Shown here one piece after another: positions 1 through 64,000 of a stretch of DNA of 64,000 nt; positions within the stretch are counted from its first letter, which is position 1, and the number at the start of each line of letters is the position of its first letter. The DNA is taken from the IMG/VR virus record IMGVR_UViG_3300045988_137804, positions 1-64,000 of that record, one strand, 5' to 3'. The notes beneath the pieces were generated by a model that worked only from the letters and a program-made list of their open reading frames with translations, did no database searches and was not told the DNA's origin. This DNA comes from a virus. The position numbers and the translations under genes are program-made.

Positions 1-68
1 TCAAATTCACAGAAGTTTACCAGTTTCCAATCTTTTTTGAATGAATTTATGCTTTTATCAGTATTCAT
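1..68 (-). CDS. C5 DNA methyltransferase paralog, first 22 codons only (gene runs off the left edge of the window)
   Basis: Minus-strand ATG at 68-66, with AAGGGA 5 nt upstream. It reads MNTDKSINSFKKDWKLVNFCEF. From codon 6 onward it is nucleotide-identical to the 5' end of the plus-strand methyltransferase. Confidence 0.4.
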   Translation of the reverse strand, partial: MNTDKSINSFKKDWKLVNFCEF

Positions 69-238
69 AAAAATCCCTTATTTATAGGGGATTGCGCAAT
101 CTCTTTATTCTAGAATTTACCTGTTTTCACCTTTCTTAATTTTAAAAACTCCTCGCTTTCAAGGCATTTGCAACTACCATGTGAAAGCATAAATTCATTC
201 AAAAAAGATTGGAAACTGGTAAACTTCTGTGAATTTGA
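1..238. repeat. Perfect 55-bp inverted repeat (1-55 vs 184-238) around a 128-bp spacer
   Basis: Bases 1-55 are the exact reverse complement of 184-238. The left arm touches the window edge, so the repeat may be longer. Confidence 0.95.
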
Positions 239-1679
239 TAAGTATGCAACAAAATCATACTGTGCAATTCATGGTGTAGATGAATCATTGAATCTTGGTG
301 ATATTACAAAAGTTGATGAGACAAATCTTGAACAATTTAATATGATTTGTGGAGGTAGCCCGTGTCAGGATTTTTCTGTAGCAGGTAAACAAAAGGGTTC
401 TGTTTGGACTTGTAAAGAATGTGGACATGAATATAATCCATTAACAGTTCATTGGGCTGAACGTGATAAGTGTCCAAATTGCAACAGTGAAAATATTGAA
501 AAGACAAGATCATCATTACTTGTTGAATATTTAAGAGTTATCAGAGCAAATAAACCAAATTTTGGAATTTATGAGAATGTAAAGAACATTGTCGGTAGAC
601 AGTTTAAAGACACAACATTTAAATTGTTTACTGATGAGTTGGAAGAATACGGATATAACGTGTATTGGAAGGTGCTTAATGCAAAGAATTATGGTATTCC
701 ACAAAATAGGGAGCGTGTGTATCTGATTTTTATTAAGAAAGATTTGGATAATGGTAAGTTTAAATTTCCAGAACCATTTGATAATGGTGTTAGATTGAAA
801 GATTTATTGGAAGACGTTGTTGATCAAAAATATTATCTTAGCAAAGAAGTTCAAGATAGATTCAAGCTAACTGATGATACTTTTACAAAAAATATTATTG
901 GCACAACAAAACCAGAGTTTAGAACAATCGGTCAAAGAGATTTGGTATATCAGAAAGATTCCGTAATGGGTGCATTAGTAGCAATAGATTATAAGCAACC
1001 GAAACAGATTTTGGATAATGATATTAAAACAGTTGCAATTCCACAAGCCACCAAAAAAGGTTACATAGAATGTGAAATTGGTGGAGTTGCAGATTTATCA
1101 TATCCAGATTCTAAAACTAGACGTGGAAGAGTACAAGATGGTGGTAATATTTGTCCAACATTAACTGCTACAGAGACAGGTGTATGTAGAATCGAATCTG
1201 TTGAAGACAAGCCTAAAGAAAGATTTTTTAGACAAGCATTAGATACATTTGATGATTCCGATGCAGAATATGGAGATACAATTGATGCATTTAATAAAAG
1301 AGTAAATAAATCGGGCTGTTCACCTACATTAACGACAAGACCAGAAGGGTTTAAAACAGCTATTTTGCCAGTAACAAATAATTTACGAGTAAGAAAATTA
1401 ACTCCGAAAGAATGCTTTAGACTTATGGGATTTTCGGATGAAAATTTCAATGCAGCACATAATGCAGGTATTTCAAATTCGCAGTTGTATAAGCAAGCTG
1501 GAAATTCAATCGTGGTAGATGTTTTATATTACATATTTGTTGAGCTGTATAAAGCCATGCCATATCTTTTTGATGATTTAAAGTTAAGCAGTTTCTTCTC
1601 AGGAATCGGAGCATTTGAAGTGGCATTGGACAGATTATACAAAGGAATTAATTTTGGAAATTTTACAAATTCACATTAA
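168..1679 (+). CDS. DNA (cytosine-5)-methyltransferase with motif I at the C-terminus (circularly permuted) and a zinc-ribbon insert
   Basis: Motif order: FCEFDKYA (II), GGSPCQDFSVAG (IV, catalytic PCQ), ENVKNI (VI), QNRERVYLIF (VIII), LTPKECFRLMGF (IX), AGNSIVVDVL (X), then FFSGIGAFEVAL (motif I, FxGxG) at 1593-1616. TTG start with a weak RBS, so the start is uncertain. Confidence 0.85.
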   Translation: MQLPCESINSFKKDWKLVNFCEFDKYATKSYCAIHGVDESLNLGDITKVDETNLEQFNMICGGSPCQDFSVAGKQKGSVWTCKECGHEYNPLTVHWAERDKCPNCNSENIEKTRSSLLVEYLRVIRANKPNFGIYENVKNIVGRQFKDTTFKLFTDELEEYGYNVYWKVLNAKNYGIPQNRERVYLIFIKKDLDNGKFKFPEPFDNGVRLKDLLEDVVDQKYYLSKEVQDRFKLTDDTFTKNIIGTTKPEFRTIGQRDLVYQKDSVMGALVAIDYKQPKQILDNDIKTVAIPQATKKGYIECEIGGVADLSYPDSKTRRGRVQDGGNICPTLTATETGVCRIESVEDKPKERFFRQALDTFDDSDAEYGDTIDAFNKRVNKSGCSPTLTTRPEGFKTAILPVTNNLRVRKLTPKECFRLMGFSDENFNAAHNAGISNSQLYKQAGNSIVVDVLYYIFVELYKAMPYLFDDLKLSSFFSGIGAFEVALDRLYKGINFGNFTNSH

Positions 1680-1699
1680 GCGAAAGGAACTGTCTATAT

Positions 1700-1993
1700 A
1701 TGGATAATTATTGTCTTAAATATTCAATTTATATTTTTGACGAAGAAGGAAAACTTTATGATTTAGTACATTCTAAATTTGGAATAAAAATAATTATGCA
1801 TACGAAAGAGAAAGGTCATAAAGAACCACATGTGCATGTCAAGTACGAAAATAAAGAAGCAGTGCTAAGTTTGATAGATGGAAGATTTATGAAAGGAAAC
1901 ATACATCCAAACAAAAGGAAATATGCGGAAGAATGGGTAATGAATAACAAAGAGGAACTTCTAAAAAGGTATAAAGAAGTGATTGTTTTATGA
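1700..1993 (+). CDS. DUF4160-like protein
   Basis: HKEPHVHVKYENKEAVLSL...G.IHPNKRKYAEEWVMNNKEELLKRY matches my recollection of the DUF4160 pattern (PPHFHA.Y....G.lp......eW......L...W). Confidence 0.55.
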   Translation: MDNYCLKYSIYIFDEEGKLYDLVHSKFGIKIIMHTKEKGHKEPHVHVKYENKEAVLSLIDGRFMKGNIHPNKRKYAEEWVMNNKEELLKRYKEVIVL

Positions 1994-2247
1994 ATCACAT
2001 AGAGAACACAATAGCTGTAAAATATGAAAACTTTAAGGAGAGAATAAACATTATGACGATTAAATTTATTAAAGATGTTGTCTTCAAAGACCAAAAAGAA
2101 GACAGTGTAAAGATTAAAAAAGGAAAGATTCTCACAGCAAAGGTTGTAAGAAACGAAGATGGTAAGGAAGAATATGAGATTACTCATAGGAAAAATACAT
2201 TCATGATTCCATCTTCTATGAAAGATGTAGTATTTGAGATTTTGTAA
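1990..2247 (+). CDS. hypothetical protein (possible small partner of the DUF4160 gene)
   Basis: ATGA overlap with the upstream gene, same strand. No recognisable motif. Confidence 0.45.
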   Translation: MNHIENTIAVKYENFKERINIMTIKFIKDVVFKDQKEDSVKIKKGKILTAKVVRNEDGKEEYEITHRKNTFMIPSSMKDVVFEIL

Positions 2248-2309
2248 ATTTGTTCAGATTCTTTTGGAGAATAAGTAAGTATACAAATAATGATTGCGAG
2301 GTATATAAA

Positions 2310-2819
2310 ATGCTTAACAAAGAACAAAAGAATCTGGTGGAAGAAAATTATAATCTTACATATAAATATGCAAAAGATCACAAGTTGGATATGGAAGAAT
2401 TCAGTGGATTGCTTTCTATTGGTTTGTGTAAAGCTGCGTTAAATTACGATTCAGATAAAACAAAGTTCTCTACGTTTGCATACAGATGTATGGGAAATGA
2501 AGTAAGTAATTATCTGAGAAAAGTTAATGCAGGTAAATACTTGAGACATGATGAAGTATATTCCATGGAAGCATTGAATGAAAACGAGAATAGAGCTATA
2601 GAAGAGACATTTCTTATGACTTCATCGGAGAATATTGAGATAGACTATATGTTCAAGGCTAAGTTTCAGAAAGAATATGACAAGCTGAAAGACCAGGTTA
2701 AGAACATTGTTGCTCTCAAATATCATGGATACACAAACAATGAAGTTGCAGAAATTATGAATATAAAAGCATCTACTATAAGTATGGCTTTGAAAAAGTT
2801 CAAATATGCGCTGGTATAA
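2310..2819 (+). CDS. phage sigma-70 family (ECF-like) sigma factor
   Basis: Region-2-like segment LLSIGLCKAALNYDSDKTKFSTFAYRCMGNEVSNYLRK and region-4 HTH YTNNEVAEIMNIKASTISMALKKFKY. Start moved to the ATG at 2310, which has GAGGT upstream. Confidence 0.7.
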   Translation: MLNKEQKNLVEENYNLTYKYAKDHKLDMEEFSGLLSIGLCKAALNYDSDKTKFSTFAYRCMGNEVSNYLRKVNAGKYLRHDEVYSMEALNENENRAIEETFLMTSSENIEIDYMFKAKFQKEYDKLKDQVKNIVALKYHGYTNNEVAEIMNIKASTISMALKKFKYALV

Positions 2820-2870
2820 ATGCTATATTATGAGATATATAGATAATATTGTGTGTTGCAATAAATCGTA

Positions 2871-2886
2871 ATACTACATGTAGTAT
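2871..2886. promoter_or_regulatory. perfect 16-bp palindrome ATACTACATGTAGTAT in an intergenic region
   Basis: Self-complementary by eye. TTGCAA lies 10 nt upstream and TATAAA just downstream, so it looks like an operator overlapping a promoter. Confidence 0.4.
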
Positions 2887-2900
2887 ATAAATATATCATC

Positions 2901-2918
2901 ACACACTATATATAGTAT
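2901..2918. promoter_or_regulatory. ACACACTATATATAGT operator-like motif, copy 1
   Basis: 16 nt identical (17 of 18) to the motif at 11947-11964. Followed by TAAAAT at 2919-2924. Confidence 0.4.
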
Positions 2919-2977
2919 TAAAATATAGATGAAATGCGAATTTCATTGGTGGAGAATATATAAGCGGAGGTGATAAC

Positions 2978-3502
2978 GTGGGAACAAATTATTACATGAT
3001 GATGAAGGACAAGGAACTTGCAATGAAGTATTTCGATAATGAGTACGAGCTTACAGATACTCCGTATTTTGGCTATGAAGTACATATCATGAAACTGAGT
3101 TATGGTTGGAAACCTTTATTTGAGTGGCATGGGAATGCGTATAAATCAGTAGAAGATATGCTAAAGTTCTTGGAATTTCATAGAATGGATATTGATATTT
3201 TTGACGAATATAATCGAGAATATACCATTGAAGAATTAAAAGAAGAGTTCGTAAGTCATAAAAATGTAAAACCAAGATATATGAAACATATTCCAGAAGG
3301 CATTCCGAATCATACATTTGGTGGTAGAGATTATTTAGCTGAGTCCACTGAGGATGATTATGACATTAAAATGCCATATGACCATGTAGAGTATCATAAA
3401 TTAGATCCTTACAATGAAAAAAGATGGATAGATGAAAGTAGAGAGCCATTATATTTTCACGATAAGGATGGTTATGATTTTACGAAAGGATGGTTCGAAT
3501 AA
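2978..3502 (+). CDS. hypothetical protein
   Basis: GTG start 6 nt after GGAGGTG. 174-aa ORF with no recognised motif. Confidence 0.6.
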   Translation: MGTNYYMMMKDKELAMKYFDNEYELTDTPYFGYEVHIMKLSYGWKPLFEWHGNAYKSVEDMLKFLEFHRMDIDIFDEYNREYTIEELKEEFVSHKNVKPRYMKHIPEGIPNHTFGGRDYLAESTEDDYDIKMPYDHVEYHKLDPYNEKRWIDESREPLYFHDKDGYDFTKGWFE

Positions 3503-3612
3503 TGAATAAACCAACATTATGGGTTATGGTTGGCTTGTCTGGAAGTGGTAAATCAAGTGTTGCAAAAGAAATCGCAGAGAATAATCCTAAGAAGGAGATG
3601 AATAACAAATAA
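3502..3612 (+). pseudogene. P-loop kinase remnant (Walker A only, 36 codons)
   Basis: MNKPTLWVMVGLSGSGKSSVAKEIAENNP then a stop. Looks like the N-terminus of an AAA_33/polynucleotide-kinase-type protein, truncated at the edge of the homing-endonuclease insert. Confidence 0.5.
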
Positions 3613-4477
3613 CAAAAAGAAAAATTTATTGTGGAATATATATGATACGCAATAAAATAAACGATAAAAAATATATAGGTCAAAGTATAGATATATGGTA
3701 TAGATATAGAAATCATTTGAGTGAATCATATAATGTAAACAAAAAAGCTTACAATATGGCAATTCATAAGGCGATAAGAAAATATGGTAAAAGTAATTTT
3801 GAATTAATTGTTTTAGAAGAATGTCCAAAAGAAAAATTAAATGAACGAGAAATTTATTGGATAGAATATTACGATACATACAATGATGGTTACAATCAAA
3901 CAATTGGTGGGGATACATTAAAAAATACAATTGATAGAGCAAATATATATATCGTCTGTGGGATGAAGGAAAATCTATTAAAGACATTCGTGAAATAACT
4001 AAGCATGGAAAACATCAAATTATTCGTATTTTAGAAGGTTATGATAAATATTCACCTGAAGAAAGCAAGAGAAGAGGATTTTCGTCTGCTTCAAAGACTA
4101 GGGGCAAAACTGTGTATAGATATCAAATGAATGGTGAATATATAGATGAATTTTGGTCAATTGCTGAAGCCGGAAGAAAAACAGGAACAAGAAATACAGA
4201 TATAAGTTTATGCTTAAATGGTTCTCAACAATCTGCAAATAATTATAGATGGAGTTTTGAGAAAAAAGATAATATCGGAGAATACAAAGCGGAGATGGCA
4301 AACAAAAAGAAAGCAGTTATAAAATATGATGAGGACAATAATTTTATTGAAGAATTTGCATCAATTACAGATGCGGCGAAATCAGTAGGGCTAAAAGGTT
4401 TATCTGGAATAATAAAATCATGTGAAAAAGATGTTTTGTGCAAAGGGTATAAGTGGAAATATAAATATCAAATCTAA
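3606..4477 (+). mobile_element. GIY-YIG homing endonuclease with NUMOD/IENR1-type DNA-binding repeats; frameshifted, no canonical start (probably decaying)
   Basis: The GIY motif (YCGIYMIRNKINDKKYIGQS) starts upstream of the first ATG (3642). The catalytic frame ends at 3998. The HTH and NUMOD-like part (LWDEGKSIKDIREI..., VYRYQMNGEYIDEFWSIAEAGRKTG..., VIKYDEDNNFIEEFASITDAAKSVG...) continues in another frame that opens after the stop at 3935-3937. The shift falls in the AAATATATATAT run near 3941-3952. Confidence 0.7.
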
Positions 4478-4561
4478 GGAACGTTGGAAGAAAAGGTTTG
4501 GAGAATATAAATATCAGATGCTTTTGGATTTTCATGAATGTGATAAAGTGAGGTGAGATAC

Positions 4562-4909
4562 ATGAGATGTAATACAGATTTGGAGACTTGGCTGCATGAT
4601 TTCGAAGACGATATATTCCGTATCTTAGTTTACAGAAAGCCTGGTCAGTATACTCCATACGAAGTGGAGAATAAGTTTAGTGATGAGTCTTTATATGTAG
4701 ACAATGAATACAAGAAAGTATTTATTGAAGACGTAATTGAACTACCGGACAAAGATGTTCTGATTGGATTTAGAGAAGTTCTTGATGTGAATCAAAATAA
4801 AGACGGAGAATATGAATGTGAGTTGGCAGATAGCATTGAATATTATAAGCTTTCTGAAATTAAACTGGAATGTTTTAAATGTGATCAAGTGATTGGAGGT
4901 GAGTTCTAA
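4562..4909 (+). CDS. hypothetical protein
   Basis: ATG at 4562, 6 nt after GAGGTGAG. No motif recognised. Confidence 0.55.
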   Translation: MRCNTDLETWLHDFEDDIFRILVYRKPGQYTPYEVENKFSDESLYVDNEYKKVFIEDVIELPDKDVLIGFREVLDVNQNKDGEYECELADSIEYYKLSEIKLECFKCDQVIGGEF

Positions 4910-5169
4910 TGGATATTTTCCAAAACATTGTATTGATCTTCATGGGAGTATTGCTCTTAGGAATTTTGGTTGCATTTTCAATCCTATTAGAGAAGTTCAT
5001 GGAGCTGTCAGACGAAGTACATAAGAAACTCTTTGAAATGTCAGTAGAGAATAATACAAATGTAGATGATGGATTCATTCTTGGAGATGAGTTCTTGACA
5101 GAAGACGAATTGACAAATGAAAGCGATGAAGATTCAAGAGAAGAATTCGGAATTTATTCTGAACGATAA
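4909..5169 (+). CDS. small membrane protein with acidic tail
   Basis: One hydrophobic helix (IVLIFMGVLLLGILVAFSILL) followed by a D/E-rich C-terminus. GGAGG RBS. Confidence 0.55.
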   Translation: MDIFQNIVLIFMGVLLLGILVAFSILLEKFMELSDEVHKKLFEMSVENNTNVDDGFILGDEFLTEDELTNESDEDSREEFGIYSER

Positions 5170-5384
5170 AAGAGTAATAGTATTATGGTTATACGTCAGA
5201 TATGAGGACAAATTCTTGCCGTAATCGTTCAAGATTAACAATTGGATACTGAAAAATAAAGAACTGAATTTGCTCTATGTATATATCAAATAGTAAGCAA
5301 TATATGATGTATTTTTGGACTTAAATTAGCTTAATTAAACTAACTAATTTTTGTATAAATATTTAAAAAAGAGGAGAAAGAAAA

Positions 5385-6965
5385 ATGGTAAATGAGATTA
5401 TTAATGGACTTGGTGTTTTAGTTCCTGTAGTGATTGTAGGAGCAGGTGGAATTGGAATTGTTGGTTCTGGATATGTAAAAGCATCGCCAGATAAAGCCTA
5501 TATCATTTCTGGTTTAAGAAAAGATCCAAAAGTTCTTATTGGAAAAGCTGGGCTTAAGATTCCATTCTTTGAAAAGAAAGACGAGCTAAATCTTCAGTTA
5601 ATTCCAATTGATGTAAAAACATCAAGTGCAGTTCCAACAGCAGATTACATCAACATTAACGTTGATGCAGCAGTAAACGTAAAGGTAAGTAGCGACACAG
5701 AAAGACTTAAACTTGCAGCAGAGAACTTTCTTAATAAACCAACTGACTACATTGGACAGGTTGCAAGAGAAGTTCTTGAGGGTAATATGCGTGAGATTGT
5801 TGGCAAAATGAACTTGGAAGAAATGGTTTCCGATCGTCAGAAGTTTGCAGAACTCGTAAAAGAAAATGCCGAACCAGATCTTGCTGCAATGGGACTCGAC
5901 ATTGTGAGCTTCAATGTACAGAATTTTGTTGATGAAAATGGAGTAATTGAAAATCTTGGTGTTGACAACATTGTTAAAATTCAGAAAAATGCAGCTATTT
6001 CAAGAGCTGATAGCGAAAAAGAAATTGCCAAGGCTCGTGCTATGGCTAAAAAAGAAGCGAATGATGCAGAGGTAACTTCTGAATTGGAAATTGCAAATGC
6101 TCAGGCTGAAGCACAGAAGAAGAAAGCAATTGTACAGGCTAACGCAGATAGAGAGTCAAGAGAAGCTCAAATTGCAGCAGACACACTTATTGCACAGAAA
6201 GAAAATGAACTTGAAATTAAAAAAGCAGAACTTCAGAAAGATGCTGATACGAAAAAGGCTTCAGCAGATGCAGCTTATAGTATTCAGGAAGAAAATGAAA
6301 GAAAATCTGTGGAGATTGCTACGGCAGATGCTAATCTTGCTAAACAGGAAAAAGCTGTGGAGATTAAAGAGAAAGAGATTGCACTCACAGAAAAAACTCT
6401 TGAAGCTACTGTAAAGAAACAGGCTGAAGCAGAAAAATATGCAAAACAGCAGGAAGCAGATGCAAGACTGTATGAAACACAGAGAAAATCAGAAGCAAAT
6501 CTTTTTGAGAGACAGAAAAATGCTGAAGCAGAGAAGTTTGAACGTGAGAAAGAAGCTGAAGCTATGAAAGCAACAGCAGAAGCTAACAAATATGCTATGG
6601 AACAGGAAGCAGAAGGTATTCGTAGTAAAGGACAGGCTGAAGCCGATGCAATCAAAGCAAAAGCTCTTGCAGAAGCAGAAGGTATTCAGAAGAAAGCAGA
6701 AGCAATGAAACAGATGGGTGAAGCAGCAGTTCTTGATATGTATTTCAAAGCTATGCCAGAAATCGCCAAGAATATCGCAGAACCTCTTGCCAAAGTTGAC
6801 AAAATTACAATGTATGGAGATGGAAACTCTTCAAAATTGATGAAAGATATCATGAACACTCTTAATCAGGTTACAGATGGTATGAAAGAGTCAACTGGAA
6901 TCGACTTAAATTCTATTCTTGCAGGTTTTGCAGGTGCTAAAATTGCTGAATCTACAGACAAATAA
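5385..6965 (+). CDS. flotillin-like SPFH (band-7) domain protein
   Basis: N-terminal TM segment, an SPFH core (YIISGLRKDPKVLIGKAGLKIPFFEKKDELNLQLIPIDV...MGLDIVSFNVQNF), then a long A/E/K-rich coiled coil as in FloT/YqiK. Strong RBS AGAGGAGAAAG. Confidence 0.85.
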   Translation: MVNEIINGLGVLVPVVIVGAGGIGIVGSGYVKASPDKAYIISGLRKDPKVLIGKAGLKIPFFEKKDELNLQLIPIDVKTSSAVPTADYININVDAAVNVKVSSDTERLKLAAENFLNKPTDYIGQVAREVLEGNMREIVGKMNLEEMVSDRQKFAELVKENAEPDLAAMGLDIVSFNVQNFVDENGVIENLGVDNIVKIQKNAAISRADSEKEIAKARAMAKKEANDAEVTSELEIANAQAEAQKKKAIVQANADRESREAQIAADTLIAQKENELEIKKAELQKDADTKKASADAAYSIQEENERKSVEIATADANLAKQEKAVEIKEKEIALTEKTLEATVKKQAEAEKYAKQQEADARLYETQRKSEANLFERQKNAEAEKFEREKEAEAMKATAEANKYAMEQEAEGIRSKGQAEADAIKAKALAEAEGIQKKAEAMKQMGEAAVLDMYFKAMPEIAKNIAEPLAKVDKITMYGDGNSSKLMKDIMNTLNQVTDGMKESTGIDLNSILAGFAGAKIAESTDK

Positions 6966-7040
6966 TCTGTACATAGTTTAATTTTACACATTCCAACTTT
7001 GCATAGTGTCACAGCTATGCAGAGTATTTCTAAAAATAAT

Positions 7041-7535
7041 ATGAGAGGAAGTGATTGTGTGGTTAATTTAGAACCACGGATGATGCAAAAAGTACAAAAG
7101 TGTTTAGAAACACATGTTGGTGGTGAAGCATATTTTAATGAATTAGACGCTGCGATTAAATCAGATGAAAATCTTTTGAAGTCTTTCATTAATCGCATTG
7201 TCATAGAAACGAAGTGTCGCAACTTTGTAATGTCAGGTGAAATTGGTGTTGTATATTCTAAATTATATTCATACGATGACATTCATTTGTTGTTGCTGCC
7301 AGGTGGCTTGAGACACGATAAAGAAATTCCTTATGACATTGGGAGAATATATGAAGGAATGGAATTTGTATTCGTAGACGATTCATATTACTCAGGAAAA
7401 ACTTTGAATGCTGTGAAGAAATATATGGAATCTACTGGTGCAAAAATCATTGCAAATTATGTTTTCTACGATGGTAGCAGAGAAAATAAAGATAATGTGA
7501 GATCAATTTACAGATATTATGATCATCACGAATAA
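7041..7535 (+). CDS. phosphoribosyltransferase-like protein (start uncertain; GTG at 7059 also possible)
   Basis: PRPP-binding-type motif FVFVDDSYYSGKTL. Confidence 0.5.
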   Translation: MRGSDCVVNLEPRMMQKVQKCLETHVGGEAYFNELDAAIKSDENLLKSFINRIVIETKCRNFVMSGEIGVVYSKLYSYDDIHLLLLPGGLRHDKEIPYDIGRIYEGMEFVFVDDSYYSGKTLNAVKKYMESTGAKIIANYVFYDGSRENKDNVRSIYRYYDHHE

Positions 7536-7549
7536 GGAGAATAACATAT

Positions 7550-7747
7550 ATGGGAAGAAAATTCAGATGGTTGGATGCAATCAGGACAATGAATGTAAAT
7601 GATCTTGCACCATATTTAATAAAGGAATGTTTCAATTTTCATGATGGAACATGGTGGTCATCTCCAAGTGGTAATAAATTTGATTATCATGATGATGCTC
7701 TTGAAGATTGTATTCGGTGGTTAAATTCTAAATATGATGGGAGATAA
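7550..7747 (+). CDS. hypothetical protein
   Basis: AAGGAGAATA RBS, 65-aa ORF. Confidence 0.5.
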   Translation: MGRKFRWLDAIRTMNVNDLAPYLIKECFNFHDGTWWSSPSGNKFDYHDDALEDCIRWLNSKYDGR

Positions 7748-7755
7748 TAATTATT

Positions 7756-8127
7756 ATGGGATGGTATGAAGAGTACAAGACTGATGAATATATAAAAAGT
7801 CTCCAGTCTGTAGTAGAAGGATTAAAAACAAAAGATAAGACAATTAATTCACTACAAGAAGAGAATAATAGATTGAGAGATGAACATTACAAGGATGGAG
7901 AGTTAAAGAAATTGCAAGAAAAAATTGATAAGTTGCAAGGCGACTGTAATAGAGGATTTCCAATTAGTTTCAATGAGCAAGAAGTGATTGATGAATTTCG
8001 AGAAGAACACAAGAAGGAATGTCCTCATTGTAGCTTCAAATACATATTTGAGCCTTATTCGATTGTTGAGTTTGGATATCTAAAATGCAATGTTTGTGGT
8101 GAAGAAATAAAATTTGCAGAACGGTGA
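7756..8127 (+). CDS. hypothetical coiled-coil protein with C-terminal CxxC...CxxC zinc ribbon
   Basis: CPHC ... CNVC pair at the C-terminus. Heptad-like N-terminal half. Confidence 0.5.
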   Translation: MGWYEEYKTDEYIKSLQSVVEGLKTKDKTINSLQEENNRLRDEHYKDGELKKLQEKIDKLQGDCNRGFPISFNEQEVIDEFREEHKKECPHCSFKYIFEPYSIVEFGYLKCNVCGEEIKFAER

Positions 8128-8169
8128 TGGAGAATAAGTAATTAAAGGTTATAGAAAGGAGTTTGTGAA

Positions 8170-8592
8170 ATGAGATTTTCTGAAGCAATCGAACATCTTC
8201 TTAACGGAGAACGCATAAAGGAAGCGTGTTGGGAAAATGGTTATTACATCAAGCTGGAAAACGACAAAATTGTGGATTGTGATGGATCAGCAGAAGTGTT
8301 CGATAGTAAAGACATTATATCTAACGATTGGGAGCTATATCAGCCTAAATTAGATGTAGGTGCGGTTATTCAATACAATGACGGTACAATCGGAATTGTG
8401 CTTAGTTTATCTGAACTAGATAAGGAATACATCATTTTAGATGAGAATTGGTGCGTAGAAACAGTGAATGAAAGCCAGGTTTCATTAATCAATATTGACT
8501 ATGGAAAAGTTAGTTTGCATGAAGATTCTGCGAGTAAAAATCTCAAAAGTATAGTTTTATCATTACAGATGATTTCAGAGTTAGTAAATTAA
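8170..8592 (+). CDS. DUF2829-like protein (family that, to my recollection, includes the Thoeris anti-defence protein Tad2)
   Basis: N-terminus MRFSEAIEHLLNGERIKEACWENGYYIKL fits the remembered DUF2829 start (M.F.eAl.al..G..v.R..W). The C-terminal half is unassigned. Confidence 0.4.
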   Translation: MRFSEAIEHLLNGERIKEACWENGYYIKLENDKIVDCDGSAEVFDSKDIISNDWELYQPKLDVGAVIQYNDGTIGIVLSLSELDKEYIILDENWCVETVNESQVSLINIDYGKVSLHEDSASKNLKSIVLSLQMISELVN

Positions 8593-8666
8593 TGATTTTA
8601 TCCACTACGAAGTGGAGAATAAATAAGTATAAAGTTTAAGTTTCAAAGATTAAAGGAGAAAACATT

Positions 8667-9311
8667 ATGAGTACAATTGAGAAAATGAGTGTTCACAAAG
8701 CATTAGCAGAGTTAAAGATTATTGATTCCAGAATTGAGAGATCAATTGATGATGCACAGTTCTGTGTAGCAAACAAACATTCTAATGAAAAGATTAATGG
8801 TATTCCGGTTGAGGACGCTAAGAAGTTAATGGTTGGAAGTTACGACAAAGCATCAGATCTTATTAAGAGAAGAAATGCAATCAAGAGAGCAGTTGTGCTT
8901 TCTAATGCTAAGACAATTGTTACGATTGCAGACAGAGAATATACTGTTGCAGAAGCAATTGAGATGAAAAATCATGGCATTGAGTTTGAGGAATTTCTTT
9001 TAAATGAAATGAGATGTCAATACGCAGATGCTAATAGAACTATCTCAGCAGAGAATGGCGAAAAACTGAGTGAAAGAGCAGATAAATTTGTCATTGACAT
9101 GTATGGATCAAAAGAGGGTAAAACAAATACTGCTGATTTTGAGAAAGCAAAGAAAGATTTTATCACAGCAAATTCTTATGACTTGGTTGATCCACTTGAT
9201 ATCAAGAAGAAGATTGATGAATTGGAAGAATATATCTCAAACTTCAAGACAGAAGTAGATGCTGCATTAAGTGTTAGCAATGCTATTACAGAAACTACTG
9301 TAGAGTATTAG
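8667..9311 (+). CDS. hypothetical protein
   Basis: AAAGGAG RBS, 214-aa ORF, no motif recognised. Confidence 0.6.
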   Translation: MSTIEKMSVHKALAELKIIDSRIERSIDDAQFCVANKHSNEKINGIPVEDAKKLMVGSYDKASDLIKRRNAIKRAVVLSNAKTIVTIADREYTVAEAIEMKNHGIEFEEFLLNEMRCQYADANRTISAENGEKLSERADKFVIDMYGSKEGKTNTADFEKAKKDFITANSYDLVDPLDIKKKIDELEEYISNFKTEVDAALSVSNAITETTVEY

Positions 9312-9507
9312 AGAATATATAAATAGGAAATTATTTCACTGTTTGCTGAAAACTTAGAACTACAATCATTCAGACTTTTGCAAGTATAGCCTGAATCAAA
9401 ATAATAAAGAAGCTTGCAACATAATAAAACATAAAAAGCAAGTATAGCAAATTATTACAGGAATGCTTGATGCACAGTGTTGAGCGTTTATAAATTACAA
9501 GATGACT

Positions 9508-9594
9508 GTAAAGAGTAAAGTTCAAATGTCAAGTAGTAAAGCTCAAAATTCAAAGATTATTTTTTATGTAAAGTTTAAGCAGTAAATAGTAAAG
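9508..9594. repeat. five GTAAAG-centred degenerate direct repeats (iteron-like)
   Basis: GTAAAG at 9508, 9515, 9536, 9568 and 9589, with similar flanks (AGTAAAGTTCAAATGTCAA / AGTAAAGCTCAAAATTCAA). Lies inside a 430-nt ORF-free stretch. Confidence 0.5.
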
Positions 9595-9744
9595 ATATAA
9601 AGTTTTATAAAATCTTCGACAAACAGTTTTCAGTATGATTGTACTTGGCTGTAAGTTGTCTGCGAAGCTAGTAAATGGTGAATTAATTAATAAATGTCAA
9701 CCTACATAATAATATGCATAGTTGTCGTGAGGGTTGGCAAATAT

Positions 9745-9833
9745 GGATCATTACATCAACTGGTAAGATGAGCTGCCTCATAAGCAGAAAGCCCTAATAA
9801 GGTATAAACTGGGTTCGACTCCCAGATGATCCA
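9745..9833 (+). tRNA. tRNA-like gene, anticodon CAU, unusually long (20-nt) variable region
   Basis: Acceptor GGATCAT/ATGATCC, D arm CATC-AACTGGTAA-GATG, anticodon loop CTCATAA, T arm CTGGG-TTCGACT-CCCAG. 89 nt, no encoded CCA. Confidence 0.55.
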
Positions 9834-9968
9834 CTGTATCTGAATATTCACAGAATGTGTTATTCGTTTCCTTTCTTTCTATGAACATTCTAGTTCAGAT
9901 ACAATGTTTTTCATAACTTCCTTTTGTTTGGTTGGCAACTTACCATATAGACAAAAAAGTTGCAATAA

Positions 9969-10039
9969 TGGGCTGTGGTGTAATGGTAGCACATAATACT
10001 TTGACTATTATAGATCCAGTTCAAATCTGGACAGCCTAG
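9969..10039 (+). tRNA. tRNA-Gln (UUG)
   Basis: Canonical cloverleaf: TGGGCTG/CAGCCTA acceptor with U1-A72 as in bacterial tRNA-Gln, anticodon arm TAATA-CTTTGAC-TATTA, T arm TCCAG-TTCAAAT-CTGGA. Confidence 0.85.
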
Positions 10040-10124
10040 CTTGTGAGATTTTGGAACGTCTCACAAATATTACTCCTTTCATGGGTTATTTATAGTGCAA
10101 AAGATGTGCAGAAATGCACATCGA

Positions 10125-10210
10125 GCTGGCATGGCGGAATTGGTAGACGCAATGGACTTAAAATCCATCGGTAAAAACACACCATACGAGTTCGAGTCTC
10201 GTTGCCAGTA
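10125..10210 (+). tRNA. tRNA-Leu (UAA)
   Basis: Type II tRNA: D arm GCGGAATTGGTAGACGC, anticodon arm ATGGA-CTTAAAA-TCCAT, long variable arm, T arm ACGAG-TTCGAGT-CTCGT. An 8-bp GAAA-tetraloop hairpin (10103-10122) lies immediately upstream. Confidence 0.8.
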
Positions 10211-10367
10211 TTAGCCATATGAGACACTTATTCCCTGAGCAAGAATGATGAAGTCGGTACAAAAGTGCTCAATTTCTGTATTTTACATTCGTGTGTTATG
10301 CAAGCAGCACGAATGACATATGGCATTAACCCCCAACATAGGGTATTTACATTTTACAAAAATGGTT

Positions 10368-10437
10368 TGGCTGTTAGTTCAGTGGGAAGAACATCTATTG
10401 CAAGAGAGGGTCACAGGTTCGAGTCCTGTACAGTCAA
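10368..10437 (+). tRNA. tRNA-like gene with a non-canonical anticodon arm (possible GCA/Cys)
   Basis: Good acceptor (TGGCTGT/ACAGTCA), D arm (GTTC-AGTGGGAA-GAAC) and T arm (ACAGG-TTCGAGT-CCTGT). The anticodon region folds only as a 3-bp stem TCT/AGA with an 8-nt loop ATTGCAAG. Confidence 0.4.
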
Positions 10438-10505
10438 CTTGACGCAGAAAACATTTGATTTTTGCATTCATGTTTTGCACGCCTCATTTCTTCAATGTGC
10501 AAAGT

Positions 10506-10627
10506 AGATTGTTAGTTCATTGGTAGAATATCTTATTGAAAAATAATGTAATCCTGTTCTTTTCGCTTTCTTAACGATGTGATGCATTATTAATAGGAAG
10601 AAACACGTTCGAATCGTGTGCAATCTA
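10506..10627 (+). tRNA. tRNA-like gene (possible GAA/Phe) with a roughly 51-nt insertion in the anticodon loop
   Basis: Acceptor AGATTGT/GCAATCT, D arm GTTC-ATTGGTA-GAAT, T arm ACACG-TTCGAAT-CGTGT. The anticodon stem TCTTA (10531-35) / TAGGA (10594-98) encloses 58 nt instead of 7. Confidence 0.4.
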
Positions 10628-10714
10628 TCAGTCTTGGTTGACTTACCACTTTCAAACGAGGACTTTAAATTCGGTAGTAAAGTGGAGAATAATAATCATA
10701 GGTGGTGAAAAATT

Positions 10715-11056
10715 ATGAGATGTCCGTATTGTGACAAAGAAATGATTAAGAAGTACAAGATTAAGCACTTCTGTAATTTCGATGATCCGTGTGACTCATG
10801 GGAAAAAGAAATACATATCTGTAAGAAGTGTGGTATCAAGAAAGTAGATGGCAAGTGGAAGATTCCACATAAGTACAGAAGACCATCAACTAATCAGATT
10901 CGCAGATGCAAGACTTTAGCTAAGATACACGACATAGATTTTGAGCCACTTCTTGCCAGACAATGCAAGAGATTCATCACAACAATGCTGAAAAAGTTAT
11001 ATGTTCAGGATCATTATTGTGATGGAGAACTCCATATCATTGGAGAGAATAAATAA
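10715..11056 (+). CDS. hypothetical zinc-ribbon protein
   Basis: CPYC ... CKKC pairs. GGTGGTG RBS. Confidence 0.55.
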   Translation: MRCPYCDKEMIKKYKIKHFCNFDDPCDSWEKEIHICKKCGIKKVDGKWKIPHKYRRPSTNQIRRCKTLAKIHDIDFEPLLARQCKRFITTMLKKLYVQDHYCDGELHIIGENK

Positions 11057-11074
11057 GAAAAGGAGATAAGAAAC

Positions 11075-11314
11075 ATGACAAGAGAAGAAAGAATGCAGAA
11101 AAGAAGAGACGCAGGTAAGGTTTATACTTACAAGAAAAATCCTTACGAGAAAGGAACTAAAGAGTGGGTTAAGGAAGAATGTGCGAGAGCAGAGAAAAGA
11201 AAATCCAAGAAACCACATTACGCTAAGATGACTTCTGTGTTTGCCAAGTTAGATAATGAGCTTGCAAAGGCTGAACTTGCTGCAAAGAAGAAGTCTAAAA
11301 AAGAGGGTAAGTAA
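11075..11314 (+). CDS. small basic hypothetical protein
   Basis: AAAGGAG RBS. K/R/E-rich 79-aa ORF. Confidence 0.5.
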   Translation: MTREERMQKRRDAGKVYTYKKNPYEKGTKEWVKEECARAEKRKSKKPHYAKMTSVFAKLDNELAKAELAAKKKSKKEGK

Positions 11315-11551
11315 ATGAGAGAAACTTTATTTTGGATTACCATTATCGTTGGAATCGGACTTGGTATTTACACTGGTGGTTGGTTGTTATTTATTAAACC
11401 GATTATTGTTGCATGTGCTGCATATGACGCAGGGACACTTACAGGAAGTATGATTGGATGGACAATTATCAAATGTTTGGTGTTTGCACCAATTGTTGCA
11501 AGAGTAATTATAAATGTTACACTTACGATTGCAGGAGATATTTTGGATTAA
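11315..11551 (+). CDS. small membrane protein (2-3 TM helices)
   Basis: Hydrophobic throughout (FWITIIVGIGLGIYTGGWLLFIKPIIVACAAY...). Start follows the upstream stop directly. Confidence 0.55.
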   Translation: MRETLFWITIIVGIGLGIYTGGWLLFIKPIIVACAAYDAGTLTGSMIGWTIIKCLVFAPIVARVIINVTLTIAGDILD

Positions 11552-11572
11552 TTTCAATAGGAGAACAAACCA

Positions 11573-11848
11573 ATGATAGAGATTATCGAAACTAATCTTG
11601 CTATAGATGAGAATAAAGATATTAGAGATCATCAGTCTAGAGTAGTTCTTGCAGATGATTGGGAGTCTTATTGCGAAGCATATGAAAAGTATGACGGATC
11701 AAGAGTGACATTTCCATCAAAGAGTCCTGGTGCTAGTATCTATGAAGACAGTAAAATAGAAGATTTAGAATATGACGAGTATCATTTGCATTGCAGAATT
11801 AATAAAGTATATTTTACAGATACAAGATTGGCATACAAAATCAGTTAA
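11573..11848 (+). CDS. hypothetical protein
   Basis: TAGGAG RBS, 91-aa ORF. Confidence 0.5.
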   Translation: MIEIIETNLAIDENKDIRDHQSRVVLADDWESYCEAYEKYDGSRVTFPSKSPGASIYEDSKIEDLEYDEYHLHCRINKVYFTDTRLAYKIS

Positions 11849-11943
11849 TCACTTTTGAGCAATTCGCTCACAATTTCAAATCAAAATTGAATAGAGAATA
11901 TAAATTTAGAGGTTGCACAGCGTACCTTTGGTTTCTTGTAAAA

Positions 11944-11972
11944 TTGACACACTATATATAGTGTTTATAAAT
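11944..11972 (+). promoter_or_regulatory. sigma-A-type promoter with a palindromic operator in the spacer
   Basis: TTGACA (11944-49), 16-17 nt spacer, TATAAA/ATAAAT (11966-72). The spacer holds the perfect 16-bp palindrome ACACTATATATAGTGT (11949-11964) and precedes the highly expressed-looking gene at 12134. Confidence 0.55.
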
Positions 11973-12133
11973 AATATAAATACAATATATTGACATAAAA
12001 ACACCATAAAATCGCTGTTTCATATAGATTTTTGCATAAATTTATTTTTGTGTTCCGTCCGGTTGGGCGTTTAGATAGATTGTTTTATTAACAATATTTA
12101 CATAAATTTTTTATTTTTAAGGAGGATTTTCTG

Positions 12134-13162
12134 ATGGCAGAAAAGAAAAAAGGTATTGATTTACCACAGACAAAAGGAACATTTCAGGTAAGAGGTAAGG
12201 TTAGTGGTACACAGAAAGATAATTTCTATGTCGAAAAGCTTACAAAAACAAACAAGCCTTGGAGATCAACAAGTTTTGGAATTGAATTCAATCCAGGTTC
12301 TACAATGTATGTTGGTTTAAATGGAATGGAAAGAGATGTTGTCAAGTTTTCAAAAAAAGATAACGAAACAGGTAAATATGTTTCAAAAGATGTTCCTTGG
12401 AAAGACCGTTTTACATTCAATGAGGAAGGTTATGGGCTGATGGGTGTAAAAGTTGGTGTTGAAAAAGTAAAAGACGAAAAAGGCAACGATGTAAACAATA
12501 AGAAAACTCTTGTTGAATTTGATGCTGCAAAAGAGATTTCCGACCATCTCGTTGATGATAAGACAGTATTTGTAAAAGGAAGAATTGAGTATGGAAGTTA
12601 CAATGACAGTCATACAACAAAATTTGTTCCTAGTCAGGTATCACTTGCAAAAGATATTGACTTTGAAGCAGAAGATTTTAATTCACTTGCAGACTTCACA
12701 CAGACAATTGTATTTATGTCAGTCACACCAAACGATGATAAAACAAAAGCGACTGTTGAAGCAAAGATTGTTAATTACGATTCCATTGAAGATGCAGAAT
12801 TTGTAATTACAGATATGGGTCTTGCTCGTGTATTCGCAAAACAGCTTAAGCCATACACAAGTATCAAAGTATGGGGAAATATTTCTGTAGAAAAAGATAC
12901 AACAGAAGTTGAGACAACAGATTGTTGGGGACAGAAAAATAATATGGAGCGTGTAAACACACCTACAGTTCGTGAACTTATTATCACTGGTGCTGATCCG
13001 GAGACAATCGACACAGAAACATACACAGAAGCAGAGATTGACAGAGCAATCGAAACAATCAAGGCATCCAAAGAAGCTGCTAAAGACTTTGGTGGTTCTG
13101 AAAATGGTACATGGGGTTCAGTTCACGCAGGTTCAGAAGATGATGATAATGCAGGTTGGTAA
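12134..13162 (+). CDS. putative ssDNA-binding protein (acidic C-terminal tail)
   Basis: Very strong RBS (AAGGAGG). First gene of the replication block. C-terminus GSEDDDNAGW resembles SSB-type acidic tails. No domain verified. Confidence 0.35.
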   Translation: MAEKKKGIDLPQTKGTFQVRGKVSGTQKDNFYVEKLTKTNKPWRSTSFGIEFNPGSTMYVGLNGMERDVVKFSKKDNETGKYVSKDVPWKDRFTFNEEGYGLMGVKVGVEKVKDEKGNDVNNKKTLVEFDAAKEISDHLVDDKTVFVKGRIEYGSYNDSHTTKFVPSQVSLAKDIDFEAEDFNSLADFTQTIVFMSVTPNDDKTKATVEAKIVNYDSIEDAEFVITDMGLARVFAKQLKPYTSIKVWGNISVEKDTTEVETTDCWGQKNNMERVNTPTVRELIITGADPETIDTETYTEAEIDRAIETIKASKEAAKDFGGSENGTWGSVHAGSEDDDNAGW

Positions 13163-13217
13163 AAACCAATCTGCAACTAACGAAGTGATTATTTTTAAAA
13201 TTTAGGAGGAATTACAC

Positions 13218-14384
13218 ATGGCAACAGGACGTGGTGGAAAGAAAATTAAGACAAGACTTGGATTTTTACTTTATGGAGCATACGGAACATGGAAATCTAG
13301 CTTTTGTCTTGAGTCAATGAAACTTGTAAATGAAGATGGAAGTCCGTTTAAGGTATTGTTTATTGATCCAGAAAACGGTGGTATTGACACATACTTAGAT
13401 AAGTACGAAGAAGAGGGTTATGATCTTCAGAATATTTACATCGTATACACACAGTCACTTTCCGAGGTGAGCGAATTTATTAAGAGGGCAAAAGACGGAG
13501 ATGACTTTTACGAATTTGATGATGACGGAAATGAAACAGATGAAGTATATCTTGATTCTGATGGAAAACCATTTAGACCAGACATGATTGTTGTTGACGG
13601 AGCAACACTTCTTTACACAGCAAAACAGCAGAGTATTATTGAATTCTCAAAGAAGAGAGCAACCGTAAGAGCTAAGAAAAATGAACTTACAGGAATGTCA
13701 AAAGAAGTTGCAATCGAAGGCGCAGGAATGGAGCAGAAAGATTGGGGAACACTGAAGTTTGATGGTCAGAATTTAATTCTTGATCTTCTTGCATCTGGAA
13801 AACACTTTGCTGTTACATCAAGAGAGAAACCAGAAACCGATCAGTTTAAAGACAAGAATGGTGAGTTTAAAACTGTAAGAACTGGTGCATTTGTTCCTGA
13901 TGGATTTAAAGATGTTGGATACAACTGCAAAACTGTAATCCGTATGTTTAAAGACGATGATGGAATTATCAAAGGTCTTATTGACAACAAAGACAGAACT
14001 CTTGTACATCAGCAGAATGAAGTAATTATTGAACCATCCATTCTTGATTGGCAGACAGCAATCACAAAGAATAAAGACAAAAAAGACTTTGTTGTACAGA
14101 ACAACATGAACTCTGCGATCCAGAAAGAACTCAAGGCTGTTGAAAAAGATAATGCTAAGTATGATTCAGAGTTTGAAGAGAAGTCTGAAACAAATGTAGG
14201 TTCAGACCTTAAAACAGTAGAGGATTACTGTGATGCAATCAAAGCTGTTATTACAGCACTTCCTGCAACAGAAAAGAACAAAAAACAGACAGAGATTACA
14301 AAAGCAGGTCTTCCAAAGGCTTATATGAAGTTGACAGACATTGAAGAACTGAAGAAATATTACGATATTGTTTCTGCTAAATAA
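13218..14384 (+). CDS. RecA-fold/AAA_24-like ATPase with a degenerate Walker A
   Basis: LLYGAYGTWKSS (GxxGxWKS instead of GxxxxGKS/T) and a Walker-B-like MIVVDGATLLY. Confidence 0.4.
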   Translation: MATGRGGKKIKTRLGFLLYGAYGTWKSSFCLESMKLVNEDGSPFKVLFIDPENGGIDTYLDKYEEEGYDLQNIYIVYTQSLSEVSEFIKRAKDGDDFYEFDDDGNETDEVYLDSDGKPFRPDMIVVDGATLLYTAKQQSIIEFSKKRATVRAKKNELTGMSKEVAIEGAGMEQKDWGTLKFDGQNLILDLLASGKHFAVTSREKPETDQFKDKNGEFKTVRTGAFVPDGFKDVGYNCKTVIRMFKDDDGIIKGLIDNKDRTLVHQQNEVIIEPSILDWQTAITKNKDKKDFVVQNNMNSAIQKELKAVEKDNAKYDSEFEEKSETNVGSDLKTVEDYCDAIKAVITALPATEKNKKQTEITKAGLPKAYMKLTDIEELKKYYDIVSAK

Positions 14385-14448
14385 ACTAAATTTATAAAAA
14401 CGTTACGCCAGTATATTTTTATATGCTGGTGTAACTATTGGAGAAAAA

Positions 14449-15135
14449 ATGGCTAGAAGTAAAAAATACAAATGCGGATATTGTAAAAATGAAATAAATT
14501 TAGAAAAAGAAGATGAGCAATCATATTTTTTTATAGTAGACGAAAAAAGAAATACTAGAAAATGTTTTCATTGTGATTGTTTTGTAGAACATCAGACTTC
14601 AAAAAAGAAAAAACCATTAACTGTCGATGAATGTATTGAAAAAATTGACCAATATAGAACATTGGAAAAACAGTACGAAGATAAAATCCAAAAAAGTGAA
14701 AATCCAAGAAATCAATTGTTTGAATATGTAATGGACATGTATGATTTAACTTTTGTGCCATCATATTTTTATGTAAGAATGAGCGAAGTTTTTAATGGTA
14801 GTTACAAAGGACTTAGCAAGCCAGTTCCACCGGAAGACTTATTGGACATGTGGCAACAAAAAAGAAATTTTCTTTTACAGAATGCGGAAAAACAAAGAAA
14901 ACGTGACAAGAATATAGATGGTATTTCAAGAGTATGGTATGACATGTCTATTTTGCTTTCCAGATACGATGCGTATTTAGATTGGAAAGAAAAACAAAAA
15001 TTAGCAATGATTGATATAGAAGAAAAGAAGAAAGAAAGCATTGACTTTGTTAAATACAATGACATTGTTAAAAATTCAAATACAAAGAAAGAGAATAATG
15101 CAATAGATATCAATTCAATGCTTGATGAAATTTAA
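14449..15135 (+). CDS. hypothetical protein upstream of the helicase (possible initiator or loader)
   Basis: Call rests on position only. N-terminal CGYC...CFHC cysteine pairs. Confidence 0.3.
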   Translation: MARSKKYKCGYCKNEINLEKEDEQSYFFIVDEKRNTRKCFHCDCFVEHQTSKKKKPLTVDECIEKIDQYRTLEKQYEDKIQKSENPRNQLFEYVMDMYDLTFVPSYFYVRMSEVFNGSYKGLSKPVPPEDLLDMWQQKRNFLLQNAEKQRKRDKNIDGISRVWYDMSILLSRYDAYLDWKEKQKLAMIDIEEKKKESIDFVKYNDIVKNSNTKKENNAIDINSMLDEI

Positions 15136-15150
15136 AGGCAGGTGTTTTCA

Positions 15151-16671
15151 ATGGAGATAATTAGTAACGTAACAAATGAAATATTGCTCGTTGGAAGCAT
15201 ATACAAAAAACCAGATTTGTTTGTAGAACATGGTAATAACATTAGGTCAAAATATGATTTTTATGATGAAGCAACAAAGTTCTTTTATGACAATGCAGAA
15301 ATTTTATATAAGACTCGCAGCCAGGAATTTAACAGAAGTATTGTTAGTACATACATGGCAGAAGAATCTGAGAGATTAAGCCTGTATAAAAAATATGGTG
15401 GATGGAAAACAATTGAAAAATGGATGGAACTTTCAGTACCAGACAATATGGCTGGGTACTATGAAGTCCTTAAAAAGTATTCGTTACTTAGAGAATATCA
15501 AAGAAATGGTTTTGATGTAAGTAAGATTGTTTCTCATCCTAAATTTGAAATGTTATCAGCAATGGATATTTACAGATTGATCCGTTCAAAAACAGATAGA
15601 ATTCATACTGTAATTTTAACGAACGAAGAAGCTGAAATATTAAATAGCAATATTCGTACAACATTATTGCACTGTATGGAAACACCTGACTTGGGACTTC
15701 AAATGCCATTTCCTATTATGAATGATATCACAAGAGGAATGAAAAAGAAGTCTGTAATGGCTGTTGGTATGCTTAGTAATGCAGGTAAAAGTAGACTTAT
15801 GACAAAGTTAATTGCTTATATTACTTTGGTATTAAAAGAAAAAGTCTTTGTTCTTTTAAACGAGATGTCTGTTGAAGAAATAAGATATGCATTAATAACA
15901 ACTGTTATTAACAATCCAGAGTTCCAAGAAATTCACGGATTAAAGATAAAAAAGAAAGAAAAAGAATTCACTCTTGGGTTATACAAAGATAACAAAGGTG
16001 AATTTATTTATCAGAAACGTGACGAATGGGGAGATATTACAGAATCTATTGAAGATTATATAGAGAGAGTCGCTGCAAACTCTGACGAATACATAAAGAT
16101 TATGCAGATTGCAGACTGGATCGAACAAGAGACACAAGGTCTTATTTTTGTAAAAGATGTTGCTTCTGCATATGATGATAAAACACTTGAATTCGAAATA
16201 AGAAAAGCACATCTTACTCTTGGAATAGATTATTTTTTCTATGATACATTCAAAAATGACATTTCCACAACTGGTGATTGGGCAGCAATGAAAGTAACAG
16301 CAACAAGGCTTACAGAAGTTGCGAAGGATCTTAATATGTTTGGCTACTTGTCAATTCAGTTGACGGACGATGCAAACTTTGTAAAACCAGACGAGCTTAC
16401 ATCAAGTAACATTGCAAACTGTAAATCAATCAAACATGTCTTACATACATTGTTTTTATTCAAAGAAATTCCAAAATCAGATTTTCATAAATATGGATAT
16501 ACTACAACAACAGATTGGGGGACTAATACAGTTCATTCGTTAGACGAGACAAAACGATATTATTGTTGTGTTTGTGATAAGAACAGATTTGGCGCAAAGA
16601 AAAAAACATTATTTGAAATAAATTTAGATTACAACATTTGGTTGGAAGTCGGAGAAATTATTAAAAAATAA
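15151..16671 (+). CDS. DnaB-like replicative DNA helicase
   Basis: DnaB-type N-terminal region (ILLVGSIYKKPDLF), Walker A MLSNAGKSRLM, RecA-like C-terminal domain. ATG at 15151 preferred over GTG at 15142. Confidence 0.65.
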   Translation: MEIISNVTNEILLVGSIYKKPDLFVEHGNNIRSKYDFYDEATKFFYDNAEILYKTRSQEFNRSIVSTYMAEESERLSLYKKYGGWKTIEKWMELSVPDNMAGYYEVLKKYSLLREYQRNGFDVSKIVSHPKFEMLSAMDIYRLIRSKTDRIHTVILTNEEAEILNSNIRTTLLHCMETPDLGLQMPFPIMNDITRGMKKKSVMAVGMLSNAGKSRLMTKLIAYITLVLKEKVFVLLNEMSVEEIRYALITTVINNPEFQEIHGLKIKKKEKEFTLGLYKDNKGEFIYQKRDEWGDITESIEDYIERVAANSDEYIKIMQIADWIEQETQGLIFVKDVASAYDDKTLEFEIRKAHLTLGIDYFFYDTFKNDISTTGDWAAMKVTATRLTEVAKDLNMFGYLSIQLTDDANFVKPDELTSSNIANCKSIKHVLHTLFLFKEIPKSDFHKYGYTTTTDWGTNTVHSLDETKRYYCCVCDKNRFGAKKKTLFEINLDYNIWLEVGEIIKK

Positions 16672-16688
16672 AGGAAGTGGTGGTTTAA

Positions 16689-17711
16689 TTGGATATCGAA
16701 TCTCTCAAAGAAAATATACTAGAAAATGATTTAATACCAGTAGTTTTAGAAGAAGTTGGATGTCATCATATCAAACATAGAGATGGGTTTTATCAATGTG
16801 CAAATCCAGATGGTGATAACACAACAGCGGTTTGTGTGTATGAAAATACCAATTTAACCACCATTAATTATACAAGAGATATAACAAACGGAAGAAAAGG
16901 TTCTGATTTAATCTCTTTAGTTGAATTTTATAAGAACGAAACATTTCCACATGCAATCAAATGGATTTGTGATGTTCTTGATATAGATTACTATTCTAAT
17001 CCAGAAGATGAACTTCCAGAAAGTCTTAAATTGACGAAAATGTTGTTAGATTTACAGGAAAATGACAATGTGGAAGAAGAGGAAAAACCATTAAAACCAA
17101 TCTCTGAAAGAATTCTTTCCTATTATAAGCCTTATGTAAATGACATGTTTCTTGAAGATAATGTTGATTACGATACACAGTCAGAATTTGAGATTGGATA
17201 TGATGAAGAAAGTAACAGAATAACAATTCCTATAAGAGATGATTTGGGAAATTTAGTTGGTGTAAAAGCAAGGTATTTTTATAGAGAAGTGCCAGAAGAT
17301 ACTATGAAATTTATCTATCTTGAAAAATGTGCAAGGTCACAAATCTTATACGGTCTGTATAAAACAATCAATTTTATAAAACAGAAAAAAAGAGTATTTG
17401 TTGTAGAAGCAGAAAAGGGTGTTCAGCAATTATGGAATGCTGGATATCAAGAAGCTGTTGCAACTGGTGGAAAAAAGATAACGCAATGTCAAATTAATAA
17501 ACTAACAAGACTTTGTGTTCCGATCATTTTTGTTTTTGACAAGGATGTTGAAAAAGAAGAATTGGATTCTATAGCAAAGCGTTTTATAGACGAAGTTGAG
17601 ATTTATGCATTGATAGATAAAGATGGAATTTTATCTAAGAAAGAATCACCGACAGATAATATAGAAAAATTTGAACAATTATTAAATAAGAATATTTATA
17701 AATTACGATAG
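16689..17711 (+). CDS. DNA primase (zinc-binding N-terminus plus Toprim)
   Basis: CHHIKHRDGFYQCANPDGDN zinc-finger-like region. Toprim-like VFVVEAEKGVQQLW ... FVFDKD. TTG start with an AAGGAAGTGG RBS. Confidence 0.65.
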   Translation: MDIESLKENILENDLIPVVLEEVGCHHIKHRDGFYQCANPDGDNTTAVCVYENTNLTTINYTRDITNGRKGSDLISLVEFYKNETFPHAIKWICDVLDIDYYSNPEDELPESLKLTKMLLDLQENDNVEEEEKPLKPISERILSYYKPYVNDMFLEDNVDYDTQSEFEIGYDEESNRITIPIRDDLGNLVGVKARYFYREVPEDTMKFIYLEKCARSQILYGLYKTINFIKQKKRVFVVEAEKGVQQLWNAGYQEAVATGGKKITQCQINKLTRLCVPIIFVFDKDVEKEELDSIAKRFIDEVEIYALIDKDGILSKKESPTDNIEKFEQLLNKNIYKLR

Positions 17712-17718
17712 GAGTGAT

Positions 17719-19446
17719 TTGTTGAAATATAGATTAATCAAAGACTCATTAAACGATGAGTACAACGTACAAAAAACGATCCTACTAAATCGTGGTGTAG
17801 AAAATTGGAAAGAATATTTAAACATAGACGAATCATGTATTAACGACTATTCGATGCTCGACAATATTCACGAAGCAGTTTTATGTTATATATCACATTT
17901 AGACAGAGGGTCAAAAATTCATGTAATTGTAGATCCTGATGTTGATGGCTTTTGTTCTGCCAGCGAGATTATAAGATATACAAAAAAGATAAATTCTGAA
18001 GCAAATATAACATATTCATTGCATACGCAAAAACAGCATGGAATTTCTGAAGATATTACAATTCCAGAAGATATAGATTTATTAATTGTACCAGACGCAG
18101 GAAGTAATGATGTAATTCAATGTAAGGAATTGAATGAAAACGGAATTGACGTTATCGTTTTAGATCATCATATTTGTGATAAAAAGAATCCGTATGCAAT
18201 TGTTGTAAATAATCAGATGTGCGATTATCCAAACAAAAACTTTTGTGGTGGCGGTATTGTATATAAGTTCTTAAAAGCTGTAGATGATGAGCTTTGGGAG
18301 AATTACGCAGATGATTTTCTTGATATGGTAGCACTGTCAAACATTAGTGATGTAATGGACATGAGAGAATTTGAGACAAGATATTATGTCAATACAGGAT
18401 TAAACAAGATTAGAAGTAAGGTTTTTAAAGCACTTATTGATAAGCAATCATACTCAATGAAAGATGTTGTGAACATTATTTCTGTGCAATTTTACGTAAC
18501 ACCAATCTTAAATGCAATGATTAGAGTTGGTAATCAGGATGACAAAGACTTATTATTCAGAGCGTTTATTGAAACTGATGAAGTGTTTAAGTATAAAAAA
18601 CGTGGTGCTACAGAAGAAACGGATGAAGATATTTACACAAGAGCAGCAAGACTTTGTTATAACGCTAAAAATAGACAGGGAAAAGAAGTGTCTAAAAGCG
18701 TTGATGAAATTGATAATATTATAAAACAGAACGAGTTATATAAGAACAAAGCAATTTTTGTCAATGTCTCTAATGTTCTTAGCCAAACATTGACTGGTCT
18801 TGTAGCAATGAAAATTGCAGATAAATATAATAAACCATGCTTATTATTACGAAGACAGAAGTTACGTGATGATGGTGGAATGTTCTATGGTGGTTCTTGC
18901 AGAAACTTTGATCATAGTCCAATTGGCAGTCTAAAGAATGAACTTGATAGCACCAATCTATTTGAGTTTGTACAAGGTCATGATAATGCAGCAGGTTTTA
19001 GTATCAACAGAAACAATGTTGAAAAAGCAATTAGTAGAATAAATACAATGTGGAAAAACATTGATTTTACAGCATATTACGAAGTTGATTTTGACAAAGA
19101 TGTTAGTGAGATTGATATATCATTTGTAAAAGAAATTGATGATATAAAAGACTTGTTTGGACAAGGGATCAAAGAACCTTATGTTCATATATCAAATATT
19201 CCTGTTGTAAAAGAAGATACATTTGTTATGGGGAAAGAGTCAAATAGTTGGAAAGTCATTTACAATGATGAACTTGCATTTGTAAAGTTCTCAGTTGATA
19301 AAGAAAAAGATGCAATTATCAATAGTATGTTTTCTGATACGGACGGACTTCTTGGAACAATGGATGTTGTAGGAACAGTTAGTTTAAATAATTACAAAGG
19401 AATTTTAACACCACAAGTAATTGTAAAAGACTATGAATTTAAGTAG
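17719..19446 (+). CDS. DHH-family phosphoesterase / RecJ-like exonuclease
   Basis: DHH motifs VIVDPDVDG, VPDAGS and VLDHH. Confidence 0.7.
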   Translation: MLKYRLIKDSLNDEYNVQKTILLNRGVENWKEYLNIDESCINDYSMLDNIHEAVLCYISHLDRGSKIHVIVDPDVDGFCSASEIIRYTKKINSEANITYSLHTQKQHGISEDITIPEDIDLLIVPDAGSNDVIQCKELNENGIDVIVLDHHICDKKNPYAIVVNNQMCDYPNKNFCGGGIVYKFLKAVDDELWENYADDFLDMVALSNISDVMDMREFETRYYVNTGLNKIRSKVFKALIDKQSYSMKDVVNIISVQFYVTPILNAMIRVGNQDDKDLLFRAFIETDEVFKYKKRGATEETDEDIYTRAARLCYNAKNRQGKEVSKSVDEIDNIIKQNELYKNKAIFVNVSNVLSQTLTGLVAMKIADKYNKPCLLLRRQKLRDDGGMFYGGSCRNFDHSPIGSLKNELDSTNLFEFVQGHDNAAGFSINRNNVEKAISRINTMWKNIDFTAYYEVDFDKDVSEIDISFVKEIDDIKDLFGQGIKEPYVHISNIPVVKEDTFVMGKESNSWKVIYNDELAFVKFSVDKEKDAIINSMFSDTDGLLGTMDVVGTVSLNNYKGILTPQVIVKDYEFK

Positions 19447-19456
19447 GAGATAAAAT

Positions 19457-22400
19457 ATGGCTAGTTCATTACATAATCATAGTGAGTATTCAGTTTTGGA
19501 TGGATTTTCCCATCCTGAAGAATACTTAAAAAGAGCGCAAGAGATTGGACTACATGCTTTTGCCATTACGGAACACGGAAATGAATACAGTTGGATTTAT
19601 TTTGACAAGTTAAAAAGTAAGTATCCAGATGTGAAAATGATTTACGGAGTAGAACTTTACGAATGTTTTGATATAAAAGTGCAAGATCCAGACAATAAAT
19701 ACTTTCACTTGGTTGCACTTGCGAAGAATGAAAAAGGAAGAATTGCTTTAAACGAGATTGTTACAAAAAGTAATTTTGAAGGATTTTATTACAAGCCTAG
19801 AACAGATTTGAAAATGTTAAAACCATACGCAAAAGATTTAATCATTCTTTCTGCATGTTTGGCATCCAAAATTGCTCGTGAAAAAGACTTTGATAAATGC
19901 GTAGATTATATCAATGAATACAAAAGTATTTTTCCAAATTTCTTTCTTGAAATGCAAAGTCATAAAACAGAAGACCAATCTATTTACAATCAAAAAATTC
20001 TTAAATTATCAGAAGTAACAAATACACCATATACAATTACAACTGATTCTCATGCTGCCACAGAAGAAGATTTGTATTATCAAGCAAGACATGTTCAGAT
20101 TGCTCGTGATAATGAAACAATGACAGAACTATATGATGGTTGCTATGTACAATCAGAAAATGAAATTCATTCAATAATGGACAAACAAATCGGACATGAT
20201 AATGTGTCAAAAGGAATTGAAATGTCTGATTACATTGCTGATATGGTTGATGATGTAAGTATGCCATTTCAGTCTCCGCAGTTGCCTACATTTCCATTGC
20301 CTGATGGTTTTAAAGACAATTTTGAATACTTGAAATATCTTTGTGAAGATGGTTGGAAAACAAGAAAACTAGATGAATTGTCAGAAGAAGATAAAGAAAT
20401 AAGAAGAAAAAGACTTGATTATGAGCTTGGAATCATTCATCAAATGGGTTTTGACGGTTATTTCCTTATAGTTTGGGATTTTATAAAATGGTCAAAACAT
20501 AATGGCGTTTACGTAGGTGACGGAAGAGGAAGTGGCGGAGGATCTATTGTAGATTATCTGCTTGGAATTTCTCAGCTTGATCCAATTACATACAATCTGA
20601 TTTTTGAACGTTTTCTTAACCCAGAACGTGTATCTATGCCTGATATTGATACCGATTTCTCTGATAGAGAAAAAGTTGTTCAGTATCTAATGGATAAATA
20701 CGGTGCAGATAGGGTATGTCAGATTATCAACTTTTCTTATATCACTCCGGTTGTAGCGATTAAAGATGTTGGTCGTGTATTAAAGATTCCATATAAAATC
20801 TGTGACAAAATCAGCAAGAAGTTTACATATCCTACGTTTGAAGAATGCGTAGATAACAATCCATCATTGTATGAAGAATATGCAGACTACAAAGAACTAT
20901 TTGACATCGCAGGAAAAATAAGTGGAAGAGTTAGACAGACATCCGTTCATGCAGGTGGAGTTGGAATTGTAGATACAAAAGTTACAGATTACATGGCTAT
21001 GAAAGTTGGTAGCAAAGGTGAGCATGTAATTCAAGTAGACAAAAAGAACGTTGAAGAAATTGGAATTATTAAGTTTGACTGTTTGGGATTGGCAGATACA
21101 TTAAATACAATCAAATACGCTGTTGAATATGCAGGTATTGATGAATGGGAGATTGATGCAAATAATCCAGATTTCTTAAACAATAAGGAAATGTATGAAC
21201 TACTATGTTCAGCAAAAACAAATGGTGTGTTCCAAGTTGAATCACAGGGAATGAAAGACCTTCTATTAAGACTTCAACCATCAAATCTAGAAGATGTATC
21301 TGCTGTATTGGCTCTGTACAGACCTGACAGTATGGGTGCGTTGGATGAATATATTGAGTGCAAACACGGTAGAAAGACAGTTGAATATATGCATCCAGAT
21401 ATGAAACCAATTTTGGAAAGCACTTATGGTTGTATGATCTATCAAGAAGAAATGATGGATATAGTACGTATTTTTGGTGGAAGAACTTACGGTGGAGCAG
21501 ACAAGTTTCGTAAGGCTGTAGGCAAGAAGGATGTAAAGCTTATAAAAACAGAGTCTGAAAAAATATATAAAGAAATTATTGACTGTGGATATGGAGAAGA
21601 TATTGCAAAAGAAATTAGTGATTTTTTAGCAAGTAAGGGTAATTACCTCTTCAACAAAAGTCATTCCGCCCTGTACTCGCTTTTGACTCTTAAAACAGCA
21701 TATCTTAAAGCAAAATATCCAGTTGAATTCTTTTGTGCATTATTAAATCAAAAAAGAGATGATTATGGCGCATTGAACAAATATATTCTTGATGCAAAAG
21801 ACTTTGGAGTTGAACTTTTACCACCACATCTTAATCGTTCTGAACGTGGATTCAAAGTATTTAATGGCAAGATTTTGTTTGGTCTTGAAGCAATCAAGGG
21901 TGTTGGAGAAAAATTCGTAGATGCATTGATCGAAGAAAGAAATAAAAAACCATTTGAGAACTTTAAAGATTTCTACGAAAGAATGTCTCCGTCAGTGTCT
22001 ATTGTAGTATCACTTGCAAAGGCTGGTGCAATTCCATGTAAGGATAAGCGTCAATTATTAATTAATTTTGCAGCAGGTCAATATCAGAAAAAAGAATTTA
22101 CACCAGTAAAAACATTGCCAAAACTATCAATTCTTAAAGAAAAATATGGAATTGATGGTGGAGTTATCAAAGACAAAGAAGAGAGAATAAGATTATATAA
22201 CATAGAAAAAGAAAAAGAATTCAATAAATTGCAAAAAGAGAAGTTTGACAAGTCAATGCAGACGTTCTGTGACAAATACCTACAGAATGAAAACCTATGG
22301 GAATTTGAAGCATTATCTGTTTTTATTGACAAAAATCCATTTGTAGAAGCATACCAATATATTCAAAAAGATTTTGACGAAGTTGAAGATGGTGGAGATG

Positions 22401-22663
22401 GAGTTGTTGTAGGTATTGTTGCAAACATTCAAAAGAAAAAAGACAGAACAGGAAAACAGTTTGCTTTTGTATGGTTGTATTCTGCATATGGGCTTATAGA
22501 AGTAACTTGTTGGCATTCTCAATTAAAATCTTATGAAGACTTAATTAAAAAAGGAACACAAGTTTCTGTGTTGTATAGAAAGAGTGATGACAAAGCGATT
22601 GTAAAAGAGATGAAAACATACGAACAATGGCTTTCGGATCGTCACATACAAATGTCAAAATAA
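19457..22663 (+). CDS. dnaE: DNA polymerase III alpha subunit (DnaE-type, PHP domain)
   Basis: PHP start HNHSEYSVLDG, ITEHGN, palm region PDIDTDF, YQEEMM, fingers FNKSHSALYS. 1068 aa. Confidence 0.9.
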   Translation: MASSLHNHSEYSVLDGFSHPEEYLKRAQEIGLHAFAITEHGNEYSWIYFDKLKSKYPDVKMIYGVELYECFDIKVQDPDNKYFHLVALAKNEKGRIALNEIVTKSNFEGFYYKPRTDLKMLKPYAKDLIILSACLASKIAREKDFDKCVDYINEYKSIFPNFFLEMQSHKTEDQSIYNQKILKLSEVTNTPYTITTDSHAATEEDLYYQARHVQIARDNETMTELYDGCYVQSENEIHSIMDKQIGHDNVSKGIEMSDYIADMVDDVSMPFQSPQLPTFPLPDGFKDNFEYLKYLCEDGWKTRKLDELSEEDKEIRRKRLDYELGIIHQMGFDGYFLIVWDFIKWSKHNGVYVGDGRGSGGGSIVDYLLGISQLDPITYNLIFERFLNPERVSMPDIDTDFSDREKVVQYLMDKYGADRVCQIINFSYITPVVAIKDVGRVLKIPYKICDKISKKFTYPTFEECVDNNPSLYEEYADYKELFDIAGKISGRVRQTSVHAGGVGIVDTKVTDYMAMKVGSKGEHVIQVDKKNVEEIGIIKFDCLGLADTLNTIKYAVEYAGIDEWEIDANNPDFLNNKEMYELLCSAKTNGVFQVESQGMKDLLLRLQPSNLEDVSAVLALYRPDSMGALDEYIECKHGRKTVEYMHPDMKPILESTYGCMIYQEEMMDIVRIFGGRTYGGADKFRKAVGKKDVKLIKTESEKIYKEIIDCGYGEDIAKEISDFLASKGNYLFNKSHSALYSLLTLKTAYLKAKYPVEFFCALLNQKRDDYGALNKYILDAKDFGVELLPPHLNRSERGFKVFNGKILFGLEAIKGVGEKFVDALIEERNKKPFENFKDFYERMSPSVSIVVSLAKAGAIPCKDKRQLLINFAAGQYQKKEFTPVKTLPKLSILKEKYGIDGGVIKDKEERIRLYNIEKEKEFNKLQKEKFDKSMQTFCDKYLQNENLWEFEALSVFIDKNPFVEAYQYIQKDFDEVEDGGDGVVVGIVANIQKKKDRTGKQFAFVWLYSAYGLIEVTCWHSQLKSYEDLIKKGTQVSVLYRKSDDKAIVKEMKTYEQWLSDRHIQMSK

Positions 22664-22675
22664 AGGAGATATTCA

Positions 22676-24922
22676 ATGAAAGTTGGAGAAGAAGTAAAGT
22701 TTAAATGTGTTCCAGTTACAGAAAGATATTACAATGATGATTCTTCGTATGGGGTATTTGTATTCCATACGAAGGACGAAATACCAGAATACGATGAAGT
22801 TCCTGATTCTCCATTTGAAAGTATTGAATCAACTTCTGGTAAACGAATGTCTATATTAGCTGGAAACATGCAGCAGTTATATGTTGGATCAGAATACGAA
22901 GTAACTGCTACGTTAGATTACAATAGTAAATACAAATCTTATCAGTATAAGCCAAAGATTATTACATCTATAACGCCCAAAACAGAAGAACAACAAAAGA
23001 AATTCTTGCAATCAATTGTTACGAAAAACCAAGCAGAAACATTATTAGCAAAATATCCAAATATTGTAGAAGATATTATTAATGGCAATGATAATGTTGA
23101 TATTCGTTCTTTGAAAGGAATAGGGGACAGGACATATGCTTCAATTAAAAAGAAAGTAATTGATAATTATGTTATTTCAGACATTCTAACATTGCTTCAA
23201 CCACTTGGAGTTACTTATGCAAAAATCAAAAAGTTGCTTTCCAATGAACCAAATCCAACATTATTAAAAGAAAAGTTGCTAAGTAACCCATATATCATGC
23301 TTAATATTAGAGGGTTTGGATTCAAGACAGTGGATCAACTTGCGTTAAAACTAAATCCAGGAATCAAATGTTCTGCAAAAAGAACTTACGCTTTTATAAA
23401 ATATTACCTTAAAGATATTGGAAACAATCAAGGACATACATGGGTTGATATAGATGCACTTGAAAATGCTGTCATTGACAACATTAACGAATGCACAGAT
23501 ATTTTTAAATCAATCATTGAGAATGAGAAAAATAAAGAAATAAATCTTCATTTCTATTATGACAAAGTTGGTCTTATGGAGTATTACGAATCTGAAAAAA
23601 ATGTATTTGAACAGTTAAAAAGATTAAATAATACAACTCCGTTAAAGATAACTGAAGAAGATATAAGAATAGGAATAGAACAGTCAGAAAAGGATCAAGG
23701 TTTTACACTTACAGAAGAACAAAAAGAACTTGTCAAAAACAGCGTAAAAAGCAATGTTGTAATAGTAGTTGGATTCGCAGGTGTTGGTAAAACTTGTGTT
23801 TCAAGAGCAATTCTTAATGTTTACAAACATGCAAAATATTCAATTTCCTGTTGTGCTTTATCAGCAATGGCAGGTCAGAGAATAACTGAAGCAACAGGTT
23901 TTGAAGCATCTACAATTCATAGATTACTTGGCTATAGTCCAAATGGTTTTGCATTTAACTCAGATGTACCATTACAACAAGACGTTATTTTCGTAGATGA
24001 ATGTTCGATGATTAATTCGTATCTATTTGAATCAATCGTTTCTGCAATACAGACTGGCAAAAAAATTATCATGTGTGGTGATAACAGACAGTTACCACCA
24101 ATAGGATATGGAAATATATTTGGTGATTTGCTTGAAAAAACAGATGATTTCTCAATATTCAAATTGACAAAAGTTCTTAGACAGGCTGAAAAGTCTGGAA
24201 TTCTTATGGACGCAAATAAAATTCGTGAAGGAAAATTTCCAATAAAACAACCGGAATTGAAAATTATCAACGGTGAACTGCAAGATATGACATATATGTT
24301 CAGAGATTCAAGAGAAAGTCTATCGTCAATTGCAATAAAAACATATATGAAAGTAGTTGAAAAAGATGGTCTTGATAATGTTGTAATCATAACACCAAGA
24401 CGTGAGAATTGTGAGAACAGTGCAAACGAAATGAACAAAAAGATTGTGAATTTAATAGCAGACAAGACTCAAAAATATATGAAAATCGGAGATAAGACAT
24501 TTTATGTTGGTTCTAAAGTGATGCAGACAGATAACAACTATGACAAGAATGTATTTAATGGCGAGATAGGATATATCAAAGATATTAAAACTGAGTATGA
24601 CGGTAATGAAAAAACAACAGTTTTTAATGTTGAATATAAGATGAATGGGAAATCGAAAGTTGTTAAATACAATAGAAACGAATTAGGTCAGATTGATTTG
24701 GCGTATGCTATGACAGTTCATAAAGTACAGGGACAATCAATTAAATCTGTAATTATTATTACGGATATGACTCATTACACATTGCTTGATACATGTTTAT
24801 TATATACAGCAATAACTAGAGCAAAAGAAAGATGCTTGCTATTATCAGAGCCTATGGCATTTAAAATCTGTATGGAGAATAACAAAAGTAGAAACAGACA
24901 AACATGGTTAAGTTTAATGTAA
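22676..24922 (+). CDS. RecD2-like SF1 helicase
   Basis: Walker A GFAGVGKT, FVDECSM, CGDNRQLPPI, AMTVHKVQGQS, YTAITRAK. HhH-like N-terminal half. Confidence 0.8.
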   Translation: MKVGEEVKFKCVPVTERYYNDDSSYGVFVFHTKDEIPEYDEVPDSPFESIESTSGKRMSILAGNMQQLYVGSEYEVTATLDYNSKYKSYQYKPKIITSITPKTEEQQKKFLQSIVTKNQAETLLAKYPNIVEDIINGNDNVDIRSLKGIGDRTYASIKKKVIDNYVISDILTLLQPLGVTYAKIKKLLSNEPNPTLLKEKLLSNPYIMLNIRGFGFKTVDQLALKLNPGIKCSAKRTYAFIKYYLKDIGNNQGHTWVDIDALENAVIDNINECTDIFKSIIENEKNKEINLHFYYDKVGLMEYYESEKNVFEQLKRLNNTTPLKITEEDIRIGIEQSEKDQGFTLTEEQKELVKNSVKSNVVIVVGFAGVGKTCVSRAILNVYKHAKYSISCCALSAMAGQRITEATGFEASTIHRLLGYSPNGFAFNSDVPLQQDVIFVDECSMINSYLFESIVSAIQTGKKIIMCGDNRQLPPIGYGNIFGDLLEKTDDFSIFKLTKVLRQAEKSGILMDANKIREGKFPIKQPELKIINGELQDMTYMFRDSRESLSSIAIKTYMKVVEKDGLDNVVIITPRRENCENSANEMNKKIVNLIADKTQKYMKIGDKTFYVGSKVMQTDNNYDKNVFNGEIGYIKDIKTEYDGNEKTTVFNVEYKMNGKSKVVKYNRNELGQIDLAYAMTVHKVQGQSIKSVIIITDMTHYTLLDTCLLYTAITRAKERCLLLSEPMAFKICMENNKSRNRQTWLSLM

Positions 24923-24940
24923 AGGAGAAATAAGAATCAA

Positions 24941-25747
24941 ATGATTAAAATTTCATGTAAAGAATACGCAGCCAATCTAAAAGAAGAACTAAAAGAGTTA
25001 TGCGAAAAATCACCAAGACAGCGTTGCCTTACAGTGGTTCAGATTGGGAATGATGCAGCAAGTAACTCTTATGTAAATGGCAAAAGAAAAGATTGTGAGT
25101 ATGTTGGGATCAAGTTCAATCATGTACATATTACAGATTATGAAAATCTTGACGAATCAGATCTATGCCAAATTATTAAAGAACTTGATAAATCAGAGGA
25201 AGTAGATGGAATCATCATCCAGCTTCCTATTCCAGACAAATACAATGTAAAAATATTGCAGCAGTTCATTAGTCCAGAAAAAGATGTTGATGGTTTCAGA
25301 AAGGATTCGCTTTACAATCCATGCACTCCGCAAGGAATTATTGATTGGCTCGAAGCTAATGACATTGATTTAAGAGGTAAGTTAATAACTGTATTAGGAA
25401 GAAGTGAGATAGTAGGTAAGCCACTTGTAAACATGTTGATTGATAATGGTGCAACAGTTATTAATTGCAACAGCAAAACACCAGAGAATAAAATAAAGTA
25501 TTTTACTAGAATGTCAGATATTGTTGTTTCTGCAATTGGTAAACCACTTAAGTTAGATTGGATTTATTTTGATGATTATACAATTATTGTAGATGTTGGA
25601 ATCAATAGAGATAAGGACGGTAAGTTATGTGGAGATGTAAATACGAAAGACTTTGATAAATTCTTTTCATCTAATTATGTAACACCTGTTCCGGGTGGTG
25701 TTGGTCTGTTAACAAGGGTTACATTGCTGAAAAATGTGATGAGATAA
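24941..25747 (+). CDS. folD: bifunctional methylenetetrahydrofolate dehydrogenase/cyclohydrolase
   Basis: YVNGKRKDCEYVGI, IIIQLPIP, GRSEIVGKPL, TPVPGGVGLLT. Confidence 0.85.
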   Translation: MIKISCKEYAANLKEELKELCEKSPRQRCLTVVQIGNDAASNSYVNGKRKDCEYVGIKFNHVHITDYENLDESDLCQIIKELDKSEEVDGIIIQLPIPDKYNVKILQQFISPEKDVDGFRKDSLYNPCTPQGIIDWLEANDIDLRGKLITVLGRSEIVGKPLVNMLIDNGATVINCNSKTPENKIKYFTRMSDIVVSAIGKPLKLDWIYFDDYTIIVDVGINRDKDGKLCGDVNTKDFDKFFSSNYVTPVPGGVGLLTRVTLLKNVMR

Positions 25748-25782
25748 GCAGATGAAAGAATCGTTTCATTAGGAGGAAACAT

Positions 25783-26112
25783 ATGAAAATGTTGTATACA
25801 GTAATGATTATTGCTTGTGCTATTGCTTACGTTGTTAGTGTTATTTCTCTTCTAAACCCAGATGGATGGAAAAGGAAGAAGTTCACAGCAGATGAGGCTA
25901 GGAAGATATCTGATGATTATTCTGAAGATATTGCCTTTATCGAGAAAGAAATTAAACAAACCGCTAAACAAAACAAAACTTCTGTCGAACTGACTATTAA
26001 CAGTGAAGAAGTAGTGAAGCATTTCGAGAACGCTAAATTTGTTGTAACACATGTCGATAAATGTATTTATAACATTGATTGGAGCAATGATGCAGAAAGT
26101 AAAAGACATTAG
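25783..26112 (+). CDS. membrane-anchored hypothetical protein
   Basis: N-terminal TM helix. AGGAGG RBS. Confidence 0.5.
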   Translation: MKMLYTVMIIACAIAYVVSVISLLNPDGWKRKKFTADEARKISDDYSEDIAFIEKEIKQTAKQNKTSVELTINSEEVVKHFENAKFVVTHVDKCIYNIDWSNDAESKRH

Positions 26113-26239
26113 AGAATATTCAATAGAGGAAATAATCTATCCTAAAACATTGGAACTCCGAGTCAGTATGGAAGATTTCAAACGCTGGCTTGGAGTCGAT
26201 GAAGAAAGAAAATTTGGTTACACATTGGAGGAGAATAAA

Positions 26240-26932
26240 ATGGGAACAGTAATAATTACAAAAGACACAACAAAATATCCTATCACAATGATTGGAAGAT
26301 ATGCAGGTGTATGTTGGGGAGCAAATACATCAGACAATGAAAAAAATTACAAACGTGGTTTGGATTGCATTGAAAGTGAACACGGAAGGACATGGGAGTT
26401 TCCAGATGTATATGCAATTATTGATGGATATTCAGCCAAGGTTTTGCGTGAATGGTATACACATGTAGGAGGTTTGCCAACCAGATTACAAGCATCTACG
26501 AGATATATCAATTATTCTAAGGGTGAAGGATTTAAATATGTAACTCCACCTACAATTGCAAATAATAATGATGCGTTGGCAGAGTGGTCATCAATGATGA
26601 GTAATATTAATGATATGATTAGCAAATTTATCAATGTATATAATATTCCGGTCGAAGATGCGACAATGGCACTACCTATAGCATATCAAAGTAAAATGGT
26701 AGACAAACGTAATTTTAGAAACGTTGTAGATATGTCAAATCAGAGAACTTGTACAAGAGCATATTGGGAATATAGAAATCAGTTAATGAAAGATTACCTT
26801 CATGCATTAAGAGAATATTCAGAAGAGTGGAAGACATTAATAGATATGAAATGCAAACCAAAATGTGAGAAAACAGGATTCTGTACAGAAAAGAAGACAT
26901 GTGAAAGAAAACCAAAAAGAGACGAAAAATAG
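26240..26932 (+). CDS. thyX: ThyX-like flavin-dependent thymidylate synthase (divergent; an in-frame N-terminal extension back to 26087 is possible)
   Basis: ESEHGRTWEF..., LQASTRY (SxRY of the ThyX motif) and TRAYWEYR. The usual RHR is replaced by THV. Confidence 0.65.
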   Translation: MGTVIITKDTTKYPITMIGRYAGVCWGANTSDNEKNYKRGLDCIESEHGRTWEFPDVYAIIDGYSAKVLREWYTHVGGLPTRLQASTRYINYSKGEGFKYVTPPTIANNNDALAEWSSMMSNINDMISKFINVYNIPVEDATMALPIAYQSKMVDKRNFRNVVDMSNQRTCTRAYWEYRNQLMKDYLHALREYSEEWKTLIDMKCKPKCEKTGFCTEKKTCERKPKRDEK

Positions 26933-26945
26933 GAGAGTATTTATT

Positions 26946-27125
26946 ATGAATAAAAATATCGAAAAAGAAATTTTAAACAATCAAAAAGTAATTATGAGAG
27001 TATTACGCACAATTACGTCAGAAAAATACAATAATAACGATAATTCTAAATTGGATTATGACCTGCTCGAATACAGAATTGGGAAAACAGGTGAACTTTT
27101 AAGAACCTTGGAGGATGAAAATTAA
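26946..27125 (+). CDS. hypothetical protein
   Basis: ATG after TAGGAGAG. 59 aa. Confidence 0.45.
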   Translation: MNKNIEKEILNNQKVIMRVLRTITSEKYNNNDNSKLDYDLLEYRIGKTGELLRTLEDEN

Positions 27126-27331
27126 TGAGAGATCCGAATAGAACATATCCATTTTGCAGAGAATTAGCAACAATTTGGAGTGAAAAATATCCTGACTTAA
27201 GATTTGGTCAGCTTATGTATAACTTCATTGTTTGGTGCAGCAATACAAAGAAGCGTGATATTTTCTTTCCAGAAGAAAAAGAATTTATGGAACTGTTTAA
27301 AGAATTTTGTGGAGTTGAAGAAGGAGAATAA
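27125..27331 (+). CDS. hypothetical protein
   Basis: TAATG overlap, GGAGG RBS. Confidence 0.5.
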   Translation: MRDPNRTYPFCRELATIWSEKYPDLRFGQLMYNFIVWCSNTKKRDIFFPEEKEFMELFKEFCGVEEGE

Positions 27332-27334
27332 AGA

Positions 27335-27832
27335 ATGAACACATTAATGGGTTATTTATTACAACCAGACACAGTGATTTTCTTTGATGTGGACGGAGTA
27401 TTAGCACCGTATGAATTTGGTGTTAATAAACATTGTATTGATGACGAAGAATGGGATAGAAAAATGACAGCAGGAGAAGACATGTATTCTACGGTATCTC
27501 CAATTAGATTGTTCCAAAATTTTATTGAAAGAAAAGGAACAGATAATGTATATGTTTGCTCTAAAGCATCGACAGAAGAGTATGCGTCCAAAATGAAATT
27601 CTGCCAAGATGGATATGGTATTCCATCTGACCACATTTTTCTAGTTGCTTCTAAAAAGGAAAAGCTTGATATCCTGAGAAGTTTTTCAGTTGCTCTTGGT
27701 ATTCCAGAAGAAAAGATTGCAATGGTAGAGGATACAGTAGAAACGCTTGATATGATTTTTAATAATACAAATTGTGCAACAGTACATGTATCTTCGTTCC
27801 TTGATTATAATGATGAGGTAATTTATGAATAA
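27335..27832 (+). CDS. HAD-superfamily hydrolase (nucleotidase-like)
   Basis: HAD motif I FFDVDGVL. Confidence 0.5.
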   Translation: MNTLMGYLLQPDTVIFFDVDGVLAPYEFGVNKHCIDDEEWDRKMTAGEDMYSTVSPIRLFQNFIERKGTDNVYVCSKASTEEYASKMKFCQDGYGIPSDHIFLVASKKEKLDILRSFSVALGIPEEKIAMVEDTVETLDMIFNNTNCATVHVSSFLDYNDEVIYE

Positions 27833-29780
27833 AGTAGATAGAATTAAAGAATTAATTTCAACACTCAACAAAGCATCAGACGCTTATTATAACAGTGGTA
27901 ATCCTATTATGACAGATTATGAATGGGATAACTTATATGATGAGCTTGCGAAATTAGAGAGAGAAACAGGTGTTGTTTATCTTAATAGTCCTACGCAACA
28001 GGTTGGATATGAGGTTAAAACAAAACTTGAAAAAGTAACTCATTCACATCCAATGCTTTCTCTTGGGAAAACAAAGTCTGTTAATGATTTAGTGAAATTT
28101 TCCAATGGGAGAGATTGTATTATTTCTCTTAAAATGGATGGTCTTACGGTTTTAAATACATATGAAGATGGCAAATTGACCCAAAGTGAGACTAGGGGGA
28201 ATGGTGAGGTTGGTGAATTGATTACTCACAACGCCAAAGTATTTGATAATTTACCTGTATCTATTGATATGGATAAGAAGTTTGAGATTGAGGGAGAAGC
28301 AATTATCACAAAAGAAGACTTCCACAATATTAATTTAAAACTTAAAAATGGTGAGAAATATAAGAACCCTCGTAACTTGGCAAGCGGATCAGTTAGACAG
28401 TTAGATAGTAAAATTACAAAAGACCGTCATGTAAAATTTATTGCTTGGAAGATTCCTCATGGATTTACAAGATTTACAGATGGTTTCAAATTTGCAGAAG
28501 AATTAGGCTTTGATGTTGTGCCTTATTCAAAATATAACAGTAAAACAGATGATATTAATGTAATTGTTGAATATCTAAAAGACCTTGCAGACGTAAAAGG
28601 TTATCCGATTGATGGTCTTGTTATTACATATGATAATGTAGAATATGGCAAATCACTTGGTAACACGGGACACCATCCTAGACATTCGTTGGCGTTCAAA
28701 TTTTATGATGAAGAAGAAGTTACCATATTAAAAGATATTGAATGGGGAATGGGTAAAACAGGACAGCTCACGCCAGTAGCAATTTTCGATGACGTAGAAA
28801 TTGATGGTACAACAGTTAATAGAGCATCACTCCATAATGTTTCCATTCTTAAAGAACTGCAACTTGGTATTGGGGATAAGATTACAGTATATAAAGCCAA
28901 TCAGATAATTCCTCAGCTACGAGAAAATCTTACAAAAAGCAATACAATCACAATCCCATCAACCTGTCCTATTTGTGGAAAACCTACAAAGATTGTAAAA
29001 GATAACGATTCAGAAGTTCTTATGTGTACGAATGATAACTGTGCAGGTAAACTTCTTGGTAAACTTTGTCATGCAGTTAGCAAAAATGCATTGAATATTG
29101 ATGGTTTATCTGAAGCAACAATTCAGAAATTCATTGACCTTGGCTGGTTAAAATCAATCAGAGATATCTATTACCTGCATCTTCATAAGATGGACATGTA
29201 TAAACTCGAAGGATTTGGTAAGAAGTCAGTAGATAAACTTCTTAAATCAATTGAAGAAAGTAGAAATACAGACTTAGTTAGATACATTTATGCACAATCA
29301 ATTCCTTTAATTGGACACACTGCAAGTAAAGCAATTTCTAGAGTGTGTAATGGAGATTTTGACATATTTTTAATGCGTATGTCTGGAATGGAGGATTATA
29401 ATTTTTCATCAATAGATGGCTTTGGGACAGAAATGGTCAAATCACTTAGTAGTTGGTGGGATAAAAATGCTTGGCAATTTACAGATACTGGTCACAACGA
29501 ATTTACATTTAAGAAGAAAGAAACAGTTAATGTATCAGGAACAGATTTAACAGGAAAAGTATTCGTAATCACCGGAAGCCTTAGTCAATTCAGAAATCGT
29601 GATGAGTTAAAAGAAGTGATTGAGAGTCTTGGTGGTAAAGTTTCTGGATCAGTAAGTACCAAAACAGCAGCTTTAATTAACAACGATATTGAATCTTCAA
29701 GTAGTAAGAATAAGAAAGCAAAAAGTCTTGGTATTCCGATTCTTACAGAGAATATGTTTATGGAGAAATATCTAAGATAA
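27825..29780 (+). CDS. ligA: NAD-dependent DNA ligase
   Basis: Adenylation lysine LKMDG, OB and zinc-finger region (CPICG...C), HhH repeats, C-terminal BRCT (FVITGSL...). Confidence 0.9.
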   Translation: MNKVDRIKELISTLNKASDAYYNSGNPIMTDYEWDNLYDELAKLERETGVVYLNSPTQQVGYEVKTKLEKVTHSHPMLSLGKTKSVNDLVKFSNGRDCIISLKMDGLTVLNTYEDGKLTQSETRGNGEVGELITHNAKVFDNLPVSIDMDKKFEIEGEAIITKEDFHNINLKLKNGEKYKNPRNLASGSVRQLDSKITKDRHVKFIAWKIPHGFTRFTDGFKFAEELGFDVVPYSKYNSKTDDINVIVEYLKDLADVKGYPIDGLVITYDNVEYGKSLGNTGHHPRHSLAFKFYDEEEVTILKDIEWGMGKTGQLTPVAIFDDVEIDGTTVNRASLHNVSILKELQLGIGDKITVYKANQIIPQLRENLTKSNTITIPSTCPICGKPTKIVKDNDSEVLMCTNDNCAGKLLGKLCHAVSKNALNIDGLSEATIQKFIDLGWLKSIRDIYYLHLHKMDMYKLEGFGKKSVDKLLKSIEESRNTDLVRYIYAQSIPLIGHTASKAISRVCNGDFDIFLMRMSGMEDYNFSSIDGFGTEMVKSLSSWWDKNAWQFTDTGHNEFTFKKKETVNVSGTDLTGKVFVITGSLSQFRNRDELKEVIESLGGKVSGSVSTKTAALINNDIESSSSKNKKAKSLGIPILTENMFMEKYLR

Positions 29781-29793
29781 GGAGAACAAGAAT

Positions 29794-29997
29794 ATGATAG
29801 AAACTATGATCGTATTTTTTCTATTTCTATTTATAAATTCATTTGTAATTTCTATATTCTTTTCAGGAATTAGTGGTCTATCATTATGTAGGCGTATATT
29901 ATATTCCTTATTACTTGCTTTAGTACTTTCCGGTTTATTAACATTTTCAACTTTAGCTGTTTACTTTATAGATACAGGAGTGAATTTATTAATATGA
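29794..29997 (+). CDS. small membrane protein
   Basis: Two hydrophobic helices. AAGGAG RBS. Confidence 0.5.
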   Translation: MIETMIVFFLFLFINSFVISIFFSGISGLSLCRRILYSLLLALVLSGLLTFSTLAVYFIDTGVNLLI

Positions 29998-30545
29998 TTT
30001 ATGTATTACTTGGCAAAACAGCCAGTGGTAAGGACACCATAGCTTCAAAACTGGCTAAAAAAGGACTTAAACGGGTTGTAACTTACACAACCCGTCCACC
30101 AAGAAAAGGTGAAAAAGATGGCGAGAATTATCATTTTATCACTAACGATGAATTTGAAGGATTGATTCAAAGCGGATTTTTCGCAGAGTGGAGGTCTTAC
30201 GACACTGTAGATGGTGTTTGGTATTATGGATCGTCAATAGATAGCTATGATACAGATGAAGATAGAATTATAATTTTGAACCCTGATGGGTTTCATCAAA
30301 TCAAAAAAATCTTAGAACCTGAAAAGGTCAAATCAATTTATGTATATTCAAACATAAAAACAATCAGAAATAGATTAAAAAAACGTGGAGACAAGAAAGA
30401 AGAAGCTGAAAGACGTATTGAACACGACTTAATTGACTTCAAAGGTCTTGAAAATGAAGTAGATAAGATTATGTATAACAACGAAGATGATAATCTCGAT
30501 GACGTAGTTCAAAAAATTCTTTCTTATATAACAGAGAATAAGTAA
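29994..30545 (+). CDS. gmk: guanylate kinase-like nucleotide kinase
   Basis: P-loop GKTASGKDT and the Gmk signature TTRPPRKGEKDGENYHF. Confidence 0.8.
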   Translation: MIYVLLGKTASGKDTIASKLAKKGLKRVVTYTTRPPRKGEKDGENYHFITNDEFEGLIQSGFFAEWRSYDTVDGVWYYGSSIDSYDTDEDRIIILNPDGFHQIKKILEPEKVKSIYVYSNIKTIRNRLKKRGDKKEEAERRIEHDLIDFKGLENEVDKIMYNNEDDNLDDVVQKILSYITENK

Positions 30546-30561
30546 GTGGAGGATTAGTTAA

Positions 30562-30756
30562 TTGGTATCAACGACAGCACAATTAGCTAGAGACTTGCAT
30601 AATTTAGGTGACAATTTTGTAATTGCAGTGGATGAAGATGGTGTGGAATACATCATCGATTCCATTGGCAAAGCGTGTAGACATTATGATAACCCATACG
30701 AATATTGTTTAGCACTTAAGTTAAAAAGAGCAAGTTCTGGCTGTATTAAAAGATAG
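30562..30756 (+). CDS. hypothetical protein
   Basis: TTG start after GTGGAGG. Confidence 0.4.
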   Translation: MVSTTAQLARDLHNLGDNFVIAVDEDGVEYIIDSIGKACRHYDNPYEYCLALKLKRASSGCIKR

Positions 30757-30768
30757 GAGAATATAGAA

Positions 30769-31002
30769 ATGTATATTAATTTTGCAACAGTTAATGACGT
30801 AGCATTATTTACAACAACGTGTGATAAATATGATGAAGATATAGATATCTACTTTGGTCACATGTGTTTTGATGCAAAATCTCTTGGAGCTAATATGAAT
30901 CTAATTGGCAAAGATGCAAAAGTTGTTATTCATACAGATGATGAGTCTGTGGAGAATAAATTTAAAGAGGATGTAAATTTGTGGATTGTAAAGAAAGGGT
31001 GA
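30769..31002 (+). CDS. HPr-like fold protein, paralog 1
   Basis: CDKYDEDIDIYFGHMCFDAKSLGANMNLIGKDAKVVIHTDD aligns by eye with the HPr core (..vnaKSimgvmsLg...g..i.i.a.G.de). The His15 region is not conserved. Confidence 0.4.
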   Translation: MYINFATVNDVALFTTTCDKYDEDIDIYFGHMCFDAKSLGANMNLIGKDAKVVIHTDDESVENKFKEDVNLWIVKKG

Positions 31003-31008
31003 TTAAAG

Positions 31009-31248
31009 ATGTGGATTCTATTGAACGACACAACTGAATTAGTTGCATTTAGGAATGGTGCAAGGTTCTTTGATGGAACAATTGAAGTGCAGCAGGGCAG
31101 ATATATTATTGATGCCAAAAGTACACTTGGTCTGTTTAGCTTGGATCTTTCAAAGCCTGTAGATGTGACCATCACATGTGATAGTGAGAGAGTAAAAAAT
31201 AATTTCTATGATTATGTCAAGAAGTGGAGAGCAGAAGATGGCATTTAG
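31009..31248 (+). CDS. HPr-like fold protein, paralog 2
   Basis: ARFFDGTIEVQQGRYIIDAKSTLGLFSLDLSKPVDVTITCD. Same pattern as the neighbouring gene. Confidence 0.4.
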   Translation: MWILLNDTTELVAFRNGARFFDGTIEVQQGRYIIDAKSTLGLFSLDLSKPVDVTITCDSERVKNNFYDYVKKWRAEDGI

Positions 31249-31603
31249 GTATTCTGCATACAATACAACAATTTTCAATTGTCCATGTAAATGCTGTTTG
31301 ACGTGGGAAGAATGTAGCGTTACACAACCATCAAAATGTCAAAGAATATTGGATAATTATGTGGACTACTACGAAAGTAAAAAGAAAATAACTAATAAAA
31401 CAAGATATTCCGAAACAAAGAAATCTAAAGCTATCCGTGAAAAACTTGAGAAAGATTCAAATGACATTGAGAAGTTAATTCTGCAATTGTCAAAAGATGG
31501 ATGTAAAAACGACAATAACGAACTTGTTTTTCTCACATCCAGGTATTCATACATAAAAGAATTGCTTAAAAAATATTGGAAAGATGGTGAGAAAAATGAA
31601 TAA
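31238..31603 (+). CDS. hypothetical cysteine-rich/basic protein
   Basis: ATG at 31238 after GGAGAG. Confidence 0.45.
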   Translation: MAFRYSAYNTTIFNCPCKCCLTWEECSVTQPSKCQRILDNYVDYYESKKKITNKTRYSETKKSKAIREKLEKDSNDIEKLILQLSKDGCKNDNNELVFLTSRYSYIKELLKKYWKDGEKNE

Positions 31604-32192
31604 ACCTAAACTATTTTTAGATTTTGACAACACAATCGTAGATACAATCGCAGCAGTTGTGTCTCTATACAATGAAGATTACGCATCTAATGAAGGCTTT
31701 GTTCAGATTAATCCTGAAGATGTAACAAGTTGGGAGTTTACCGAATGTAATCTTGCTACATATGAAGAGATTGACAGATATTTTGGTGATGAAAGATTCT
31801 TCCAAAGAGTCAAATTGTATCCAAGTGCAGGTCAAGTCTTACGATCGTTATCCCATAGATATGATATCACTATTGTCTCACATGGGTATGCTAACAATTT
31901 GAGACTGAAAGAAAAATGGGTAAAAGATAATTTGTTTAAAGAAATCTTCGATAGTAGTTGCAATGCTGAATTTGTTGGTGTTGATTGGGAAACACATAAC
32001 GACAAATCTCATGTAGACATGTCTAATTCTATTTTCGTAGATGATTCTATCAGAAATCTCGAAACAAGTAGTGCAAAATATAAAATCTTATATGGAGAAT
32101 ATATGGATTGGAATAATACAAATATTGAGTTCATTCGATGCAAGAATTGGCTCGATTTGAACAATCAGATTTGTCTGATCGAAAGATTTTAA
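31596..32192 (+). CDS. HAD-type 5'(3')-deoxyribonucleotidase-like protein
   Basis: HAD motif I LFLDFDNTIVDT. Size and layout resemble NT5C-family enzymes. Confidence 0.5.
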   Translation: MNKPKLFLDFDNTIVDTIAAVVSLYNEDYASNEGFVQINPEDVTSWEFTECNLATYEEIDRYFGDERFFQRVKLYPSAGQVLRSLSHRYDITIVSHGYANNLRLKEKWVKDNLFKEIFDSSCNAEFVGVDWETHNDKSHVDMSNSIFVDDSIRNLETSSAKYKILYGEYMDWNNTNIEFIRCKNWLDLNNQICLIERF

Positions 32193-32206
32193 GGAGGTAT
32201 CTGAAA

Positions 32207-32383
32207 ATGGTAGTAACTAATTTTTTATGTTTTTTAGTTGGTGCAGTTATTGGAGTCATAATGACGTGTTTTTGTAATGTTAATTACGATGATTCTCGTG
32301 AAAGAGAATGGAATGAATGGAAAAGTGATATGGAAGAATTCGAACTTGATGAAGATTTGAAAGAAACAAAGGAGGATAAGTAA
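32207..32383 (+). CDS. small membrane protein
   Basis: AAGGAGG RBS. One TM helix then an acidic tail. Confidence 0.5.
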   Translation: MVVTNFLCFLVGAVIGVIMTCFCNVNYDDSREREWNEWKSDMEEFELDEDLKETKEDK

Positions 32384-32385
32384 TA

Positions 32386-35300
32386 ATGGTAAGAGTTATT
32401 AAAAGAGATTGCTCTGAAGTTGATTTTGATAAGAATAAAATTTCAACGGCAATCTTAAAGGCTATGAAAAATGGTAGCGGAATTGTTAAACCCAAAATTG
32501 CGGAATCTATTGCAGATGAGATTGAAAAGGAATGTAAGGATCGAGAAGAGATTGATATTTCTGAAATTGAAGCAATGGTATTTGACAAGCTGATTACCAA
32601 AAAACAGAGACTTACTGCAAGAGCATATGAAGGTTATAGAAGTACAAGAGAATTCCAGAGAGAGAATGAGAATACTGTTGACGAGGAAATTCTTGGAATT
32701 GTAGAAGCAAACAACGAAGAATGGAAAGATGAAAATGCGAATAAAAATCCAGCATTAAACCCTACAATTCGTGATTATATTGCTGGATCTGTAAGTAAAG
32801 ACGCAACAAAAAGATTTTTATTATCTCCAGAAATTATTCAGAGTCATTTAGAAGGAATTATTCATTTCCATGATTCAGATTACTTTATTCAACATATGCA
32901 TAACTGCGGATTAGTAAATCTTGAAGATATGCTTCAGAATGGTACTGTTATTAGTGAAACAATGATTGAAAAGCCACATAGTTTTTCTACAGCATGTACC
33001 GTGACTACTCAGATCATTGCTCAAGTTGCATCTAGTCAGTATGGTGGACAGAGTATCTCACTTGCACATCTGGCACCGTTTGTGGATGTTTCCAGAGAGA
33101 AGATCCGTAAGGAAGTGATCAGCGAGCAGGAACTGGTCGGAATGGAATATCCGGAAGATGTGCTCAATGAGATCGTAGAGAGAAGACTGAAAAAAGAGAT
33201 TACAAAAGGTGTTCAAACAATTCAGTACCAGTTAATCACACTTATGACAACAAATGGGCAAGCACCGTTCATCACAATTTTTATGTATCTGAATGAAGCA
33301 AAGAATGAGAGAGAAAAGAAAGACCTAGCGATGTTAATTGAAGAAATGTTACTTCAGAGAAAACTTGGTGTGAAAAATGAAGATGGTGTTTATATTGCAC
33401 CAGCATTTCCAAAACTCATTTATGTTCTTGAGGATGACAATTGTAACGAATCAACAGAATATTGGTATTTAACAGAACTTGCTGCCGAATGCACGTCAAA
33501 AAGATTAGTTCCAGATTACATCTCTGAAAAAGTAATGAAAGAACTTAAAGGTGATGTGTATACATGCATGGGATGTGTTGATGGAAAAGAACTTGTTACA
33601 TATACATATAACAATAATCTTTACGTTGAATCATTTGAAAGAATGTGGAATAGACTTTCTGATAGATTTGAAATAAAACATCAGTATAATGACAACAACC
33701 CAAATCTATATATGGATTTGAGCGATGTAGAAATCTATGACACAGACAAAGGATTTGTTAATACAGAGAGAATAATCAGAAATATATCAACCTCTTGGCT
33801 TGATGTTAATTTTTCCAACGGAAGAAGATTACTTTGTACAGAAGATCACCCACTTACATTAAGAGATGGAAGAACAATCCATGCATCTGAATTAAAATTA
33901 AAGGATAGAATTCTCATTAATTCACATCAGTATAATGAAGAAAATATTGTATTCAATGAAGACAAGGCGTGGTTGTTAGGTTTTATGCTTTGTGATGGAT
34001 GTTATCAAGGCTCTTTATTTTCTTCAATTGCAGCAGAAAATGAAGATGAAATTGCAGATAAGTTTTCAGAAACAATGAAGAAATATTTTGATCTCGATAT
34101 TGAAAAAAAATTACAGCAAAGAGGTAAGAAAGGAACATATTACGATTTGATTGCACATAGTCAGAATGAAAAAATATCTGTGTATTGTAATTATTTCGCT
34201 AAAAAATTCGAAGGTCTGAATAAGATTGATAGACATGTTCCTAATGAAGTATTTTCATGGAATTATTCGTCAAAACTTGCTTTCCTGGCAGGAATGATTG
34301 ATGCAGATGGGTACATTAATAGTTCTCAGAATAAAGGATTTTCTATAGTTCAAATTGGTTCTACAAACAAAGAACTTGCATTACAACAAATGGCACTTGC
34401 ACAGTCTTTAGGTATGCCAGCAAAGCTGTACCATAACCATTACAGTAAACGTAACCCAGAATTGATTAGATACAGAGTTGAGTTTTATCCAACAGATGAA
34501 CTAATTAATTATATTGTATGTAAAAAGAAATATGATAATTATATTGATTCAAATGTATCTAGTTATAATCATGAATCTGAAGTTACTGAAATCAACAAAA
34601 TTAATAAAAAAATGTTTTCTTACGATGTAACAACAACAAGTGAGCATTTTGAAATTAGCGGAATCTATAGTCATAATTGTAGGTCTTTTTTAACTGTTGA
34701 TAGATTTTCTGATAAAGTTGGAAACATTTCTAACGCTAAAAACTTTAATGGAAAACATAAATATTACGGAAGATTTAATCAGGGTGTTGTTACAATTAAT
34801 CTTCCAGATATTGCATTTTCATCTGATGGCGACATGGATAAGTTTTGGGGAATTTTCGAAGAAAGAACAGAATTATGCCATAAGGCTTTAAAGGCTAGAC
34901 ATAACCGTTTGCTTAAAACTTCTTCTGATATTGCACCAATCCTGTGGCAGAACGGAGCATATGCAAGACTTAAAAAACATGAACCAATTGACAAACTTTT
35001 ATTTGATGGATATTCAACGATTTCTCTTGGATATGCAGGACTTTATGAGTGTGTGAAATATATGACAGGAAAATCCCATACAGATGGTGATGTAGGAGAA
35101 AAGTTTGGATTGGAAGTAATGCAAGCATTAAATGATAAATGTAATCAGTGGAAAGAAGCTGAAAACATTGATTATAGTTTGTATGGCAGCCCAATCGAAA
35201 GCACTACGTATAAATTTGCAAAGTGCTTAAAAAATAGATTCGGTGATGATATTTTTATTAAACTTGATGGATTTGATAGAAATTATATTACAAATAGTTA

Positions 35301-35730
35301 TCACGTTCCTGTGTTTGAAAGAATTACAGCATTTGACAAATTTAAAATTGAATCAAAATTCCAAAACCTTAGTCCAGGAGGCGCAATTTCGTATTGTGAA
35401 ATCCCATCAATTAACGTAAATATTCCAGCATTATTGGAAGTAATTAAATTTATTTATGACAATATTATGTACGCAGAAATCAATACAAAAGATTGTTATT
35501 GCGAAGTGTGTGGATACGATGGAGACATTCCACTTATTGACGATGATAACGGTAAACTTGTATGGGAATGCCCTAATTGTGGCAACACAGATAATACAAA
35601 AATGGACATCGCATTTAGAGTTTGTGGTTATGTTGGTACTGCAAAAAATGGTGGAAACCAAGGAAGATATGGAGATATCCACGATAGAGTTTACCACATC
35701 GATGACTTTGAATACGAGGAAAATGAATAA
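32386..35730 (+). CDS. nrdD: anaerobic ribonucleoside-triphosphate reductase (class III), interrupted by an intein
   Basis: ATP-cone start VIKRDCSEVDFDKNKI, conserved MGC|RSFL site split by the intein, C-terminal zinc site CxxC...CPNC and glycyl-radical motif RVCGYVG. Confidence 0.9.
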   Translation: MVRVIKRDCSEVDFDKNKISTAILKAMKNGSGIVKPKIAESIADEIEKECKDREEIDISEIEAMVFDKLITKKQRLTARAYEGYRSTREFQRENENTVDEEILGIVEANNEEWKDENANKNPALNPTIRDYIAGSVSKDATKRFLLSPEIIQSHLEGIIHFHDSDYFIQHMHNCGLVNLEDMLQNGTVISETMIEKPHSFSTACTVTTQIIAQVASSQYGGQSISLAHLAPFVDVSREKIRKEVISEQELVGMEYPEDVLNEIVERRLKKEITKGVQTIQYQLITLMTTNGQAPFITIFMYLNEAKNEREKKDLAMLIEEMLLQRKLGVKNEDGVYIAPAFPKLIYVLEDDNCNESTEYWYLTELAAECTSKRLVPDYISEKVMKELKGDVYTCMGCVDGKELVTYTYNNNLYVESFERMWNRLSDRFEIKHQYNDNNPNLYMDLSDVEIYDTDKGFVNTERIIRNISTSWLDVNFSNGRRLLCTEDHPLTLRDGRTIHASELKLKDRILINSHQYNEENIVFNEDKAWLLGFMLCDGCYQGSLFSSIAAENEDEIADKFSETMKKYFDLDIEKKLQQRGKKGTYYDLIAHSQNEKISVYCNYFAKKFEGLNKIDRHVPNEVFSWNYSSKLAFLAGMIDADGYINSSQNKGFSIVQIGSTNKELALQQMALAQSLGMPAKLYHNHYSKRNPELIRYRVEFYPTDELINYIVCKKKYDNYIDSNVSSYNHESEVTEINKINKKMFSYDVTTTSEHFEISGIYSHNCRSFLTVDRFSDKVGNISNAKNFNGKHKYYGRFNQGVVTINLPDIAFSSDGDMDKFWGIFEERTELCHKALKARHNRLLKTSSDIAPILWQNGAYARLKKHEPIDKLLFDGYSTISLGYAGLYECVKYMTGKSHTDGDVGEKFGLEVMQALNDKCNQWKEAENIDYSLYGSPIESTTYKFAKCLKNRFGDDIFIKLDGFDRNYITNSYHVPVFERITAFDKFKIESKFQNLSPGGAISYCEIPSINVNIPALLEVIKFIYDNIMYAEINTKDCYCEVCGYDGDIPLIDDDNGKLVWECPNCGNTDNTKMDIAFRVCGYVGTAKNGGNQGRYGDIHDRVYHIDDFEYEENE
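33574..34677 (+). mobile_element. 368-aa intein with a LAGLIDADG homing endonuclease inside nrdD
   Basis: Starts at Cys (CVDGKELVT) right after YTCMG. Block B TEDHP. Two LAGLIDADG motifs (LLGFMLCDGC, LAGMIDADGYI). Ends ...IYSHN followed by the +1 Cys of CRSFL. Confidence 0.85.
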
Positions 35731-36275
35731 TGAAATATAACTCAATTAGATACATGGACATCAGTAATGGAGAGGGCGTTGGAGTCGCCCTTTTCGTACA
35801 AGGCTGCAATTTCCATTGTCCTTCTTGTTTTAACCAAGATACTTGGGACTTCAATGGTGGCAAAGAATGGACAGAAAAAACTAAAGAAACATTTCTTAAA
35901 TTAGCAGATAAACCATACATAAAAAGAGTTTCATTTCTTGGTGGAGAATGTTTAGCAAATGAAAATCTTGAAGGAGTTTATGATGTTATCAAAGATGTAA
36001 ACGAATTATTTCCTGATAAAAAGATATGGATGTATACAGGCTATACTTGGGAATCTATTTTTAATCCAATTGTGACTGACAATCTTGATCTGGAAAGAGA
36101 TAGACTTATTGAACTCAGAAAAATGATTGTTAAAATGACAGATGTTCTTATTGATGGACAATATATTCATGAACAAAGAGATATGAATTTAAAATTCCGT
36201 GGCAGCAAAAATCAGTGTGTTATTGATACAAAAAAATCTCTTGATCAGGGCAAAATAGTTCTATATCTTGATTAA
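35730..36275 (+). CDS. nrdG: anaerobic RNR activating protein (radical SAM)
   Basis: CNFHCPSCFN cluster motif. ATGA-type overlap with nrdD. Confidence 0.85.
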   Translation: MKYNSIRYMDISNGEGVGVALFVQGCNFHCPSCFNQDTWDFNGGKEWTEKTKETFLKLADKPYIKRVSFLGGECLANENLEGVYDVIKDVNELFPDKKIWMYTGYTWESIFNPIVTDNLDLERDRLIELRKMIVKMTDVLIDGQYIHEQRDMNLKFRGSKNQCVIDTKKSLDQGKIVLYLD

Positions 36276-36331
36276 TTAATTATAATGAGGACGCATTAAT
36301 TTGTGTCCTCTTAATTAAAAGGAGCAACAAA

Positions 36332-36604
36332 ATGAACGAAGAAATCAAACCAAAACAAGTTCTATATTATGCACAAATTCTTCCGACAGTTGGTATTTAT
36401 CATGTATTAGAAATGAAAGTAGCAACAGTCTATGATACTTATTTTGCAGTCACAGAAAAGCGTGATAAACATCGCTATTTGTTCAATTATGAAGATGTTG
36501 GTAGAACCATTTTCTTCAATAGAAGTGAGTGTTTAGAAAAAGTAAAATACGCTGAAGCTCATGGCAAAAAAGTAAGCAACGAAACATATTACGAAGAAGA
36601 TTAA
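36332..36604 (+). CDS. hypothetical protein
   Basis: AAAGGAG RBS, 90 aa. Confidence 0.5.
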   Translation: MNEEIKPKQVLYYAQILPTVGIYHVLEMKVATVYDTYFAVTEKRDKHRYLFNYEDVGRTIFFNRSECLEKVKYAEAHGKKVSNETYYEED

Positions 36605-36615
36605 GGTGATAAAAC

Positions 36616-37365
36616 ATGGCGAATAAATTATTAGAATATAAAAATAGATTTCGTTTACGTGTACCTATTTGCGAATCAACTCATGATTTTTCACGTAAGC
36701 TAGATGGAAGTTTAGAAGATATTGATATCTATGTTGATTGTGCTTGTGATTGTAAAATTTTTCATTATGGTCATAAAATTTTTGAAGCATATATTCCATC
36801 TATACAAAGAGGACATAACATTTTAAAACAATTATATTATGAAAATATTAATCCAAATAATGTAAATGTTACTGAGAAAGAAATGGTAGCAAGAGGAACA
36901 AAAACAACAAAACTTTCTTACCATATCATCGACAATGATCTATATAAATCAGAATTAAAATCATCAGATTTTTTCCCATTTATTCAGGAATCAGATTCAG
37001 AAGTTATCTTTAGATTTCACGAAAAAGATTTTGAGAAAGTAATTAAATTATTAAAACCAAAAACTCTTGGTGCAGGTATTTCTCCATTCAGTACGAAGAA
37101 TTTACCTAAACGAAAGTATGAAATAAGTGATGACCAGTTAAGAGAATATAAGAGTATAAACGACTCTATTCCTCAGTCTGATAAATTAAAGCTCTCAAGA
37201 ATTACGAGCGATTTTATCAACAATATTATGTCGAAAAACAAACGATATAATATTGTTGATATGAAAAAATTAATGAGAAAAAAGATGCTAAATGGTAAAG
37301 AATTTATTCACGAAGAAGGTTTCTGGAATGAATATATTTCTTATTTAAAGAAGAGATTGTGGTGA
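36616..37365 (+). CDS. hypothetical protein
   Basis: 249-aa ORF with an RBS. No motif recognised. Confidence 0.55.
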   Translation: MANKLLEYKNRFRLRVPICESTHDFSRKLDGSLEDIDIYVDCACDCKIFHYGHKIFEAYIPSIQRGHNILKQLYYENINPNNVNVTEKEMVARGTKTTKLSYHIIDNDLYKSELKSSDFFPFIQESDSEVIFRFHEKDFEKVIKLLKPKTLGAGISPFSTKNLPKRKYEISDDQLREYKSINDSIPQSDKLKLSRITSDFINNIMSKNKRYNIVDMKKLMRKKMLNGKEFIHEEGFWNEYISYLKKRLW

Positions 37366-37371
37366 AGAAAA

Positions 37372-37719
37372 ATGAAACAATTAAAGTTGAGTAAAAAATG
37401 CAAGCATGAAGATTTAGTTGCGTATGGTTTCAGAAAACACGGACTGAATTATAAACTTTCAGTTCCATTATATACATATAAAAAGATTCCGGTTATTAGT
37501 GTAAGTTTTCTCGTTTCATGTCTTGATAATTATGTTGGTTATGATGTGATCGACAACAATTCTGACATGATTTACACAGCTTATTATGACACAAGTTTGT
37601 GCGGAGAGAATAAAGTATTAGAGAAAGTTAAACGAAAACTTGATGAAGTTTTTGAGGAAATGACTGAGAAAAATATTTTAAAAGGAGATAAAGAAGATGC
37701 AGAGAATTGCGAAATTTAG
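37372..37719 (+). CDS. hypothetical protein
   Basis: 115-aa ORF directly following the previous gene. Confidence 0.5.
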   Translation: MKQLKLSKKCKHEDLVAYGFRKHGLNYKLSVPLYTYKKIPVISVSFLVSCLDNYVGYDVIDNNSDMIYTAYYDTSLCGENKVLEKVKRKLDEVFEEMTEKNILKGDKEDAENCEI

Positions 37720-38203
37720 TAAAGTTAGTTTTGAACAGTTTAAAAAAGATTGGATTGATACATTTGGAGATGTAACAGAAGATAAGATTAAAGAGGTTTA
37801 TGATAACATTAAATTGCCAAAAAGAGCTACTGCAATGTCAGCAGGTCATGATATAAGCATTCCATTTGATACAAGTATTAAGAATGGCGAGGTTGTAAAA
37901 ATTCCTACCGGAATTCGATGCAAAATGGATGATGGATATGTAATGTTTGTGTTCCCCCGAAGTAGCATGGGAATTAAAAAAGGAATGGTAATTTGTAATA
38001 CTATTCCTGTAATTGATGGAGATTATTTTGGAGCAGATAACGAAGGTCATATCTTTATTTGTGTCACAAATACATACAAAAAATCAATAGAATTAAATTC
38101 TGGGGATAATATTGTACAGGCAGTTTTCACTAAATTTGGTGTAGCAGATGACGAAAAAATTACAGAAAAACGATTGGGAGGAGTTGGTAGCACTGGATTA
38201 TAA
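37697..38203 (+). CDS. dut: dUTP diphosphatase (trimeric dUTPase)
   Basis: Motifs SAGHDI, PRSSMGIKKG, IDGDYFG and RLGGVGSTG. Confidence 0.85.
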   Translation: MQRIAKFSKVSFEQFKKDWIDTFGDVTEDKIKEVYDNIKLPKRATAMSAGHDISIPFDTSIKNGEVVKIPTGIRCKMDDGYVMFVFPRSSMGIKKGMVICNTIPVIDGDYFGADNEGHIFICVTNTYKKSIELNSGDNIVQAVFTKFGVADDEKITEKRLGGVGSTGL

Positions 38204-38855
38204 ACCTATAGATTTTGACGAATCAAAAGAAGTATGGAAATTATGTGATGATTATCCTGGCAATTATATTAGTAATTATGGAAGAGTTAAAAGGGATTCT
38301 TATACATATCATTATAAAAATGGAAAAATAAAAAATTACAAGCCTATAATAAAAAAATTAACTGAAACTAGCAAAAGGAAAGGTACAATTCAAGGGTATT
38401 TATGTACTCGAATGATTGGTTCTGATGGAAATAGTAAATGTGAAATGGGTCATAGGCTTGTAGCAAAAGCTTTTATTCCTAACCCAAATAACCTACCTAC
38501 AGTAAATCATAAAAATGGCAATAAACATGATAACCGAGTAGAAAATTTAGAATGGACTTCTTATTCTGACAACAATCAACATGCATACGCAAATGGCTTA
38601 AAAGGCGATAATGTTATAATGCTACAAGTTGACCAAGATAATTATATCAAACAAATATATTTTTCTGAAGAATATGCAGCGTTATGTAATTGTTTATCTA
38701 CGAAAAACATTAGAAATAGTTCTGAGAAAAATACGTTAGATTATTATAATAATAAATGGATTAGATTTTATCCAAACAAATACAAAATTACAGTAGACGA
38801 CAACGCAACGGAAGTTCGCAATGGTGGTTTCGGATCTACAACAAAATCTAAATAA
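38148..38855 (+). mobile_element. HNH homing endonuclease (NUMOD4-like N-terminus plus HNH_3 core)
   Basis: WKLCDDYPGNYISNYGRVKR, then HRLVAKAFIPNP...VNHKNGNKHDNRVENLEW. The ATG overlaps the dut 3' end by 56 nt, so the start is uncertain. Confidence 0.8.
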
Positions 38856-38871
38856 ACACATGTAATAATTA

Positions 38872-38899
38872 TTGACAGGAATGCATAGTGTGGTAAAAT
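38872..38899 (+). promoter_or_regulatory. near-consensus sigma-A promoter (TTGACA, 16 nt, TGnTAAAAT)
   Basis: TTGACA at 38872-77, extended -10 TGGTAAAAT at 38891-99. The 10-bp inverted repeat AGGAATGCAT / ATGCATTCCT (38877-86 / 38911-20) straddles it. Confidence 0.65.
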
Positions 38900-38905
38900 G
38901 ATACT

Positions 38906-39240
38906 AACAAATGCATTCCTCTATGTCCCTATGCAATCCAAATTTGCATTTTTTCATCAAAATTGTGTAAATTATTTTTGCACTTTTGTCGAGCGTCAAA
39001 TAAACGAAATAGTTTACAAAATAGACATAGAAGGTAGTGTTTTTGGGAAAATCTAAGAAAATGGTTTTAGTACCCAATTTTTGCTCTATGTCGAGTTCGA
39101 AAAATGGCTTAAAATAAGGCTTTTTTGAGGGTCAAAATCCTAATGAAATACCAATTTCATTCGAACTCAAAATCCACATTAAAAAGTAAAAATAAAGGGT
39201 ACTAGACTTAGCAAATTGCTGGTTTAGTACCCTTTTATAA
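38906..39240 (+). ncRNA. putative ~330-nt structured leader or non-coding RNA (promoter to terminator)
   Basis: No credible ORF. Bounded by the promoter at 38872 and the terminator at 39194-39240. Several strong helices and repeated GGTTT(T)AGTACCC segments. Confidence 0.4.
39194..39240 (+). terminator. intrinsic terminator (long hairpin plus T-tract)
   Basis: AAAGGGTACTA (39194-204) pairs perfectly with TAGTACCCTTT (39225-35). The helix extends through most of the intervening 20 nt. Followed by TTTTAT. Confidence 0.6.
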
Positions 39241-39299
39241 AACGCAAAAATTATTTGCCCCAAAAGTGCAAAATTAGATTACACAATGACATAGAGAAT

Positions 39300-39442
39300 T
39301 TCCCAAAAACGATTTTTGGGAAGAAGATGAAAATGCCGATAAAGCCCGTGGTTGACACGTTTTCTCTTTCCCAAAAATTTTCCCAAAAATGAAGAAAAAG
39401 TTCCCAAAAACGATTTTTGGGGAAAATAGCCATTTTTGGGAA
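39300..39442. promoter_or_regulatory. array of TTCCCAAAAA sites including two 23-bp palindromes
   Basis: TTCCCAAAAA-CGA-TTTTTGGGAA at 39300-22 and 39401-23 (one mismatch). Half-sites at 39368, 39380 and 39433, plus 39040. They flank a TTGACA at 39352-57 upstream of the tns operon. Confidence 0.6.
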
Positions 39443-39518
39443 GCTTTATTCTTACACATGAATGCATTTGTTATTCATCAAAAACTGTATAAACATACAG
39501 ATGAAAGGAGCAAATGCT

Positions 39519-39863
39519 ATGCAGAAAAAGAATTACAAAGGTCGCTGCGAGAAATTAACAGTGCCAAAATCTAAGGATGTCTGCCATATCTATAATGACA
39601 TCCAAAAGTCTTATCTATTACAACTTCAGGACGATCCAAACATCAAAGAGATAAAATGTAATGTCCTTATGCTTGGATTGGAACTTGGAGAATTCACATC
39701 TGATTTTCAGTGTGTTACAGCAGACAACAATCTAATAGTGCGTGAATGTATCTCACGAGATGCTATCGCCAAACCAATGACAGCAAAACGATTAGATGCT
39801 TCAAGAGAGTATTGGTTTCGTCATGGCATAACAGATTGGGGGATTGTAACCGATGAAAAATAA
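39519..39863 (+). CDS. tnsA: short TnsA-like protein (endonuclease N-terminal-domain-like, 114 aa)
   Basis: AAAGGAG RBS. LQDDPNIKEI...GEFTSDFQCV...LIVRECIS...REYWFRHGITDWGIVTDE resembles the TnsA core (..YTPDF.V....EVK....E.yW...g..w.ivte). The expected E and K positions do not look conserved. Confidence 0.45.
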   Translation: MQKKNYKGRCEKLTVPKSKDVCHIYNDIQKSYLLQLQDDPNIKEIKCNVLMLGLELGEFTSDFQCVTADNNLIVRECISRDAIAKPMTAKRLDASREYWFRHGITDWGIVTDEK

Positions 39864-41661
39864 GAGTCTATTTTATAATCCAAAAACCAAAGAAATATTT
39901 CGTGTGTTAGACAGTAAAGGTTCAAAAGTTCTTATCATTAATTGCACAAAGAAACAGATGCCTTATTGGACAGAATTCGATTCAATTTCTTCCTGTCGTT
40001 TAATCACAGAAGATGAATTACAGGACATGACTGGCACACATTTTCAAGAACTAACTGTACCATCAAAAGAATACAGATATGTTCAAGAAAGGTTTTCACT
40101 GATTTCAAATATCATTCCTATCATCGGAAATAAAAGCAAGCGTACTCAGATGATACGAATCATATCTGAAACAAATAATTGCAGTAAACAAACAATCAAA
40201 AACATCTTGTGCCAGTATCTCATCTATCAAAATATTTCTGCATTAGCACCGCAAAAGAGCAATGAAAAAGAACTAACAACAGATGAGAAAAACATGCGTT
40301 GGGCATTAAATAAGTTCTTCTATACAAAGAATAAGAATTCATTATCAACCGCTTACGTCATGATGCTTAAAGAAAAATATACAGATGAATACAACAACTT
40401 ATTACCACACCCAACCATTCATCAGTTCCGTTATTTCTATCGCAAAACAAAAAAGATGGAAACGTATTATATCTCAAGAGATGGCATAAAAGATTACCAA
40501 AGAAATCACAGACCATTGCTAGGAGAAGGAATTAGAACAGTTGCAAATAGCATTGGAACAGCTATGTTGGATTATACAATCTGTGATATTTATCTCGTAA
40601 ACGATAAACAAGAATTAATTGGTCGTCCATTAATGACAGCTTGCATTGATGTCTACAGCGGATTGTGTTGTGGTTACTCATTAACATGGGAAGGTGGAAT
40701 GTACAGTTTGCGTTCTTTGATGTTAAATGTGGTCACTAATAAGAAAGAACATTGTAGAAAGTTTGGAATAAATATCGAAGAATCCGACTGGAATTGTCAT
40801 CAATTACCTGCAACATTAATCACAGATAAAGGTTCAGAATATGCGTCAGAAAACTTTGAACAACTTACAGATTTAGGAGTGTCTATTATAAATCTACCAG
40901 CCTATAGACCAGAGTTAAAAGGATCAGTTGAAAAGTTTTTTGATATGATTCAATCACTTTATAAGCCACAGTTACTAGGAAAAGGTGTCATAGAATCTGA
41001 TTTCCAGGAACGTGGCTCACATGATTATAGAAGAGATGCTTGTCTAACATTAGAACAATTTGAAAAAATAATTCTTCGTTGCATCATCTATTATAATACA
41101 CAGAGAATTATCAAAAATTCACCACTGATTGAACAAAATATTCCGCCACATTCTTGTGACATATGGAACTATTATTTGACCTATAATGATGACTTTTTGA
41201 TAAGAATATCGCCACAGAATCTACTTTTATGTTTGCTACCAAGAACGAAAGGAGTGTTTAAAAGAAATGGTTTAAACGTCAATAGTCTCCGCTATAAGCA
41301 TAAAACATACACCGAAATGTATCTTGTAGGAGGAGATGTAACAGTAGCCTACAATCCAGAAGATGTTTCTTACATTTGGCTCATTGAAGAAAATGGAACG
41401 TATGTAAAATTTGAATTAATCAATTCTCAGTTCTATGGAAAGGATTTATCATTTGTAGAAAAATATATGGAGTCATCTAAGAAGCTAATTGCAGAAAATA
41501 CCGATGATAATTTACGAGCAAAAGTTACGCTTTCAAAAGATATAGATTTTGTAATTTCTGAAAGTGTACGTTCTAATGTAAGCACAAAAAATATCCGCAA
41601 GAATCGTCAGAAAGAACAGGAACTTACTCATAGAGATTTCGTAAAGGAGTATGAATTATGA
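39853..41661 (+). CDS. tnsB: TnsB/MuA-family DDE transposase
   Basis: DDE candidates in MLDYTICDIYLV, LITDKGSEYAS and RPELKGSVEKFF. 602 aa. Overlaps tnsA-like by 11 nt. Confidence 0.8.
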   Translation: MKNKSLFYNPKTKEIFRVLDSKGSKVLIINCTKKQMPYWTEFDSISSCRLITEDELQDMTGTHFQELTVPSKEYRYVQERFSLISNIIPIIGNKSKRTQMIRIISETNNCSKQTIKNILCQYLIYQNISALAPQKSNEKELTTDEKNMRWALNKFFYTKNKNSLSTAYVMMLKEKYTDEYNNLLPHPTIHQFRYFYRKTKKMETYYISRDGIKDYQRNHRPLLGEGIRTVANSIGTAMLDYTICDIYLVNDKQELIGRPLMTACIDVYSGLCCGYSLTWEGGMYSLRSLMLNVVTNKKEHCRKFGINIEESDWNCHQLPATLITDKGSEYASENFEQLTDLGVSIINLPAYRPELKGSVEKFFDMIQSLYKPQLLGKGVIESDFQERGSHDYRRDACLTLEQFEKIILRCIIYYNTQRIIKNSPLIEQNIPPHSCDIWNYYLTYNDDFLIRISPQNLLLCLLPRTKGVFKRNGLNVNSLRYKHKTYTEMYLVGGDVTVAYNPEDVSYIWLIEENGTYVKFELINSQFYGKDLSFVEKYMESSKKLIAENTDDNLRAKVTLSKDIDFVISESVRSNVSTKNIRKNRQKEQELTHRDFVKEYEL

Positions 41662-42917
41662 TTAATATGAATAAAGTAATCAAAGAACTTCCTGATATGC
41701 TGTCCGGAAATGAACTTCAGAAAGCAATGTCTATTATTCCAAAATACGACAAACAGATTCAGGAAGATGGAAGTATGACCGAAAGACTTTTGAAATTATC
41801 TGACCTTTATAGCATTTATATTCCATCACAAATGTCTACTGAAATTTATAGCAAACTATATCTTGGAATCATTCGTTCTATGCAGAAAAAAGGAAACAAG
41901 TTAACTGTACAACAATTCAATTCAACTTATAGAACGATGCAGAATATTAAGAATAAAACTGGCAATCAGCAATATGATGGAATCATAGGTGGATCAGATT
42001 CATTTACAATTATTGGTGCAAGTGGGATAGGAAAATCATCAGCTATTTCTCGTGCATTGAATCTGATTGAAGCAAATCATGTAATAGAAATTGAACAGCC
42101 TTACACTAAAATACTTCCATGCTTAACAGTGCAATGTCCATTCGATTCTTCTGTAAAAGGATTATTACTTGAAATTCTTCGCAAAGTTGATGAGCAGTTA
42201 GGAACAGATTATGCACAAACAAAAAGGTTCACGACTGATATGCTTATAGGTGCTGTTAGTCAGGTGTGTTTAAATCATATTGGCTTGCTTGTTGTAGACG
42301 AAATACAGAACGTAGTTAATTCAAAGAACGGCAAGAACTTAATCGGATCATTGACGCAGCTAATCAACAATTCAGGCATTAGCATCTGCATGGTTGGAAC
42401 ACCAGATAGTGAAATATTCTTTGAACAGGCTATGCAATTAGCTCGTAGAAGTGTCGGATTAAAATACACAGCTTTGCCATACGATGAACATTTTTGCGAA
42501 GTATGTGAATGCTTATTTTCTTACCAATATGTAAAAAATATCACATATATAAATAGCACGACTATAGAATGGTTGTATCAACACAGTGCAGGAGTTATCT
42601 CTATTGTTGTATCATTAATTCATGATGCACAAGAGATTGCAATCTTAAATGGGAGAGAAGTATTAGATATTAAATCGTTAGACGAAGCATACAACAATAG
42701 ACTTTCTATGTTGCACGATTATATTAGACCTACTATGAGAAAGAAATCTATCGGCAATAATAAAATAAAGAAACAAAATATCATTACAACTTTGTCGATA
42801 AAAAATAGCGCAGATATTCAAACAGATTTAATACAAAGTCTTGCGAAAGAATGTAAGAAAGATGGAACAGATATTGTAGAAATACTGAGTCAACATATTA
42901 CAATTGAGGTGATTTAA
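41658..42917 (+). CDS. tnsC: TnsC/TniB-type AAA+ transposition ATPase
   Basis: Walker A IIGASGIGKSSAI, Walker B LLVVDEIQN. ATGA overlap with tnsB. Confidence 0.8.
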   Translation: MINMNKVIKELPDMLSGNELQKAMSIIPKYDKQIQEDGSMTERLLKLSDLYSIYIPSQMSTEIYSKLYLGIIRSMQKKGNKLTVQQFNSTYRTMQNIKNKTGNQQYDGIIGGSDSFTIIGASGIGKSSAISRALNLIEANHVIEIEQPYTKILPCLTVQCPFDSSVKGLLLEILRKVDEQLGTDYAQTKRFTTDMLIGAVSQVCLNHIGLLVVDEIQNVVNSKNGKNLIGSLTQLINNSGISICMVGTPDSEIFFEQAMQLARRSVGLKYTALPYDEHFCEVCECLFSYQYVKNITYINSTTIEWLYQHSAGVISIVVSLIHDAQEIAILNGREVLDIKSLDEAYNNRLSMLHDYIRPTMRKKSIGNNKIKKQNIITTLSIKNSADIQTDLIQSLAKECKKDGTDIVEILSQHITIEVI

Positions 42918-44318
42918 ATGATTGGATTTATGCCTAAATTATATCCAGATGAATTAGTGTATAGTTGGATTGCTAGGTATCATGTAAGAACTGGACATTA
43001 TAGTTATCAGCAAACAGCAAAACATCTACTAGATAAGAAAGCAAATATTGTCTCGAAAAAGTTTTTAAACGAATACTCAAATGAATTTTTTAACATCATC
43101 AAAAAGAATATTCCAATAAAAGAGTTAGTAATAAATCATAGTATGCTGTCAGCTTATATTAAATTTTTGCCAAAAGATAAGCGCAATAATCTAATAGAAT
43201 CCTATGAAAACAATTTAAGATATAAAGAGTCATCAATTGGATTTAAGACAAGAAGTAATGGTATTAGTATGCGATATTGTCCTATATGTGTAAAGGAAGA
43301 TCGAGAAAAATATGGAGAAACTTACTGGCACAGAGAACATCAATTTGTTGGAATTAATGTATGCACAAAGCATAAATGTTATCTTATAGATTCCAAAATG
43401 TCTGTAAAAAGTATTGATAAGTCTGAGTTTTATACCGCAGAATATGTCATAGAACAACATGATGATGTTAAGATTTCCAATAATGAGTATGAGATAAAGT
43501 TTGCCAAGTATTTTACAGAAGTCATAAATACAGAGTCAAATAATGACTCAAATATTGTGGAATATCTCAATACTATATTATTGAACTCAAAGTATAGAGC
43601 AAATGGATGTATGCTAAAAGATTTTAATAAATTGTACGATGATTATTCTGAATTATGCGAAAAGATTAATGTAAATATAATTTCTTCACAACCATCGTTA
43701 AGAGAGATATTAAAAAATAAACGCAGAACATTGGATATTTGTATCCTTGGAATGCTATTGAATATTTCGCCTTACGATCTCGTGAATAGAGTATTGCCAA
43801 ATACAAACAAAGAGGATATCAGAGAGCAAGTCATATTTTTAAGAGATGTAAAAAAGATGAGTTATAATCGTATTGCAAAAGAATTAAACGCAAGTAGAAG
43901 AGCAGTTGGTACAATATATCATAGTAAAAAAACTGAAAATGATTTAGATGTTCTTAAACTTCTTAAAGATGAACTGCCAAAATTCTATAATGGAGATTTA
44001 ACTAATGGAAGACCGCAAAAAATAACAGTATACACAGTTGAAAAACAATTTGATATTCCACAAAAAGTATTAATAAATAATAAATCCTATTATAACGAAA
44101 TAATCAAGTATGAAGAGTCTTATCCTGAATATTGGGCGAGAGAATTAGTATGGTCTTATAATAAACTAAAGGAAGATAAAGCATATATAAGTCAAAATAA
44201 AATAACCAAACAAATAAATATTCGTAAGGAGCAACCTGTAAAAGCTATACCATACATCTCTAAATATACAGACAAAGAAACTGCTGAAGCTATTAAATCA
44301 TTATTGCAAAAATCGTAA
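42918..44318 (+). CDS. tniQ: TniQ/TnsD-family target-selection protein with C-terminal HTH
   Basis: N-terminal LYPDELVYSWIARYHVRTGH, zinc module RYCPICVKED...HREHQFVGINVCTKHKCYL, and a later HTH-like MSYNRIAKELNASRRAVGTIY. Starts immediately after the tnsC stop. Confidence 0.8.
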   Translation: MIGFMPKLYPDELVYSWIARYHVRTGHYSYQQTAKHLLDKKANIVSKKFLNEYSNEFFNIIKKNIPIKELVINHSMLSAYIKFLPKDKRNNLIESYENNLRYKESSIGFKTRSNGISMRYCPICVKEDREKYGETYWHREHQFVGINVCTKHKCYLIDSKMSVKSIDKSEFYTAEYVIEQHDDVKISNNEYEIKFAKYFTEVINTESNNDSNIVEYLNTILLNSKYRANGCMLKDFNKLYDDYSELCEKINVNIISSQPSLREILKNKRRTLDICILGMLLNISPYDLVNRVLPNTNKEDIREQVIFLRDVKKMSYNRIAKELNASRRAVGTIYHSKKTENDLDVLKLLKDELPKFYNGDLTNGRPQKITVYTVEKQFDIPQKVLINNKSYYNEIIKYEESYPEYWARELVWSYNKLKEDKAYISQNKITKQINIRKEQPVKAIPYISKYTDKETAEAIKSLLQKS

Positions 44319-44324
44319 AAAAAT

Positions 44325-44360
44325 GGGGAATAGAAGAGTATTAAATCTCAACTATTCCCC
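44325..44360. terminator. hairpin terminator shared by convergent tniQ and the endolysin gene
   Basis: GGGGAATAG (44325-33) / CTATTCCCC (44352-60). The T-tract (ATTTTTTT) is on the minus-strand side, so it fits best as the endolysin terminator. Confidence 0.6.
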
Positions 44361-44378
44361 ATAATTAATTATAGAAAA

Positions 44379-45524
44379 TTATTTTAAAGCACCGCTTGAA
44401 TTAAAGCTATATTCTTTTCCACCTATTTTAATTATTTCATTACAAGCCATTGATCCATCATCTTTAAGATAATATTTTGTGCCTTTATCTGTAACCCAAT
44501 GATTTCTCATCATTGCTCCGACTGGGATACAATCCTTATCTTTATTATACCAATACCATTTATTATTTTTTTTTAACCAACCAGTTACCATTGAACATCC
44601 TGGAAATCCAGAGACTTCTCCACTTGATACAAAATAATAATCATTTGTCCCATCATTATATTCGCCTAAAACTGCTGAACCAGTTTGATGATTTTTACCT
44701 CCACTTGTTCTCAATAGATACCAAAAACCATCAATTTTTCTCCAACCCGTAACCATCGCACCGATTGCATAATATGGCGTATTAGATTCACTTAAATAAT
44801 ACCAGTCGCCATTATCACAAAGCCAACCAGTTTTCATACTGCAATCATCATTAAAATAATACCAATGTCCATTTATTGATTCCCATTTATTATTTATAGC
44901 ATAACCATTTTTGTCAAAGTAGTACCAAACGTTATCTAGACATTTCCACTGTTCCTTTGGGTATGATTCGTCATCATTTCTATACCACCAGCCAATATTG
45001 TCTTTTTTCCAACCAACAGATATTTTATTAGTAATATCTTTCTTGAACTGATTCCAAATAGAAGAGTCACAACCGTTTGCACCCCAACCTGTCCAACCTG
45101 GACAAGACTTAGAGCATACATCCCAATGACGAACAACATGAGCTGCATCGATGTTATATTTCTTCATAAGTGTTTTAGTAAGTTCAACTGTATTTCTATA
45201 TGTTCCATCAGAAATCTTTCCGTCTGTAGAACACATTTCGATGCTAATTGAATTACTATTCGTACATTTTCCAAATAAGTTATTTGAACCGTAATTTCTT
45301 CCAACAGCCCAAGCCGTGTCACTATCGGAAACTACCTGTACTACGTTCTCTGTATCAACGAAATAATGAGCAGATGCACCACGGTTAGTACTTTTAAAGT
45401 AGTTGCCGTTGTTCACAGATTTGTCCCACCAATTTCCTGTGTAGTGAATTACAATATACTTTCTTCCGTTATTACCTTTTGTGTAATTAACTTTAGTAAG
45501 GTTTTGAATAAGTTTGTAAGCCAT
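44379..45524 (-). CDS. endolysin: N-acetylmuramoyl-L-alanine amidase (Amidase_2/PGRP-like) plus cell-wall-binding repeats
   Basis: IVIHYTGN...ASAHYFVD...AWAVG...SISIEMC amidase core. The C-terminal half holds about 6 GW..(x)..WYYF/WYYL repeats. Confidence 0.85.
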   Translation of the reverse strand: MAYKLIQNLTKVNYTKGNNGRKYIVIHYTGNWWDKSVNNGNYFKSTNRGASAHYFVDTENVVQVVSDSDTAWAVGRNYGSNNLFGKCTNSNSISIEMCSTDGKISDGTYRNTVELTKTLMKKYNIDAAHVVRHWDVCSKSCPGWTGWGANGCDSSIWNQFKKDITNKISVGWKKDNIGWWYRNDDESYPKEQWKCLDNVWYYFDKNGYAINNKWESINGHWYYFNDDCSMKTGWLCDNGDWYYLSESNTPYYAIGAMVTGWRKIDGFWYLLRTSGGKNHQTGSAVLGEYNDGTNDYYFVSSGEVSGFPGCSMVTGWLKKNNKWYWYNKDKDCIPVGAMMRNHWVTDKGTKYYLKDDGSMACNEIIKIGGKEYSFNSSGALK

Positions 45525-45561
45525 AAAAATACCTCCTTTGAAATAAAAGAACTTTATAGAT

Positions 45562-45598
45562 ACAAAAAGAGAGCAACGAATAAAATCGTCACTCTCTG
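45562..45598 (-). terminator. candidate intrinsic terminator between the fibre genes and the endolysin
   Basis: AGAGAG/CTCTCT plus ACG/CGT helix with an internal loop, followed on the minus strand by TCTTTTTG. Confidence 0.4.
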
Positions 45599-45624
45599 AA
45601 TTAATAAAATTAGATATTTAGTTG

Positions 45625-46887
45625 TTAGATTCCTCTGGTTACTAGTAATGTTCCACTTGTAAGATCTGGTAATCCTGTAAGTTTTCCATTAGATACCCCT
45701 AGTGTAATAGAAGTGGCAGATGGTGTTCCATATGTTACAGATTTATAATAACTTGTTCCGTTGAATGCATACATAGTAGTGGTTGAAGTTCCCCATGAAC
45801 TTGAACTGGAAGCTGTAGCATAACCATACGCTTTGATTGTCCCAGATGTAGTTTTAAATGATACTGTTGGGTTTGTAACATCAATCAAATAAGCTTCGCA
45901 ATTGTTATTGGACGATGTTGAAGATGAAGAATCTCCAGTATATGTACCAGTTACTCCAAGAATTGATACTCCAGATTTGATATTAGAAGCAATAATTTTA
46001 TTTTGTTCTGTAGAAGAAATTGATACTTTTCCAGAGCCATTATGGTATCCGGATGGAATAGTATATGTTCCAGCTTTAGTAGAAATTGTTCCAGTAACCG
46101 CACCATTATTTGTCATTGTACCTGTAGTTTTACCACTACTAATATAAGCGGTTTTACCAGAGAGAATGTTTGTTGCTGTAGCTGTTGCATCTGAAGTGTT
46201 TGTGCCTGTGGAAGTACCAGAAGAGGAGACATCGAGTGTTCCAGTCAATTTAACGCCGTTAATTGATGTAAATGTAACACCTTTTTTTACTTCTCTAACA
46301 GAAGCATTACCAAATTTGCTTGCATCCACAAGCAAAGTCAAATCTTGATCACCTACATATGCGCCGATTTTATCATCATTATTAGGATTCCAAGTCCCAG
46401 TTATTTTTGCAAATTTTAAATTATAACCTCCAATCGAGCTTACATGTGTTTCTACTGAAGACACGGTATGTGCAACATCTGGATTTCTAGGTAATGTTCC
46501 ACTAATATTTACGCCATTCGCACTTGTAAAAGTATAGCCTGATACAACAGCGTCTTGTGGCGCGTCACCAAATTTATTAGCTCTTGTTGTTGTTGTTAAA
46601 ATATCGCCCTGTTGAACAATTGCTTTGTTTGTATCTGCATTAGATCCCAAATTATTTACATTTTGTGAAATACTAATACTTGCTGATGTACCGCTTTTAT
46701 TATATATAGGATCTGTACCAACTGAGCCATATTGAAACAAATCTGTTCTATGTTCAAGCGTACCAGTAATAGCAGTACCACTTTTATTATGAGCCTTTAC
46801 GCCACTTGCCATACCACTCGCAGTAACCGTATCCCCTGTCAAATCAATCAGAGTTTTTCCATTATAAACAACTTTATTTGTCGCCAT
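45625..46887 (-). CDS. tail fibre / structural repeat protein
   Basis: G/T/S-rich with repeated G.TA.I.G(T)L and SGKT.GTM units. Located in the fibre cluster. Confidence 0.45.
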   Translation of the reverse strand: MATNKVVYNGKTLIDLTGDTVTASGMASGVKAHNKSGTAITGTLEHRTDLFQYGSVGTDPIYNKSGTSASISISQNVNNLGSNADTNKAIVQQGDILTTTTRANKFGDAPQDAVVSGYTFTSANGVNISGTLPRNPDVAHTVSSVETHVSSIGGYNLKFAKITGTWNPNNDDKIGAYVGDQDLTLLVDASKFGNASVREVKKGVTFTSINGVKLTGTLDVSSSGTSTGTNTSDATATATNILSGKTAYISSGKTTGTMTNNGAVTGTISTKAGTYTIPSGYHNGSGKVSISSTEQNKIIASNIKSGVSILGVTGTYTGDSSSSTSSNNNCEAYLIDVTNPTVSFKTTSGTIKAYGYATASSSSSWGTSTTTMYAFNGTSYYKSVTYGTPSATSITLGVSNGKLTGLPDLTSGTLLVTRGI

Positions 46888-46899
46888 ATAATCCCTCCT

Positions 46900-48618
46900 T
46901 TATCCTATTGTTACAGTAGTACCAGAGCTATTTGACTCTTCCTTATACGGAATCGCACTTACTGATACGTTATCTTTCATGACCTTACCGCTTGTACTAA
47001 GTGACTGTGTGGTAGCTGACGGAGTTACACTATATGAGCCTGAATAAGTCTCTGGAAGTTTAGCGATAATTGCTTTAAGAATTGAAGTCACATCTGAGCC
47101 ATAAGATGAGAGAGAAGATAAGTCTCCCAGTTTTGTATTGATTTCTGATTCTGTGTAATAACGATCATCGTGCGTATGACTTGAAGCTGCTTTTCCATTA
47201 AGAGCGGTAGTAATTGTACTCTGTGTCATAGTACCATCTGTTGCAGTACCCGTACCTGTATAAAGTTTTGTAAGACCTGCTGTTGATGTTGTTCCTGTAC
47301 TGTAAGTAGTATTTGTAGGAACTACCCATGTACCATCTCCACGTAAAAATGATGCTTGTTTTCCAGCCGCAGGAGCCGGAACTAAACCTGCTTTTCCAGC
47401 AGCACTTGCTGTAGCGGCAGTCATATTGCTATAAGTTGTATTATTATCCGGTGGAACAGTCCAAGTTCCATCCTCTCTAAGATATTTTGTAGTACCTGCT
47501 GTTGTAGATGGAGCAGGTACAAGACCAGCCTTTGCTCCAGAACCAGACTTAACAAAATTTGAATATGTTGTGTTGTTATCTGCTCCCCAAACAGCAGTAC
47601 CATCCGCTGACCATCTAAGAATTTGCCCAGAAGACCCTCCGGATGGAATATGTTTATTTCCAGATGTTGTTGGGTGAGTATATACTGTATCTGTGAATTT
47701 TGCCCCGGATGGAACATCTGCATTAACTGTATGATTATTTACTTTTGATGCATTTGTTGCAGTTGAAGCATTTCCACTTAAAGCACCTTTAAAGGTTGTT
47801 GCTCTGATTGTTCCAGAAGACGGCTGAACAGACAATCCAGCACTTGAGAAAACTTGATCCGTAACAGTTGTTGGCGAGAATCCTTCTGTAGCACTATTTG
47901 AAGCACCCCAAACCAATGATCTCCAGTTTGTATAATCTGAATCTTTTACAGCTGCCTGTGTTACCTTTGTGTCCGTATTCGTATCACTTCCAGGAATACC
48001 TAATCCTGTAATATCTGCCTTTGTAACAGCAGTAGCAGCACTAACATGTCCTGTTGCATCAACTGTAACTTTGTAAAGTCCAGAAGATTTTGCTGTGTAA
48101 CTTGGATGGGTATAAACTGTATTATTATCAGTTAATTCGATAGTTGTGTTCCCAGATTGGTTCATAGTAAAAGTCCCTTTACTAGTGCCATTTTGTTTGA
48201 CAGTCACTGTACCATTACCAACTGACGGTATTGTAGCAGAACTATAAGCAAGAGAACCAAGTCCAAGCCATGATTTCAATGCGTCTTTACTGACATCCTT
48301 GATTTTTGCAATATTTGAACCACCGTCTCCGCCTGTATATCCTGCAATGAATTTAATGTTATCTCCTGTAATTCCACTTCCGCTATAACCAATCTTAATA
48401 TTTTTTGATGTATTTCCATAATCGACTACAGTAGTAGCCGAATCCGCACTTGTTGCTTTAGTCGCAGTATCTGCATTTCCCTGTAATTTTCCAATAAATG
48501 TTGGAGCTGTAACTGAGTCGCTTACATATAATTTTGACAAAAGCCTCGAAACTCCCGTTACGATTAGATTGCTTAACTGAGCCAAGTTAACTCCTCCTTT
48601 CGTATATTTAAAAATCAA
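46900..48618 (-). CDS. tail fibre protein
   Basis: Shares modules with 54527-57607 (VYTHPSYTAKSSGLYKVTVDATGHVS; GLTKLYTGTGTATDGTMTQ; SSHTHDDRYYTESEINTKL). His-x-His fibre-type motifs. Confidence 0.65.
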   Translation of the reverse strand: MIFKYTKGGVNLAQLSNLIVTGVSRLLSKLYVSDSVTAPTFIGKLQGNADTATKATSADSATTVVDYGNTSKNIKIGYSGSGITGDNIKFIAGYTGGDGGSNIAKIKDVSKDALKSWLGLGSLAYSSATIPSVGNGTVTVKQNGTSKGTFTMNQSGNTTIELTDNNTVYTHPSYTAKSSGLYKVTVDATGHVSAATAVTKADITGLGIPGSDTNTDTKVTQAAVKDSDYTNWRSLVWGASNSATEGFSPTTVTDQVFSSAGLSVQPSSGTIRATTFKGALSGNASTATNASKVNNHTVNADVPSGAKFTDTVYTHPTTSGNKHIPSGGSSGQILRWSADGTAVWGADNNTTYSNFVKSGSGAKAGLVPAPSTTAGTTKYLREDGTWTVPPDNNTTYSNMTAATASAAGKAGLVPAPAAGKQASFLRGDGTWVVPTNTTYSTGTTSTAGLTKLYTGTGTATDGTMTQSTITTALNGKAASSHTHDDRYYTESEINTKLGDLSSLSSYGSDVTSILKAIIAKLPETYSGSYSVTPSATTQSLSTSGKVMKDNVSVSAIPYKEESNSSGTTVTIG

Positions 48619-49295
48619 TATTCGATAAAGTCATCGAACTCTATTTTGTTTTCGTATATCTTGTTTGAATTTGGGATAGAATAAATCCCGTGAATTTGAT
48701 CATTATAAGACGGTCTATAAATTTCTGTTCCTTCATGGATTCTAAGACCTGTAAATAAAATGTATCCTTGTGTAAACGTATTTTCCAAATTTGGGTTTGG
48801 GTAAAACATAATATAAATCTTTCCATCATCTGCATTTGATCTAAATTTTGCCCAAACCAATATCACTTTTCCTTTTGTAGTGTCTACAATACTCCACGAG
48901 TTACCGTTTGTATTATATTTTTCTGTATACGAACAACCATGTTCTAAATGTAATCGAAAATCCGCATCACAATCCTCAGAAACATAAGCGTACATGCTTA
49001 CTGTGAAATCTCCATTTTTTATTCTTTCTTTTTGCCAATCGAGAATATAAGAGTAAACCATGAATCGTTTTGTATTATTCCAATATTTTCGTTTCTCCTC
49101 TGATACGGGATTAATTTTTTTACAAGTATCAAATCCATAAGGAAGAAAAATATCCGTCTTATAGTTAGATTCACAGGTACAATTACTATTTGCTATATTT
49201 TGTTTTCCTAAATATAAATTTTGCGGGGGGGGGGTAACAGAATAGTTTACATCAATTATCCCATTTTCATTAAGTTGCGTCATTCTATCCTCCAA
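48615..49295 (-). CDS. hypothetical fibre-locus protein carrying a C10 tract at codons 21-24
   Basis: 226-aa ORF overlapping the next gene's start by 4 nt. C-terminus ...FDDFIEY like its neighbours. Confidence 0.55.
   Translation of the reverse strand: MEDRMTQLNENGIIDVNYSVTPPPQNLYLGKQNIANSNCTCESNYKTDIFLPYGFDTCKKINPVSEEKRKYWNNTKRFMVYSYILDWQKERIKNGDFTVSMYAYVSEDCDADFRLHLEHGCSYTEKYNTNGNSWSIVDTTKGKVILVWAKFRSNADDGKIYIMFYPNPNLENTFTQGYILFTGLRIHEGTEIYRPSYNDQIHGIYSIPNSNKIYENKIEFDDFIEY
49225..49234. repeat. G10/C10 homopolymer inside the 5' end of the 48615-49295 gene
   Basis: gcGGGGGGGGGGta counted directly. Encodes TPPPQ on the coding strand. Confidence 0.95.
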
Positions 49296-49313
49296 AAATC
49301 CATTTAAATAAGG

Positions 49314-49709
49314 CTAAAATTCAATGAAATCTGCCGATGAAATTCCACTTTCATTAAAAGTACATTTTGATGTTATTTCTGTGTCTATGCGGTAATATAA
49401 GTCGTAATAACCATCTATAACCACTTCTCCAAGTGTAGATGGAATACCACCATTAAATTTATTCCAACAACCGATAGCTCCCCACCAGTTACTGCTATAT
49501 GTATTGTTCATACAGAGATAAGTATTACCTTTCTTTAGATAAACTCCACCGTAACTACTTGAAGTCCAATATTCATCACCTGTATAGACCTCAACATCAT
49601 CGTGACCCACATCTGCGAAAGCAGCAGTCATCGGATTTACATTTTGAATAAACCTATATTTAAAATCTGGATTACTTTCTGTTATTTTTGAATTGTCATA
49701 AGTTCCCAT
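49314..49709 (-). CDS. hypothetical fibre-locus protein
   Basis: 131-aa ORF. C-terminus ...SSADFIEF. Confidence 0.5.
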   Translation of the reverse strand: MGTYDNSKITESNPDFKYRFIQNVNPMTAAFADVGHDDVEVYTGDEYWTSSSYGGVYLKKGNTYLCMNNTYSSNWWGAIGCWNKFNGGIPSTLGEVVIDGYYDLYYRIDTEITSKCTFNESGISSADFIEF

Positions 49710-49960
49710 TTGCCTGACGTGTTGTAATTACATAATGAAACATTAAACCATGCATTTTCGTTCTTGTATACATGTGTTGCAAATGAGTCAGATTCTGAGA
49801 ATAAGTTAAAAGAACCGTCAGATAAGACGGGAGTATGATGAAAGACTCTTACCCATACTGATCCATCTGATTCAGTATAAAAGTTTGAGTCATACATATT
49901 AATAATAGGAGAGGTAGCAAATGCAGTTGCAAGGATGTTTCCATTTTTACAAATATTCAT
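49682..49960 (-). CDS. hypothetical fibre-locus protein (N-terminal KNGN motif)
   Basis: Starts MNICKNGNI. Overlaps the downstream ORF by 28 nt. Confidence 0.45.
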   Translation of the reverse strand: MNICKNGNILATAFATSPIINMYDSNFYTESDGSVWVRVFHHTPVLSDGSFNLFSESDSFATHVYKNENAWFNVSLCNYNTSGKWELMTIQK

Positions 49961-49962
49961 AA

Positions 49963-50523
49963 TTACACCTCCTCAATCTGTATTGCTACGATTTTATCTG
50001 AAGCAATTGAACCAGATTTAGTAGAGTTGTCAATAGCATATTCTGCTGGCATAACCTTGATATTTGAGAATGTAATTCTTCCTATACCATTCGAATAGTC
50101 ACTACGAACTCCTAAGTATTGTCGTGTCCATTTGTCGTCTTTATTATTAAAGAATCCAGATACAAATTTTGATCCAGATTTTGCACTAAGAACCAAATCT
50201 TTGTTTAATACTTTATTTACAACAGTACACATCGAGTTTCCACTAGACCAATAATATGTATTATCATTTTTGTTAAACGTTGATCCTTGCGCCCATATAT
50301 CAAAATTATCTGCAACATTTTCTTGAAATCCGTCCCAAGAAATAAGAAGCTCAATGTAATACCTTTTAGTTCCTTCAAATCCAGCAATTGATTCTCCAGT
50401 TAATGTTGAGTTATTAGTATCTTTCCTTGGAACATATGTAACACTTTTGACATTATTCATCAACACTCCACCATGCTCATACATTTCAGTTCCAGTTACA
50501 TTACCATTCTTATATATACTCAT
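49963..50523 (-). CDS. hypothetical fibre-locus protein (N-terminal KNGN motif)
   Basis: Starts MSIYKNGNV. 186 aa. Confidence 0.5.
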   Translation of the reverse strand: MSIYKNGNVTGTEMYEHGGVLMNNVKSVTYVPRKDTNNSTLTGESIAGFEGTKRYYIELLISWDGFQENVADNFDIWAQGSTFNKNDNTYYWSSGNSMCTVVNKVLNKDLVLSAKSGSKFVSGFFNNKDDKWTRQYLGVRSDYSNGIGRITFSNIKVMPAEYAIDNSTKSGSIASDKIVAIQIEEV

Positions 50524-50524
50524 A

Positions 50525-50770
50525 TTAAACCACCGCCTTCCGGTAATTTAGATTTCCATAACTTCTCTTGTTGGTCTGTTTTGTCATATAATAATATATT
50601 TTTCCTGGCGTTATATGGCAATACTGATTTGTTATTGTATATATATCATTACTTATTCCGGAAAGAACATATGGATTTTCTTTTGTATATTTCTCAGAAT
50701 TTACTAATATATTCATCGCATCTGATTCATATATATTTTCTTTTTTAATATTTCCATTTTTATTTATCAC
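50525..50770 (-). CDS. hypothetical fibre-locus protein (N-terminal KNGN motif)
   Basis: Starts MINKNGNI. 81 aa. 4-nt overlap with the upstream LamG gene. Confidence 0.45.
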   Translation of the reverse strand: MINKNGNIKKENIYESDAMNILVNSEKYTKENPYVLSGISNDIYTITNQYCHITPGKIYYYMTKQTNKRSYGNLNYRKAVV

Positions 50771-52575
50771 TGCTCAATAAATTCTCCTTGTGTCATTAGA
50801 GTACCTGTATTAGTAATAGATACAGGTGTCTTATATAAGTTCATAACATCTTCAGCAGAGAGTGCTGTGGCGTAGATACGAAAGTCAGAAAGATAACCGT
50901 TAGTCCAATTACCTTTTGGGATTCCATTATCAGAATTTTCCGATCCTCCAATTGTCCCTTTTGTGCCAACTCCTTGTAATGTCCCAACTTCATCTTTTGT
51001 CGAAACTAAATTTCCATCTACGTATAATTTTTTGGCTGTGTTACTTCTTGTTACACAAATATGATGCCAACAATTTGTGGTCACAAGATAATCAAATTCT
51101 GTATGTACTTCATCATCAAGTCTTATTACACCTCCAAGAAAGAATACGGCTACTCCAACACCAACGGCTGTTCTTGCAGTATATATAGTGTGCACAGTAT
51201 TTTTTGTAAAATAAGCCCAACAAGCAATAGAAAAATCTGTAGCTGTAGAATTGATTGGATTTTGGACTCCGATATAATTTGAACTACCATTAAATTTATA
51301 ACAACAATTATATCTAGGTGAATCATTATAGATGGTAGGAGCAGAAGAGGAAGTAATCCATCCGTGATGACCAAAGCCAGAAGTATCATAGATTGTGTTA
51401 TCATACATTTCTGGAGTATCTTTTAGAGATGTCATATAAGGAGTGGGAGATGAACCAAGTTCCACTTTTGCATTCTTTACATAAAGATCAGCATTATATC
51501 CGCCTCCGACACAAAAGTAATCAGAATCTTTGCCAGTATACAAATCTCTTAATGTCACGGTTACAGAATATCTTGTCCATTCATCACTTTTAACATCATC
51601 CATTAAATCTCCAAACTCGCGTCTGTTCCAGAAATCAATAGAAGAAGTTGTTGTACTCCAATACTGAATATAAGGACTTCCGCTATCTATAGTTCCTTTT
51701 ACATCAACTGAAAAGGTTACAACATCTCCTGTTTTTAATCCGGAATTCTTACGTTCAAAATTTATACAAATCCCATTTGAATTAAAAATGCCAGTATTTC
51801 CAGTTTTAAAATGCCAACCTTCCGATGTTACTTCGTTGATGATGATATTATTTATTACACCATCACCCCAGTTTCTCCCATTCCAATCAATTAACCCTGA
51901 AGAATCTAATAAGTTTCTTCCAATGATATTTCCATCAATCATACTCATCGGATAATGGCACATTAACCCTTGAGATAAAAGACGAACTTCTTTAGGAGAT
52001 ATGGCATTATTGTAAATACGATAATCATTAAACATATGATATTCTGAATTGTAAATCATCTGTGTGTCATAAGCAAATGTAGAAGAGTTACTAACTTTTC
52101 CGCCTTCAGACCATTTTAGTTGTCCATTAATATAGATATTAATAGTAGGATTTTTATATACAACTGCAACATGTGTCCATTGATAGGATGGAAGTACACC
52201 TTTTATAAAATTTCCACAAAATATTGTATTTTCAGCATCATTCATCCAACTCCAATGAAAGTCATTACATGTAGGATATTGAAATAATGAAAACTTTCTA
52301 CTATTGTTTGCTGTCATATTATCGTTTCCAAATATCCTTGTGCGATTTGTAGTACTTCCTTCTTCCGCATTTACATATATCCAGAAAGCAATAGTAAGTT
52401 CATCATTATTTAGAACCTTTTCTGTACCTTCAGCCGGAATCAAAACTCCGCCTTTATTTAAACACTTTCCAAGTTTTCCGTCTTTGTAAGTTGCTCCTGT
52501 AACTTGTAAATCTACGTCCAGTAATCCCTGATTATTAGTATGTCCGTTCAGTGGCAGGTGTATCATCAAACTCAT
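50767..52575 (-). CDS. double LamG/concanavalin-like lectin-domain protein (putative receptor-binding protein), paralog A
   Basis: Two LamG-type units (ELTIAFWIYV...WTHVAVVY...IYINGQL...DYRIYNNAISPKEV and FSIACWAYF...WHHICVTRS...LYVDGNLV...DFRIYATALSAEDV). C-terminus NTGTLMTQGEFIEQ. Confidence 0.65.
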   Translation of the reverse strand: MSLMIHLPLNGHTNNQGLLDVDLQVTGATYKDGKLGKCLNKGGVLIPAEGTEKVLNNDELTIAFWIYVNAEEGSTTNRTRIFGNDNMTANNSRKFSLFQYPTCNDFHWSWMNDAENTIFCGNFIKGVLPSYQWTHVAVVYKNPTINIYINGQLKWSEGGKVSNSSTFAYDTQMIYNSEYHMFNDYRIYNNAISPKEVRLLSQGLMCHYPMSMIDGNIIGRNLLDSSGLIDWNGRNWGDGVINNIIINEVTSEGWHFKTGNTGIFNSNGICINFERKNSGLKTGDVVTFSVDVKGTIDSGSPYIQYWSTTTSSIDFWNRREFGDLMDDVKSDEWTRYSVTVTLRDLYTGKDSDYFCVGGGYNADLYVKNAKVELGSSPTPYMTSLKDTPEMYDNTIYDTSGFGHHGWITSSSAPTIYNDSPRYNCCYKFNGSSNYIGVQNPINSTATDFSIACWAYFTKNTVHTIYTARTAVGVGVAVFFLGGVIRLDDEVHTEFDYLVTTNCWHHICVTRSNTAKKLYVDGNLVSTKDEVGTLQGVGTKGTIGGSENSDNGIPKGNWTNGYLSDFRIYATALSAEDVMNLYKTPVSITNTGTLMTQGEFIEQ

Positions 52576-52612
52576 ACAACTACCTCCAGAATATTCAGAC
52601 AGTTTCTATCTA

Positions 52613-52629
52613 TTTTTTTTTTTTTTTTT
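52613..52629. repeat. T17 (A17 on the coding strand) homopolymer between the two LamG paralogs
   Basis: 17 consecutive T counted (52613-52629). Lies 37 nt upstream of the ATG of the 50767-52575 gene. Confidence 0.95.
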
Positions 52630-52659
52630 GAATAATTTCTTCGCATCTCGTTCATTTTC

Positions 52660-54513
52660 CTACATCTCCTTAAATTCACCCTGAGTCATTAATGTTCCAG
52701 TATTCGTAAGTGACACTGGCGTATTGTATAATTCTTTTATATCTTGATCCGATAGAGCAGTAGCATACATTCTGAAATCTGATATAGAATAATCAGAAGT
52801 GGAAGAGCTGTCCTCACTATAACAATTACCAATACGATGTAATGCATGTGCTGATGCATACTCGGTATCTATATTGCTGTGTGTAACAGTTTTTCTCAAC
52901 ACGCCATTTAAATAATATTTGGCTGTATGTGTTTCTAAATCCCATGTGATTGTGAACATATTCCATACATTTAAATTAACATCAAACGTACATGTATTAC
53001 TGCAACAATCCATTGTAATAGCTTGTGCCCCTGTAGAACCAATTATAATAAAATCATATTTGTTTCCTGTCCAGTTATAACCATTTGCAAAAAATAGATA
53101 AGTTCTCCATGTATTGCTAGTTGAATGTCTATTAATCCAGAGATTTGCTGTTCCCTGAGACATATTTTCAAATGAAAAATTCGGTGTAATTATTCCTGTT
53201 TGCGCACCATTTAATAGTTTGCATGAACCATCATATCTTGGAGCATCGTTGTTATATGAAATATAATCTTTATTATACATTGTTCCATGATTCCCATAAC
53301 CACTTGTATCATAAACAATTCCATCATTCCAAGCACCATTACTTATAGGAGTATCAACATCACATTCTGATACTTGCACATCTTTAAGGTCAAAATCAAA
53401 TGAAAAAGTTGCGTCTTTAGTAGCCATAGCACTTGTATAAAATTCTAAGATTGGGTTAGTTTTATAAGTTGTTCCAGATCTATCTGATGTTTCTTCAAGT
53501 TGGATAATTAAATGATGTTCTCGCCATTTACCATCAGCCAAACTTGACGAGCAGACTGTTGAATTTTTAGGTCTAGCCCAGTCATTATCCATTCTACTTG
53601 CTCTTAATTCAAAAGATACATTAGAAGTACATGTATTGCATCTAGTCTTACAACTATAATCATATTTCTTTCCTGCCGTGAAATTAAATACTGGAAAGCT
53701 AATTGACTTCCAACTATTTGTTCCAGTACCTGTATATGTATATTTATAATTATATCCACGTTCATCTGTTAGCTTTGTACATGTTATATCATTTACACCA
53801 CCATTGGCTCTTCCTTCAAAGAAATCTCCGGAATATTTATTAATAGAAGCAGTAGGATACGGATCGTTTAAAGGATAGTGACAGATCATACCTTTTGCTA
53901 ATTCTTTAATTTCGCGTGGTGATAGGGCGTTGTCGTAGATGCGGATGTCTGACATATAAGATTGATACATCATATCGCCTTTAATTCTAGAGCCAATTGT
54001 AATTGATTTGTTTGAACCCCAAATATCAGACAAGTTATTAACCTTTGTTTTTTCTACTATTAAAGAACCATTAACATAAAATTTTCTACTTGTTCCATCA
54101 ATTATAAATGCAATATGATGCCATTTGTCATTTGACAAATTAAAAAGACATGTATTTCCACCAATTAAACCTTTTGAGTCTGAAAACCAATAGTAACCAG
54201 TCGTCGTATTTACTTCTAACCGATTATCATATTCGCCTATTGCAAATATATCTGACCATGCTCTAGGTGTCTTTGGTTTTACCCATAATGCAATAGTCAA
54301 TTCTTCTGAGTCATATTCCCACGGGACTCTTAAACAATAATCTCCCATAGATATACTCTTACCAAATTTATCATCTATATACGAAGGACTTGATGATGCT
54401 GTAATATTCATCGTACCAAGTCCATGATTTTCTAAGTTGTTCTGTGTGTTTAACCACACTTGTAAAGCCAATAAAGACCACTCCCTTTCTTTGAAAAAAG
54501 GAGCAGAATTCAT
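52660..54513 (-). CDS. double LamG/concanavalin-like lectin-domain protein, paralog B
   Basis: Same architecture and C-terminus (NTGTLMTQGEFKEM) as paralog A. Start moved to the ATG at 54513 (AAGGAG upstream), which avoids the overlap with the preceding fibre gene. Confidence 0.65.
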   Translation of the reverse strand: MNSAPFFKEREWSLLALQVWLNTQNNLENHGLGTMNITASSSPSYIDDKFGKSISMGDYCLRVPWEYDSEELTIALWVKPKTPRAWSDIFAIGEYDNRLEVNTTTGYYWFSDSKGLIGGNTCLFNLSNDKWHHIAFIIDGTSRKFYVNGSLIVEKTKVNNLSDIWGSNKSITIGSRIKGDMMYQSYMSDIRIYDNALSPREIKELAKGMICHYPLNDPYPTASINKYSGDFFEGRANGGVNDITCTKLTDERGYNYKYTYTGTGTNSWKSISFPVFNFTAGKKYDYSCKTRCNTCTSNVSFELRASRMDNDWARPKNSTVCSSSLADGKWREHHLIIQLEETSDRSGTTYKTNPILEFYTSAMATKDATFSFDFDLKDVQVSECDVDTPISNGAWNDGIVYDTSGYGNHGTMYNKDYISYNNDAPRYDGSCKLLNGAQTGIITPNFSFENMSQGTANLWINRHSTSNTWRTYLFFANGYNWTGNKYDFIIIGSTGAQAITMDCCSNTCTFDVNLNVWNMFTITWDLETHTAKYYLNGVLRKTVTHSNIDTEYASAHALHRIGNCYSEDSSSTSDYSISDFRMYATALSDQDIKELYNTPVSLTNTGTLMTQGEFKEM

Positions 54514-54526
54514 CCGCTCCTTAATA

Positions 54527-57500
54527 TTAATTAAATGTAAAGTCAATACACTTATTTGTGCTGTTGTATGTAATAGTCGCTCCGCCACCAAGCTGGAATG
54601 ATGTGGCACTTGTTTCTAGTTTACCTGATGCAGAAGAACCAATATTACATAAATTTGTTCCATCTGATTTAACAAAAGTTGCTTTAGGTGATCCATTAAG
54701 ACCTTTAATTCCAAGTGAACCAGTTTTATCATGGTCGCCAATGGCAACATCGTCACCAAGCGTATTCCATGTATTATTTGCAAGGTTTAATGCGCCCGTC
54801 ATGGTTCCTCCAGAGAGTTTTAAATATGTTGAATCATGATTGTGTGTAGCCGGAGTAAATGTACTTGGTTTTCCAGATACATTAGCCCATGTAACTGAGT
54901 TAGCTACTTTTGCTACATCCGCAGTTCCAGCTGTGTTTGCTTTACCAGAATAAATACCGTTGGTATCAATGTATGTATGTGTTGCACCTGCAATACCATT
55001 ATTGCAATTAGTGTAAAAGTCAATATTGCCATCATTTGTAAGGAATAATTTTTCATCTCCGCCATTACTAAGCAATGATTTAGCTGCATCTGCGGATTCT
55101 CCACCACCAACGATAGTTGCTCCACCTCCGCCAATTACAACACCATTACCATATACATCTGAGGTATTGTCGATAAATTTAATCATCTCATAAGTAGATT
55201 TTGAACCTTTGTAGCTAATATTCCCTGTCATCACACCACCAGTTAGCTTCAAATAACTACTATCATGATTATGACTACTTGGTGGGTAAGTAGCAGGTTT
55301 ACCAGTAATTCCACTCCAAGGTGCAGAAGTAGCACTACCAGCGGTATAAACTGTATATCCATCTTCAGAAGATAACTTCGTATCATCTATAACGAAATAC
55401 ATCTTTCCTGTGCCTGTAACTTTTACAGTATCACCTTTCTGGATACTTGCTGTAGTTAATTTAAAACGATCCGTATCGTCAGCTACAATAACACAGCGTT
55501 CTAATGCACCTTGAGGAAGACGAGCAATATCAATTGTTCCTGTAGTGATTTTACTTGCATCTACAGATGTAATAGTAGAATTATCATGATTATGAGTTGA
55601 TGGAGTATAAGTAGATGGTTTATTTTTTACATTATTCCATTCTACAGATTGTGCAGAAGCTGCGGTTGTCGCAGATGTTGCGCTTTTAACTGAAGCATTT
55701 GCAATATCTGTAATCTGAGAAATTGTATGATTGTGAGAAGTGTTTGCCTTACCACTAAGTTTTGAATCTACTTCAGATTCAGTGTAATATCTATCATCAT
55801 GGGTGTGAGAAGATGGTGTGAATGTGGAAGGTTTGCCTGTGACATTTCCCCAAGCTACAGCACCAGCAGAATTTGCGTAGTTTACAGAACCTCCGTCGGA
55901 CGAAGTAACTGTTGCTGTTGGAGTGGCGGATTCTGGTGTGTCATTACTTTTTATTTCCATGTTCCAATTGTTAGAAGTGTTAGTTGACTCTAAAACACGG
56001 ACTTTCATTCTGCCATATTGATTTTGATGGTTATAAATATAAAGAGTCCACGTATTTCCATTTGTGTTGATGATTGCATCACCAGGCAAGAAAGCTGTGC
56101 CTGTTCTTGATTCCCATTTTAATTCTCTTACATATATAGTGGTAGAATTATCACATCTTATATGCAAATCTAAAATAGCAGAACCGATATTACCATATCC
56201 ATATGTAAAGAGTAATCTCGCAACATGATTTGAGTATCCGGTTAATGTCGTACTATAAACTTTATACCAACCTGCTGTATTAGCCTTATCTGAACCAATA
56301 TAAGCTACGCTACCTATTTTGTCTAGTGAGACATGTGTATGCCCCGTATCTGATTTCCCATCCAAAACACTCTTAATAGCAGCTTGTGTCATTGTTCCGT
56401 CAGTAGCTGTTCCGGTTCCAGTATATAACTTAGTCAATCCGGAAGTAGAAGCAGTACCCGTAGAATATGTTGTATTTGTACTTGGGATTCCAAGAGCTGT
56501 GATATCAGATTTTGCTACCGCAGTTGTTCCAGAAACATGACCTGTAGAATCTACAGTTACTTTGTATAATCCATTTGTTTTAGCAGTATAAGAAGGATGC
56601 GTGTAGACGGTATCGGTGAGTTTTTCTTCTGTCCAGTTTCCCCATGTGCCATCTTGACAAAATCTTCTATACGATTTGTTTATTGTTGTAGAGCCAGTTG
56701 TAAATAGAATTTGGGTATAATATGTTCCATTTGCTGTATGCGATACAATTAATCCAAAATTGTCAACTCCAGATGGTTTATTTGAAACGGTATTTCCACC
56801 ACCAGCGTTATAAAAACCAGGAGTAGTAACACTATTTAAATTTTGATTTGTAAGTGTCATCATTGCGGCTTTATTTTCATTTAACCACTTACCCTGTGCT
56901 GCACTCAAACTTTTATCTGTCGCTGTAGAAGTAAGATTATCTATAACATCACGCCATGTATTTGTATTATTATCTGTAAGTTCAATAGTGGTTGCACCAG
57001 ACTGATTAGTTGTAAATGATCCTTTTACAGCTCCAGCCTGCTTTATTGTAATTGTTCCATTACCTACACTTGGAATAGTAGGCTTATTAGAAAGATCATT
57101 ATAAGAACCACTGATAGCAACCTTATGTAATTTACTTTTAATGTATTCAAATAATGCTTTCAATGGTCTACGATGATAAGTAGTTGTTGTAGTTCCTCCA
57201 CCTGCGTATTGAGACACGTAATAGTCATCATCATTCGGTGTGGCAGTTCCGGTTGTTAACGTATTAATCATCGTAGATAAATCATGTGTATGATTTGTAT
57301 TTGATTTTCCAGCCAAAGCAGAATTTACAACTTTATTTTGCACTGGATTTGTAGAAGTAGAACTCAACGCAGAGTCTACAGTTGTTTTATTGGCTCCAGA
57401 TGCGATGCCATCAAGTTTGGAACGGTCGTCTGGAGATAAGGATTCGTAAAGTGGAAGTTCTGACCATTTCTTAGAACCATCTCCAATTTTAAAATTGCCA

Positions 57501-57607
57501 GAATTTTTTACAAACCCGAGTTCGTCTTCACCGAGAACTGGGTTGGTGGATTCCCAGTTCTTTTCAGTGTCTGATCTTTGTAAAAGTTTAACTGATAAAG
57601 TTTTCAT
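54527..57607 (-). CDS. long tail fibre protein (1026 aa)
   Basis: N-terminal fibre-anchor-type sequence (TEKNWESTNPVLGEDELGFV...KIGDGSKKWSELPLY). Repeated S.HTH/HNHD motifs. Modules shared with 46900-48618 and 60286-62025. Confidence 0.7.
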   Translation of the reverse strand: MKTLSVKLLQRSDTEKNWESTNPVLGEDELGFVKNSGNFKIGDGSKKWSELPLYESLSPDDRSKLDGIASGANKTTVDSALSSTSTNPVQNKVVNSALAGKSNTNHTHDLSTMINTLTTGTATPNDDDYYVSQYAGGGTTTTTYHRRPLKALFEYIKSKLHKVAISGSYNDLSNKPTIPSVGNGTITIKQAGAVKGSFTTNQSGATTIELTDNNTNTWRDVIDNLTSTATDKSLSAAQGKWLNENKAAMMTLTNQNLNSVTTPGFYNAGGGNTVSNKPSGVDNFGLIVSHTANGTYYTQILFTTGSTTINKSYRRFCQDGTWGNWTEEKLTDTVYTHPSYTAKTNGLYKVTVDSTGHVSGTTAVAKSDITALGIPSTNTTYSTGTASTSGLTKLYTGTGTATDGTMTQAAIKSVLDGKSDTGHTHVSLDKIGSVAYIGSDKANTAGWYKVYSTTLTGYSNHVARLLFTYGYGNIGSAILDLHIRCDNSTTIYVRELKWESRTGTAFLPGDAIINTNGNTWTLYIYNHQNQYGRMKVRVLESTNTSNNWNMEIKSNDTPESATPTATVTSSDGGSVNYANSAGAVAWGNVTGKPSTFTPSSHTHDDRYYTESEVDSKLSGKANTSHNHTISQITDIANASVKSATSATTAASAQSVEWNNVKNKPSTYTPSTHNHDNSTITSVDASKITTGTIDIARLPQGALERCVIVADDTDRFKLTTASIQKGDTVKVTGTGKMYFVIDDTKLSSEDGYTVYTAGSATSAPWSGITGKPATYPPSSHNHDSSYLKLTGGVMTGNISYKGSKSTYEMIKFIDNTSDVYGNGVVIGGGGATIVGGGESADAAKSLLSNGGDEKLFLTNDGNIDFYTNCNNGIAGATHTYIDTNGIYSGKANTAGTADVAKVANSVTWANVSGKPSTFTPATHNHDSTYLKLSGGTMTGALNLANNTWNTLGDDVAIGDHDKTGSLGIKGLNGSPKATFVKSDGTNLCNIGSSASGKLETSATSFQLGGGATITYNSTNKCIDFTFN

Positions 57608-57628
57608 TAATTATTTACTCCAATCTTT

Positions 57629-60271
57629 TTATTCAAGTTTCGTATTTATAAGTTTATACAAAGATGCTCCAAAATCTATAGGAGTGCCTTTGTACCCAGC
57701 CGACACAGCTCCAGCATATATACTACCAGCAATGTCTATCTTTTCTCCTTTTAAATCATAACAATAAACACTACCTTTTTCTGTAATATATAAAGCGTTT
57801 CTAAATTTTGAAGGAGTTAAATTTTCCTGTTCTTCATTAATTCTACATAATCTCAACGAAGCATTAGTGGATGATTTTCCACGTATGGACACCTCCTCGT
57901 CCAAATCATACATATATACATCATCTAATGTTAATGTTACATTTGTACCGAATCCAAAACTTTGGAAGCCAACACACAAGCTTGTTGCATTATCTGGAAT
58001 GGTATATCTTATACAACATATTTTTTCACCAGACCACACATCTGATTTATTTTTTGTATTACTATACAAACGCACTGTGTTTGGATTATCTGTATTAACT
58101 CCTAATCCAAAAGCATAATTTACCCATCCGTTAGATGCTGTTCCTAATCCAGTTGATCCATCAGAAAACACAAATGTTGAACAGCCAAGTTCTATAGTGT
58201 GTCCTCTTAAAGCTATGACATCATCTCCACTATATTTGTATTTAGACCATCCCCATGCATTAGTATGTGATATATTGTAATCATATACTTTCCAACCATT
58301 CTTTGTATCTGGTGTCATTTTTGCACTCATTTCTGATGAATTATTGAAGCTTGTTGGAAAAATATTTGTATACCATTTTTTTGAAACTTCGTCTGAATGT
58401 TCGCCAAGATCAATGAGGTATGCGTTTTTAAGTGTCACTGTTCCATTAAACTTTTCGTTCTCTGGTGCATGAAACCATACTCTTATATTGTAAGAAGTAA
58501 ATATATCTTCAGACGTTTTATCATAGTATCCAGTTGCCGTACCAAGATCACTTCCAACACCACTGATTTTATAGTTTGTTACAGCATCCCCGTTTAAAGG
58601 TTGCATATCAACATAGATGTAAAAAGATGGCACAGACCATAACCATTTCGCATCATATACTGTTCCATTTGGTAAAGTCCAACTATCTTCTGACATATCA
58701 AACACAACGTCAGAAAAACCGAATTCTAGCCCTTTACCTGTTTGTTTAAAGTCTTCGTAGTTTGTTGGTTGTATAACATTCAAATAAATTCCACCTTGGT
58801 TCAAATCTGTATAGCTACAAACAATATCAGTTGTTCCATCAGAATTTTGAACAACTTCAATCGCTCCTCCAGAAATTCCATGACTTTCTGAGTCAGTTGA
58901 TATAAAATTTGTGTAATCCGAAAATGATAATGTGTTATTCCAGTCATCGATTGCCATTCTCCAGTATGAAACAGCGTTTCTTTTTGAATCAGCAGTGGCA
59001 TTATTTACAAGGTCTGATAAGGTAGTAATTTCGTCCATCAGTTCATGTTCAATAACTGGTGCAGTTAGGAATCCATTATTGAACTTATGTCCATCTAAAA
59101 TACAGTAATTTTTAATTGCTGTTTCTTTAGATACTTTACCAGATAAATTTTTCCATTTATGAACCTCTAAAACATGAGAATTAACTTTTAATTGATAGAT
59201 ATTGTCATCAATTTTTTTGATAACTTTTGTATTCCCTTTAGAAAACATATCTACAAATTCAGGCTTTTCAATACAATTAAACGTCCCCATAGATACATAT
59301 CCACCGCCACAAGCTAGTGTTGTGGCGCATAAATATGTAAGCAAAATATCTTTATAGTCTCCAGCATCATTTGGAAGATAATTCAATGTCCAAATTTTTG
59401 CTTTACATTTTCCAGTTGAATACCAATTCGCACAATAATCATATATGTTTGTTTGACCGTTTTGCCAAGCATAATCATCTTTATAATTTGTTGAAGAAAT
59501 CAAACACGATTCTAAACATATAACGTCATCAGCATTTAGAGATGAATACCAATCCCCAACAGTAAATGGCATTCCACCATTAGTGATAACAAATAAACCT
59601 CTTGAATAACAGGCATTGATAAGAGTAATCCATTTCTGATTTAATGCTTCGTTTTTATCTTTGAAGTTATCTGGCTTCCATCCAAATTGATAACAAATAT
59701 CTTCTTTTGTAAAATCATATCCCCAATCATCAAAGAACACACCATCTGTGCCAGATCCTTTAAAATAATCTAACCAGTCACAAATTTGCTGGAATGTATA
59801 TATTCTTGTACAACCAGATAAATCTGCTGTTGAACCGTCCCATGAACCATCTGAATTCAGATGTGCATGATCTCCGTTATATGTAAAATCAGTACGTCCA
59901 CTTTCTGATTGGAGATATTCAAATGTACGTAATTTTGGATTTAATTCTTTGGCACGTTTTAGTATTTTTGTTGTATTATCTGTGAAAGTCGGTCTTGAAT
60001 CGGCTAATCTATTTAAATTTAAACGTTGCATTCCAACAAGATCATGTTTTGAAAACATAATTGCATCATTTTCAATTCCGTTTCCACGTTCAATATTATT
60101 ACTCCAACCTAACCAAACAAGTCCCAAACTTTGATCTATAGGCATTGTGTTTTCATATTTCTCAAGCGATTTATTGATTTCATCAATTGAATTTCGAGAT
60201 GCTTCATCCATAATCTCATATACTGGAGAATTATTTATGGCAAAAGTTTTCATAACTTTATTCGTGCTCAA
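57629..60271 (-). CDS. tail-associated protein, possible TIM-barrel glycosidase-like depolymerase
   Basis: 880 aa in the fibre cluster. The segment GSGTDGVFFDDWGYDF loosely resembles the GH114/GHL-type DGVFLD motif. Unverified. Confidence 0.35.
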   Translation of the reverse strand: MSTNKVMKTFAINNSPVYEIMDEASRNSIDEINKSLEKYENTMPIDQSLGLVWLGWSNNIERGNGIENDAIMFSKHDLVGMQRLNLNRLADSRPTFTDNTTKILKRAKELNPKLRTFEYLQSESGRTDFTYNGDHAHLNSDGSWDGSTADLSGCTRIYTFQQICDWLDYFKGSGTDGVFFDDWGYDFTKEDICYQFGWKPDNFKDKNEALNQKWITLINACYSRGLFVITNGGMPFTVGDWYSSLNADDVICLESCLISSTNYKDDYAWQNGQTNIYDYCANWYSTGKCKAKIWTLNYLPNDAGDYKDILLTYLCATTLACGGGYVSMGTFNCIEKPEFVDMFSKGNTKVIKKIDDNIYQLKVNSHVLEVHKWKNLSGKVSKETAIKNYCILDGHKFNNGFLTAPVIEHELMDEITTLSDLVNNATADSKRNAVSYWRMAIDDWNNTLSFSDYTNFISTDSESHGISGGAIEVVQNSDGTTDIVCSYTDLNQGGIYLNVIQPTNYEDFKQTGKGLEFGFSDVVFDMSEDSWTLPNGTVYDAKWLWSVPSFYIYVDMQPLNGDAVTNYKISGVGSDLGTATGYYDKTSEDIFTSYNIRVWFHAPENEKFNGTVTLKNAYLIDLGEHSDEVSKKWYTNIFPTSFNNSSEMSAKMTPDTKNGWKVYDYNISHTNAWGWSKYKYSGDDVIALRGHTIELGCSTFVFSDGSTGLGTASNGWVNYAFGLGVNTDNPNTVRLYSNTKNKSDVWSGEKICCIRYTIPDNATSLCVGFQSFGFGTNVTLTLDDVYMYDLDEEVSIRGKSSTNASLRLCRINEEQENLTPSKFRNALYITEKGSVYCYDLKGEKIDIAGSIYAGAVSAGYKGTPIDFGASLYKLINTKLE

Positions 60272-60285
60272 AAAATCACCTCCAT

Positions 60286-62025
60286 TTAAATAGTTAAAAC
60301 AACGTTGCCGTTATCATCATCTGCTACAGAAATTTCCTTCCCAGCAAGCTGTGTGTCTCCGTTACTATCAGTAACAGTAGAACTTACAACACTGGTAACT
60401 TTAAGATTTCCATCATTATTTGATACATAAGTTGTTGCGCCACCGGCATTTCCACCATCAAGAATTAATAATTCAGTCCCTTGAACCAAATAATTTGTTG
60501 ATACATTCGCCTCTACAGGAATACCATTTGCAAAATATACTGGATGTGTTGTAGAACCTGCGTTTGTTCCTAATTTACTTGCAGTTGTAGCATTAGTAGC
60601 AGAACTAGCAGATCCTGCACTTGTTGCATATTTAACAGATTTATCCTTATCTGCCGTATTATCTACATTTCCAAGACCTACTTCCGATTTCGTGTAAGTT
60701 GGCTTTTTTGCTGCTTTCGCCCATGCAGGAACGTCAGATGCAGGTAGAGTAGTAGGATAAGCTGGAAGAGTTACCGTAGTTCCGGATTTATATTCTGTTG
60801 TACCAATTTTTACAGACTGAACAGCGCTATCAGCTTTTGCTCCCTGTGCAGCCGTAGCTTTTCCATCAAGAGCAGCCTGTAATCCTGTAATAGTGCTAAT
60901 TGCCTGATTATGCGCAGATGGTGTATATGATGTTGGTTTGCCTGTTACACCAGACCACGGAACAGAAGTAGCTGATCCGGCTGTGTAAATCTCATAACCT
61001 TCTTCACTTGAAAGTTTGCTTTCGTCAACAACATAGTACATTTTTCCAGTACCAGTTACTTTGACTGTATCACCAAGCTGTACATTAGTTTTTGTAAGCT
61101 TAAATCTTGCAGTGTCATCTGCAACGATTGTTAATCTTTCAAGAGCACCTTGAGGCAATCTTGCGATATCAATCGTTCCTGTTGTAATCTTTCCTGCATC
61201 AATTGCTGTGATATCAGCATTTCCATGTGTATGATGTTTAGCGGCGGCATCTGTAATTCCATAACCACCTAAAGTTGTAGGATTAGAACCACCTGTTACA
61301 TGTCCCTGTGCATTCACCGTAACTTTAGTGTATGTACCAGCAGAAACTCCGGAAGTAGGATGTGAATATTTTGTATCTGTAGAATTGACTACAATTGCCC
61401 CATTAGCATCTGTTGTTACAGAAGTAGCTCCGGAACCTTTAATTGTAACAGACTGTTTCTTGGAGTCGCTGTCTACAATATCTACGGTCGCATTACCATT
61501 CGTTGCATTTGTTGGAGTTCCAAGAGTGTATGTTGTATTTTTATAAGAAGAAATATAATTCTTATCGTTTGTAAGTTCTGAGACTTTGGTTGGTACTTTT
61601 ACATTTACAGCCTTAGAATTTGGTGTGAGGGCAGTACCATTTACTTTCACAGTCTCAATTACGTTAGCCTGTGCATTACTTGGAGCATGTGCTGACTGAG
61701 AATGCGTAAAAGCTTTATCATAATTTGATTTTAATCCTGTTGTAAATGAAGCTGTAATAGCATCTAGGATCGCTTTATTTGAGTGAGAATGTGAAGCTGC
61801 CTTAACCGCAGCATTAATAGCATTTGTAATTTCTGTTGGAGTATTTGTAAGATAAGGAAGGTCTGCAAATTTGTCTGTACCATTACCAACCTTTACTTTC
61901 GGTTCTCCGCTTTCAGGAAATTCAATAGCGTACTCACCTTTTAGCAGTACTTTTTCAGAAGTCCCCCAATTTGCAGTAGTATCGTTACAAATAACCAGTC
62001 TTGTGTTTAAAGTATTATTTGCCAT
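60286..62025 (-). CDS. tail fibre protein
   Basis: N-terminus NDTTANWGTSEKVLLKGEYAIE...VGNGTDKFADLPYL. Shares ITTGTIDIARLPQGALER...GDTVKVTGTGKMY...YTAGSATS.PWSG.TGKP with 54527-57607. Confidence 0.7.
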   Translation of the reverse strand: MANNTLNTRLVICNDTTANWGTSEKVLLKGEYAIEFPESGEPKVKVGNGTDKFADLPYLTNTPTEITNAINAAVKAASHSHSNKAILDAITASFTTGLKSNYDKAFTHSQSAHAPSNAQANVIETVKVNGTALTPNSKAVNVKVPTKVSELTNDKNYISSYKNTTYTLGTPTNATNGNATVDIVDSDSKKQSVTIKGSGATSVTTDANGAIVVNSTDTKYSHPTSGVSAGTYTKVTVNAQGHVTGGSNPTTLGGYGITDAAAKHHTHGNADITAIDAGKITTGTIDIARLPQGALERLTIVADDTARFKLTKTNVQLGDTVKVTGTGKMYYVVDESKLSSEEGYEIYTAGSATSVPWSGVTGKPTSYTPSAHNQAISTITGLQAALDGKATAAQGAKADSAVQSVKIGTTEYKSGTTVTLPAYPTTLPASDVPAWAKAAKKPTYTKSEVGLGNVDNTADKDKSVKYATSAGSASSATNATTASKLGTNAGSTTHPVYFANGIPVEANVSTNYLVQGTELLILDGGNAGGATTYVSNNDGNLKVTSVVSSTVTDSNGDTQLAGKEISVADDDNGNVVLTI

Positions 62026-62050
62026 TGTTCCTCCAATCTAAAAAGGAACT

Positions 62051-62482
62051 CTAAGAGTTAGAGTTCCCACAGTTTATAATATTAATTTCATCATAATTGC
62101 TACCTACGCAATAGTATTTTGTATTCTCGTTGTCCCAACGATAAATACGATTTGTTTTAGTAGCAACATAAATATGATATGTATCTCCCATAGTCGGGAA
62201 AGAATATATTGTATCTTTTGTCACGATAGGAGATTCATTCAGTTCAATCCATTCTCCGTTAAAATAATATAATGTATTTGGTAAGAGCAAATAAATTTTA
62301 TTAGCTAATGGAGCAAGAGGAAGTTCTGAACAAATAACCAAATCAGATGACATTTTTATTCGTGTTGTTGCATCATCTTTATAAAAATTCCCCGTATCTC
62401 TACAGAAAATCAATTGACCATCTGTAATAGGGATGTCTGACAAACGAGACTGTGATGCTTCTGTAAGAGATAAAAATCCCAT
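62051..62482 (-). CDS. hypothetical tail/fibre-associated protein
   Basis: 143-aa ORF in the cluster. Confidence 0.45.
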   Translation of the reverse strand: MGFLSLTEASQSRLSDIPITDGQLIFCRDTGNFYKDDATTRIKMSSDLVICSELPLAPLANKIYLLLPNTLYYFNGEWIELNESPIVTKDTIYSFPTMGDTYHIYVATKTNRIYRWDNENTKYYCVGSNYDEINIINCGNSNS

Positions 62483-62517
62483 ATCATCCTCCTTTTATAA
62501 CATCCCATAAGGAAAAA

Positions 62518-63456
62518 TTATGCAATTTCTGTCCAAGTAATTGCGTTTTCAGTTGCTTTTACTCTTGTATCCATTGCTCCATTAAGACCATCGGCATAGG
62601 CTTTTGCATCATTAAGAGCCTTTGTAGCTTTTTCCTGTGCATCTGTTGCAGCCGCATCGATCGCAGCCTGTTTTGCTGTATCAATAGCAGAATTGATAGT
62701 CTGTACTTTTTCATCAATCTGCTCTTTTGTATAGTAGTCCTCAAGAGATTTTGTAACTTCTGCAAATTTGTCATTGATTGCTTTTGTCACAGCTTCAGTT
62801 GTTGCATAAGCAGAGAGGTCTACTGTAAATCCAAGAAGCTCCCAAGCTGTTCCTGTATATACATACTCTTTACCATCGTCATTTGTATGCCATACATCAC
62901 CTGTAACCATACCCTTAACTGCTTCGAGTTCTTTGTAATTCTCTTTAGCTCCTTTAAATCTAAAAACGGACGCTACCTTAGAATCAATCTGCTGCTGAAG
63001 TTCTGATTTTGCGTCATTAACTTTCTTTGTTGCGTCAGCAGAAGCTGTTTCTGTTGCAGACTTAATAGCATCCTCTTTTGCTGCATCAATCTTAGCCTGA
63101 ATTGCTTCGGAGCCTTCTACGCCCTTAAGCTTTTTGGCAAGATAAGTCTTTACGGCAGCCTGTGTTACAACTTTTCCATCATTGTCTGTTGTATCACCAA
63201 TAGTACCGATTGTACCTACTGCAAGATCAACATAATCTGCACCTGTATAAATTTTTGCTGAATAATCATCCAGAACATAAATTACTCCCTGTGATGGTGT
63301 TCCTGGAAGAGCAGAAACTTTTACAACTTTCTGGCTGTATACTTTGTCTCCTTTAAAAATCTGACCATCTGCAAAATAGAGTGTGTCATTGTCTTTTGTT
63401 TCAATTGCATTATACTTATCAAGAGTACCAAATTTAAAATTAATAATGTTATTCAT
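62518..63456 (-). CDS. coiled-coil fibre-like structural protein
   Basis: N-terminal domain similar in style to its neighbours (FKFGTLDKYNAIETKDNDTLYFADGQIF), followed by a long A/K/E-rich coiled coil. Confidence 0.45.
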   Translation of the reverse strand: MNNIINFKFGTLDKYNAIETKDNDTLYFADGQIFKGDKVYSQKVVKVSALPGTPSQGVIYVLDDYSAKIYTGADYVDLAVGTIGTIGDTTDNDGKVVTQAAVKTYLAKKLKGVEGSEAIQAKIDAAKEDAIKSATETASADATKKVNDAKSELQQQIDSKVASVFRFKGAKENYKELEAVKGMVTGDVWHTNDDGKEYVYTGTAWELLGFTVDLSAYATTEAVTKAINDKFAEVTKSLEDYYTKEQIDEKVQTINSAIDTAKQAAIDAAATDAQEKATKALNDAKAYADGLNGAMDTRVKATENAITWTEIA

Positions 63457-63471
63457 CGATTTTCTCCTTTA

Positions 63472-63837
63472 CTAAAATTCTGTCCATACCATACCTGCAC
63501 CGGAAATCTGTGTAATTACTGGTTCTACAGTAAATGAAGAAGTTCCCTGTTGTACAAGATATGGATAAAACTTACCGTCTGAAGCACTTTTAATTACTAC
63601 TGGTTGTCCGGCATATGTATCTGAGCTTTTATTGACTGTAGTAGTAGCTTCCTCAGTACTATTGAAACAAAGAATACGTGGGCGAATTGCCTGTTTTTCT
63701 TTGTTGTCGGTAATATAGAAAAGCTCTGCTGTATCTTTTGTCAGAACCAAATCTCTTTCATCAATGATTCCATTTTCAATTGCAGTATCAAGATTCGCAA
63801 TATTACCGTAACCAAATTTCATAGATGTGTCTGCCAT
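63472..63837 (-). CDS. hypothetical tail/fibre-associated protein
   Basis: 121 aa. N-terminus FGYGNIANLDTAIENGIIDERDLVLTKDT resembles the N-terminus of the 62518 gene. Confidence 0.45.
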   Translation of the reverse strand: MADTSMKFGYGNIANLDTAIENGIIDERDLVLTKDTAELFYITDNKEKQAIRPRILCFNSTEEATTTVNKSSDTYAGQPVVIKSASDGKFYPYLVQQGTSSFTVEPVITQISGAGMVWTEF

Positions 63838-63858
63838 GATGTACCTCCTTTGAATTTA

Positions 63859-64000
63859 TTAAAATTCGACCACTTCAATTTTGCCTGGATTATCAGTGCC
63901 AGGATCAGGACTTGTTCCTTTTGAAATGTCAATTTTATTTCCAATTGGTGTACCATTTGCAAGTAACTGGAGAATATTATCTCTAAGAGTAATATTGTCA
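63859..64000 (-). CDS. 3' end of a further minus-strand structural gene (partial, continues beyond the window)
   Basis: Open minus-strand frame ending ...EVVEF with the stop at 63859-61. GGAGG for the next gene follows. Confidence 0.35.
   Translation of the reverse strand, partial: DNITLRDNILQLLANGTPIGNKIDISKGTSPDPGTDNPGKIEVVEF

Follow-up and report, generated by a model that had tools for sequence, protein, structure and literature searches.

The first bases of the IMG/VR virus record IMGVR_UViG_3300045988_137804 raise the question of why a phage methyltransferase gene should appear to face a second copy of its own 5' end. Within the window (the whole 64,000-nucleotide stretch analysed herein), bases 1-55 are the exact reverse complement of bases 184-238, with 128 nt between the two arms, and none of the runner-up inverted repeats in the 64 kb comes near this pair in length at close range. 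Both arms are coding and point outward from the spacer, as the first-pass annotation had described. On the minus strand at the window start, an ATG (68-66) is followed by MNTDKSINSFKKDWKLVNFCEF in a frame that runs off the window edge, with which the outer end of the left arm coincides; on the plus strand, the arm reads ..ESINSFKKDWKLVNFCEFD and continues into a 503-aa open reading frame (ORF; 168-1679), hereafter gene B. The first-pass annotation had taken this arrangement for two methyltransferase genes placed head to head, joined by an inverted repeat of 55 nt or more whose inversion would swap their 5' untranslated regions and first codons and could toggle which specificity is expressed; it had also allowed for an assembly artefact. 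A sequence search found matches to gene B in the window solely at 168-1679 and 55-1, and apart from the 55-nt arm there is no second copy of B in the window.

The sequence lying to the left of the window, which the first-pass annotation had singled out for inspection, is available in a public relative. The protein of 168-1679 is encoded on LR756492.1 (L001), a finished phage genome of 204,597 bp that shares 100% identity with the window between base 47 and base 11679, the end of the compared locus (11.6 kb). The two differ at 34 positions, all within bases 1-46. In place of these bases, L001 carries the 3' end and stop codon of another gene, followed by TGAAGAAA and then TTATGCTTT. This gene, A, encodes a 308-aa C5 methyltransferase (matching PF00145) that is co-directional with B and is a different enzyme. 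A second contig, OIYR01000158.1 (L005), is identical to L001 in the left flank and likewise lacks window bases 1-46. A search of the whole window turned up neither gene A nor the 9.9 kb preceding it, and two copies of B were found in no related contig. Since gene A occupies the left side in L001 and L005 and the window holds a single B, no second methyltransferase gene faces B; the apparent left copy is gene B itself, joined through the other orientation of the intervening segment.

The source of the window is an uncultured gut phage of roughly 205 kb. It has no nucleotide match amongst the INPHARED phages, and its polymerase is at most 39% identical to that of any cultured phage. Elsewhere in the window, an anaerobic ribonucleotide reductase gene, NrdD (32386-35730), is split by an intein with a LAGLIDADG homing endonuclease, and genes for GIY-YIG and HNH endonucleases are located at 3642-3998 and 38148-38855.

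Public contigs were scanned for the spacer between the arms, which identified related loci in both orientations relative to their flanks. In one orientation, found in L001, L002, L003, L005 and L032 and referred to here as OFF, the ATG end of the segment points toward the 3' flank of gene A and opens a leader peptide of only 16-36 aa. In the ON orientation, found in L004/L006, L007, L041 and L034/L035, the same end is joined to a methyltransferase gene. By blastn, the 124-nt interior of the segment (58-181) lies on the strand opposite to both flanks in L004/L006, L007 and L041 as compared with L001, L002, L003 and L005, such that the segment alone is flipped and the junctions are reciprocal. 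In L007 and L041, whose flanks are unchanged, gene A precedes the inverted segment, behind which comes a B-type gene with the start MNTDK(S/R)IN; in the blastn alignment for L007, B and A are both on the minus strand and the segment between them is on the plus strand, and in L041 the ATG opens a complete 536-aa ORF beginning MNTDKRINSFKKDWEPVNFCEFD. The flipped segment of L004 and L006 continues in frame into another enzyme, C (252 aa), which matches the DNA methyltransferase family phrog_757 (1e-57). A further enzyme, D (PF00145), lies behind the switch in the OFF state in L002 and in the ON state in L034/L035, the latter behind a variant leader, MIKSINSF. The leader is thus fused in frame to three unrelated methyltransferase genes, namely B (L007, L041), C (L004, L006) and D (L034, L035), and all three share an N-terminal SINSF because the outer half of the gene-side recombination site encodes these residues. 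In L034 (around 9640-9860) and L035 (around 190-330), the left site of the switch has decayed to AAATTTTCTTTTTACA instead of AAATTATGCTTTCACA, and this copy in front of D may be locked ON.

Compared with these loci, the window holds both junctions at once: bases 1-68 are an exact ON junction of B, and bases 56-238 are its OFF junction. The ON junction matches the window's own B at 68 of 68 positions, whereas the L007 and L041 variants agree at 64/68 and 63/68, which indicates that the ON reads came from the same strain as the window's B. One other match to the leader end, 22 nt long and exact (1692-1713 of L008), was judged to be due to chance; it falls inside a PHP-domain gene of a Lachnospiraceae metagenome-assembled genome, and an ORF for a FimB-like tyrosine recombinase is found 4.4 kb from it.

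In all likelihood, window bases 43-196 are a site-specific DNA inversion switch, or inverton, of 154 bp that is seen here through an assembly composite. The element is delimited by two inverted 15-nt sites with a perfect 9-nt core, separated by the 124-nt interior; this is the true repeat, in place of one of 55 nt or more. The left site, in its ON-junction form TAAAAGCATAAATTC, occupies 43-57 on the minus strand with the core TTATGCTTT at 47-55, and the right site, TGAAAGCATAAATTC, occupies 182-196 on the plus strand with the core AAAGCATAA at 184-192 and an outer part encoding SINSF of B. From these two sites and the two of a paralogous element upstream (switch A, as distinct from the present switch B), we derived the consensus TGAAAGMAWAANTTC. 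Allowing at most one mismatch, it matches twice in the 64-kb window, at the switch itself, and the control loci, 219 kb in total, contain no match. Wherever both sites of a switch were found, the distance between them is 123-125 nt. Beyond the left site, bases 1-46 (minus strand) are an assembly-derived copy of gene B bases 193-238, forming the flank of the ON junction and missing at that place in the finished genome.

Switch A is located at 8819-8973 of L001, about 860-1,015 bases to the left of window base 1 and upstream of gene A. It is also 154 bp long and shares the site consensus and the 123-125-nt spacing of switch B, and the interiors of the two elements are homologous (82/129 identical positions, z 7.2). 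L002 and L004 have its segment the other way round from L001, L003 and L005. The strand of switch B that is sense in the ON state aligns with the strand that gives gene A its Shine-Dalgarno (SD) sequence and TTG start in L001, from which it follows that L001 is A-ON and B-OFF. Scanning IMG/VR with a degenerate pattern yielded nine further contigs, and in total nine contigs have switch A in the ON state (L001, L003, L005, L033, L034, L035, L037, L038 and L040) and five in the OFF state (L002, L004, L032, L036 and L039). Both states are found in each of three different upstream contexts, which requires repeated, independent inversions.

The interior of switch B carries what is needed to begin translation in one direction. 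Its ATG (66-68, minus strand) starts the leader MNTDK, which is followed by the site-encoded SINSF, and the SD sequence AAGGGA (74-79, minus strand) lies 5 nt upstream of it; an SD of the form AAATAAGG followed by a start codon is conserved across an alignment of 16 distinct switches. The same alignment revealed a perfect 12-bp palindrome at 90-101, which is GATTGCGCAATC in B-type switches and GCTTGTACAAGC or GCTTACGTAAGC in A-type switches, its symmetry being kept by paired changes; it is a candidate protein-binding site. The palindrome centres, GCGC, GTAC and ACGT, resemble 4-bp methylase or restriction sites. Another palindrome, ATTCTAGAAT (107-116), is conserved in both switch types and contains a -10-like TAGAAT on both strands. 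The alignment also showed a third, internal half-site, TGAAAGC, at 155-161 on the minus strand, whose sequence tracks the switch type, being TGAAAGA in A-type and TGAAAGC in most B-type elements.

The first-pass annotation had further proposed that a 7-bp hairpin (72-78/87-93) sequesters the ribosome-binding site. The hairpin exists, with six Watson-Crick pairs and one G.U pair on the plus strand and a 6-bp stem on the minus strand, and AAGGGA does lie in its 3' arm, but the fold is weak and no better than that of shuffled sequence (z -0.6 to -0.8). The SD of switch A (AAGG) is also in the 3' arm of a hairpin, with a folding energy of -10.6 kcal/mol (z -2.2). Rfam returned only spurious matches of the segment to plant miRNA precursors, owing to the long hairpin-like repeat, and a consensus scan for sigma-70 promoters inside the segment was negative. 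The phage has a gene for a sigma-like factor of its own at 2310-2819.

Gene B encodes a C5 cytosine methyltransferase (168-1679, plus strand, in the OFF configuration; PF00145, 4.8e-59; TIGR00675, 1.3e-63) with the conserved motifs I-X of the family, including the catalytic PC motif within GGSPCQDFS; its alignment covers profile positions 21-328 only. The protein is a circular permutant, in which motif I (FSGIGAFE) is displaced to the C-terminal end (1540-1679), behind motif X, and the N-terminus lies at motif II; once re-permuted, it aligns to TIGR00675 positions 3-328 in one stretch, with 222.6 versus 215.7 bits. It also carries a CxxC...CxxC zinc-ribbon insert after motif IV. The only start available to B in the window is the TTG at 168, and B-proper sequence begins at about 193, directly beyond the 9-nt core. 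In the ON form, B would have 502 aa, and the first residues of that form, MNTDKSINSF, are probably the natural N-terminus of B. The public annotation DAR44076.1 (503 aa, TTG start, MQLPCE...) is the OFF-state reading, and the protein cluster of B has a single member, the OFF form. The TTG and its open frame might allow low expression of B in the OFF state.

These observations leave the 55-nt length of the repeat to be explained. This value is the default largest k-mer of SPAdes, and on its inner side the arm ends exactly with the 9-nt core of the recombination site. If a population has both orientations, its de Bruijn graph at k = 55 would contain a bubble at the segment. The edge leading into B is then predicted to begin with the vertex 184-238, a 55-mer, and the branching at the segment's right end to fall on the vertex 138-192, which is indeed the 55-mer made of the segment end and the 9-nt core. 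An assembler passing from the ON left junction through the segment to the OFF right junction would produce a contig that starts with the 55-mer reverse-complementary to the first graph vertex of B, and window base 1 would be such a contig start. Two other assemblies end nearby: the last base of OIYR01000158.1 is equivalent to window base 192, and the SPAdes contig NODE_6 of ERZ1748977, which is identical to window 9457-51661 without gaps, ends by its coordinates at window base 138. All three ends (window base 1, 192 and 138) thus fall on predicted vertices. We rejected the ends of L006, L032, L035 and L041 as further examples, as their contig ranges show them to be internal chunks. An ordinary de Bruijn contig-end artefact similarly has an arm equal to k (here 55) at the start of a sequence and neighbouring contigs that end at bubble vertices; unlike noise, the bubble here would arise from the presence of both orientations of a real switch. 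The repeat is as long as the presumed k, is located at a sequence end and is absent from L001 and L005, both of which lack bases 1-46. Our conclusion is that it is a composite, produced by the assembly of what was probably a real mixture of orientations, and that no single molecule contains it. By the behaviour of the assembly, both orientations were probably present in the source sample.

The caution of the first-pass annotation about an assembly artefact was thus justified, and its literal picture of two methyltransferase 5' ends placed head to head is that composite. Its suggestion of an invertible switch that alters the 5' untranslated region and first codons of a methyltransferase was also correct. 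The exchange it described, between MNTDK, with its good SD and ATG, and the weak TTG start of MQLPCE, does take place as an alternation at one gene, but 5' ends are not swapped between two genes, and in place of a choice between two specificities, the translation start of a single gene would go ON or OFF at switch B. Nor does the locus have the alternative, opposed 5' ends sharing a repeat that characterise a shufflon or head-to-head exchange, the other side of the switch being the 3' flank of gene A.

Three other accounts of the window start deserve consideration. That the genome truly has the methyltransferase 5' end, or even the entire gene, twice in head-to-head arrangement with a long perfect inverted repeat is what the window literally displays, and a left arm that runs off the window would hide the remainder; yet the finished genome and a second contig, 100% identical elsewhere, have the 3' end of gene A there, no related contig has two copies of B, and the arm equals the SPAdes k and stops exactly at the site core; such a duplication is exceedingly improbable. 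It is also very improbable that the window start is a biologically meaningless chimera, produced by random foldback or template switching during library preparation or amplification. The junction does fall at a 9-nt inverted microhomology (47-55/184-192), and inverted chimeras classically bear this signature. The same junction, however, is that of complete inversions in the independent assemblies L004, L006, L007 and L041, it creates a perfect in-frame ATG fusion, and a paralogous switch with the same 15-nt sites is found in both orientations across 14 contigs.

A further reading accepts the inversions as real and regards them as old events fixed in separate lineages, the composite start then being derived from two co-occurring strains with no active switching. 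All of the orientation data come from separate assemblies, and the search described below found no recombinase, both of which accord with this reading. Against it, switch A shows both orientations within one and the same flank context on three occasions, and switch B does so with two gene types, B and D, so that many independent inversions would be required. Moreover, the ON junction in the window shows no difference from the B allele that the window itself carries, and the 15-nt sites, their spacing and the internal palindromes are conserved, as would be expected of a maintained machine. We consider fixed inversions unlikely, and favour an inverton that would be switching actively within one population.

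Judged by their Pfam labels, the genes called between -10 kb and +72 kb of the switch include no dedicated serine or tyrosine recombinase, and none was detected in the related loci. The only recombinase-like gene product in that interval is a TnsB-type DDE transposase. Searches with phmmer, using sequences of Hin, Gin, XerD and FimB, returned nothing in the window or in L001-L007 and L032-L041, while the enzyme of L016 was detected as a positive control; regular expressions for serine and tyrosine recombinase motifs gave nothing relevant. The L016 enzyme, a 501-aa large serine recombinase (1658-3163) in a relative from another sample, occupies the position of a 2,394-aa DUF6273 gene in the phage of the window. 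Many small IMG/VR contigs have nearly identical copies of the enzyme, and it looks like a mobile element or integrase; as its close IMG/VR relatives are not on switch-bearing contigs, we rejected it as the invertase. The recombinase may therefore be encoded away from the switch, either supplied by the host or of an unrecognised type. The TnsB gene itself belongs to a Tn7/Tn5053-like module within the phage genome (39853-44318; TnsB with HTH_TnsB and Mu-transpos_C domains, TniB and TniQ). Just upstream of it, bases 38960-39450 are dense in direct and inverted repeats of TTCCCAAAAA(C/T)G, including a 27-nt inverted pair (38962-38988 and 39261-39287), and this cluster could be a transposon end or an origin.

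As for the mechanism, the recombinase is proposed to exchange strands within the identical core of the sites, which is 13 nt long in switch A versus 9 nt in switch B, such that the inner half-sites would travel with the segment and the outer halves would stay with the flanks. The gene-side outer half would thereby serve as codons 6-10 (SINSF) of the methyltransferase. An SD, an ATG and an in-frame fusion exist together in one orientation only. In the ON state, the SD, ATG and MNTDK are joined in frame to B (MNTDKSINSFKKDW...), whereas in the OFF state, represented by window 56-1679 and the finished genome, the ATG reads backward into the 3' flank of gene A, specifying a 16-aa peptide, and B is without SD or ATG. 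Inversion and in-frame fusion are seen directly in the sequences; an ON/OFF effect on translation, like the rate of switching, is inferred. A plausible role for such a switch would be bet-hedging of virion methylation. Methylated progeny resist Type II restriction and are sensitive to methylation-dependent nucleases, and for unmethylated progeny the reverse holds; a mixed burst could hedge across hosts, some with classical restriction-modification and others with restriction that depends on methylation.

Both configurations, ON and OFF, are seen repeatedly across many contigs. We also tentatively advance a broader picture, which we hold as a possibility somewhat short of an even chance. A very large, lytic-type gut phage may possess its own two-switch 'phasevarion', in which paralogous 154-bp start-codon invertons would independently toggle adjacent orphan methyltransferases, giving up to four epigenetic virion types per burst and hedging between restriction types. 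The module, re-used before at least three unrelated methyltransferase genes, would be driven by a recombinase that is not encoded nearby.

The proposed switch can be compared with several known systems. The fimS element of the E. coli type 1 fimbriae, inverted by the tyrosine recombinases FimB and FimE, has 9-bp repeats. Like fimS and the promoter invertons of gut bacteria, the present element is short, has short inverted repeats, and would set the adjacent gene ON or OFF in a mixed population. Unlike fimS, it brings with it the SD, the start codon and the five leading codons of its target, and one repeat lies inside coding sequence; no promoter was identified in the element, no recombinase gene adjoins it, and it is located in a phage genome with a DNA methyltransferase as its target. 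C. difficile has several unlinked small switches between promoter and coding sequence, such as those of cwpV and flgB, on which RecV acts in trans, and the two switches described here are likewise without an adjacent recombinase. The cwpV and flgB switches, however, are bacterial, act via terminator formation or the 5' untranslated region, and do not carry the start codon. Amongst phages, the Mu G (Gin) and P1 C (Cin) segments, like the Hin segment of Salmonella, are kilobase segments with 26-bp sites, an enhancer and an adjacent serine invertase, and yield alternative tail-fibre C-termini. They share with the present element a phage-borne, site-specific inversion that produces, or in the present case would produce, two virion types, but no Hin- or Gin-like protein was detected here and, at 154 bp, the element is far from kilobase size.

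Formally, the switch belongs to the 'partial intergenic' class described in bacteria. Partial intergenic and gene-altering programmed inversions are widespread in bacteria (Milman et al. 2023, PMC9881135; Chanin et al., PMC10028968); those surveyed, in bacterial isolates, are described as mostly longer, shufflon-type inversions that swap homologous coding modules (PMC9881135, PMC10028968). As in that class, one repeat lies within the gene and the other outside it, and inversion alters the product, whereas the 154-bp element exchanges nothing, only attaching or detaching a translation start, and is found in a phage. Type I epigenetic invertons, in which shuffling of hsdS half-genes (e.g. SpnD39III) shifts specificity, are located in bacterial chromosomes, usually with an adjacent recombinase (PMC7672463). 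There, as would also hold for the present switch, inversion alters genome methylation in a heritable and reversible manner; here, by contrast, the targets are orphan-type C5 methyltransferases in a phage, which would be set ON or OFF at the start codon. The literature that we searched contained no report of inverton-controlled C5 methyltransferases in phages.

More generally, a perfect k-length inverted repeat at a contig end can mark a real inverton and could be mined systematically, and the 15-nt consensus with its 124-nt spacing provides a handle for finding the recombinase. Phage methyltransferases are usually viewed as constitutive anti-restriction armour. If the reading proposed here is true, programmed ON/OFF control would imply that phages, like bacteria with phase-variable restriction-modification, diversify an epigenetic coat of their own, and this would bear on host range, on the interpretation of phage methylomes and on the design of phage therapy.

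What the first reader, a model, noticed from the sequence alone, without database searches (positions are those of the whole stretch)
168..1679. Circularly permuted C5 DNA methyltransferase: motif I (FxGxG) follows motif X at the C-terminus
- The ORF runs II (FCEFDKYA), IV (GSPCQDF), VI (ENV), VIII (QNRERV), a target-recognition domain, IX, X (AGNSIVV), and only then LKLSSFFSGIGAFEVALDRL (1593-1616 for FFSGIGAF). This last element is a textbook motif I that normally opens the protein.
- The divergent partial paralog at 68-1 has a clean ATG and RBS and also begins just before motif II (MNTDKSINSFKKDWKLVNFCEF). The missing N-terminal motif I therefore looks genuine and not a truncated annotation.
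- The C5-methyltransferase permutations I recall are M.BssHII-type (IX-X moved to the front) and plant DRM-type. Relocating motif I alone is not one I recognise.
- It is structurally plausible, because motif X packs next to the motif I strand.
Basis: partly seen in the sequence, partly recalled or inferred. Interest (0 to 1): 0.65.

Follow-up and report, generated by a model that had tools for sequence, protein, structure and literature searches.

The report
Permuted phage cytosine methyltransferase with invertible start
This phage gene encodes a DNA cytosine methyltransferase whose first building block (the SAM-binding motif I) has moved to the very end of the protein, an arrangement shared by a large and apparently undescribed natural family, and the gene's start sits on a small DNA segment that flips between two orientations.

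Summary
ORF 168-1679 (503 aa) is a C5 DNA methyltransferase (PF00145, 201 bits). Its motifs run II, IV, VI, VIII, TRD, IX, X and only then motif I (FFSGIGAF, nt 1593-1616).

This is not a fusion or an assembly error:
- All 118 listed homologs with an intact C-terminus share the order.
- 136 of 150 representatives of 50%-identity clusters have motif I exactly 32 residues after motif X.
- Five of the seven invariant columns in a 78-sequence alignment lie in the tail.
- The tail aligns with the N-terminus of a canonical-order relative.
- AlphaFold2 models the tail as a strand plus helix at pLDDT 95-98.

A 2018 REBASE survey and a 2025 classification list only BssHII-type permuted prokaryotic C5 enzymes. 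An engineered equivalent of this topology (cp35M.MpeI) is active.

The "paralog at 68-1" is wrong. Window 1-55 is the exact reverse complement of 184-238. The 128-bp segment between them (56-183) is invertible. Near-identical phage genomes carry it in either orientation. One orientation gives ATG plus a Shine-Dalgarno sequence (MNTDKSIN...). The window's orientation gives a weak TTG start (MQLPCESIN...).

Verdict: a new variant of a known kind, moderately to highly interesting. Enzyme activity and the effect of the switch are inferred, not shown.

The parts
1..55 (.). Exact reverse-complement copy of 184-238. It is the junction of the opposite (B) orientation of the invertible segment with the methyltransferase body. 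Most likely a k=55 fold-back at a contig start, caused by both orientations being present in the sample.
   Evidence: 55 nt, 100% complementary. L001 has different sequence (the end of the upstream gene) left of about position 46.
47..55 (.). Left inverted-repeat core TTATGCTTT. The full arm is about 15 nt and imperfect (AAGAAATTATGCTTT in L001).
56..183 (.). Invertible segment S (128 bp), here in orientation A. It carries an SD (AAGGGA, 79-74) and an ATG (68-66) that point away from the gene on the minus strand.
   Evidence: S lies in the opposite orientation in L002-L005, L007, L010 and L012. L010 and L011 are 100% / 99.97% identical in the flanks, and only the central ~159 bp is inverted.
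184..192 (.). Right inverted-repeat core AAAGCATAA. It lies inside the coding sequence (codons for K/E-S-I-N), and the arm extends to about 199.
   Evidence: The same arm precedes other methyltransferase genes in L006 and L008/9.
168..1679 (+). Circularly permuted C5 DNA methyltransferase ORF (503 aa). It has a TTG start with a weak AAGG 3 nt upstream in this orientation.
225..248 (+). Motif II (FCEFDKYA). The beta2 strand is residues 15-21 in the model.
354..374 (+). Motif IV (GSPCQDF), with the catalytic Cys66.
   Evidence: aligned with HhaI GFPCQAF; invariant.
399..503 (+). Zn-ribbon insert (CxxC...CxxC; C82, C85, C102, C105) between motifs IV and V.
   Evidence: Zn_ribbon_8 and HypA-like matches; cysteines invariant; pLDDT 96-98.
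573..581 (+). Motif VI (ENV).
702..719 (+). Motif VIII (QNRERV).
813..1382 (+). Variable target-recognition region. It looks like about three modules (...DYKQPKQ; ...CPTLTATE; ...SPTLTTRPEG) and is mosaic among homologs.
   Evidence: Low pLDDT.
1392..1433 (+). Motif IX (RKLTPKECFRLMGF).
1497..1517 (+). Motif X (AGNSIVV), followed by its helix to residue 463.
1557..1676 (+).

Best explanation
The ORF encodes a genuine, naturally circularly permuted C5 DNA methyltransferase with motif order II-III-IV-(Zn ribbon)-V-VI-VII-VIII-TRD-IX-X-I.

How the permuted protein works (inferred from sequence, model and analogy):
- The last ~40 residues are the strand beta1, the FxGxG SAM-binding loop and helix alphaA, which open the protein in ordinary enzymes.
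- They are joined directly to the motif-X helix through a short linker (MPYLFDD).
- They fold back into the Rossmann-like sheet next to beta2, so the SAM pocket is assembled from the two ends of the chain.
- The new termini lie in the loop between alphaA and beta2.
- The arrangement most likely arose from a canonical phage enzyme such as P0254 by tandem duplication, in-frame fusion and trimming at both ends.
- The enzyme is probably an anti-restriction, multi-TRD modification enzyme of a ~204-kb Firmicutes phage.

How the switch works:
- The gene's first codons and its ribosome-binding site lie on a 128-bp invertible segment bounded by ~15-nt imperfect inverted repeats (9-nt perfect core).
- Orientation B supplies AAGGGA-N5-ATG and the leader MNTDKSIN.
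- Orientation A, seen in the window, leaves only a TTG with a poor SD and the leader MQLPCESIN.
- Inversion therefore most likely switches translation of the methyltransferase high or low.

Shown: the motif order, its conservation, the confident modelling of the tail as strand plus helix, and the inversion itself.
Inferred: catalytic activity, multispecificity, the ON/OFF effect and the recombinase.

The confidence given (0.8) is for the genuine, selected permutation with a functional tail. Separately: about 0.8 that the segment is an actively switching inverton, and about 0.5 that it acts as an ON/OFF translational switch.
For: Permutation:
- PF00145 at 201 bits.
- HhaI aligns in separate pieces to II-IV, V-VIII and IX-X, and its motif I (residues 12-30) aligns to LKLSSFFSGIGAFEVALDR at the C-terminus.
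- Plant DRM chains, which also have X followed by I, align contiguously across query 407-492.
- All 118 listed homologs with an intact C-terminus end in ...MPYLFDDLKLSSFFSGIGAFE.AL.RL... and start ~14 residues before motif II. They include proteins from Anaerobutyricum hallii, Coprococcus and Coprobacillus genomes.
- Among 150 representatives of 50%-identity clusters, 136 have motif I exactly 32 residues after motif X. Of 30 that also contain motifs IV and VI, 24 have no motif I before IV.
- In a 78-sequence alignment (39-96% identity), five of the seven invariant columns are F477, S478, G479, G481 and E484.
- The tail aligns with residues 1-24 of the canonical-order relative P0254 (58% identity, E 3e-7).
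- AlphaFold2 with the diverse alignment gives pTM 0.71, core pLDDT above 90 and tail pLDDT 95-98, with strand 471-476 and helix 482-495. The best PDB match is M.HhaI.
- The engineered cp35M.MpeI, whose new N-terminus at residue 35 appears (from the paper's Class A-J ordering) to fall between motifs I and II, is active in vivo (PMC5944983).

Inverton:
- S lies in opposite orientations in L001 and L002 behind the same upstream gene.
- Among 44 close homologs there are 24 A-type and 20 B-type N-termini. Four A/B pairs have 100% identical bodies.
- L010 and L011 are 100% identical over 886 bp upstream and 99.97% over 2984 bp downstream, and only the central ~159 bp aligns on the opposite strand.
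- The window itself carries the B-orientation junction as its first 55 nt.
Against: - No enzymatic data exist for any member.
- Model coordinates could not be inspected, so contact of the tail strand with beta2/beta4 is inferred from DSSP strand assignment and high pLDDT, not measured.
- Moving the tail to the front raised the Pfam score only from 201 to 205 bits, and deleting the tail gave 204 bits, so the profile alone does not prove motif I identity.
- The first AlphaFold2 run, with a shallow alignment, failed (pLDDT 40).
- For the switch: no invertase gene was found in the window or within 10 kb upstream in L001.
- No sigma-70 promoter was found in S.
- Orientation A is as common as B in assemblies, so A may not be a full OFF state.
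- Coexistence of both orientations within one sample rests on a single fold-back at the window edge.
Confidence: 0.8

Rival explanations
1. Fusion artefact: a normal methyltransferase that lost its stop codon, or was misassembled, and runs into the 5' fragment of a second, truncated methyltransferase gene. On this view the tail is not part of a functional protein.
For: Tandem methyltransferase genes do occur at this locus: a 308-aa C5 enzyme lies directly upstream. Motif I directly after motif X is what a head-to-tail fusion would look like.
Against: - The identical 503-aa protein occurs on 5 independent contigs.
- The junction is conserved, with fixed 32-residue spacing, in 136 of 150 diverse cluster representatives.
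- No complete member has an N-terminal motif I.
- The gene downstream (DUF4160, 1700-1993) is unrelated.
Confidence: 0.02
2. The permuted order is real, but the tail is a vestige. The protein is then inactive as a methyltransferase, for example a DNA-binding pseudo-enzyme, or it borrows a SAM-binding element from a partner such as the upstream 308-aa enzyme.
For: The Pfam score is essentially unchanged with or without the tail. No activity data exist. Split C5 enzymes are known from the literature (e.g. M.AquI; own knowledge).
Against: - Motif I residues are the most conserved in the family.
- All catalytic motifs are intact (PCQ, ENV, QxRxR, GNS).
- The tail is modelled at pLDDT 95-98 as strand plus helix.
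- Bacterial homologs occur without the phage's upstream gene.
- An engineered enzyme of this topology is active (PMC5944983).
Confidence: 0.08
3. The left edge of the window reflects a true long inverted duplication, that is, a second inverted copy of the methyltransferase gene to the left. It is then not an inverton junction or a fold-back.
For: The repeat is cut by the window edge at exactly position 1, so its true length cannot be seen.
Against: - Every related contig with sequence to the left (L001, L002-5, L007, L010-13) has the same different + strand gene there and no inverted copy.
- 55 nt equals a common assembler k-mer length (own knowledge).
- The 'start' read at 68-1 is exactly the orientation-B leader found fused to the gene in other assemblies.
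Confidence: 0.07
4. The two orientations of S are old, fixed alleles spread by recombination between phage lineages. They are not an actively switching site-specific inversion.
For: No recombinase was identified. Each inspected contig shows one orientation. The samples differ.
Against: - Orientation is interleaved among near-identical sequences: four pairs have 100% identical ~480-aa bodies.
- The breakpoints fall precisely within the 9-nt repeat core.
- Some assemblies break at S: the window starts there, and the L006 locus appears to begin 27 nt before the left repeat although the contig boundary was not confirmed.
Confidence: 0.15

Closest known systems
Canonical bacterial/phage C5 DNA methyltransferases (M.HhaI; Pfam PF00145; Bacillus-phage multispecific enzymes such as M.SPRI)
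   Same: All ten motifs are present, including catalytic PCQ, ENV and QxRxR. The TRD lies between VIII and IX. The best structural match of the model is M.HhaI. The variable region looks like a string of TRD modules, as in multispecific phage enzymes.
   Different: Motif I with beta1 and alphaA is at the C-terminus after motif X instead of at the N-terminus. A Zn ribbon is inserted after motif IV.
BssHII-type permuted C5 methyltransferases (M.BssHII, M.Alw26I, M2.Eco31I, M.Esp3I, M2.BsaI; 'type H', zeta class, 'Class F')
   Same: Natural circular permutation of the same fold, with motif X directly followed by motif I.
   Different: [quoted passage not shown] Here it lies between motifs I and II (order II...X-I). 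A 2018 REBASE survey found only the BssHII type among natural prokaryotic enzymes (PMC5944983), and a 2025 classification lists only classes C and F for m5C (bioRxiv 10.1101/2023.12.13.571470).
Plant DRM2 / NtDRM (domains-rearranged methyltransferases; PDB 4onj, 7l4c)
   Same: X is followed by I in one chain. The window's residues 407-492 align contiguously with DRM across that junction.
   Different: DRM is split between motifs V and VI (order VI-X, I-V), is eukaryotic and acts as a dimer guided by RNA-directed DNA methylation (own knowledge). Here only motif I is moved.
Engineered permutant cp35M.MpeI (Slaska-Kiss et al. 2018)
   Same: By inference the same topology: its new N-terminus at residue 35 appears to lie between motifs I and II, with the native ends fused directly. 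It was active in vivo ('++').
   Different: It is man-made, poorly soluble and CG-specific. The window protein belongs to a natural, widespread family with its own conserved linker.
Invertons / invertible switches (fimS of E. coli with 9-bp repeats; Bacteroides and Clostridia invertible promoters; intragenic invertons)
   Same: A short segment is bounded by short inverted repeats, is found in both orientations in otherwise identical genomes, and changes the expression signals of the adjacent gene. One repeat lies inside the coding sequence.
   Different: It lies in a phage genome. It swaps the ribosome-binding site, start codon and first ~6 codons rather than a recognisable promoter. No adjacent recombinase gene was found.

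Membership tests
C5 DNA methyltransferase (PF00145) | Significant match to the family profile | tested here: met
   201 bits against a cut-off of 22. HhaI E 2e-35.
C5 DNA methyltransferase (PF00145) | Catalytic motifs IV (PC), VI (ENV) and VIII (QxRxR) and SAM motifs I (FxGxG) and X (GNS) all present | tested here: met
   Residues 63-69, 136-138, 179-184, 476-483 and 444-450, all invariant or nearly so in homologs.
C5 DNA methyltransferase (PF00145) | Canonical linear order I to X | tested here: not met
   Motif I follows motif X. There is no motif I before motif II.
C5 DNA methyltransferase (PF00145) | Transfers methyl from SAM to cytosine C5 | not testable with these tools
   Needs expression plus bisulfite/EM-seq or methylation-sensitive digestion.
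BssHII-type (type H / zeta / Class F) permuted C5 methyltransferases | N-terminus in the variable region, with IX-X preceding I-VIII | tested here: not met
   The window protein starts at motif II, and the TRD, IX and X are in the C-terminal half.
DRM-type rearranged methyltransferases | Order VI-X then I-V | tested here: not met
   Only the X-to-I junction is shared. Motifs II-V precede VI here.
New 'II...X-I' permuted family (engineered Class A topology) | Protein begins just before motif II and ends with beta1, motif I and alphaA, 32 residues after motif X | tested here: met
   Window protein, 118 listed homologs, and 136 of 150 cluster representatives.
New 'II...X-I' permuted family (engineered Class A topology) | C-terminal strand completes the Rossmann-like sheet | tested here: inconclusive
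Multispecific phage C5 methyltransferases | Several TRDs in tandem, each conferring its own specificity | tested here: inconclusive
   Mosaic modules and length variation of 437-619 aa among homologs. Specificities are untested.
Inverton (site-specific invertible switch) | Segment flanked by inverted repeats | tested here: met
   9-nt perfect core within ~15-nt arms.
Inverton (site-specific invertible switch) | Both orientations occur in otherwise identical genomes | tested here: met
   L010 against L011. Four protein pairs with identical bodies.
Inverton (site-specific invertible switch) | Both orientations coexist within one population | tested here: inconclusive
   Only the 55-nt fold-back at the window start. 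Reads were not available.
Inverton (site-specific invertible switch) | Dedicated serine or tyrosine recombinase | tested here: inconclusive
   None was found in the 64-kb window or in L001's 10 kb upstream. The rest of the ~204-kb genome and the host were not searched.

The most novel reading that the evidence does not exclude
A large gut phage phase-varies its own anti-restriction methylation. A 128-bp invertible cassette carries the ribosome-binding site and start codon, and turns translation of a multispecific, circularly permuted C5 methyltransferase up or down. A single burst would then contain both methylated progeny, which are safe from Type II restriction, and unmethylated progeny, which are safe from methyl-dependent Type IV restriction. 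The same cassette and right-hand repeat are reused in front of different methyltransferase genes in related phages. This would be a phage-borne epigenetic bet-hedging switch acting on a methyltransferase topology not previously catalogued in nature.
Probability: 0.4. Interest if true: 0.8.

Novelty: new variant of a known kind. Interest (0 to 1): 0.66.

Why it matters
- C5 methyltransferases are regarded as the most uniform DNA methyltransferase class. Surveys list one natural prokaryotic permutation (BssHII type) plus plant DRM.
- This family shows that nature also uses the 'motif I last' topology, and uses it widely: well over a hundred 50%-identity clusters in gut phages and Firmicutes genomes.
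- It gives a natural counterpart to an engineered permutant and a clean test case for the duplication-fusion-truncation model, because canonical and other-order relatives exist in the same family.
- It matters for annotation. Motif-order or N-terminal motif I filters will miscall these enzymes as truncated.
- The invertible start cassette suggests that phages phase-vary their own DNA modification. That would bear on phage host range and on how gut metagenome assemblies break.

Tried and rejected
- Megablast of window 1-3000 against the GenBank phage collection found no match.
- Pfam scoring of a 'de-permuted' construct gave 205 bits, the tail-less construct 204 and the native protein 201. The 42-aa tail alone gave no hit. 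This test cannot decide motif I identity.
- The first AlphaFold2 run, with 53 close homologs, failed (mean pLDDT 40). It was replaced by a run on a more diverse 78-sequence alignment.
- Sigma-70 promoter and terminator scans of S in both orientations gave no convincing promoter and only a weak terminator-like hairpin. I therefore do not claim an invertible promoter.
- A search for an invertase used a serine-recombinase motif scan and Pfam scans of 20 window ORFs. None was found; the scans turned up a Tn7/Tn5053-like TniA/TniB/TniQ module instead.
- I tested by hand whether short repeats at 228-237 and 1666-1675 (I4) could mark an inversion or excision that would restore a canonical I-to-II junction. 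The resulting reading frames are meaningless, so this was rejected.
- I checked whether A/B contig pairs came from the same sample. They did not.
Full report
**What is in the sequence**

Window 168-1679 (+) is a 503-aa ORF. It matches the C5 cytosine methyltransferase profile PF00145 at 201 bits against a cut-off of 22.
- II: FCEFDKYA, nt 225-248
- IV: GSPCQDF, nt 354-374
- VI: ENV, nt 573-581
- VIII: QNRERV, nt 702-719
- a long variable region
- IX: RKLTPKECFRLMGF, nt 1392-1433
- X: AGNSIVV, nt 1497-1517
- then LKLSSFFSGIGAFEVALDRL, with FFSGIGAF at nt 1593-1616, 20 codons before the stop

Against solved structures, M.HhaI aligns in three pieces (II-IV, V-VIII, IX-X). Its own motif I (residues 12-30, LRFIDLFAGLGGFRLALES) aligns with the C-terminal LKLSSFFSGIGAFEVALDR. 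Plant DRM enzymes are the one solved group in which motif X is followed by motif I. They align contiguously with residues 407-492.

**Is it a fusion or an assembly error? No.**

- The identical protein is encoded on five independent contigs, including the 204,597-bp genome LR756492.1.
- Of the 120 best homologs (55-100% identity), the 118 with an intact C-terminus all end in ...AGNSIVVDVLYYI.VELYKAMPYLFDDLKLSSFFSGIGAFE.AL.RLY..IN.GNF.... Those with an intact N-terminus start about 14 residues before motif II. The set includes proteins from Anaerobutyricum hallii, Coprococcus and Coprobacillus genomes.
- I searched the last 109 residues against 1.84 billion cluster representatives. Of the 150 best 50%-identity clusters, 136 have motif I exactly 32 residues after motif X, and in 106 it lies within 60 residues of the C-terminus. 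Thirty representatives also contain motifs IV and VI. Of these, 24 have no motif I before motif IV.
- In a 78-sequence alignment spanning 39-96% identity, only seven columns are invariant. Five of them (F477, S478, G479, G481, E484) are in the tail.
- A canonical-order close relative exists (P0254, MKVLSLFSGIGAFEKALNRIG...). Its first 24 residues align with the window's tail at 58% identity, E 3e-7.

The tail is under strong purifying selection.

**Structure**

A first AlphaFold2 run on 53 close homologs was uninformative (mean pLDDT 40). A second run on the diverse alignment gave pTM 0.71 with the catalytic core above pLDDT 90.
- Residues 411-500 score 95-98.
- The tail forms a DSSP strand at 471-476 (LKLSSF, i.e. 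beta1) and a helix at 482-495 (alphaA), straight after the motif-X helix.
- The TRD region is poorly modelled.
- The model's best PDB matches are M.HhaI structures.

I could not read the coordinates. Placement of the strand between beta2 and the motif-IV strand is therefore inferred from the strand assignment and the confidence, not measured. A Pfam 'de-permutation' test was indecisive (205 against 204 against 201 bits).

**The 'paralog' is an invertible segment**

Window 1-55 is the exact reverse complement of 184-238. In LR756492.1 the sequence left of about window position 46 is the end of a different + strand 308-aa C5 methyltransferase.

Contigs encoding P0034 have the same upstream gene. 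In them the 128-bp segment corresponding to window 56-183 is in the opposite orientation, between TTATGCTTT and AAAGCATAA.
- In the window's orientation (A), the ORF has only a TTG with AAGG 3 nt upstream (MQLPCESIN...).

Evidence that the segment flips:
- Among 44 close homologs, 24 are A and 20 are B, and the two are interleaved. Four A/B pairs have 100% identical ~480-residue bodies.
- L010 and L011 come from different samples. They are 100% identical over 886 bp upstream and 99.97% over 2984 bp downstream, and only the central ~159 bp aligns on the opposite strand.

The window's first 55 nt are best explained as the B junction captured as a fold-back at a contig start. 55 is a common assembler k (my knowledge).

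No recombinase was found in the window or in the 10 kb upstream of the gene in L001. No sigma-70 promoter was found in the segment. I therefore infer a translational high/low switch, not a proven one.

The same leader and right-hand repeat precede other methyltransferase genes in related IMG/VR phages.

**Comparison with what is known**

- Slaska-Kiss et al. 2018 (PMC5944983) scanned 20,677 REBASE entries for motif X preceding motif I. They found 27 natural permuted C5 enzymes, all split in the variable region (BssHII type). Their engineered cp35M.MpeI has its new N-terminus at residue 35. From their Class A-J ordering this appears to lie between motifs I and II, and it was active in vivo.
- A 2025 topology classification of REBASE enzymes lists only classes C (canonical) and F (Eco31I/zeta) for m5C (bioRxiv 10.1101/2023.12.13.571470).
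- Four literature searches found no description of a natural II...X-I family or of a phage inverton controlling a methyltransferase.

Such a search cannot prove absence, and REBASE itself could not be queried.

**Verdict**

The core observation and interpretation are right. This is a genuine circular permutation, distinct from the BssHII and DRM types, and representative of a large natural family. The supporting 'paralog' argument is wrong, but it led to a second feature, an invertible start cassette.

I rate it a new variant of a known kind, with interest about 0.66. Catalytic activity, multispecificity, the ON/OFF consequence of inversion and the recombinase remain to be shown.

Noticed in passing
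window 39853-44318 (+): Three consecutive ORFs form a Tn7/Tn5053-like transposition module inside the phage genome: 602 aa with a Mu transposase C-terminal domain, 419 aa TniB/AAA_22, and 466 aa TniQ.
   Followed up: partly
window 399-503 (residues 78-112 of the methyltransferase): A four-cysteine Zn-ribbon is inserted between motifs IV and V. The cysteines are invariant in close homologs and the insert is modelled at pLDDT 96-98. Some family members lack it (P0127, P0254). Its role is unknown.
   Followed up: partly
relatives P0031, P0043, P0047/48, P0129, P0156, P0190, P0209, P0222 (not in the window): Many family members carry an intein (Hint_2 / Intein_splicing) inserted immediately before the catalytic cysteine of motif IV (GGSP | C...intein...N | CQDF). 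The catalytic Cys would then be the +1 splicing nucleophile.
   Followed up: no
window 813-1382; homologs P0034-P0120: The target-recognition region is a mosaic of interchangeable modules, most ending in xPT(L/I)T. Protein length ranges from 437 to 619 aa, as in multispecific Bacillus-phage methyltransferases.
   Followed up: partly
L006 1-420; L008 ~9560-10100; L009: The same leader cassette and right-hand repeat (...ATGAATACTGATAAAAGCATAAATTCATT...) precede unrelated methyltransferase genes in related phages. In L008/9 the left repeat core is degenerate, so the switch may be locked there.
   Followed up: partly
L001 8945-9871 (immediately left of the window): A second, canonical-order 308-aa C5 methyltransferase with an unusual motif IV (STCCQS) lies directly upstream. 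The locus is a methyltransferase island.
   Followed up: no
P0205, P0264, P0225, P0229 (cluster representatives): Other motif orders occur within the same family: IX-X-I-II...VIII (BssHII-like), and proteins with duplicated IX-X modules. These may be intermediates of the duplication-truncation route to permutation.
   Followed up: no
window 3642-3998, 38148-38855; L001 13475-14310: Free-standing homing-endonuclease-like genes (GIY-YIG, HNH_3 with NUMOD4, NUMOD1) are scattered among the phage's replication and nucleotide-metabolism genes.
   Followed up: no
window 24941-38203 and 44379-45524 (-): The phage encodes an extensive nucleotide-metabolism set (FolD, ThyX, guanylate kinase, NT5C, dUTPase; the 1114-aa and 181-aa ORFs at 32386-36275 look like an anaerobic ribonucleotide reductase pair but were not scanned) and an amidase endolysin with choline-binding repeats, which points to a Firmicutes host.
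   Followed up: no

Follow-up and report, generated by a model that had tools for sequence, protein, structure and literature searches.

Promoters of the -10-only type typically carry all of their specificity in one short box, and region 4 of a sigma factor normally reads a -35 element. Sigma-H and ComX/SigX promoters have a GAAT(A) core in common, and in C. difficile SigH promoters transcription starts 7-9 nt after GAAT (PMC7438776), while CIN-box promoters are found within ~21 nt of start codons (PMC6224593). The element described here shares the GAAT(A) core. Its conserved part is the heptamer GAGAATA, usually followed by TAAGT, both in the window (the whole stretch of DNA analysed, 64,000 nucleotides from position 1 of virus record IMGVR_UViG_3300045988_137804) and in related uncultured gut phages, and in this phage family it marks the 5' boundary of small early genes as well as of gene and non-coding RNA cassettes.

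GAGAATA is the most over-represented 7-mer of the plus-strand block of early and middle genes (42 observed vs 10 expected, z=10). Across the window, GGAGAATA is matched 19 times against 2.55 expected, always on the plus strand, and GGAGAATAWDTAAK 4 times against 0.04 expected; a position weight matrix (PWM) trained on relatives only, with matches of at least 12 bits counted, gave 30 on the plus strand, 0 on the minus strand and ~2 in shuffles. A preliminary description of this DNA had named the intergenic versus coding frequency as a test of its claim, and the claim survives it, since the heptamer is denser in non-coding sequence (2.49/kb) than in coding sequence (0.76/kb). Non-coding segments hold 11 heptamers vs 0.99 +/- 0.98 in shuffles, and every one of the 7 occurrences of the 12-mer GAGAATAWDTAA is non-coding or spans a stop codon. 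Within coding sequences there are ~30 copies, 3-5 times above expectation, with 13 vs 2.2 expected in early genes and 16 vs 4.9 in middle genes, and the long conserved genes enriched for the heptamer include those of DNA polymerase III alpha and NrdD; late coding sequences show no enrichment (1 observed vs 1.5 expected). The reverse complement shows no clear avoidance (15 observed vs 19-28 expected). When more than 40 related metagenomic contigs were pooled, GAGAATA was observed 990 times vs 197 expected and none of its single-mismatch variants was enriched. It is the top or near-top 7-mer in six of six close relatives and in most of 13 further contigs from other metagenomes; in a Firmicutes phage with an only 30%-identical sigma factor it is not enriched, and Shine-Dalgarno (SD) words head the list.

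The copies discussed below and the features beside them are as follows.

2265 to 2283, plus strand: orphan copy TGGAGAATAAGTAAGTATA, with the sigma-factor start 44 nt downstream
2310 to 2819, plus strand: 169-aa phage sigma factor of the sigma-70 family, with only regions 2 and 4 (Pfam Sigma70_r2 E=3e-7, r4_2)
2951 to 2964, plus strand: orphan copy GGAGAATATATAAG; SD GGAGGTG begins 1 nt later, GTG start at 2978
4500 to 4513, plus strand: weaker copy GGAGAATATAAATA, PWM 12.4 bits, ahead of a gene that starts at 4553/4562
7536 to 7549, plus strand: ribosome-binding-site (RBS) class copy GGAGAATAACATAT, directly preceding the ATG at 7550
8129 to 8142, plus strand: orphan copy GGAGAATAAGTAAT, 1 nt past the stop of 7756-8127
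8614 to 8631, plus strand: best-scoring orphan GGAGAATAAATAAGTATA, PWM 19.4 bits; SD 37 nt downstream, start at 8667
9311 to 9327, plus strand: copy GAGAATATATAAATAGG, PWM 18.6 bits, overlapping the TAG stop of 8667-9311, with the RAGATH-27 sRNA 24 nt downstream
9335 to 9418, plus strand: RAGATH-27 candidate sRNA (RF03100), 80.2 bits vs a gathering score of 76.1
10684 to 10697, plus strand: copy GGAGAATAATAATC, after the tRNA cluster; start codon at 10715
11045 to 11057, plus strand: copy GAGAATAAATAAG, PWM 14.9 bits, which supplies the final codons (E-N-K-stop) of 10715-11056
11894 to 11906, plus strand: copy GAGAATATAAATT, PWM 17.4 bits, then TTAGAGGT, a small hairpin and a T-rich tail
30534 to 30546, plus strand: full copy GAGAATAAGTAAG, PWM 18.9 bits, spanning the stop of 29994-30545; it lies beyond the range of the preliminary description, which does not list it
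2040, 26231, 27324 and 30757 (first base of GAGAATA), plus strand: other RBS-class copies

The nine copies listed previously (2266, 2951, 4500, 8129, 8614 and 10684, with variants at 9311, 11042 and 11894) were found as written, and so was the exact 17-mer TACGAAGTGGAGAATAA at 8606-8622 and 4658-4674; the recurrence of AAGTGGAGAATAA is also present, starting at 10680 rather than 10679. A distance of 27-60 nt to a start codon with its own RBS had been reported, and this applies to seven of the nine (27-62 nt as measured), since 9311 and 11894 precede non-coding sequence. The true SD of the sigma gene, GAGGT, lies ~31 nt downstream of the core; SD AGGTGGTG of the 10684 copy begins at position 16 of the motif numbering, the 11045 copy is followed by SD AAAGGAG and a start codon at 11075, and SD GGAGG begins 2 nt after the 30534 copy, with a TTG start at 30562. 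Copies 4500, conserved in L001-L006, and 10684 are without TAA at positions 9-11. The succession of motif, TTAGAGGT and hairpin seen at 11894 has similar arrangements in L071 (1745), L061 (1614) and L127 (13259).

The copies are of two uses, GGAGAATA-N5-ATG copies being ordinary ribosome-binding sites and orphans a separate class. The assertion that they are not simply Shine-Dalgarno sites thus holds for the orphans and fails for the GGAGAATA-N5-ATG copies. About one third of the non-coding copies are ordinary RBSs at normal spacing, GAG-N9-ATG being the mode (32/74), and in the window the GGAGAATA copies at 2040, 7536, 26230, 27323 and 30756 are plain ribosome-binding sites. Orphan statistics were pooled over 133 non-redundant sites, which read (A/G)GAGAATA-W-D-TAA-G-T-R-R, with W at position 7, TAA at 9-11, T at 13 and purines at 14-17. 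Base -1 is A in 67% of orphan sites vs G in 71% of RBS-class sites, and the GGAG-type core first proposed was replaced by GAGAATA on this ground. The true SD never overlaps orphan copies. Of the 133 orphans, 80 have an SD-like 5-mer, and the first such 5-mer begins at 14-17 nt, counted from the first G, in 39 of these, at less than 14 nt in only 6 and further downstream in 35; the other 53 have none within ~63 nt.

Block TCTTTTGGAGAATAAGTA, upstream of the sigma gene, shows no change across 8 genomes, among them L173, whose sigma factor is 61% identical and the remainder of whose leader has diverged; the motif is under purifying selection. Orphan copies lie exactly where mosaic homology between relatives breaks, and edges of homology blocks coincide with the motif at 2952/2966, 7536, 8145-8148, 8615 (four loci) and 10684. 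The blocks shared with L005 and L002 start at either edge of the 2951 copy (2952 and 2966), homology with L001, L002, L003 and L006 begins exactly at 8615, and a block shared with L005 ends at 10684. In L001, L002, L003 and L006 two motif copies flank a 350-nt FuFi-1 cassette, where the window has one copy. In diverged phages a copy also stands 22-24 nt before RAGATH-27, as GAGAATA, with GAATA kept (L128, L129) or with only GATA (L164). Because the motif there precedes a non-coding RNA, this placement excludes a purely translational role.

Taken together, these features point to a phage-family-specific, orientation-dependent gene-expression signal, and a -10-only promoter is the most likely form of it, a reading to which we give about an even chance. 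The phage-specific promoter suggested earlier is the best-supported reading, given the motif's sense-only orientation, its place at cassette 5' edges and clear of the true SD, purifying selection and restriction to the early/middle block; the part of the suggestion that concerns the sigma factor is circumstantial. The -10 element had been sought in the A/T-rich half, by a likeness to T4 TATAAATA that is not borne out: only 4500 and 9311 have TATAAATA, and with the A/T half as -10 element, the start site would land in or beyond the SD at many sites. On the promoter reading, GAGAAT(A) itself would instead be the -10-like part, with W-D-TAA as discriminator. We infer an action on DNA in which transcription would start at the conserved purines (G/A-T-R-R), 12-15 nt from the first G, so that the mRNA 5' end would lie just upstream of the gene's own SD, or ~10 nt upstream of the sRNA in the case of RAGATH-27. 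An SD onset at 14-17 fits an RNA 5' end at 12-15, and a sharp heptamer with no enriched mismatch variants is typical of -10-only promoters. No -35 element would be used, and no fixed upstream element is conserved at orphan sites. Sigma-A-like promoters, distinct from the motif and accompanied by a palindromic operator, lie in the large intergenic regions; this is compatible with a two-tier programme.

The sigma-70-family identity of the gene at 2310-2819, claimed before, was confirmed by profile matches. Its NCBIfam assignment (62.5 bits, cut-off 42.9) is generic, to the sigma70-ECF superfamily and not specifically to sigma-H or ComX, and among solved structures the best match is 3mzy 'sigma-H factor' (E=7e-7). 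The holoenzyme would probably carry this 169-aa protein, which is possibly the reader of the motif, although the link is circumstantial. The factor has region 4, yet no -35 element is conserved at motif copies. The sigma gene is itself downstream of a motif copy, an arrangement that would give positive feedback and in which the first sigma must come from another polymerase form. Other observations count against a promoter. The ~30 intragenic copies would be internal promoters, about one third of the non-coding copies serve as RBSs, the 8129 copy is a relic RBS, and there is no clear avoidance of the reverse complement. Practically no copies are preceded by a terminator (1/133), so the cassettes do not strictly require additional promoters.

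An RNA-level signal is unlikely on balance, and still a serious rival. The heptamer would then act in mRNA, either as a site where a phage or host endoribonuclease cuts polycistronic early/middle transcripts just upstream of each SD and of the sRNA/tRNA precursor, timing the decay of early messages in the manner of T4 RegB, or as an operator beside the ribosome-binding site, bound in the RNA by a translational regulator. Sense-strand restriction suits such a signal, as does the lack of clear avoidance in antisense; enrichment in early/middle coding and intergenic sequence and not in late genes is more natural for a decay signal than for a promoter. RBS-class copies share bases with the SD and 39 orphans lie right next to it (14-17 nt), a copy precedes the sRNA/tRNA cluster, where 5' processing is expected, and cassettes without separating terminators make long precursors likely. 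However, the early proteins that were scanned included neither a recognisable ribonuclease nor an RNA-binding protein, and GGAG, at which T4 RegB acts, is not conserved here. An operator would be pointless at the ~70% of the 133 orphans that have no SD-like 5-mer beginning at 14-17, and the GAAT(A) core with 7-9 nt to conserved purines matches a known promoter class.

It is less probable still that the orphans have no dedicated function, GGAGAATA(A) being the family's preferred RBS plus spacer and the orphans relics of gene deletion or replacement that persist since homologous recombination joins cassettes at shared sequence. The large, sharply spaced RBS class agrees with this, and so do the coincidence with mosaic breakpoints and the insertion flanked by two copies in relatives, with one in the window. 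At 8129 such a history can be followed: the counterpart in L003/L006 is the RBS of an 86-aa gene whose 3' end has its homologue at 8145-8169 of the window, and the copy is demonstrably the orphaned RBS of this gene, retained by relatives and deleted here. Relics should decay, however, and in the diverged leader of the sigma gene the motif copy alone has stayed invariant. Orphans also differ from the RBS class in their A at -1 and extended TAAGT-purine tail, are tightly coupled in position to the next SD, and in one case precede a non-coding RNA; the heptamer is moreover enriched within the genes of DNA polymerase III alpha and NrdD. All seven bases are required, with no mismatch variant enriched, yet AATA cannot pair with the anti-Shine-Dalgarno, which counts against a plain RBS.

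A polar DNA word apart from gene expression, Chi-like and nuclease-attenuating or orienting replication or packaging, co-oriented with early/middle genes, is very improbable. A razor-sharp heptamer in ~5-fold excess, almost all on one strand of coding and non-coding DNA, is a Chi-type statistical signature, but the motif is three times denser in non-coding DNA, its extended form occurs only at gene boundaries, its geometry to the SD and the sRNA is fixed, and enrichment ends at the early/middle-to-late boundary though the strand stays the same; known Chi sequences are also G-rich. A four-codon mini-ORF (NTG-GAG-AAT-AAR-TAA, Met-Glu-Asn-Lys-stop) for translational coupling or a leader peptide can be read as TTG/GTG/ATG-GAG-AAT-A(A/T)N-TAA at 2263, 2948, 8126 and 8611, with the ATG at 8126 overlapping an upstream TGA, but it is hardly credible, as A before GAG at 67% of the 133 non-redundant sites leaves no NTG start and already contradicts it, putative starts have no preceding SD, and the copies at 11045 and 30534 each encode, in that same frame, the C-terminus of a real gene.

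If the -10-only promoter is the correct reading, the GAGAATA element would be a known kind of signal, a phage-specific promoter, here in a new phage family, with the GGAGAATA-N5-ATG copies doubling as, or simply being, ribosome-binding sites. Many small cassettes begin with this one sequence of 13-18 nt, which would therefore also act as a short homology patch for cassette gain, loss and swap between related phages.

GAGAATA was the most over-represented sense-strand heptamer of the plus-strand gene block in an unbiased k-mer scan (42 copies against 10 expected, z=10), and the same scan showed no enrichment of it in the late block. The preliminary description had listed nine copies between 2266 and 11905, and every one was recovered in place, with only AAGTGGAGAATAA shifted by one. 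The degenerate 14-mer matched four times against 0.04 expected, and GGAGAATA matched 19 times against 2.55 expected, all 19 on the plus strand. The concern that the element might be no more frequent between genes than within them is answered by heptamer densities of 2.49/kb in non-coding and 0.76/kb in coding sequence of the window; the 11 non-coding copies compare with 0.99 ± 0.98 in shuffles, and each of the seven copies of the extended form GAGAATAWDTAA in the window is intergenic or spans a stop codon. Within coding sequence, heptamers number 13 in the early genes (2.2 expected) and 16 in the middle genes (4.9 expected), and the single late copy (1.5 expected) shows no enrichment. The reverse complement is mildly under-represented (15 against 19-28 expected), a figure that does not separate action on DNA from action on RNA. 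A 17-mer found at both 8606 and 4658 was set aside, as the 4658 copy encodes P-Y-E-V-E-N-K-F and is not the same in relatives, pointing to coincidence or local conversion.

The same early region is present in six IMG/VR contigs of 100-176 kb (L001 to L006) whose sigma factors are 82-91% identical to that of the window phage, and GAGAATA ranks first or nearly first in each of them, where 20 kb of sequence contain 30-42 copies and the opposite strand 0 or 1. It is also at or near the top in most of 13 further contigs tested from other metagenomes, and likewise in a contig whose sigma factor is only 61% identical. Pooled over about 600 kb, 990 copies were observed against 197 expected; no single-mismatch variant exceeded expectation in this pool, and all seven core bases are required. 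In a Firmicutes phage whose sigma factor is only 30% identical, GAGAATA was not in excess and ordinary Shine-Dalgarno words rank first. Scanning IMG/VR with the 14-mer gave chiefly chance matches and became usable after filtering on strand-biased heptamer density, and a literature search for GAGAATA as a phage promoter returned nothing relevant. We conclude that the motif is real, family-wide and under selection.

The window phage is large, tailed and low in GC (about 32%). Up to 44.3 kb the genes lie on the plus strand and comprise small accessory genes, the sigma-factor gene, tRNAs, and genes for nucleotide metabolism and replication (those for DNA polymerase III alpha, a RecD-like helicase, an NAD-dependent ligase and NrdD, which contains an intein). 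After these comes a Tn7-like transposition module, and the minus-strand genes from 44.4 kb code for an endolysin and tail or fibre proteins. Strong Shine-Dalgarno sequences and the 32% GC suggest a Clostridia-like Firmicutes host, as judged from sequence. Megablast of positions 1-12000 against GenBank phages gave no match, protein searches for cultured relatives gave only relatives at 30-38%, and the sigma gene had no match among GTDB species-representative genomes. Further assemblies with this sigma factor measure 258-781 kb (258-332 kb besides L177); L177 is an NCBI contig (GCA_027695685.1, JAQEUG010000001.1, 780,962 bp) that has the same early region mid-contig. The phage genome may far exceed the 100-176 kb seen in IMG/VR, or it may be integrated or mis-assembled.

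Several other features of these genomes were recorded. At 1-238, two 55-nt arms (1-55 and 184-238) make up a perfect inverted repeat around 128 nt, directly upstream of, or overlapping the start of, a C5 DNA methyltransferase gene that runs to 1679; the region aligns inverted in relatives and may act as an invertible, phase-variable switch or fold into a large hairpin. At 3502-4477, a P-loop kinase-like gene is truncated at 3612 and followed by ORFs at 3642-3998 and 4112-4477, the former with GIY-YIG-like features judged from the sequence itself. An intact KTI12/AAA_33-type gene of 296 aa occupies this locus in relatives such as L177, and the arrangement in the window is probably a homing-endonuclease insertion, which L002 shares. 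The NrdD gene (32386-35730) contains an intein with a LAGLIDADG homing endonuclease. The Tn7-like module (38856-44318) codes for a TnsB-like transposase with a Mu-transposase C-terminal domain, TniB and TniQ, and before it lies a 606-nt non-coding stretch with repeated TTCCCAAAAA and TTTTTGGGAA words and a sigma-A-like TTGACA-N17-TAAAAT promoter; GAGAATA does not occur within the module, which is consistent with a recent foreign origin. In the late block, a run of 19 A separates two lectin-like tail-fibre genes (52612-52630, minus strand) and CCCCCCC occurs four times on the sense strand, possibly overlapping within one longer C run; both are possible slippage or phase-variation tracts. L175, a distant contig with a 50% identical sigma factor, has two CRISPR-like arrays (repeats of about 36 nt, at 1-337 and 2208-2624) flanking a TnpB/Cas12f-like gene.

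Non-redundant sites from 44 related loci were sorted into two non-coding classes, 79 ribosome-binding sites (RBS) and 133 orphan copies, with positions counted from the first G of the heptamer. In the RBS class, G stands at -1 in 71%, making GGAG, and the start codon of a real ORF lies downstream, most commonly as GAG-N9-ATG (32 of 74), which is the usual spacing in this phage. Orphan copies, of the form (A/G)GAGAATA-W-D-TAA-G-T-R-R, have no start codon of an ORF of at least 40 codons within 3-13 nt. They have A at -1 in 67%, hence no GGAG, mainly T at -2 and an A-rich stretch at -5 to -3, and the core is followed by W, then TAA at 9-11 in about half, T13 in 62% and purines at 14-17 in more than 80%. 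No position upstream of -5 is informative in sets of 32 and 133 non-redundant sites, and the orphans therefore have no -35-like box. A Shine-Dalgarno-like 5-mer lies within 63 nt in 80 orphans, starting at 14-17 in 39 and before 14 in only 6, and orphan copies and real Shine-Dalgarno sequences do not overlap. The earlier statement that the copies are not simply Shine-Dalgarno sites thus describes the orphans well, with their A at -1 and a separate Shine-Dalgarno downstream, but not the RBS class, with its GGAG and normal start-codon spacing. A terminator-like hairpin was found upstream of only one of the 133 sites, and terminator-promoter junctions are absent. The orphan copies of the window are as follows.

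2266, plus strand, orphan copy
2951, plus strand, orphan copy
4500, plus strand, weaker orphan copy
8129, plus strand, orphan copy
8614, plus strand, orphan copy
9311, plus strand, orphan copy
10684, plus strand, orphan copy
11045, plus strand, orphan copy
11894, plus strand, orphan copy
30534, plus strand, orphan copy overlooked by the preliminary description

Eight genomes have the block TCTTTTGGAGAATAAGTA unchanged ahead of the sigma gene, among them the one with a sigma factor at 61% identity, where the remaining leader has diverged. The copy at 9311 precedes a non-coding RNA, the RAGATH-27 candidate sRNA (RF03100, 9335-9418, 80 bits in Rfam), downstream of which lies a four-tRNA cluster. 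Diverged phages, retrieved via the RNA's own 5' sequence, have GAGAATA at the same distance before RAGATH-27, and three variant loci at this position read aatGAATAatt, agcGAATAgtt and ttGATAgtt; the deeper core is therefore GAATA in two variants and GATA in the third. In L129, one of these three loci, the variant reads tagCGAATAg. Between RAGATH-27 and tRNA-Met, five GTAAAG and one GTAAAT occur in about 90 nt (9495-9600), resembling the leader of gene 8667 (8630-8655), and the tRNA at 10368-10438 has an anticodon not named by ARAGORN. Behind the 11894 copy, and behind several copies in relatives, lie both TTAGAGGT and a small hairpin whose tail is T-rich.

Our favored reading, to which we assign about an even chance, is that the motif is a phage-specific promoter of a GAATA -10-only type, and its action at the DNA level is itself part of what we infer. 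GAGAAT(A) would serve as a -10-like box with no -35, and transcription would start about 12-15 nt from the first G. Initiation 7-9 nt past the T of GAAT would fall at 13-15, where the orphan consensus turns purine-rich and real Shine-Dalgarno sequences begin; the purines at +12 to +15 and the Shine-Dalgarno lower bound of +14 are indirect clues to the start site. The phage does encode its own sigma factor, as had been proposed, a 169-aa protein (2310-2819, plus strand) with sigma-70 regions 2 and 4. It passes the cut-off of the generic NCBIfam sigma70-ECF superfamily only, its best PDB relative is a chain deposited as sigma-H (E=7e-7), and on sequence grounds it is a candidate reader of the motif.

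T4 late promoters are characterized by a TATAAATA box and gp55, SPO1 gp28 promoters by AGGAGA-N17-TTTNTTT and phiEco32 gp36 promoters by TAATGTATA. In these systems a phage sigma factor directs the RNA polymerase of the host to a brief, strongly conserved box that defines one promoter class, and the motif would be read in a similar way; here too the leaders are short, and many copies fall within the preceding gene or shortly after it. The more specific T4 analogy first offered, with the A/T-rich half as the -10, did not hold up, as the start would land inside or beyond the Shine-Dalgarno in dozens of sites; the motif also differs from T4 late promoters in its unrelated sequence, its place on early and middle genes and a sigma factor with region 2 plus region 4 that is not gp55-like. 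A TATAAATA box is present in only two of the nine listed copies (4500 and 9311), the consensus second half being W-D-TAAG. An SPO1-type arrangement with GGAGA as -35 and a T-rich -10 was rejected, with nothing conserved 17-18 nt downstream.

A precedent is offered by the streptococcal SigX (ComX) CIN-box, TACGAATA, a short invariant box that a sigma factor of roughly 160 aa reads and that in some cases lies no more than ~21 nt from the start codon (PMC6224593). Like the CIN-box or com-box, the motif is a short, near-invariant -10-region box with no evident -35 and a GAATA core, but it reads (A/G)GAGAATA rather than TACGAATA, has a conserved TAAGT-purine tail and is phage-encoded, with a sigma family that is generic by profile. 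GCGAATA is not enriched (36 observed against 33 expected), and the motif does not match the exact CIN-box. The GAAT(A) core is present in GAGAATA, and of the variants before RAGATH-27, ATGAATA and GCGAATA keep GAATA and TTGATA only GATA. Sigma-H promoters of B. subtilis follow RnAGGAwWW-N11-12-RnnGAATww, and (A/G)-G-A-GAAT-A-W fits RnnGAATww. In C. difficile, SigH promoters read AGGA-N17-GAAT, with -10 regions such as GTAGAATAT and starts 7-9 nt after GAAT (PMC7438776), a distance that matches the motif's purines at +12 to +15. Unlike sigma-H promoters, the motif has no -35 AGGA at the required spacing (~17 nt upstream of GAAT); a weak G-G-A at -21 to -19 lies 3 nt too far.

Other promoters are also present in the window. 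A scan for the sigma-70 consensus was uninformative (53 sites against 62 in shuffles), and large intergenic regions contain sigma-A-like TTGACA-N16-TATAAA promoters overlapping the perfect palindrome ACACTATATATAGTGT (2903 and 11951). The shared element occurs at three places in the window.

2846-2927, shared sigma-A-like promoter and palindrome
9467-9495, shared sigma-A-like promoter and palindrome
11944-11973, shared sigma-A-like promoter and palindrome

The palindrome-overlapping element is a probable operator-controlled early promoter. A similar promoter and palindrome precede the sigma gene in L175, a more distant phage with no heptamer excess, and the arrangement suggests a host-sigma early tier plus a GAGAATA tier.

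The main alternative, which we consider unlikely, is RNA processing or decay: the motif would act in RNA, either as a nuclease site that separates or inactivates early and middle messages or as an operator beside the RBS. Coding enrichment in early and middle genes and absence from late ones are explained at least as well by such a signal as by a promoter, and it also fits the missing terminators and the placement before an sRNA/tRNA precursor. T4 RegB is an endoribonuclease that cuts at GGAG in early Shine-Dalgarno sequences, and the motif is likewise an SD-like word in and near ribosome-binding sites that is over-represented in early messages and missing from late ones. However, GGAG is not its conserved part (A at -1 in 67% of orphans), seven bases are required, and most orphans have no Shine-Dalgarno nearby. 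A Pfam scan of 30 window proteins, 20 of which were also compared with PHROGs, gave no match to a RegB-like or other nuclease family.

A third explanation, in which the motif is an RBS relic and a recombination patch, is true of at least one copy but fails for the class as a whole. The 8129 copy is the RBS of an 86-aa gene in L003 and L006, and it was orphaned by deletion, since the 3' end of that gene persists in the window at 8145-8169; after the gene loss the consensus form GAGAATAAGTAAT is common to the window, L001 and L002. A hybrid-copy argument at 8614 had a single-base basis and was discarded as evidence. Against a relic origin of the class, AATA is unable to pair with the anti-Shine-Dalgarno, though all seven bases are required, and the conservation upstream of the sigma gene, the different -1 base, the extended tail, the coupling to Shine-Dalgarno sequences, the ncRNA target and the hairpins behind the 11894 copy and several copies in relatives all argue the same way. 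The sharp strand-specific statistics would fit a Chi-like polar DNA word, but such a word does not fit the gene-boundary geometry: the heptamer is three times denser in non-coding DNA, its extended form occurs at gene edges only, and enrichment ends at the late block. Four window copies could be read as a mini-ORF (MENK-stop), but the pooled sites contradict this.

Whatever its primary action, the motif doubles as a cassette-exchange site. BLAST homology blocks between the window and its relatives start or end at the motif at 8615 (four loci), at 2952 and 2966 (both edges of one copy), at 7536, at 8145-8148 (directly after a copy) and at 10684, and the 86-aa gene indel coincides with the 8129 copy. 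A 350-nt insertion lies between two motif copies in L001, L002, L003 and L006, and this cassette is absent from the window. The Rfam scan of the insertion, made in L001 and L003, found FuFi-1 RNA (RF02986) on the strand opposite to the early genes (L001 17250-17422, L003 17569-17741), a strand set by its 3' terminator (PMC5737381). From these breakpoints and the flanks of the FuFi-1 cassette, it follows that the motif heads cassettes and marks exchange sites. Motif-headed cassettes may include anti-defence genes; a weak Tad2-like (anti-Thoeris) domain match is seen at 8170-8592 (E=1.3e-4, below the Pfam cut-off).

In T4-like phages, promoter-early stem-loops (PeSLs) are composite units of a terminator and a sigma-70 early promoter (PMC2839356, PMC4122927). 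The motif shares with them the character of a short regulatory repeat bordering small variable ORFs in plastic regions, and where close relatives differ by an indel or a replacement, the boundaries lie at it, as they do at PeSLs. It differs in having no stem-loop or terminator (1 of 133) and a box that is not sigma-70-like. A more speculative idea, which we regard as improbable, is a single multi-purpose "cassette header" of large gut phages, combining a promoter (or an early-message decay site of new 7-nt specificity) with a homology patch that shuffles anti-defence genes, small ORFs and structured ncRNAs (RAGATH-27, the FuFi-1 cassette).

The motif is a promoter-like signal of a known kind, here in a new phage family, and it illustrates how cassettes can be exchanged by way of a repeated regulatory box outside the T4 group. 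It also carries a warning for annotation, as GGAGAATA resembles a Shine-Dalgarno sequence in these genomes but often is none. An RNA-level role would amount to a RegB-like temporal shut-off with a novel target, and a true cassette header would be a Firmicutes-phage counterpart of the T4 PeSLs, with a sigma/box pair unrelated to theirs. If the motif is a promoter, its roughly 14 nt would form, with the sigma factor, a compact orthogonal pair for Clostridia-type hosts. It would then also be the first way into the regulation of large human-gut phages of this abundant, uncultured family, in which early and middle transcription units, sRNA genes and accessory cassettes, such as those for anti-defence, could be annotated straight from sequence.
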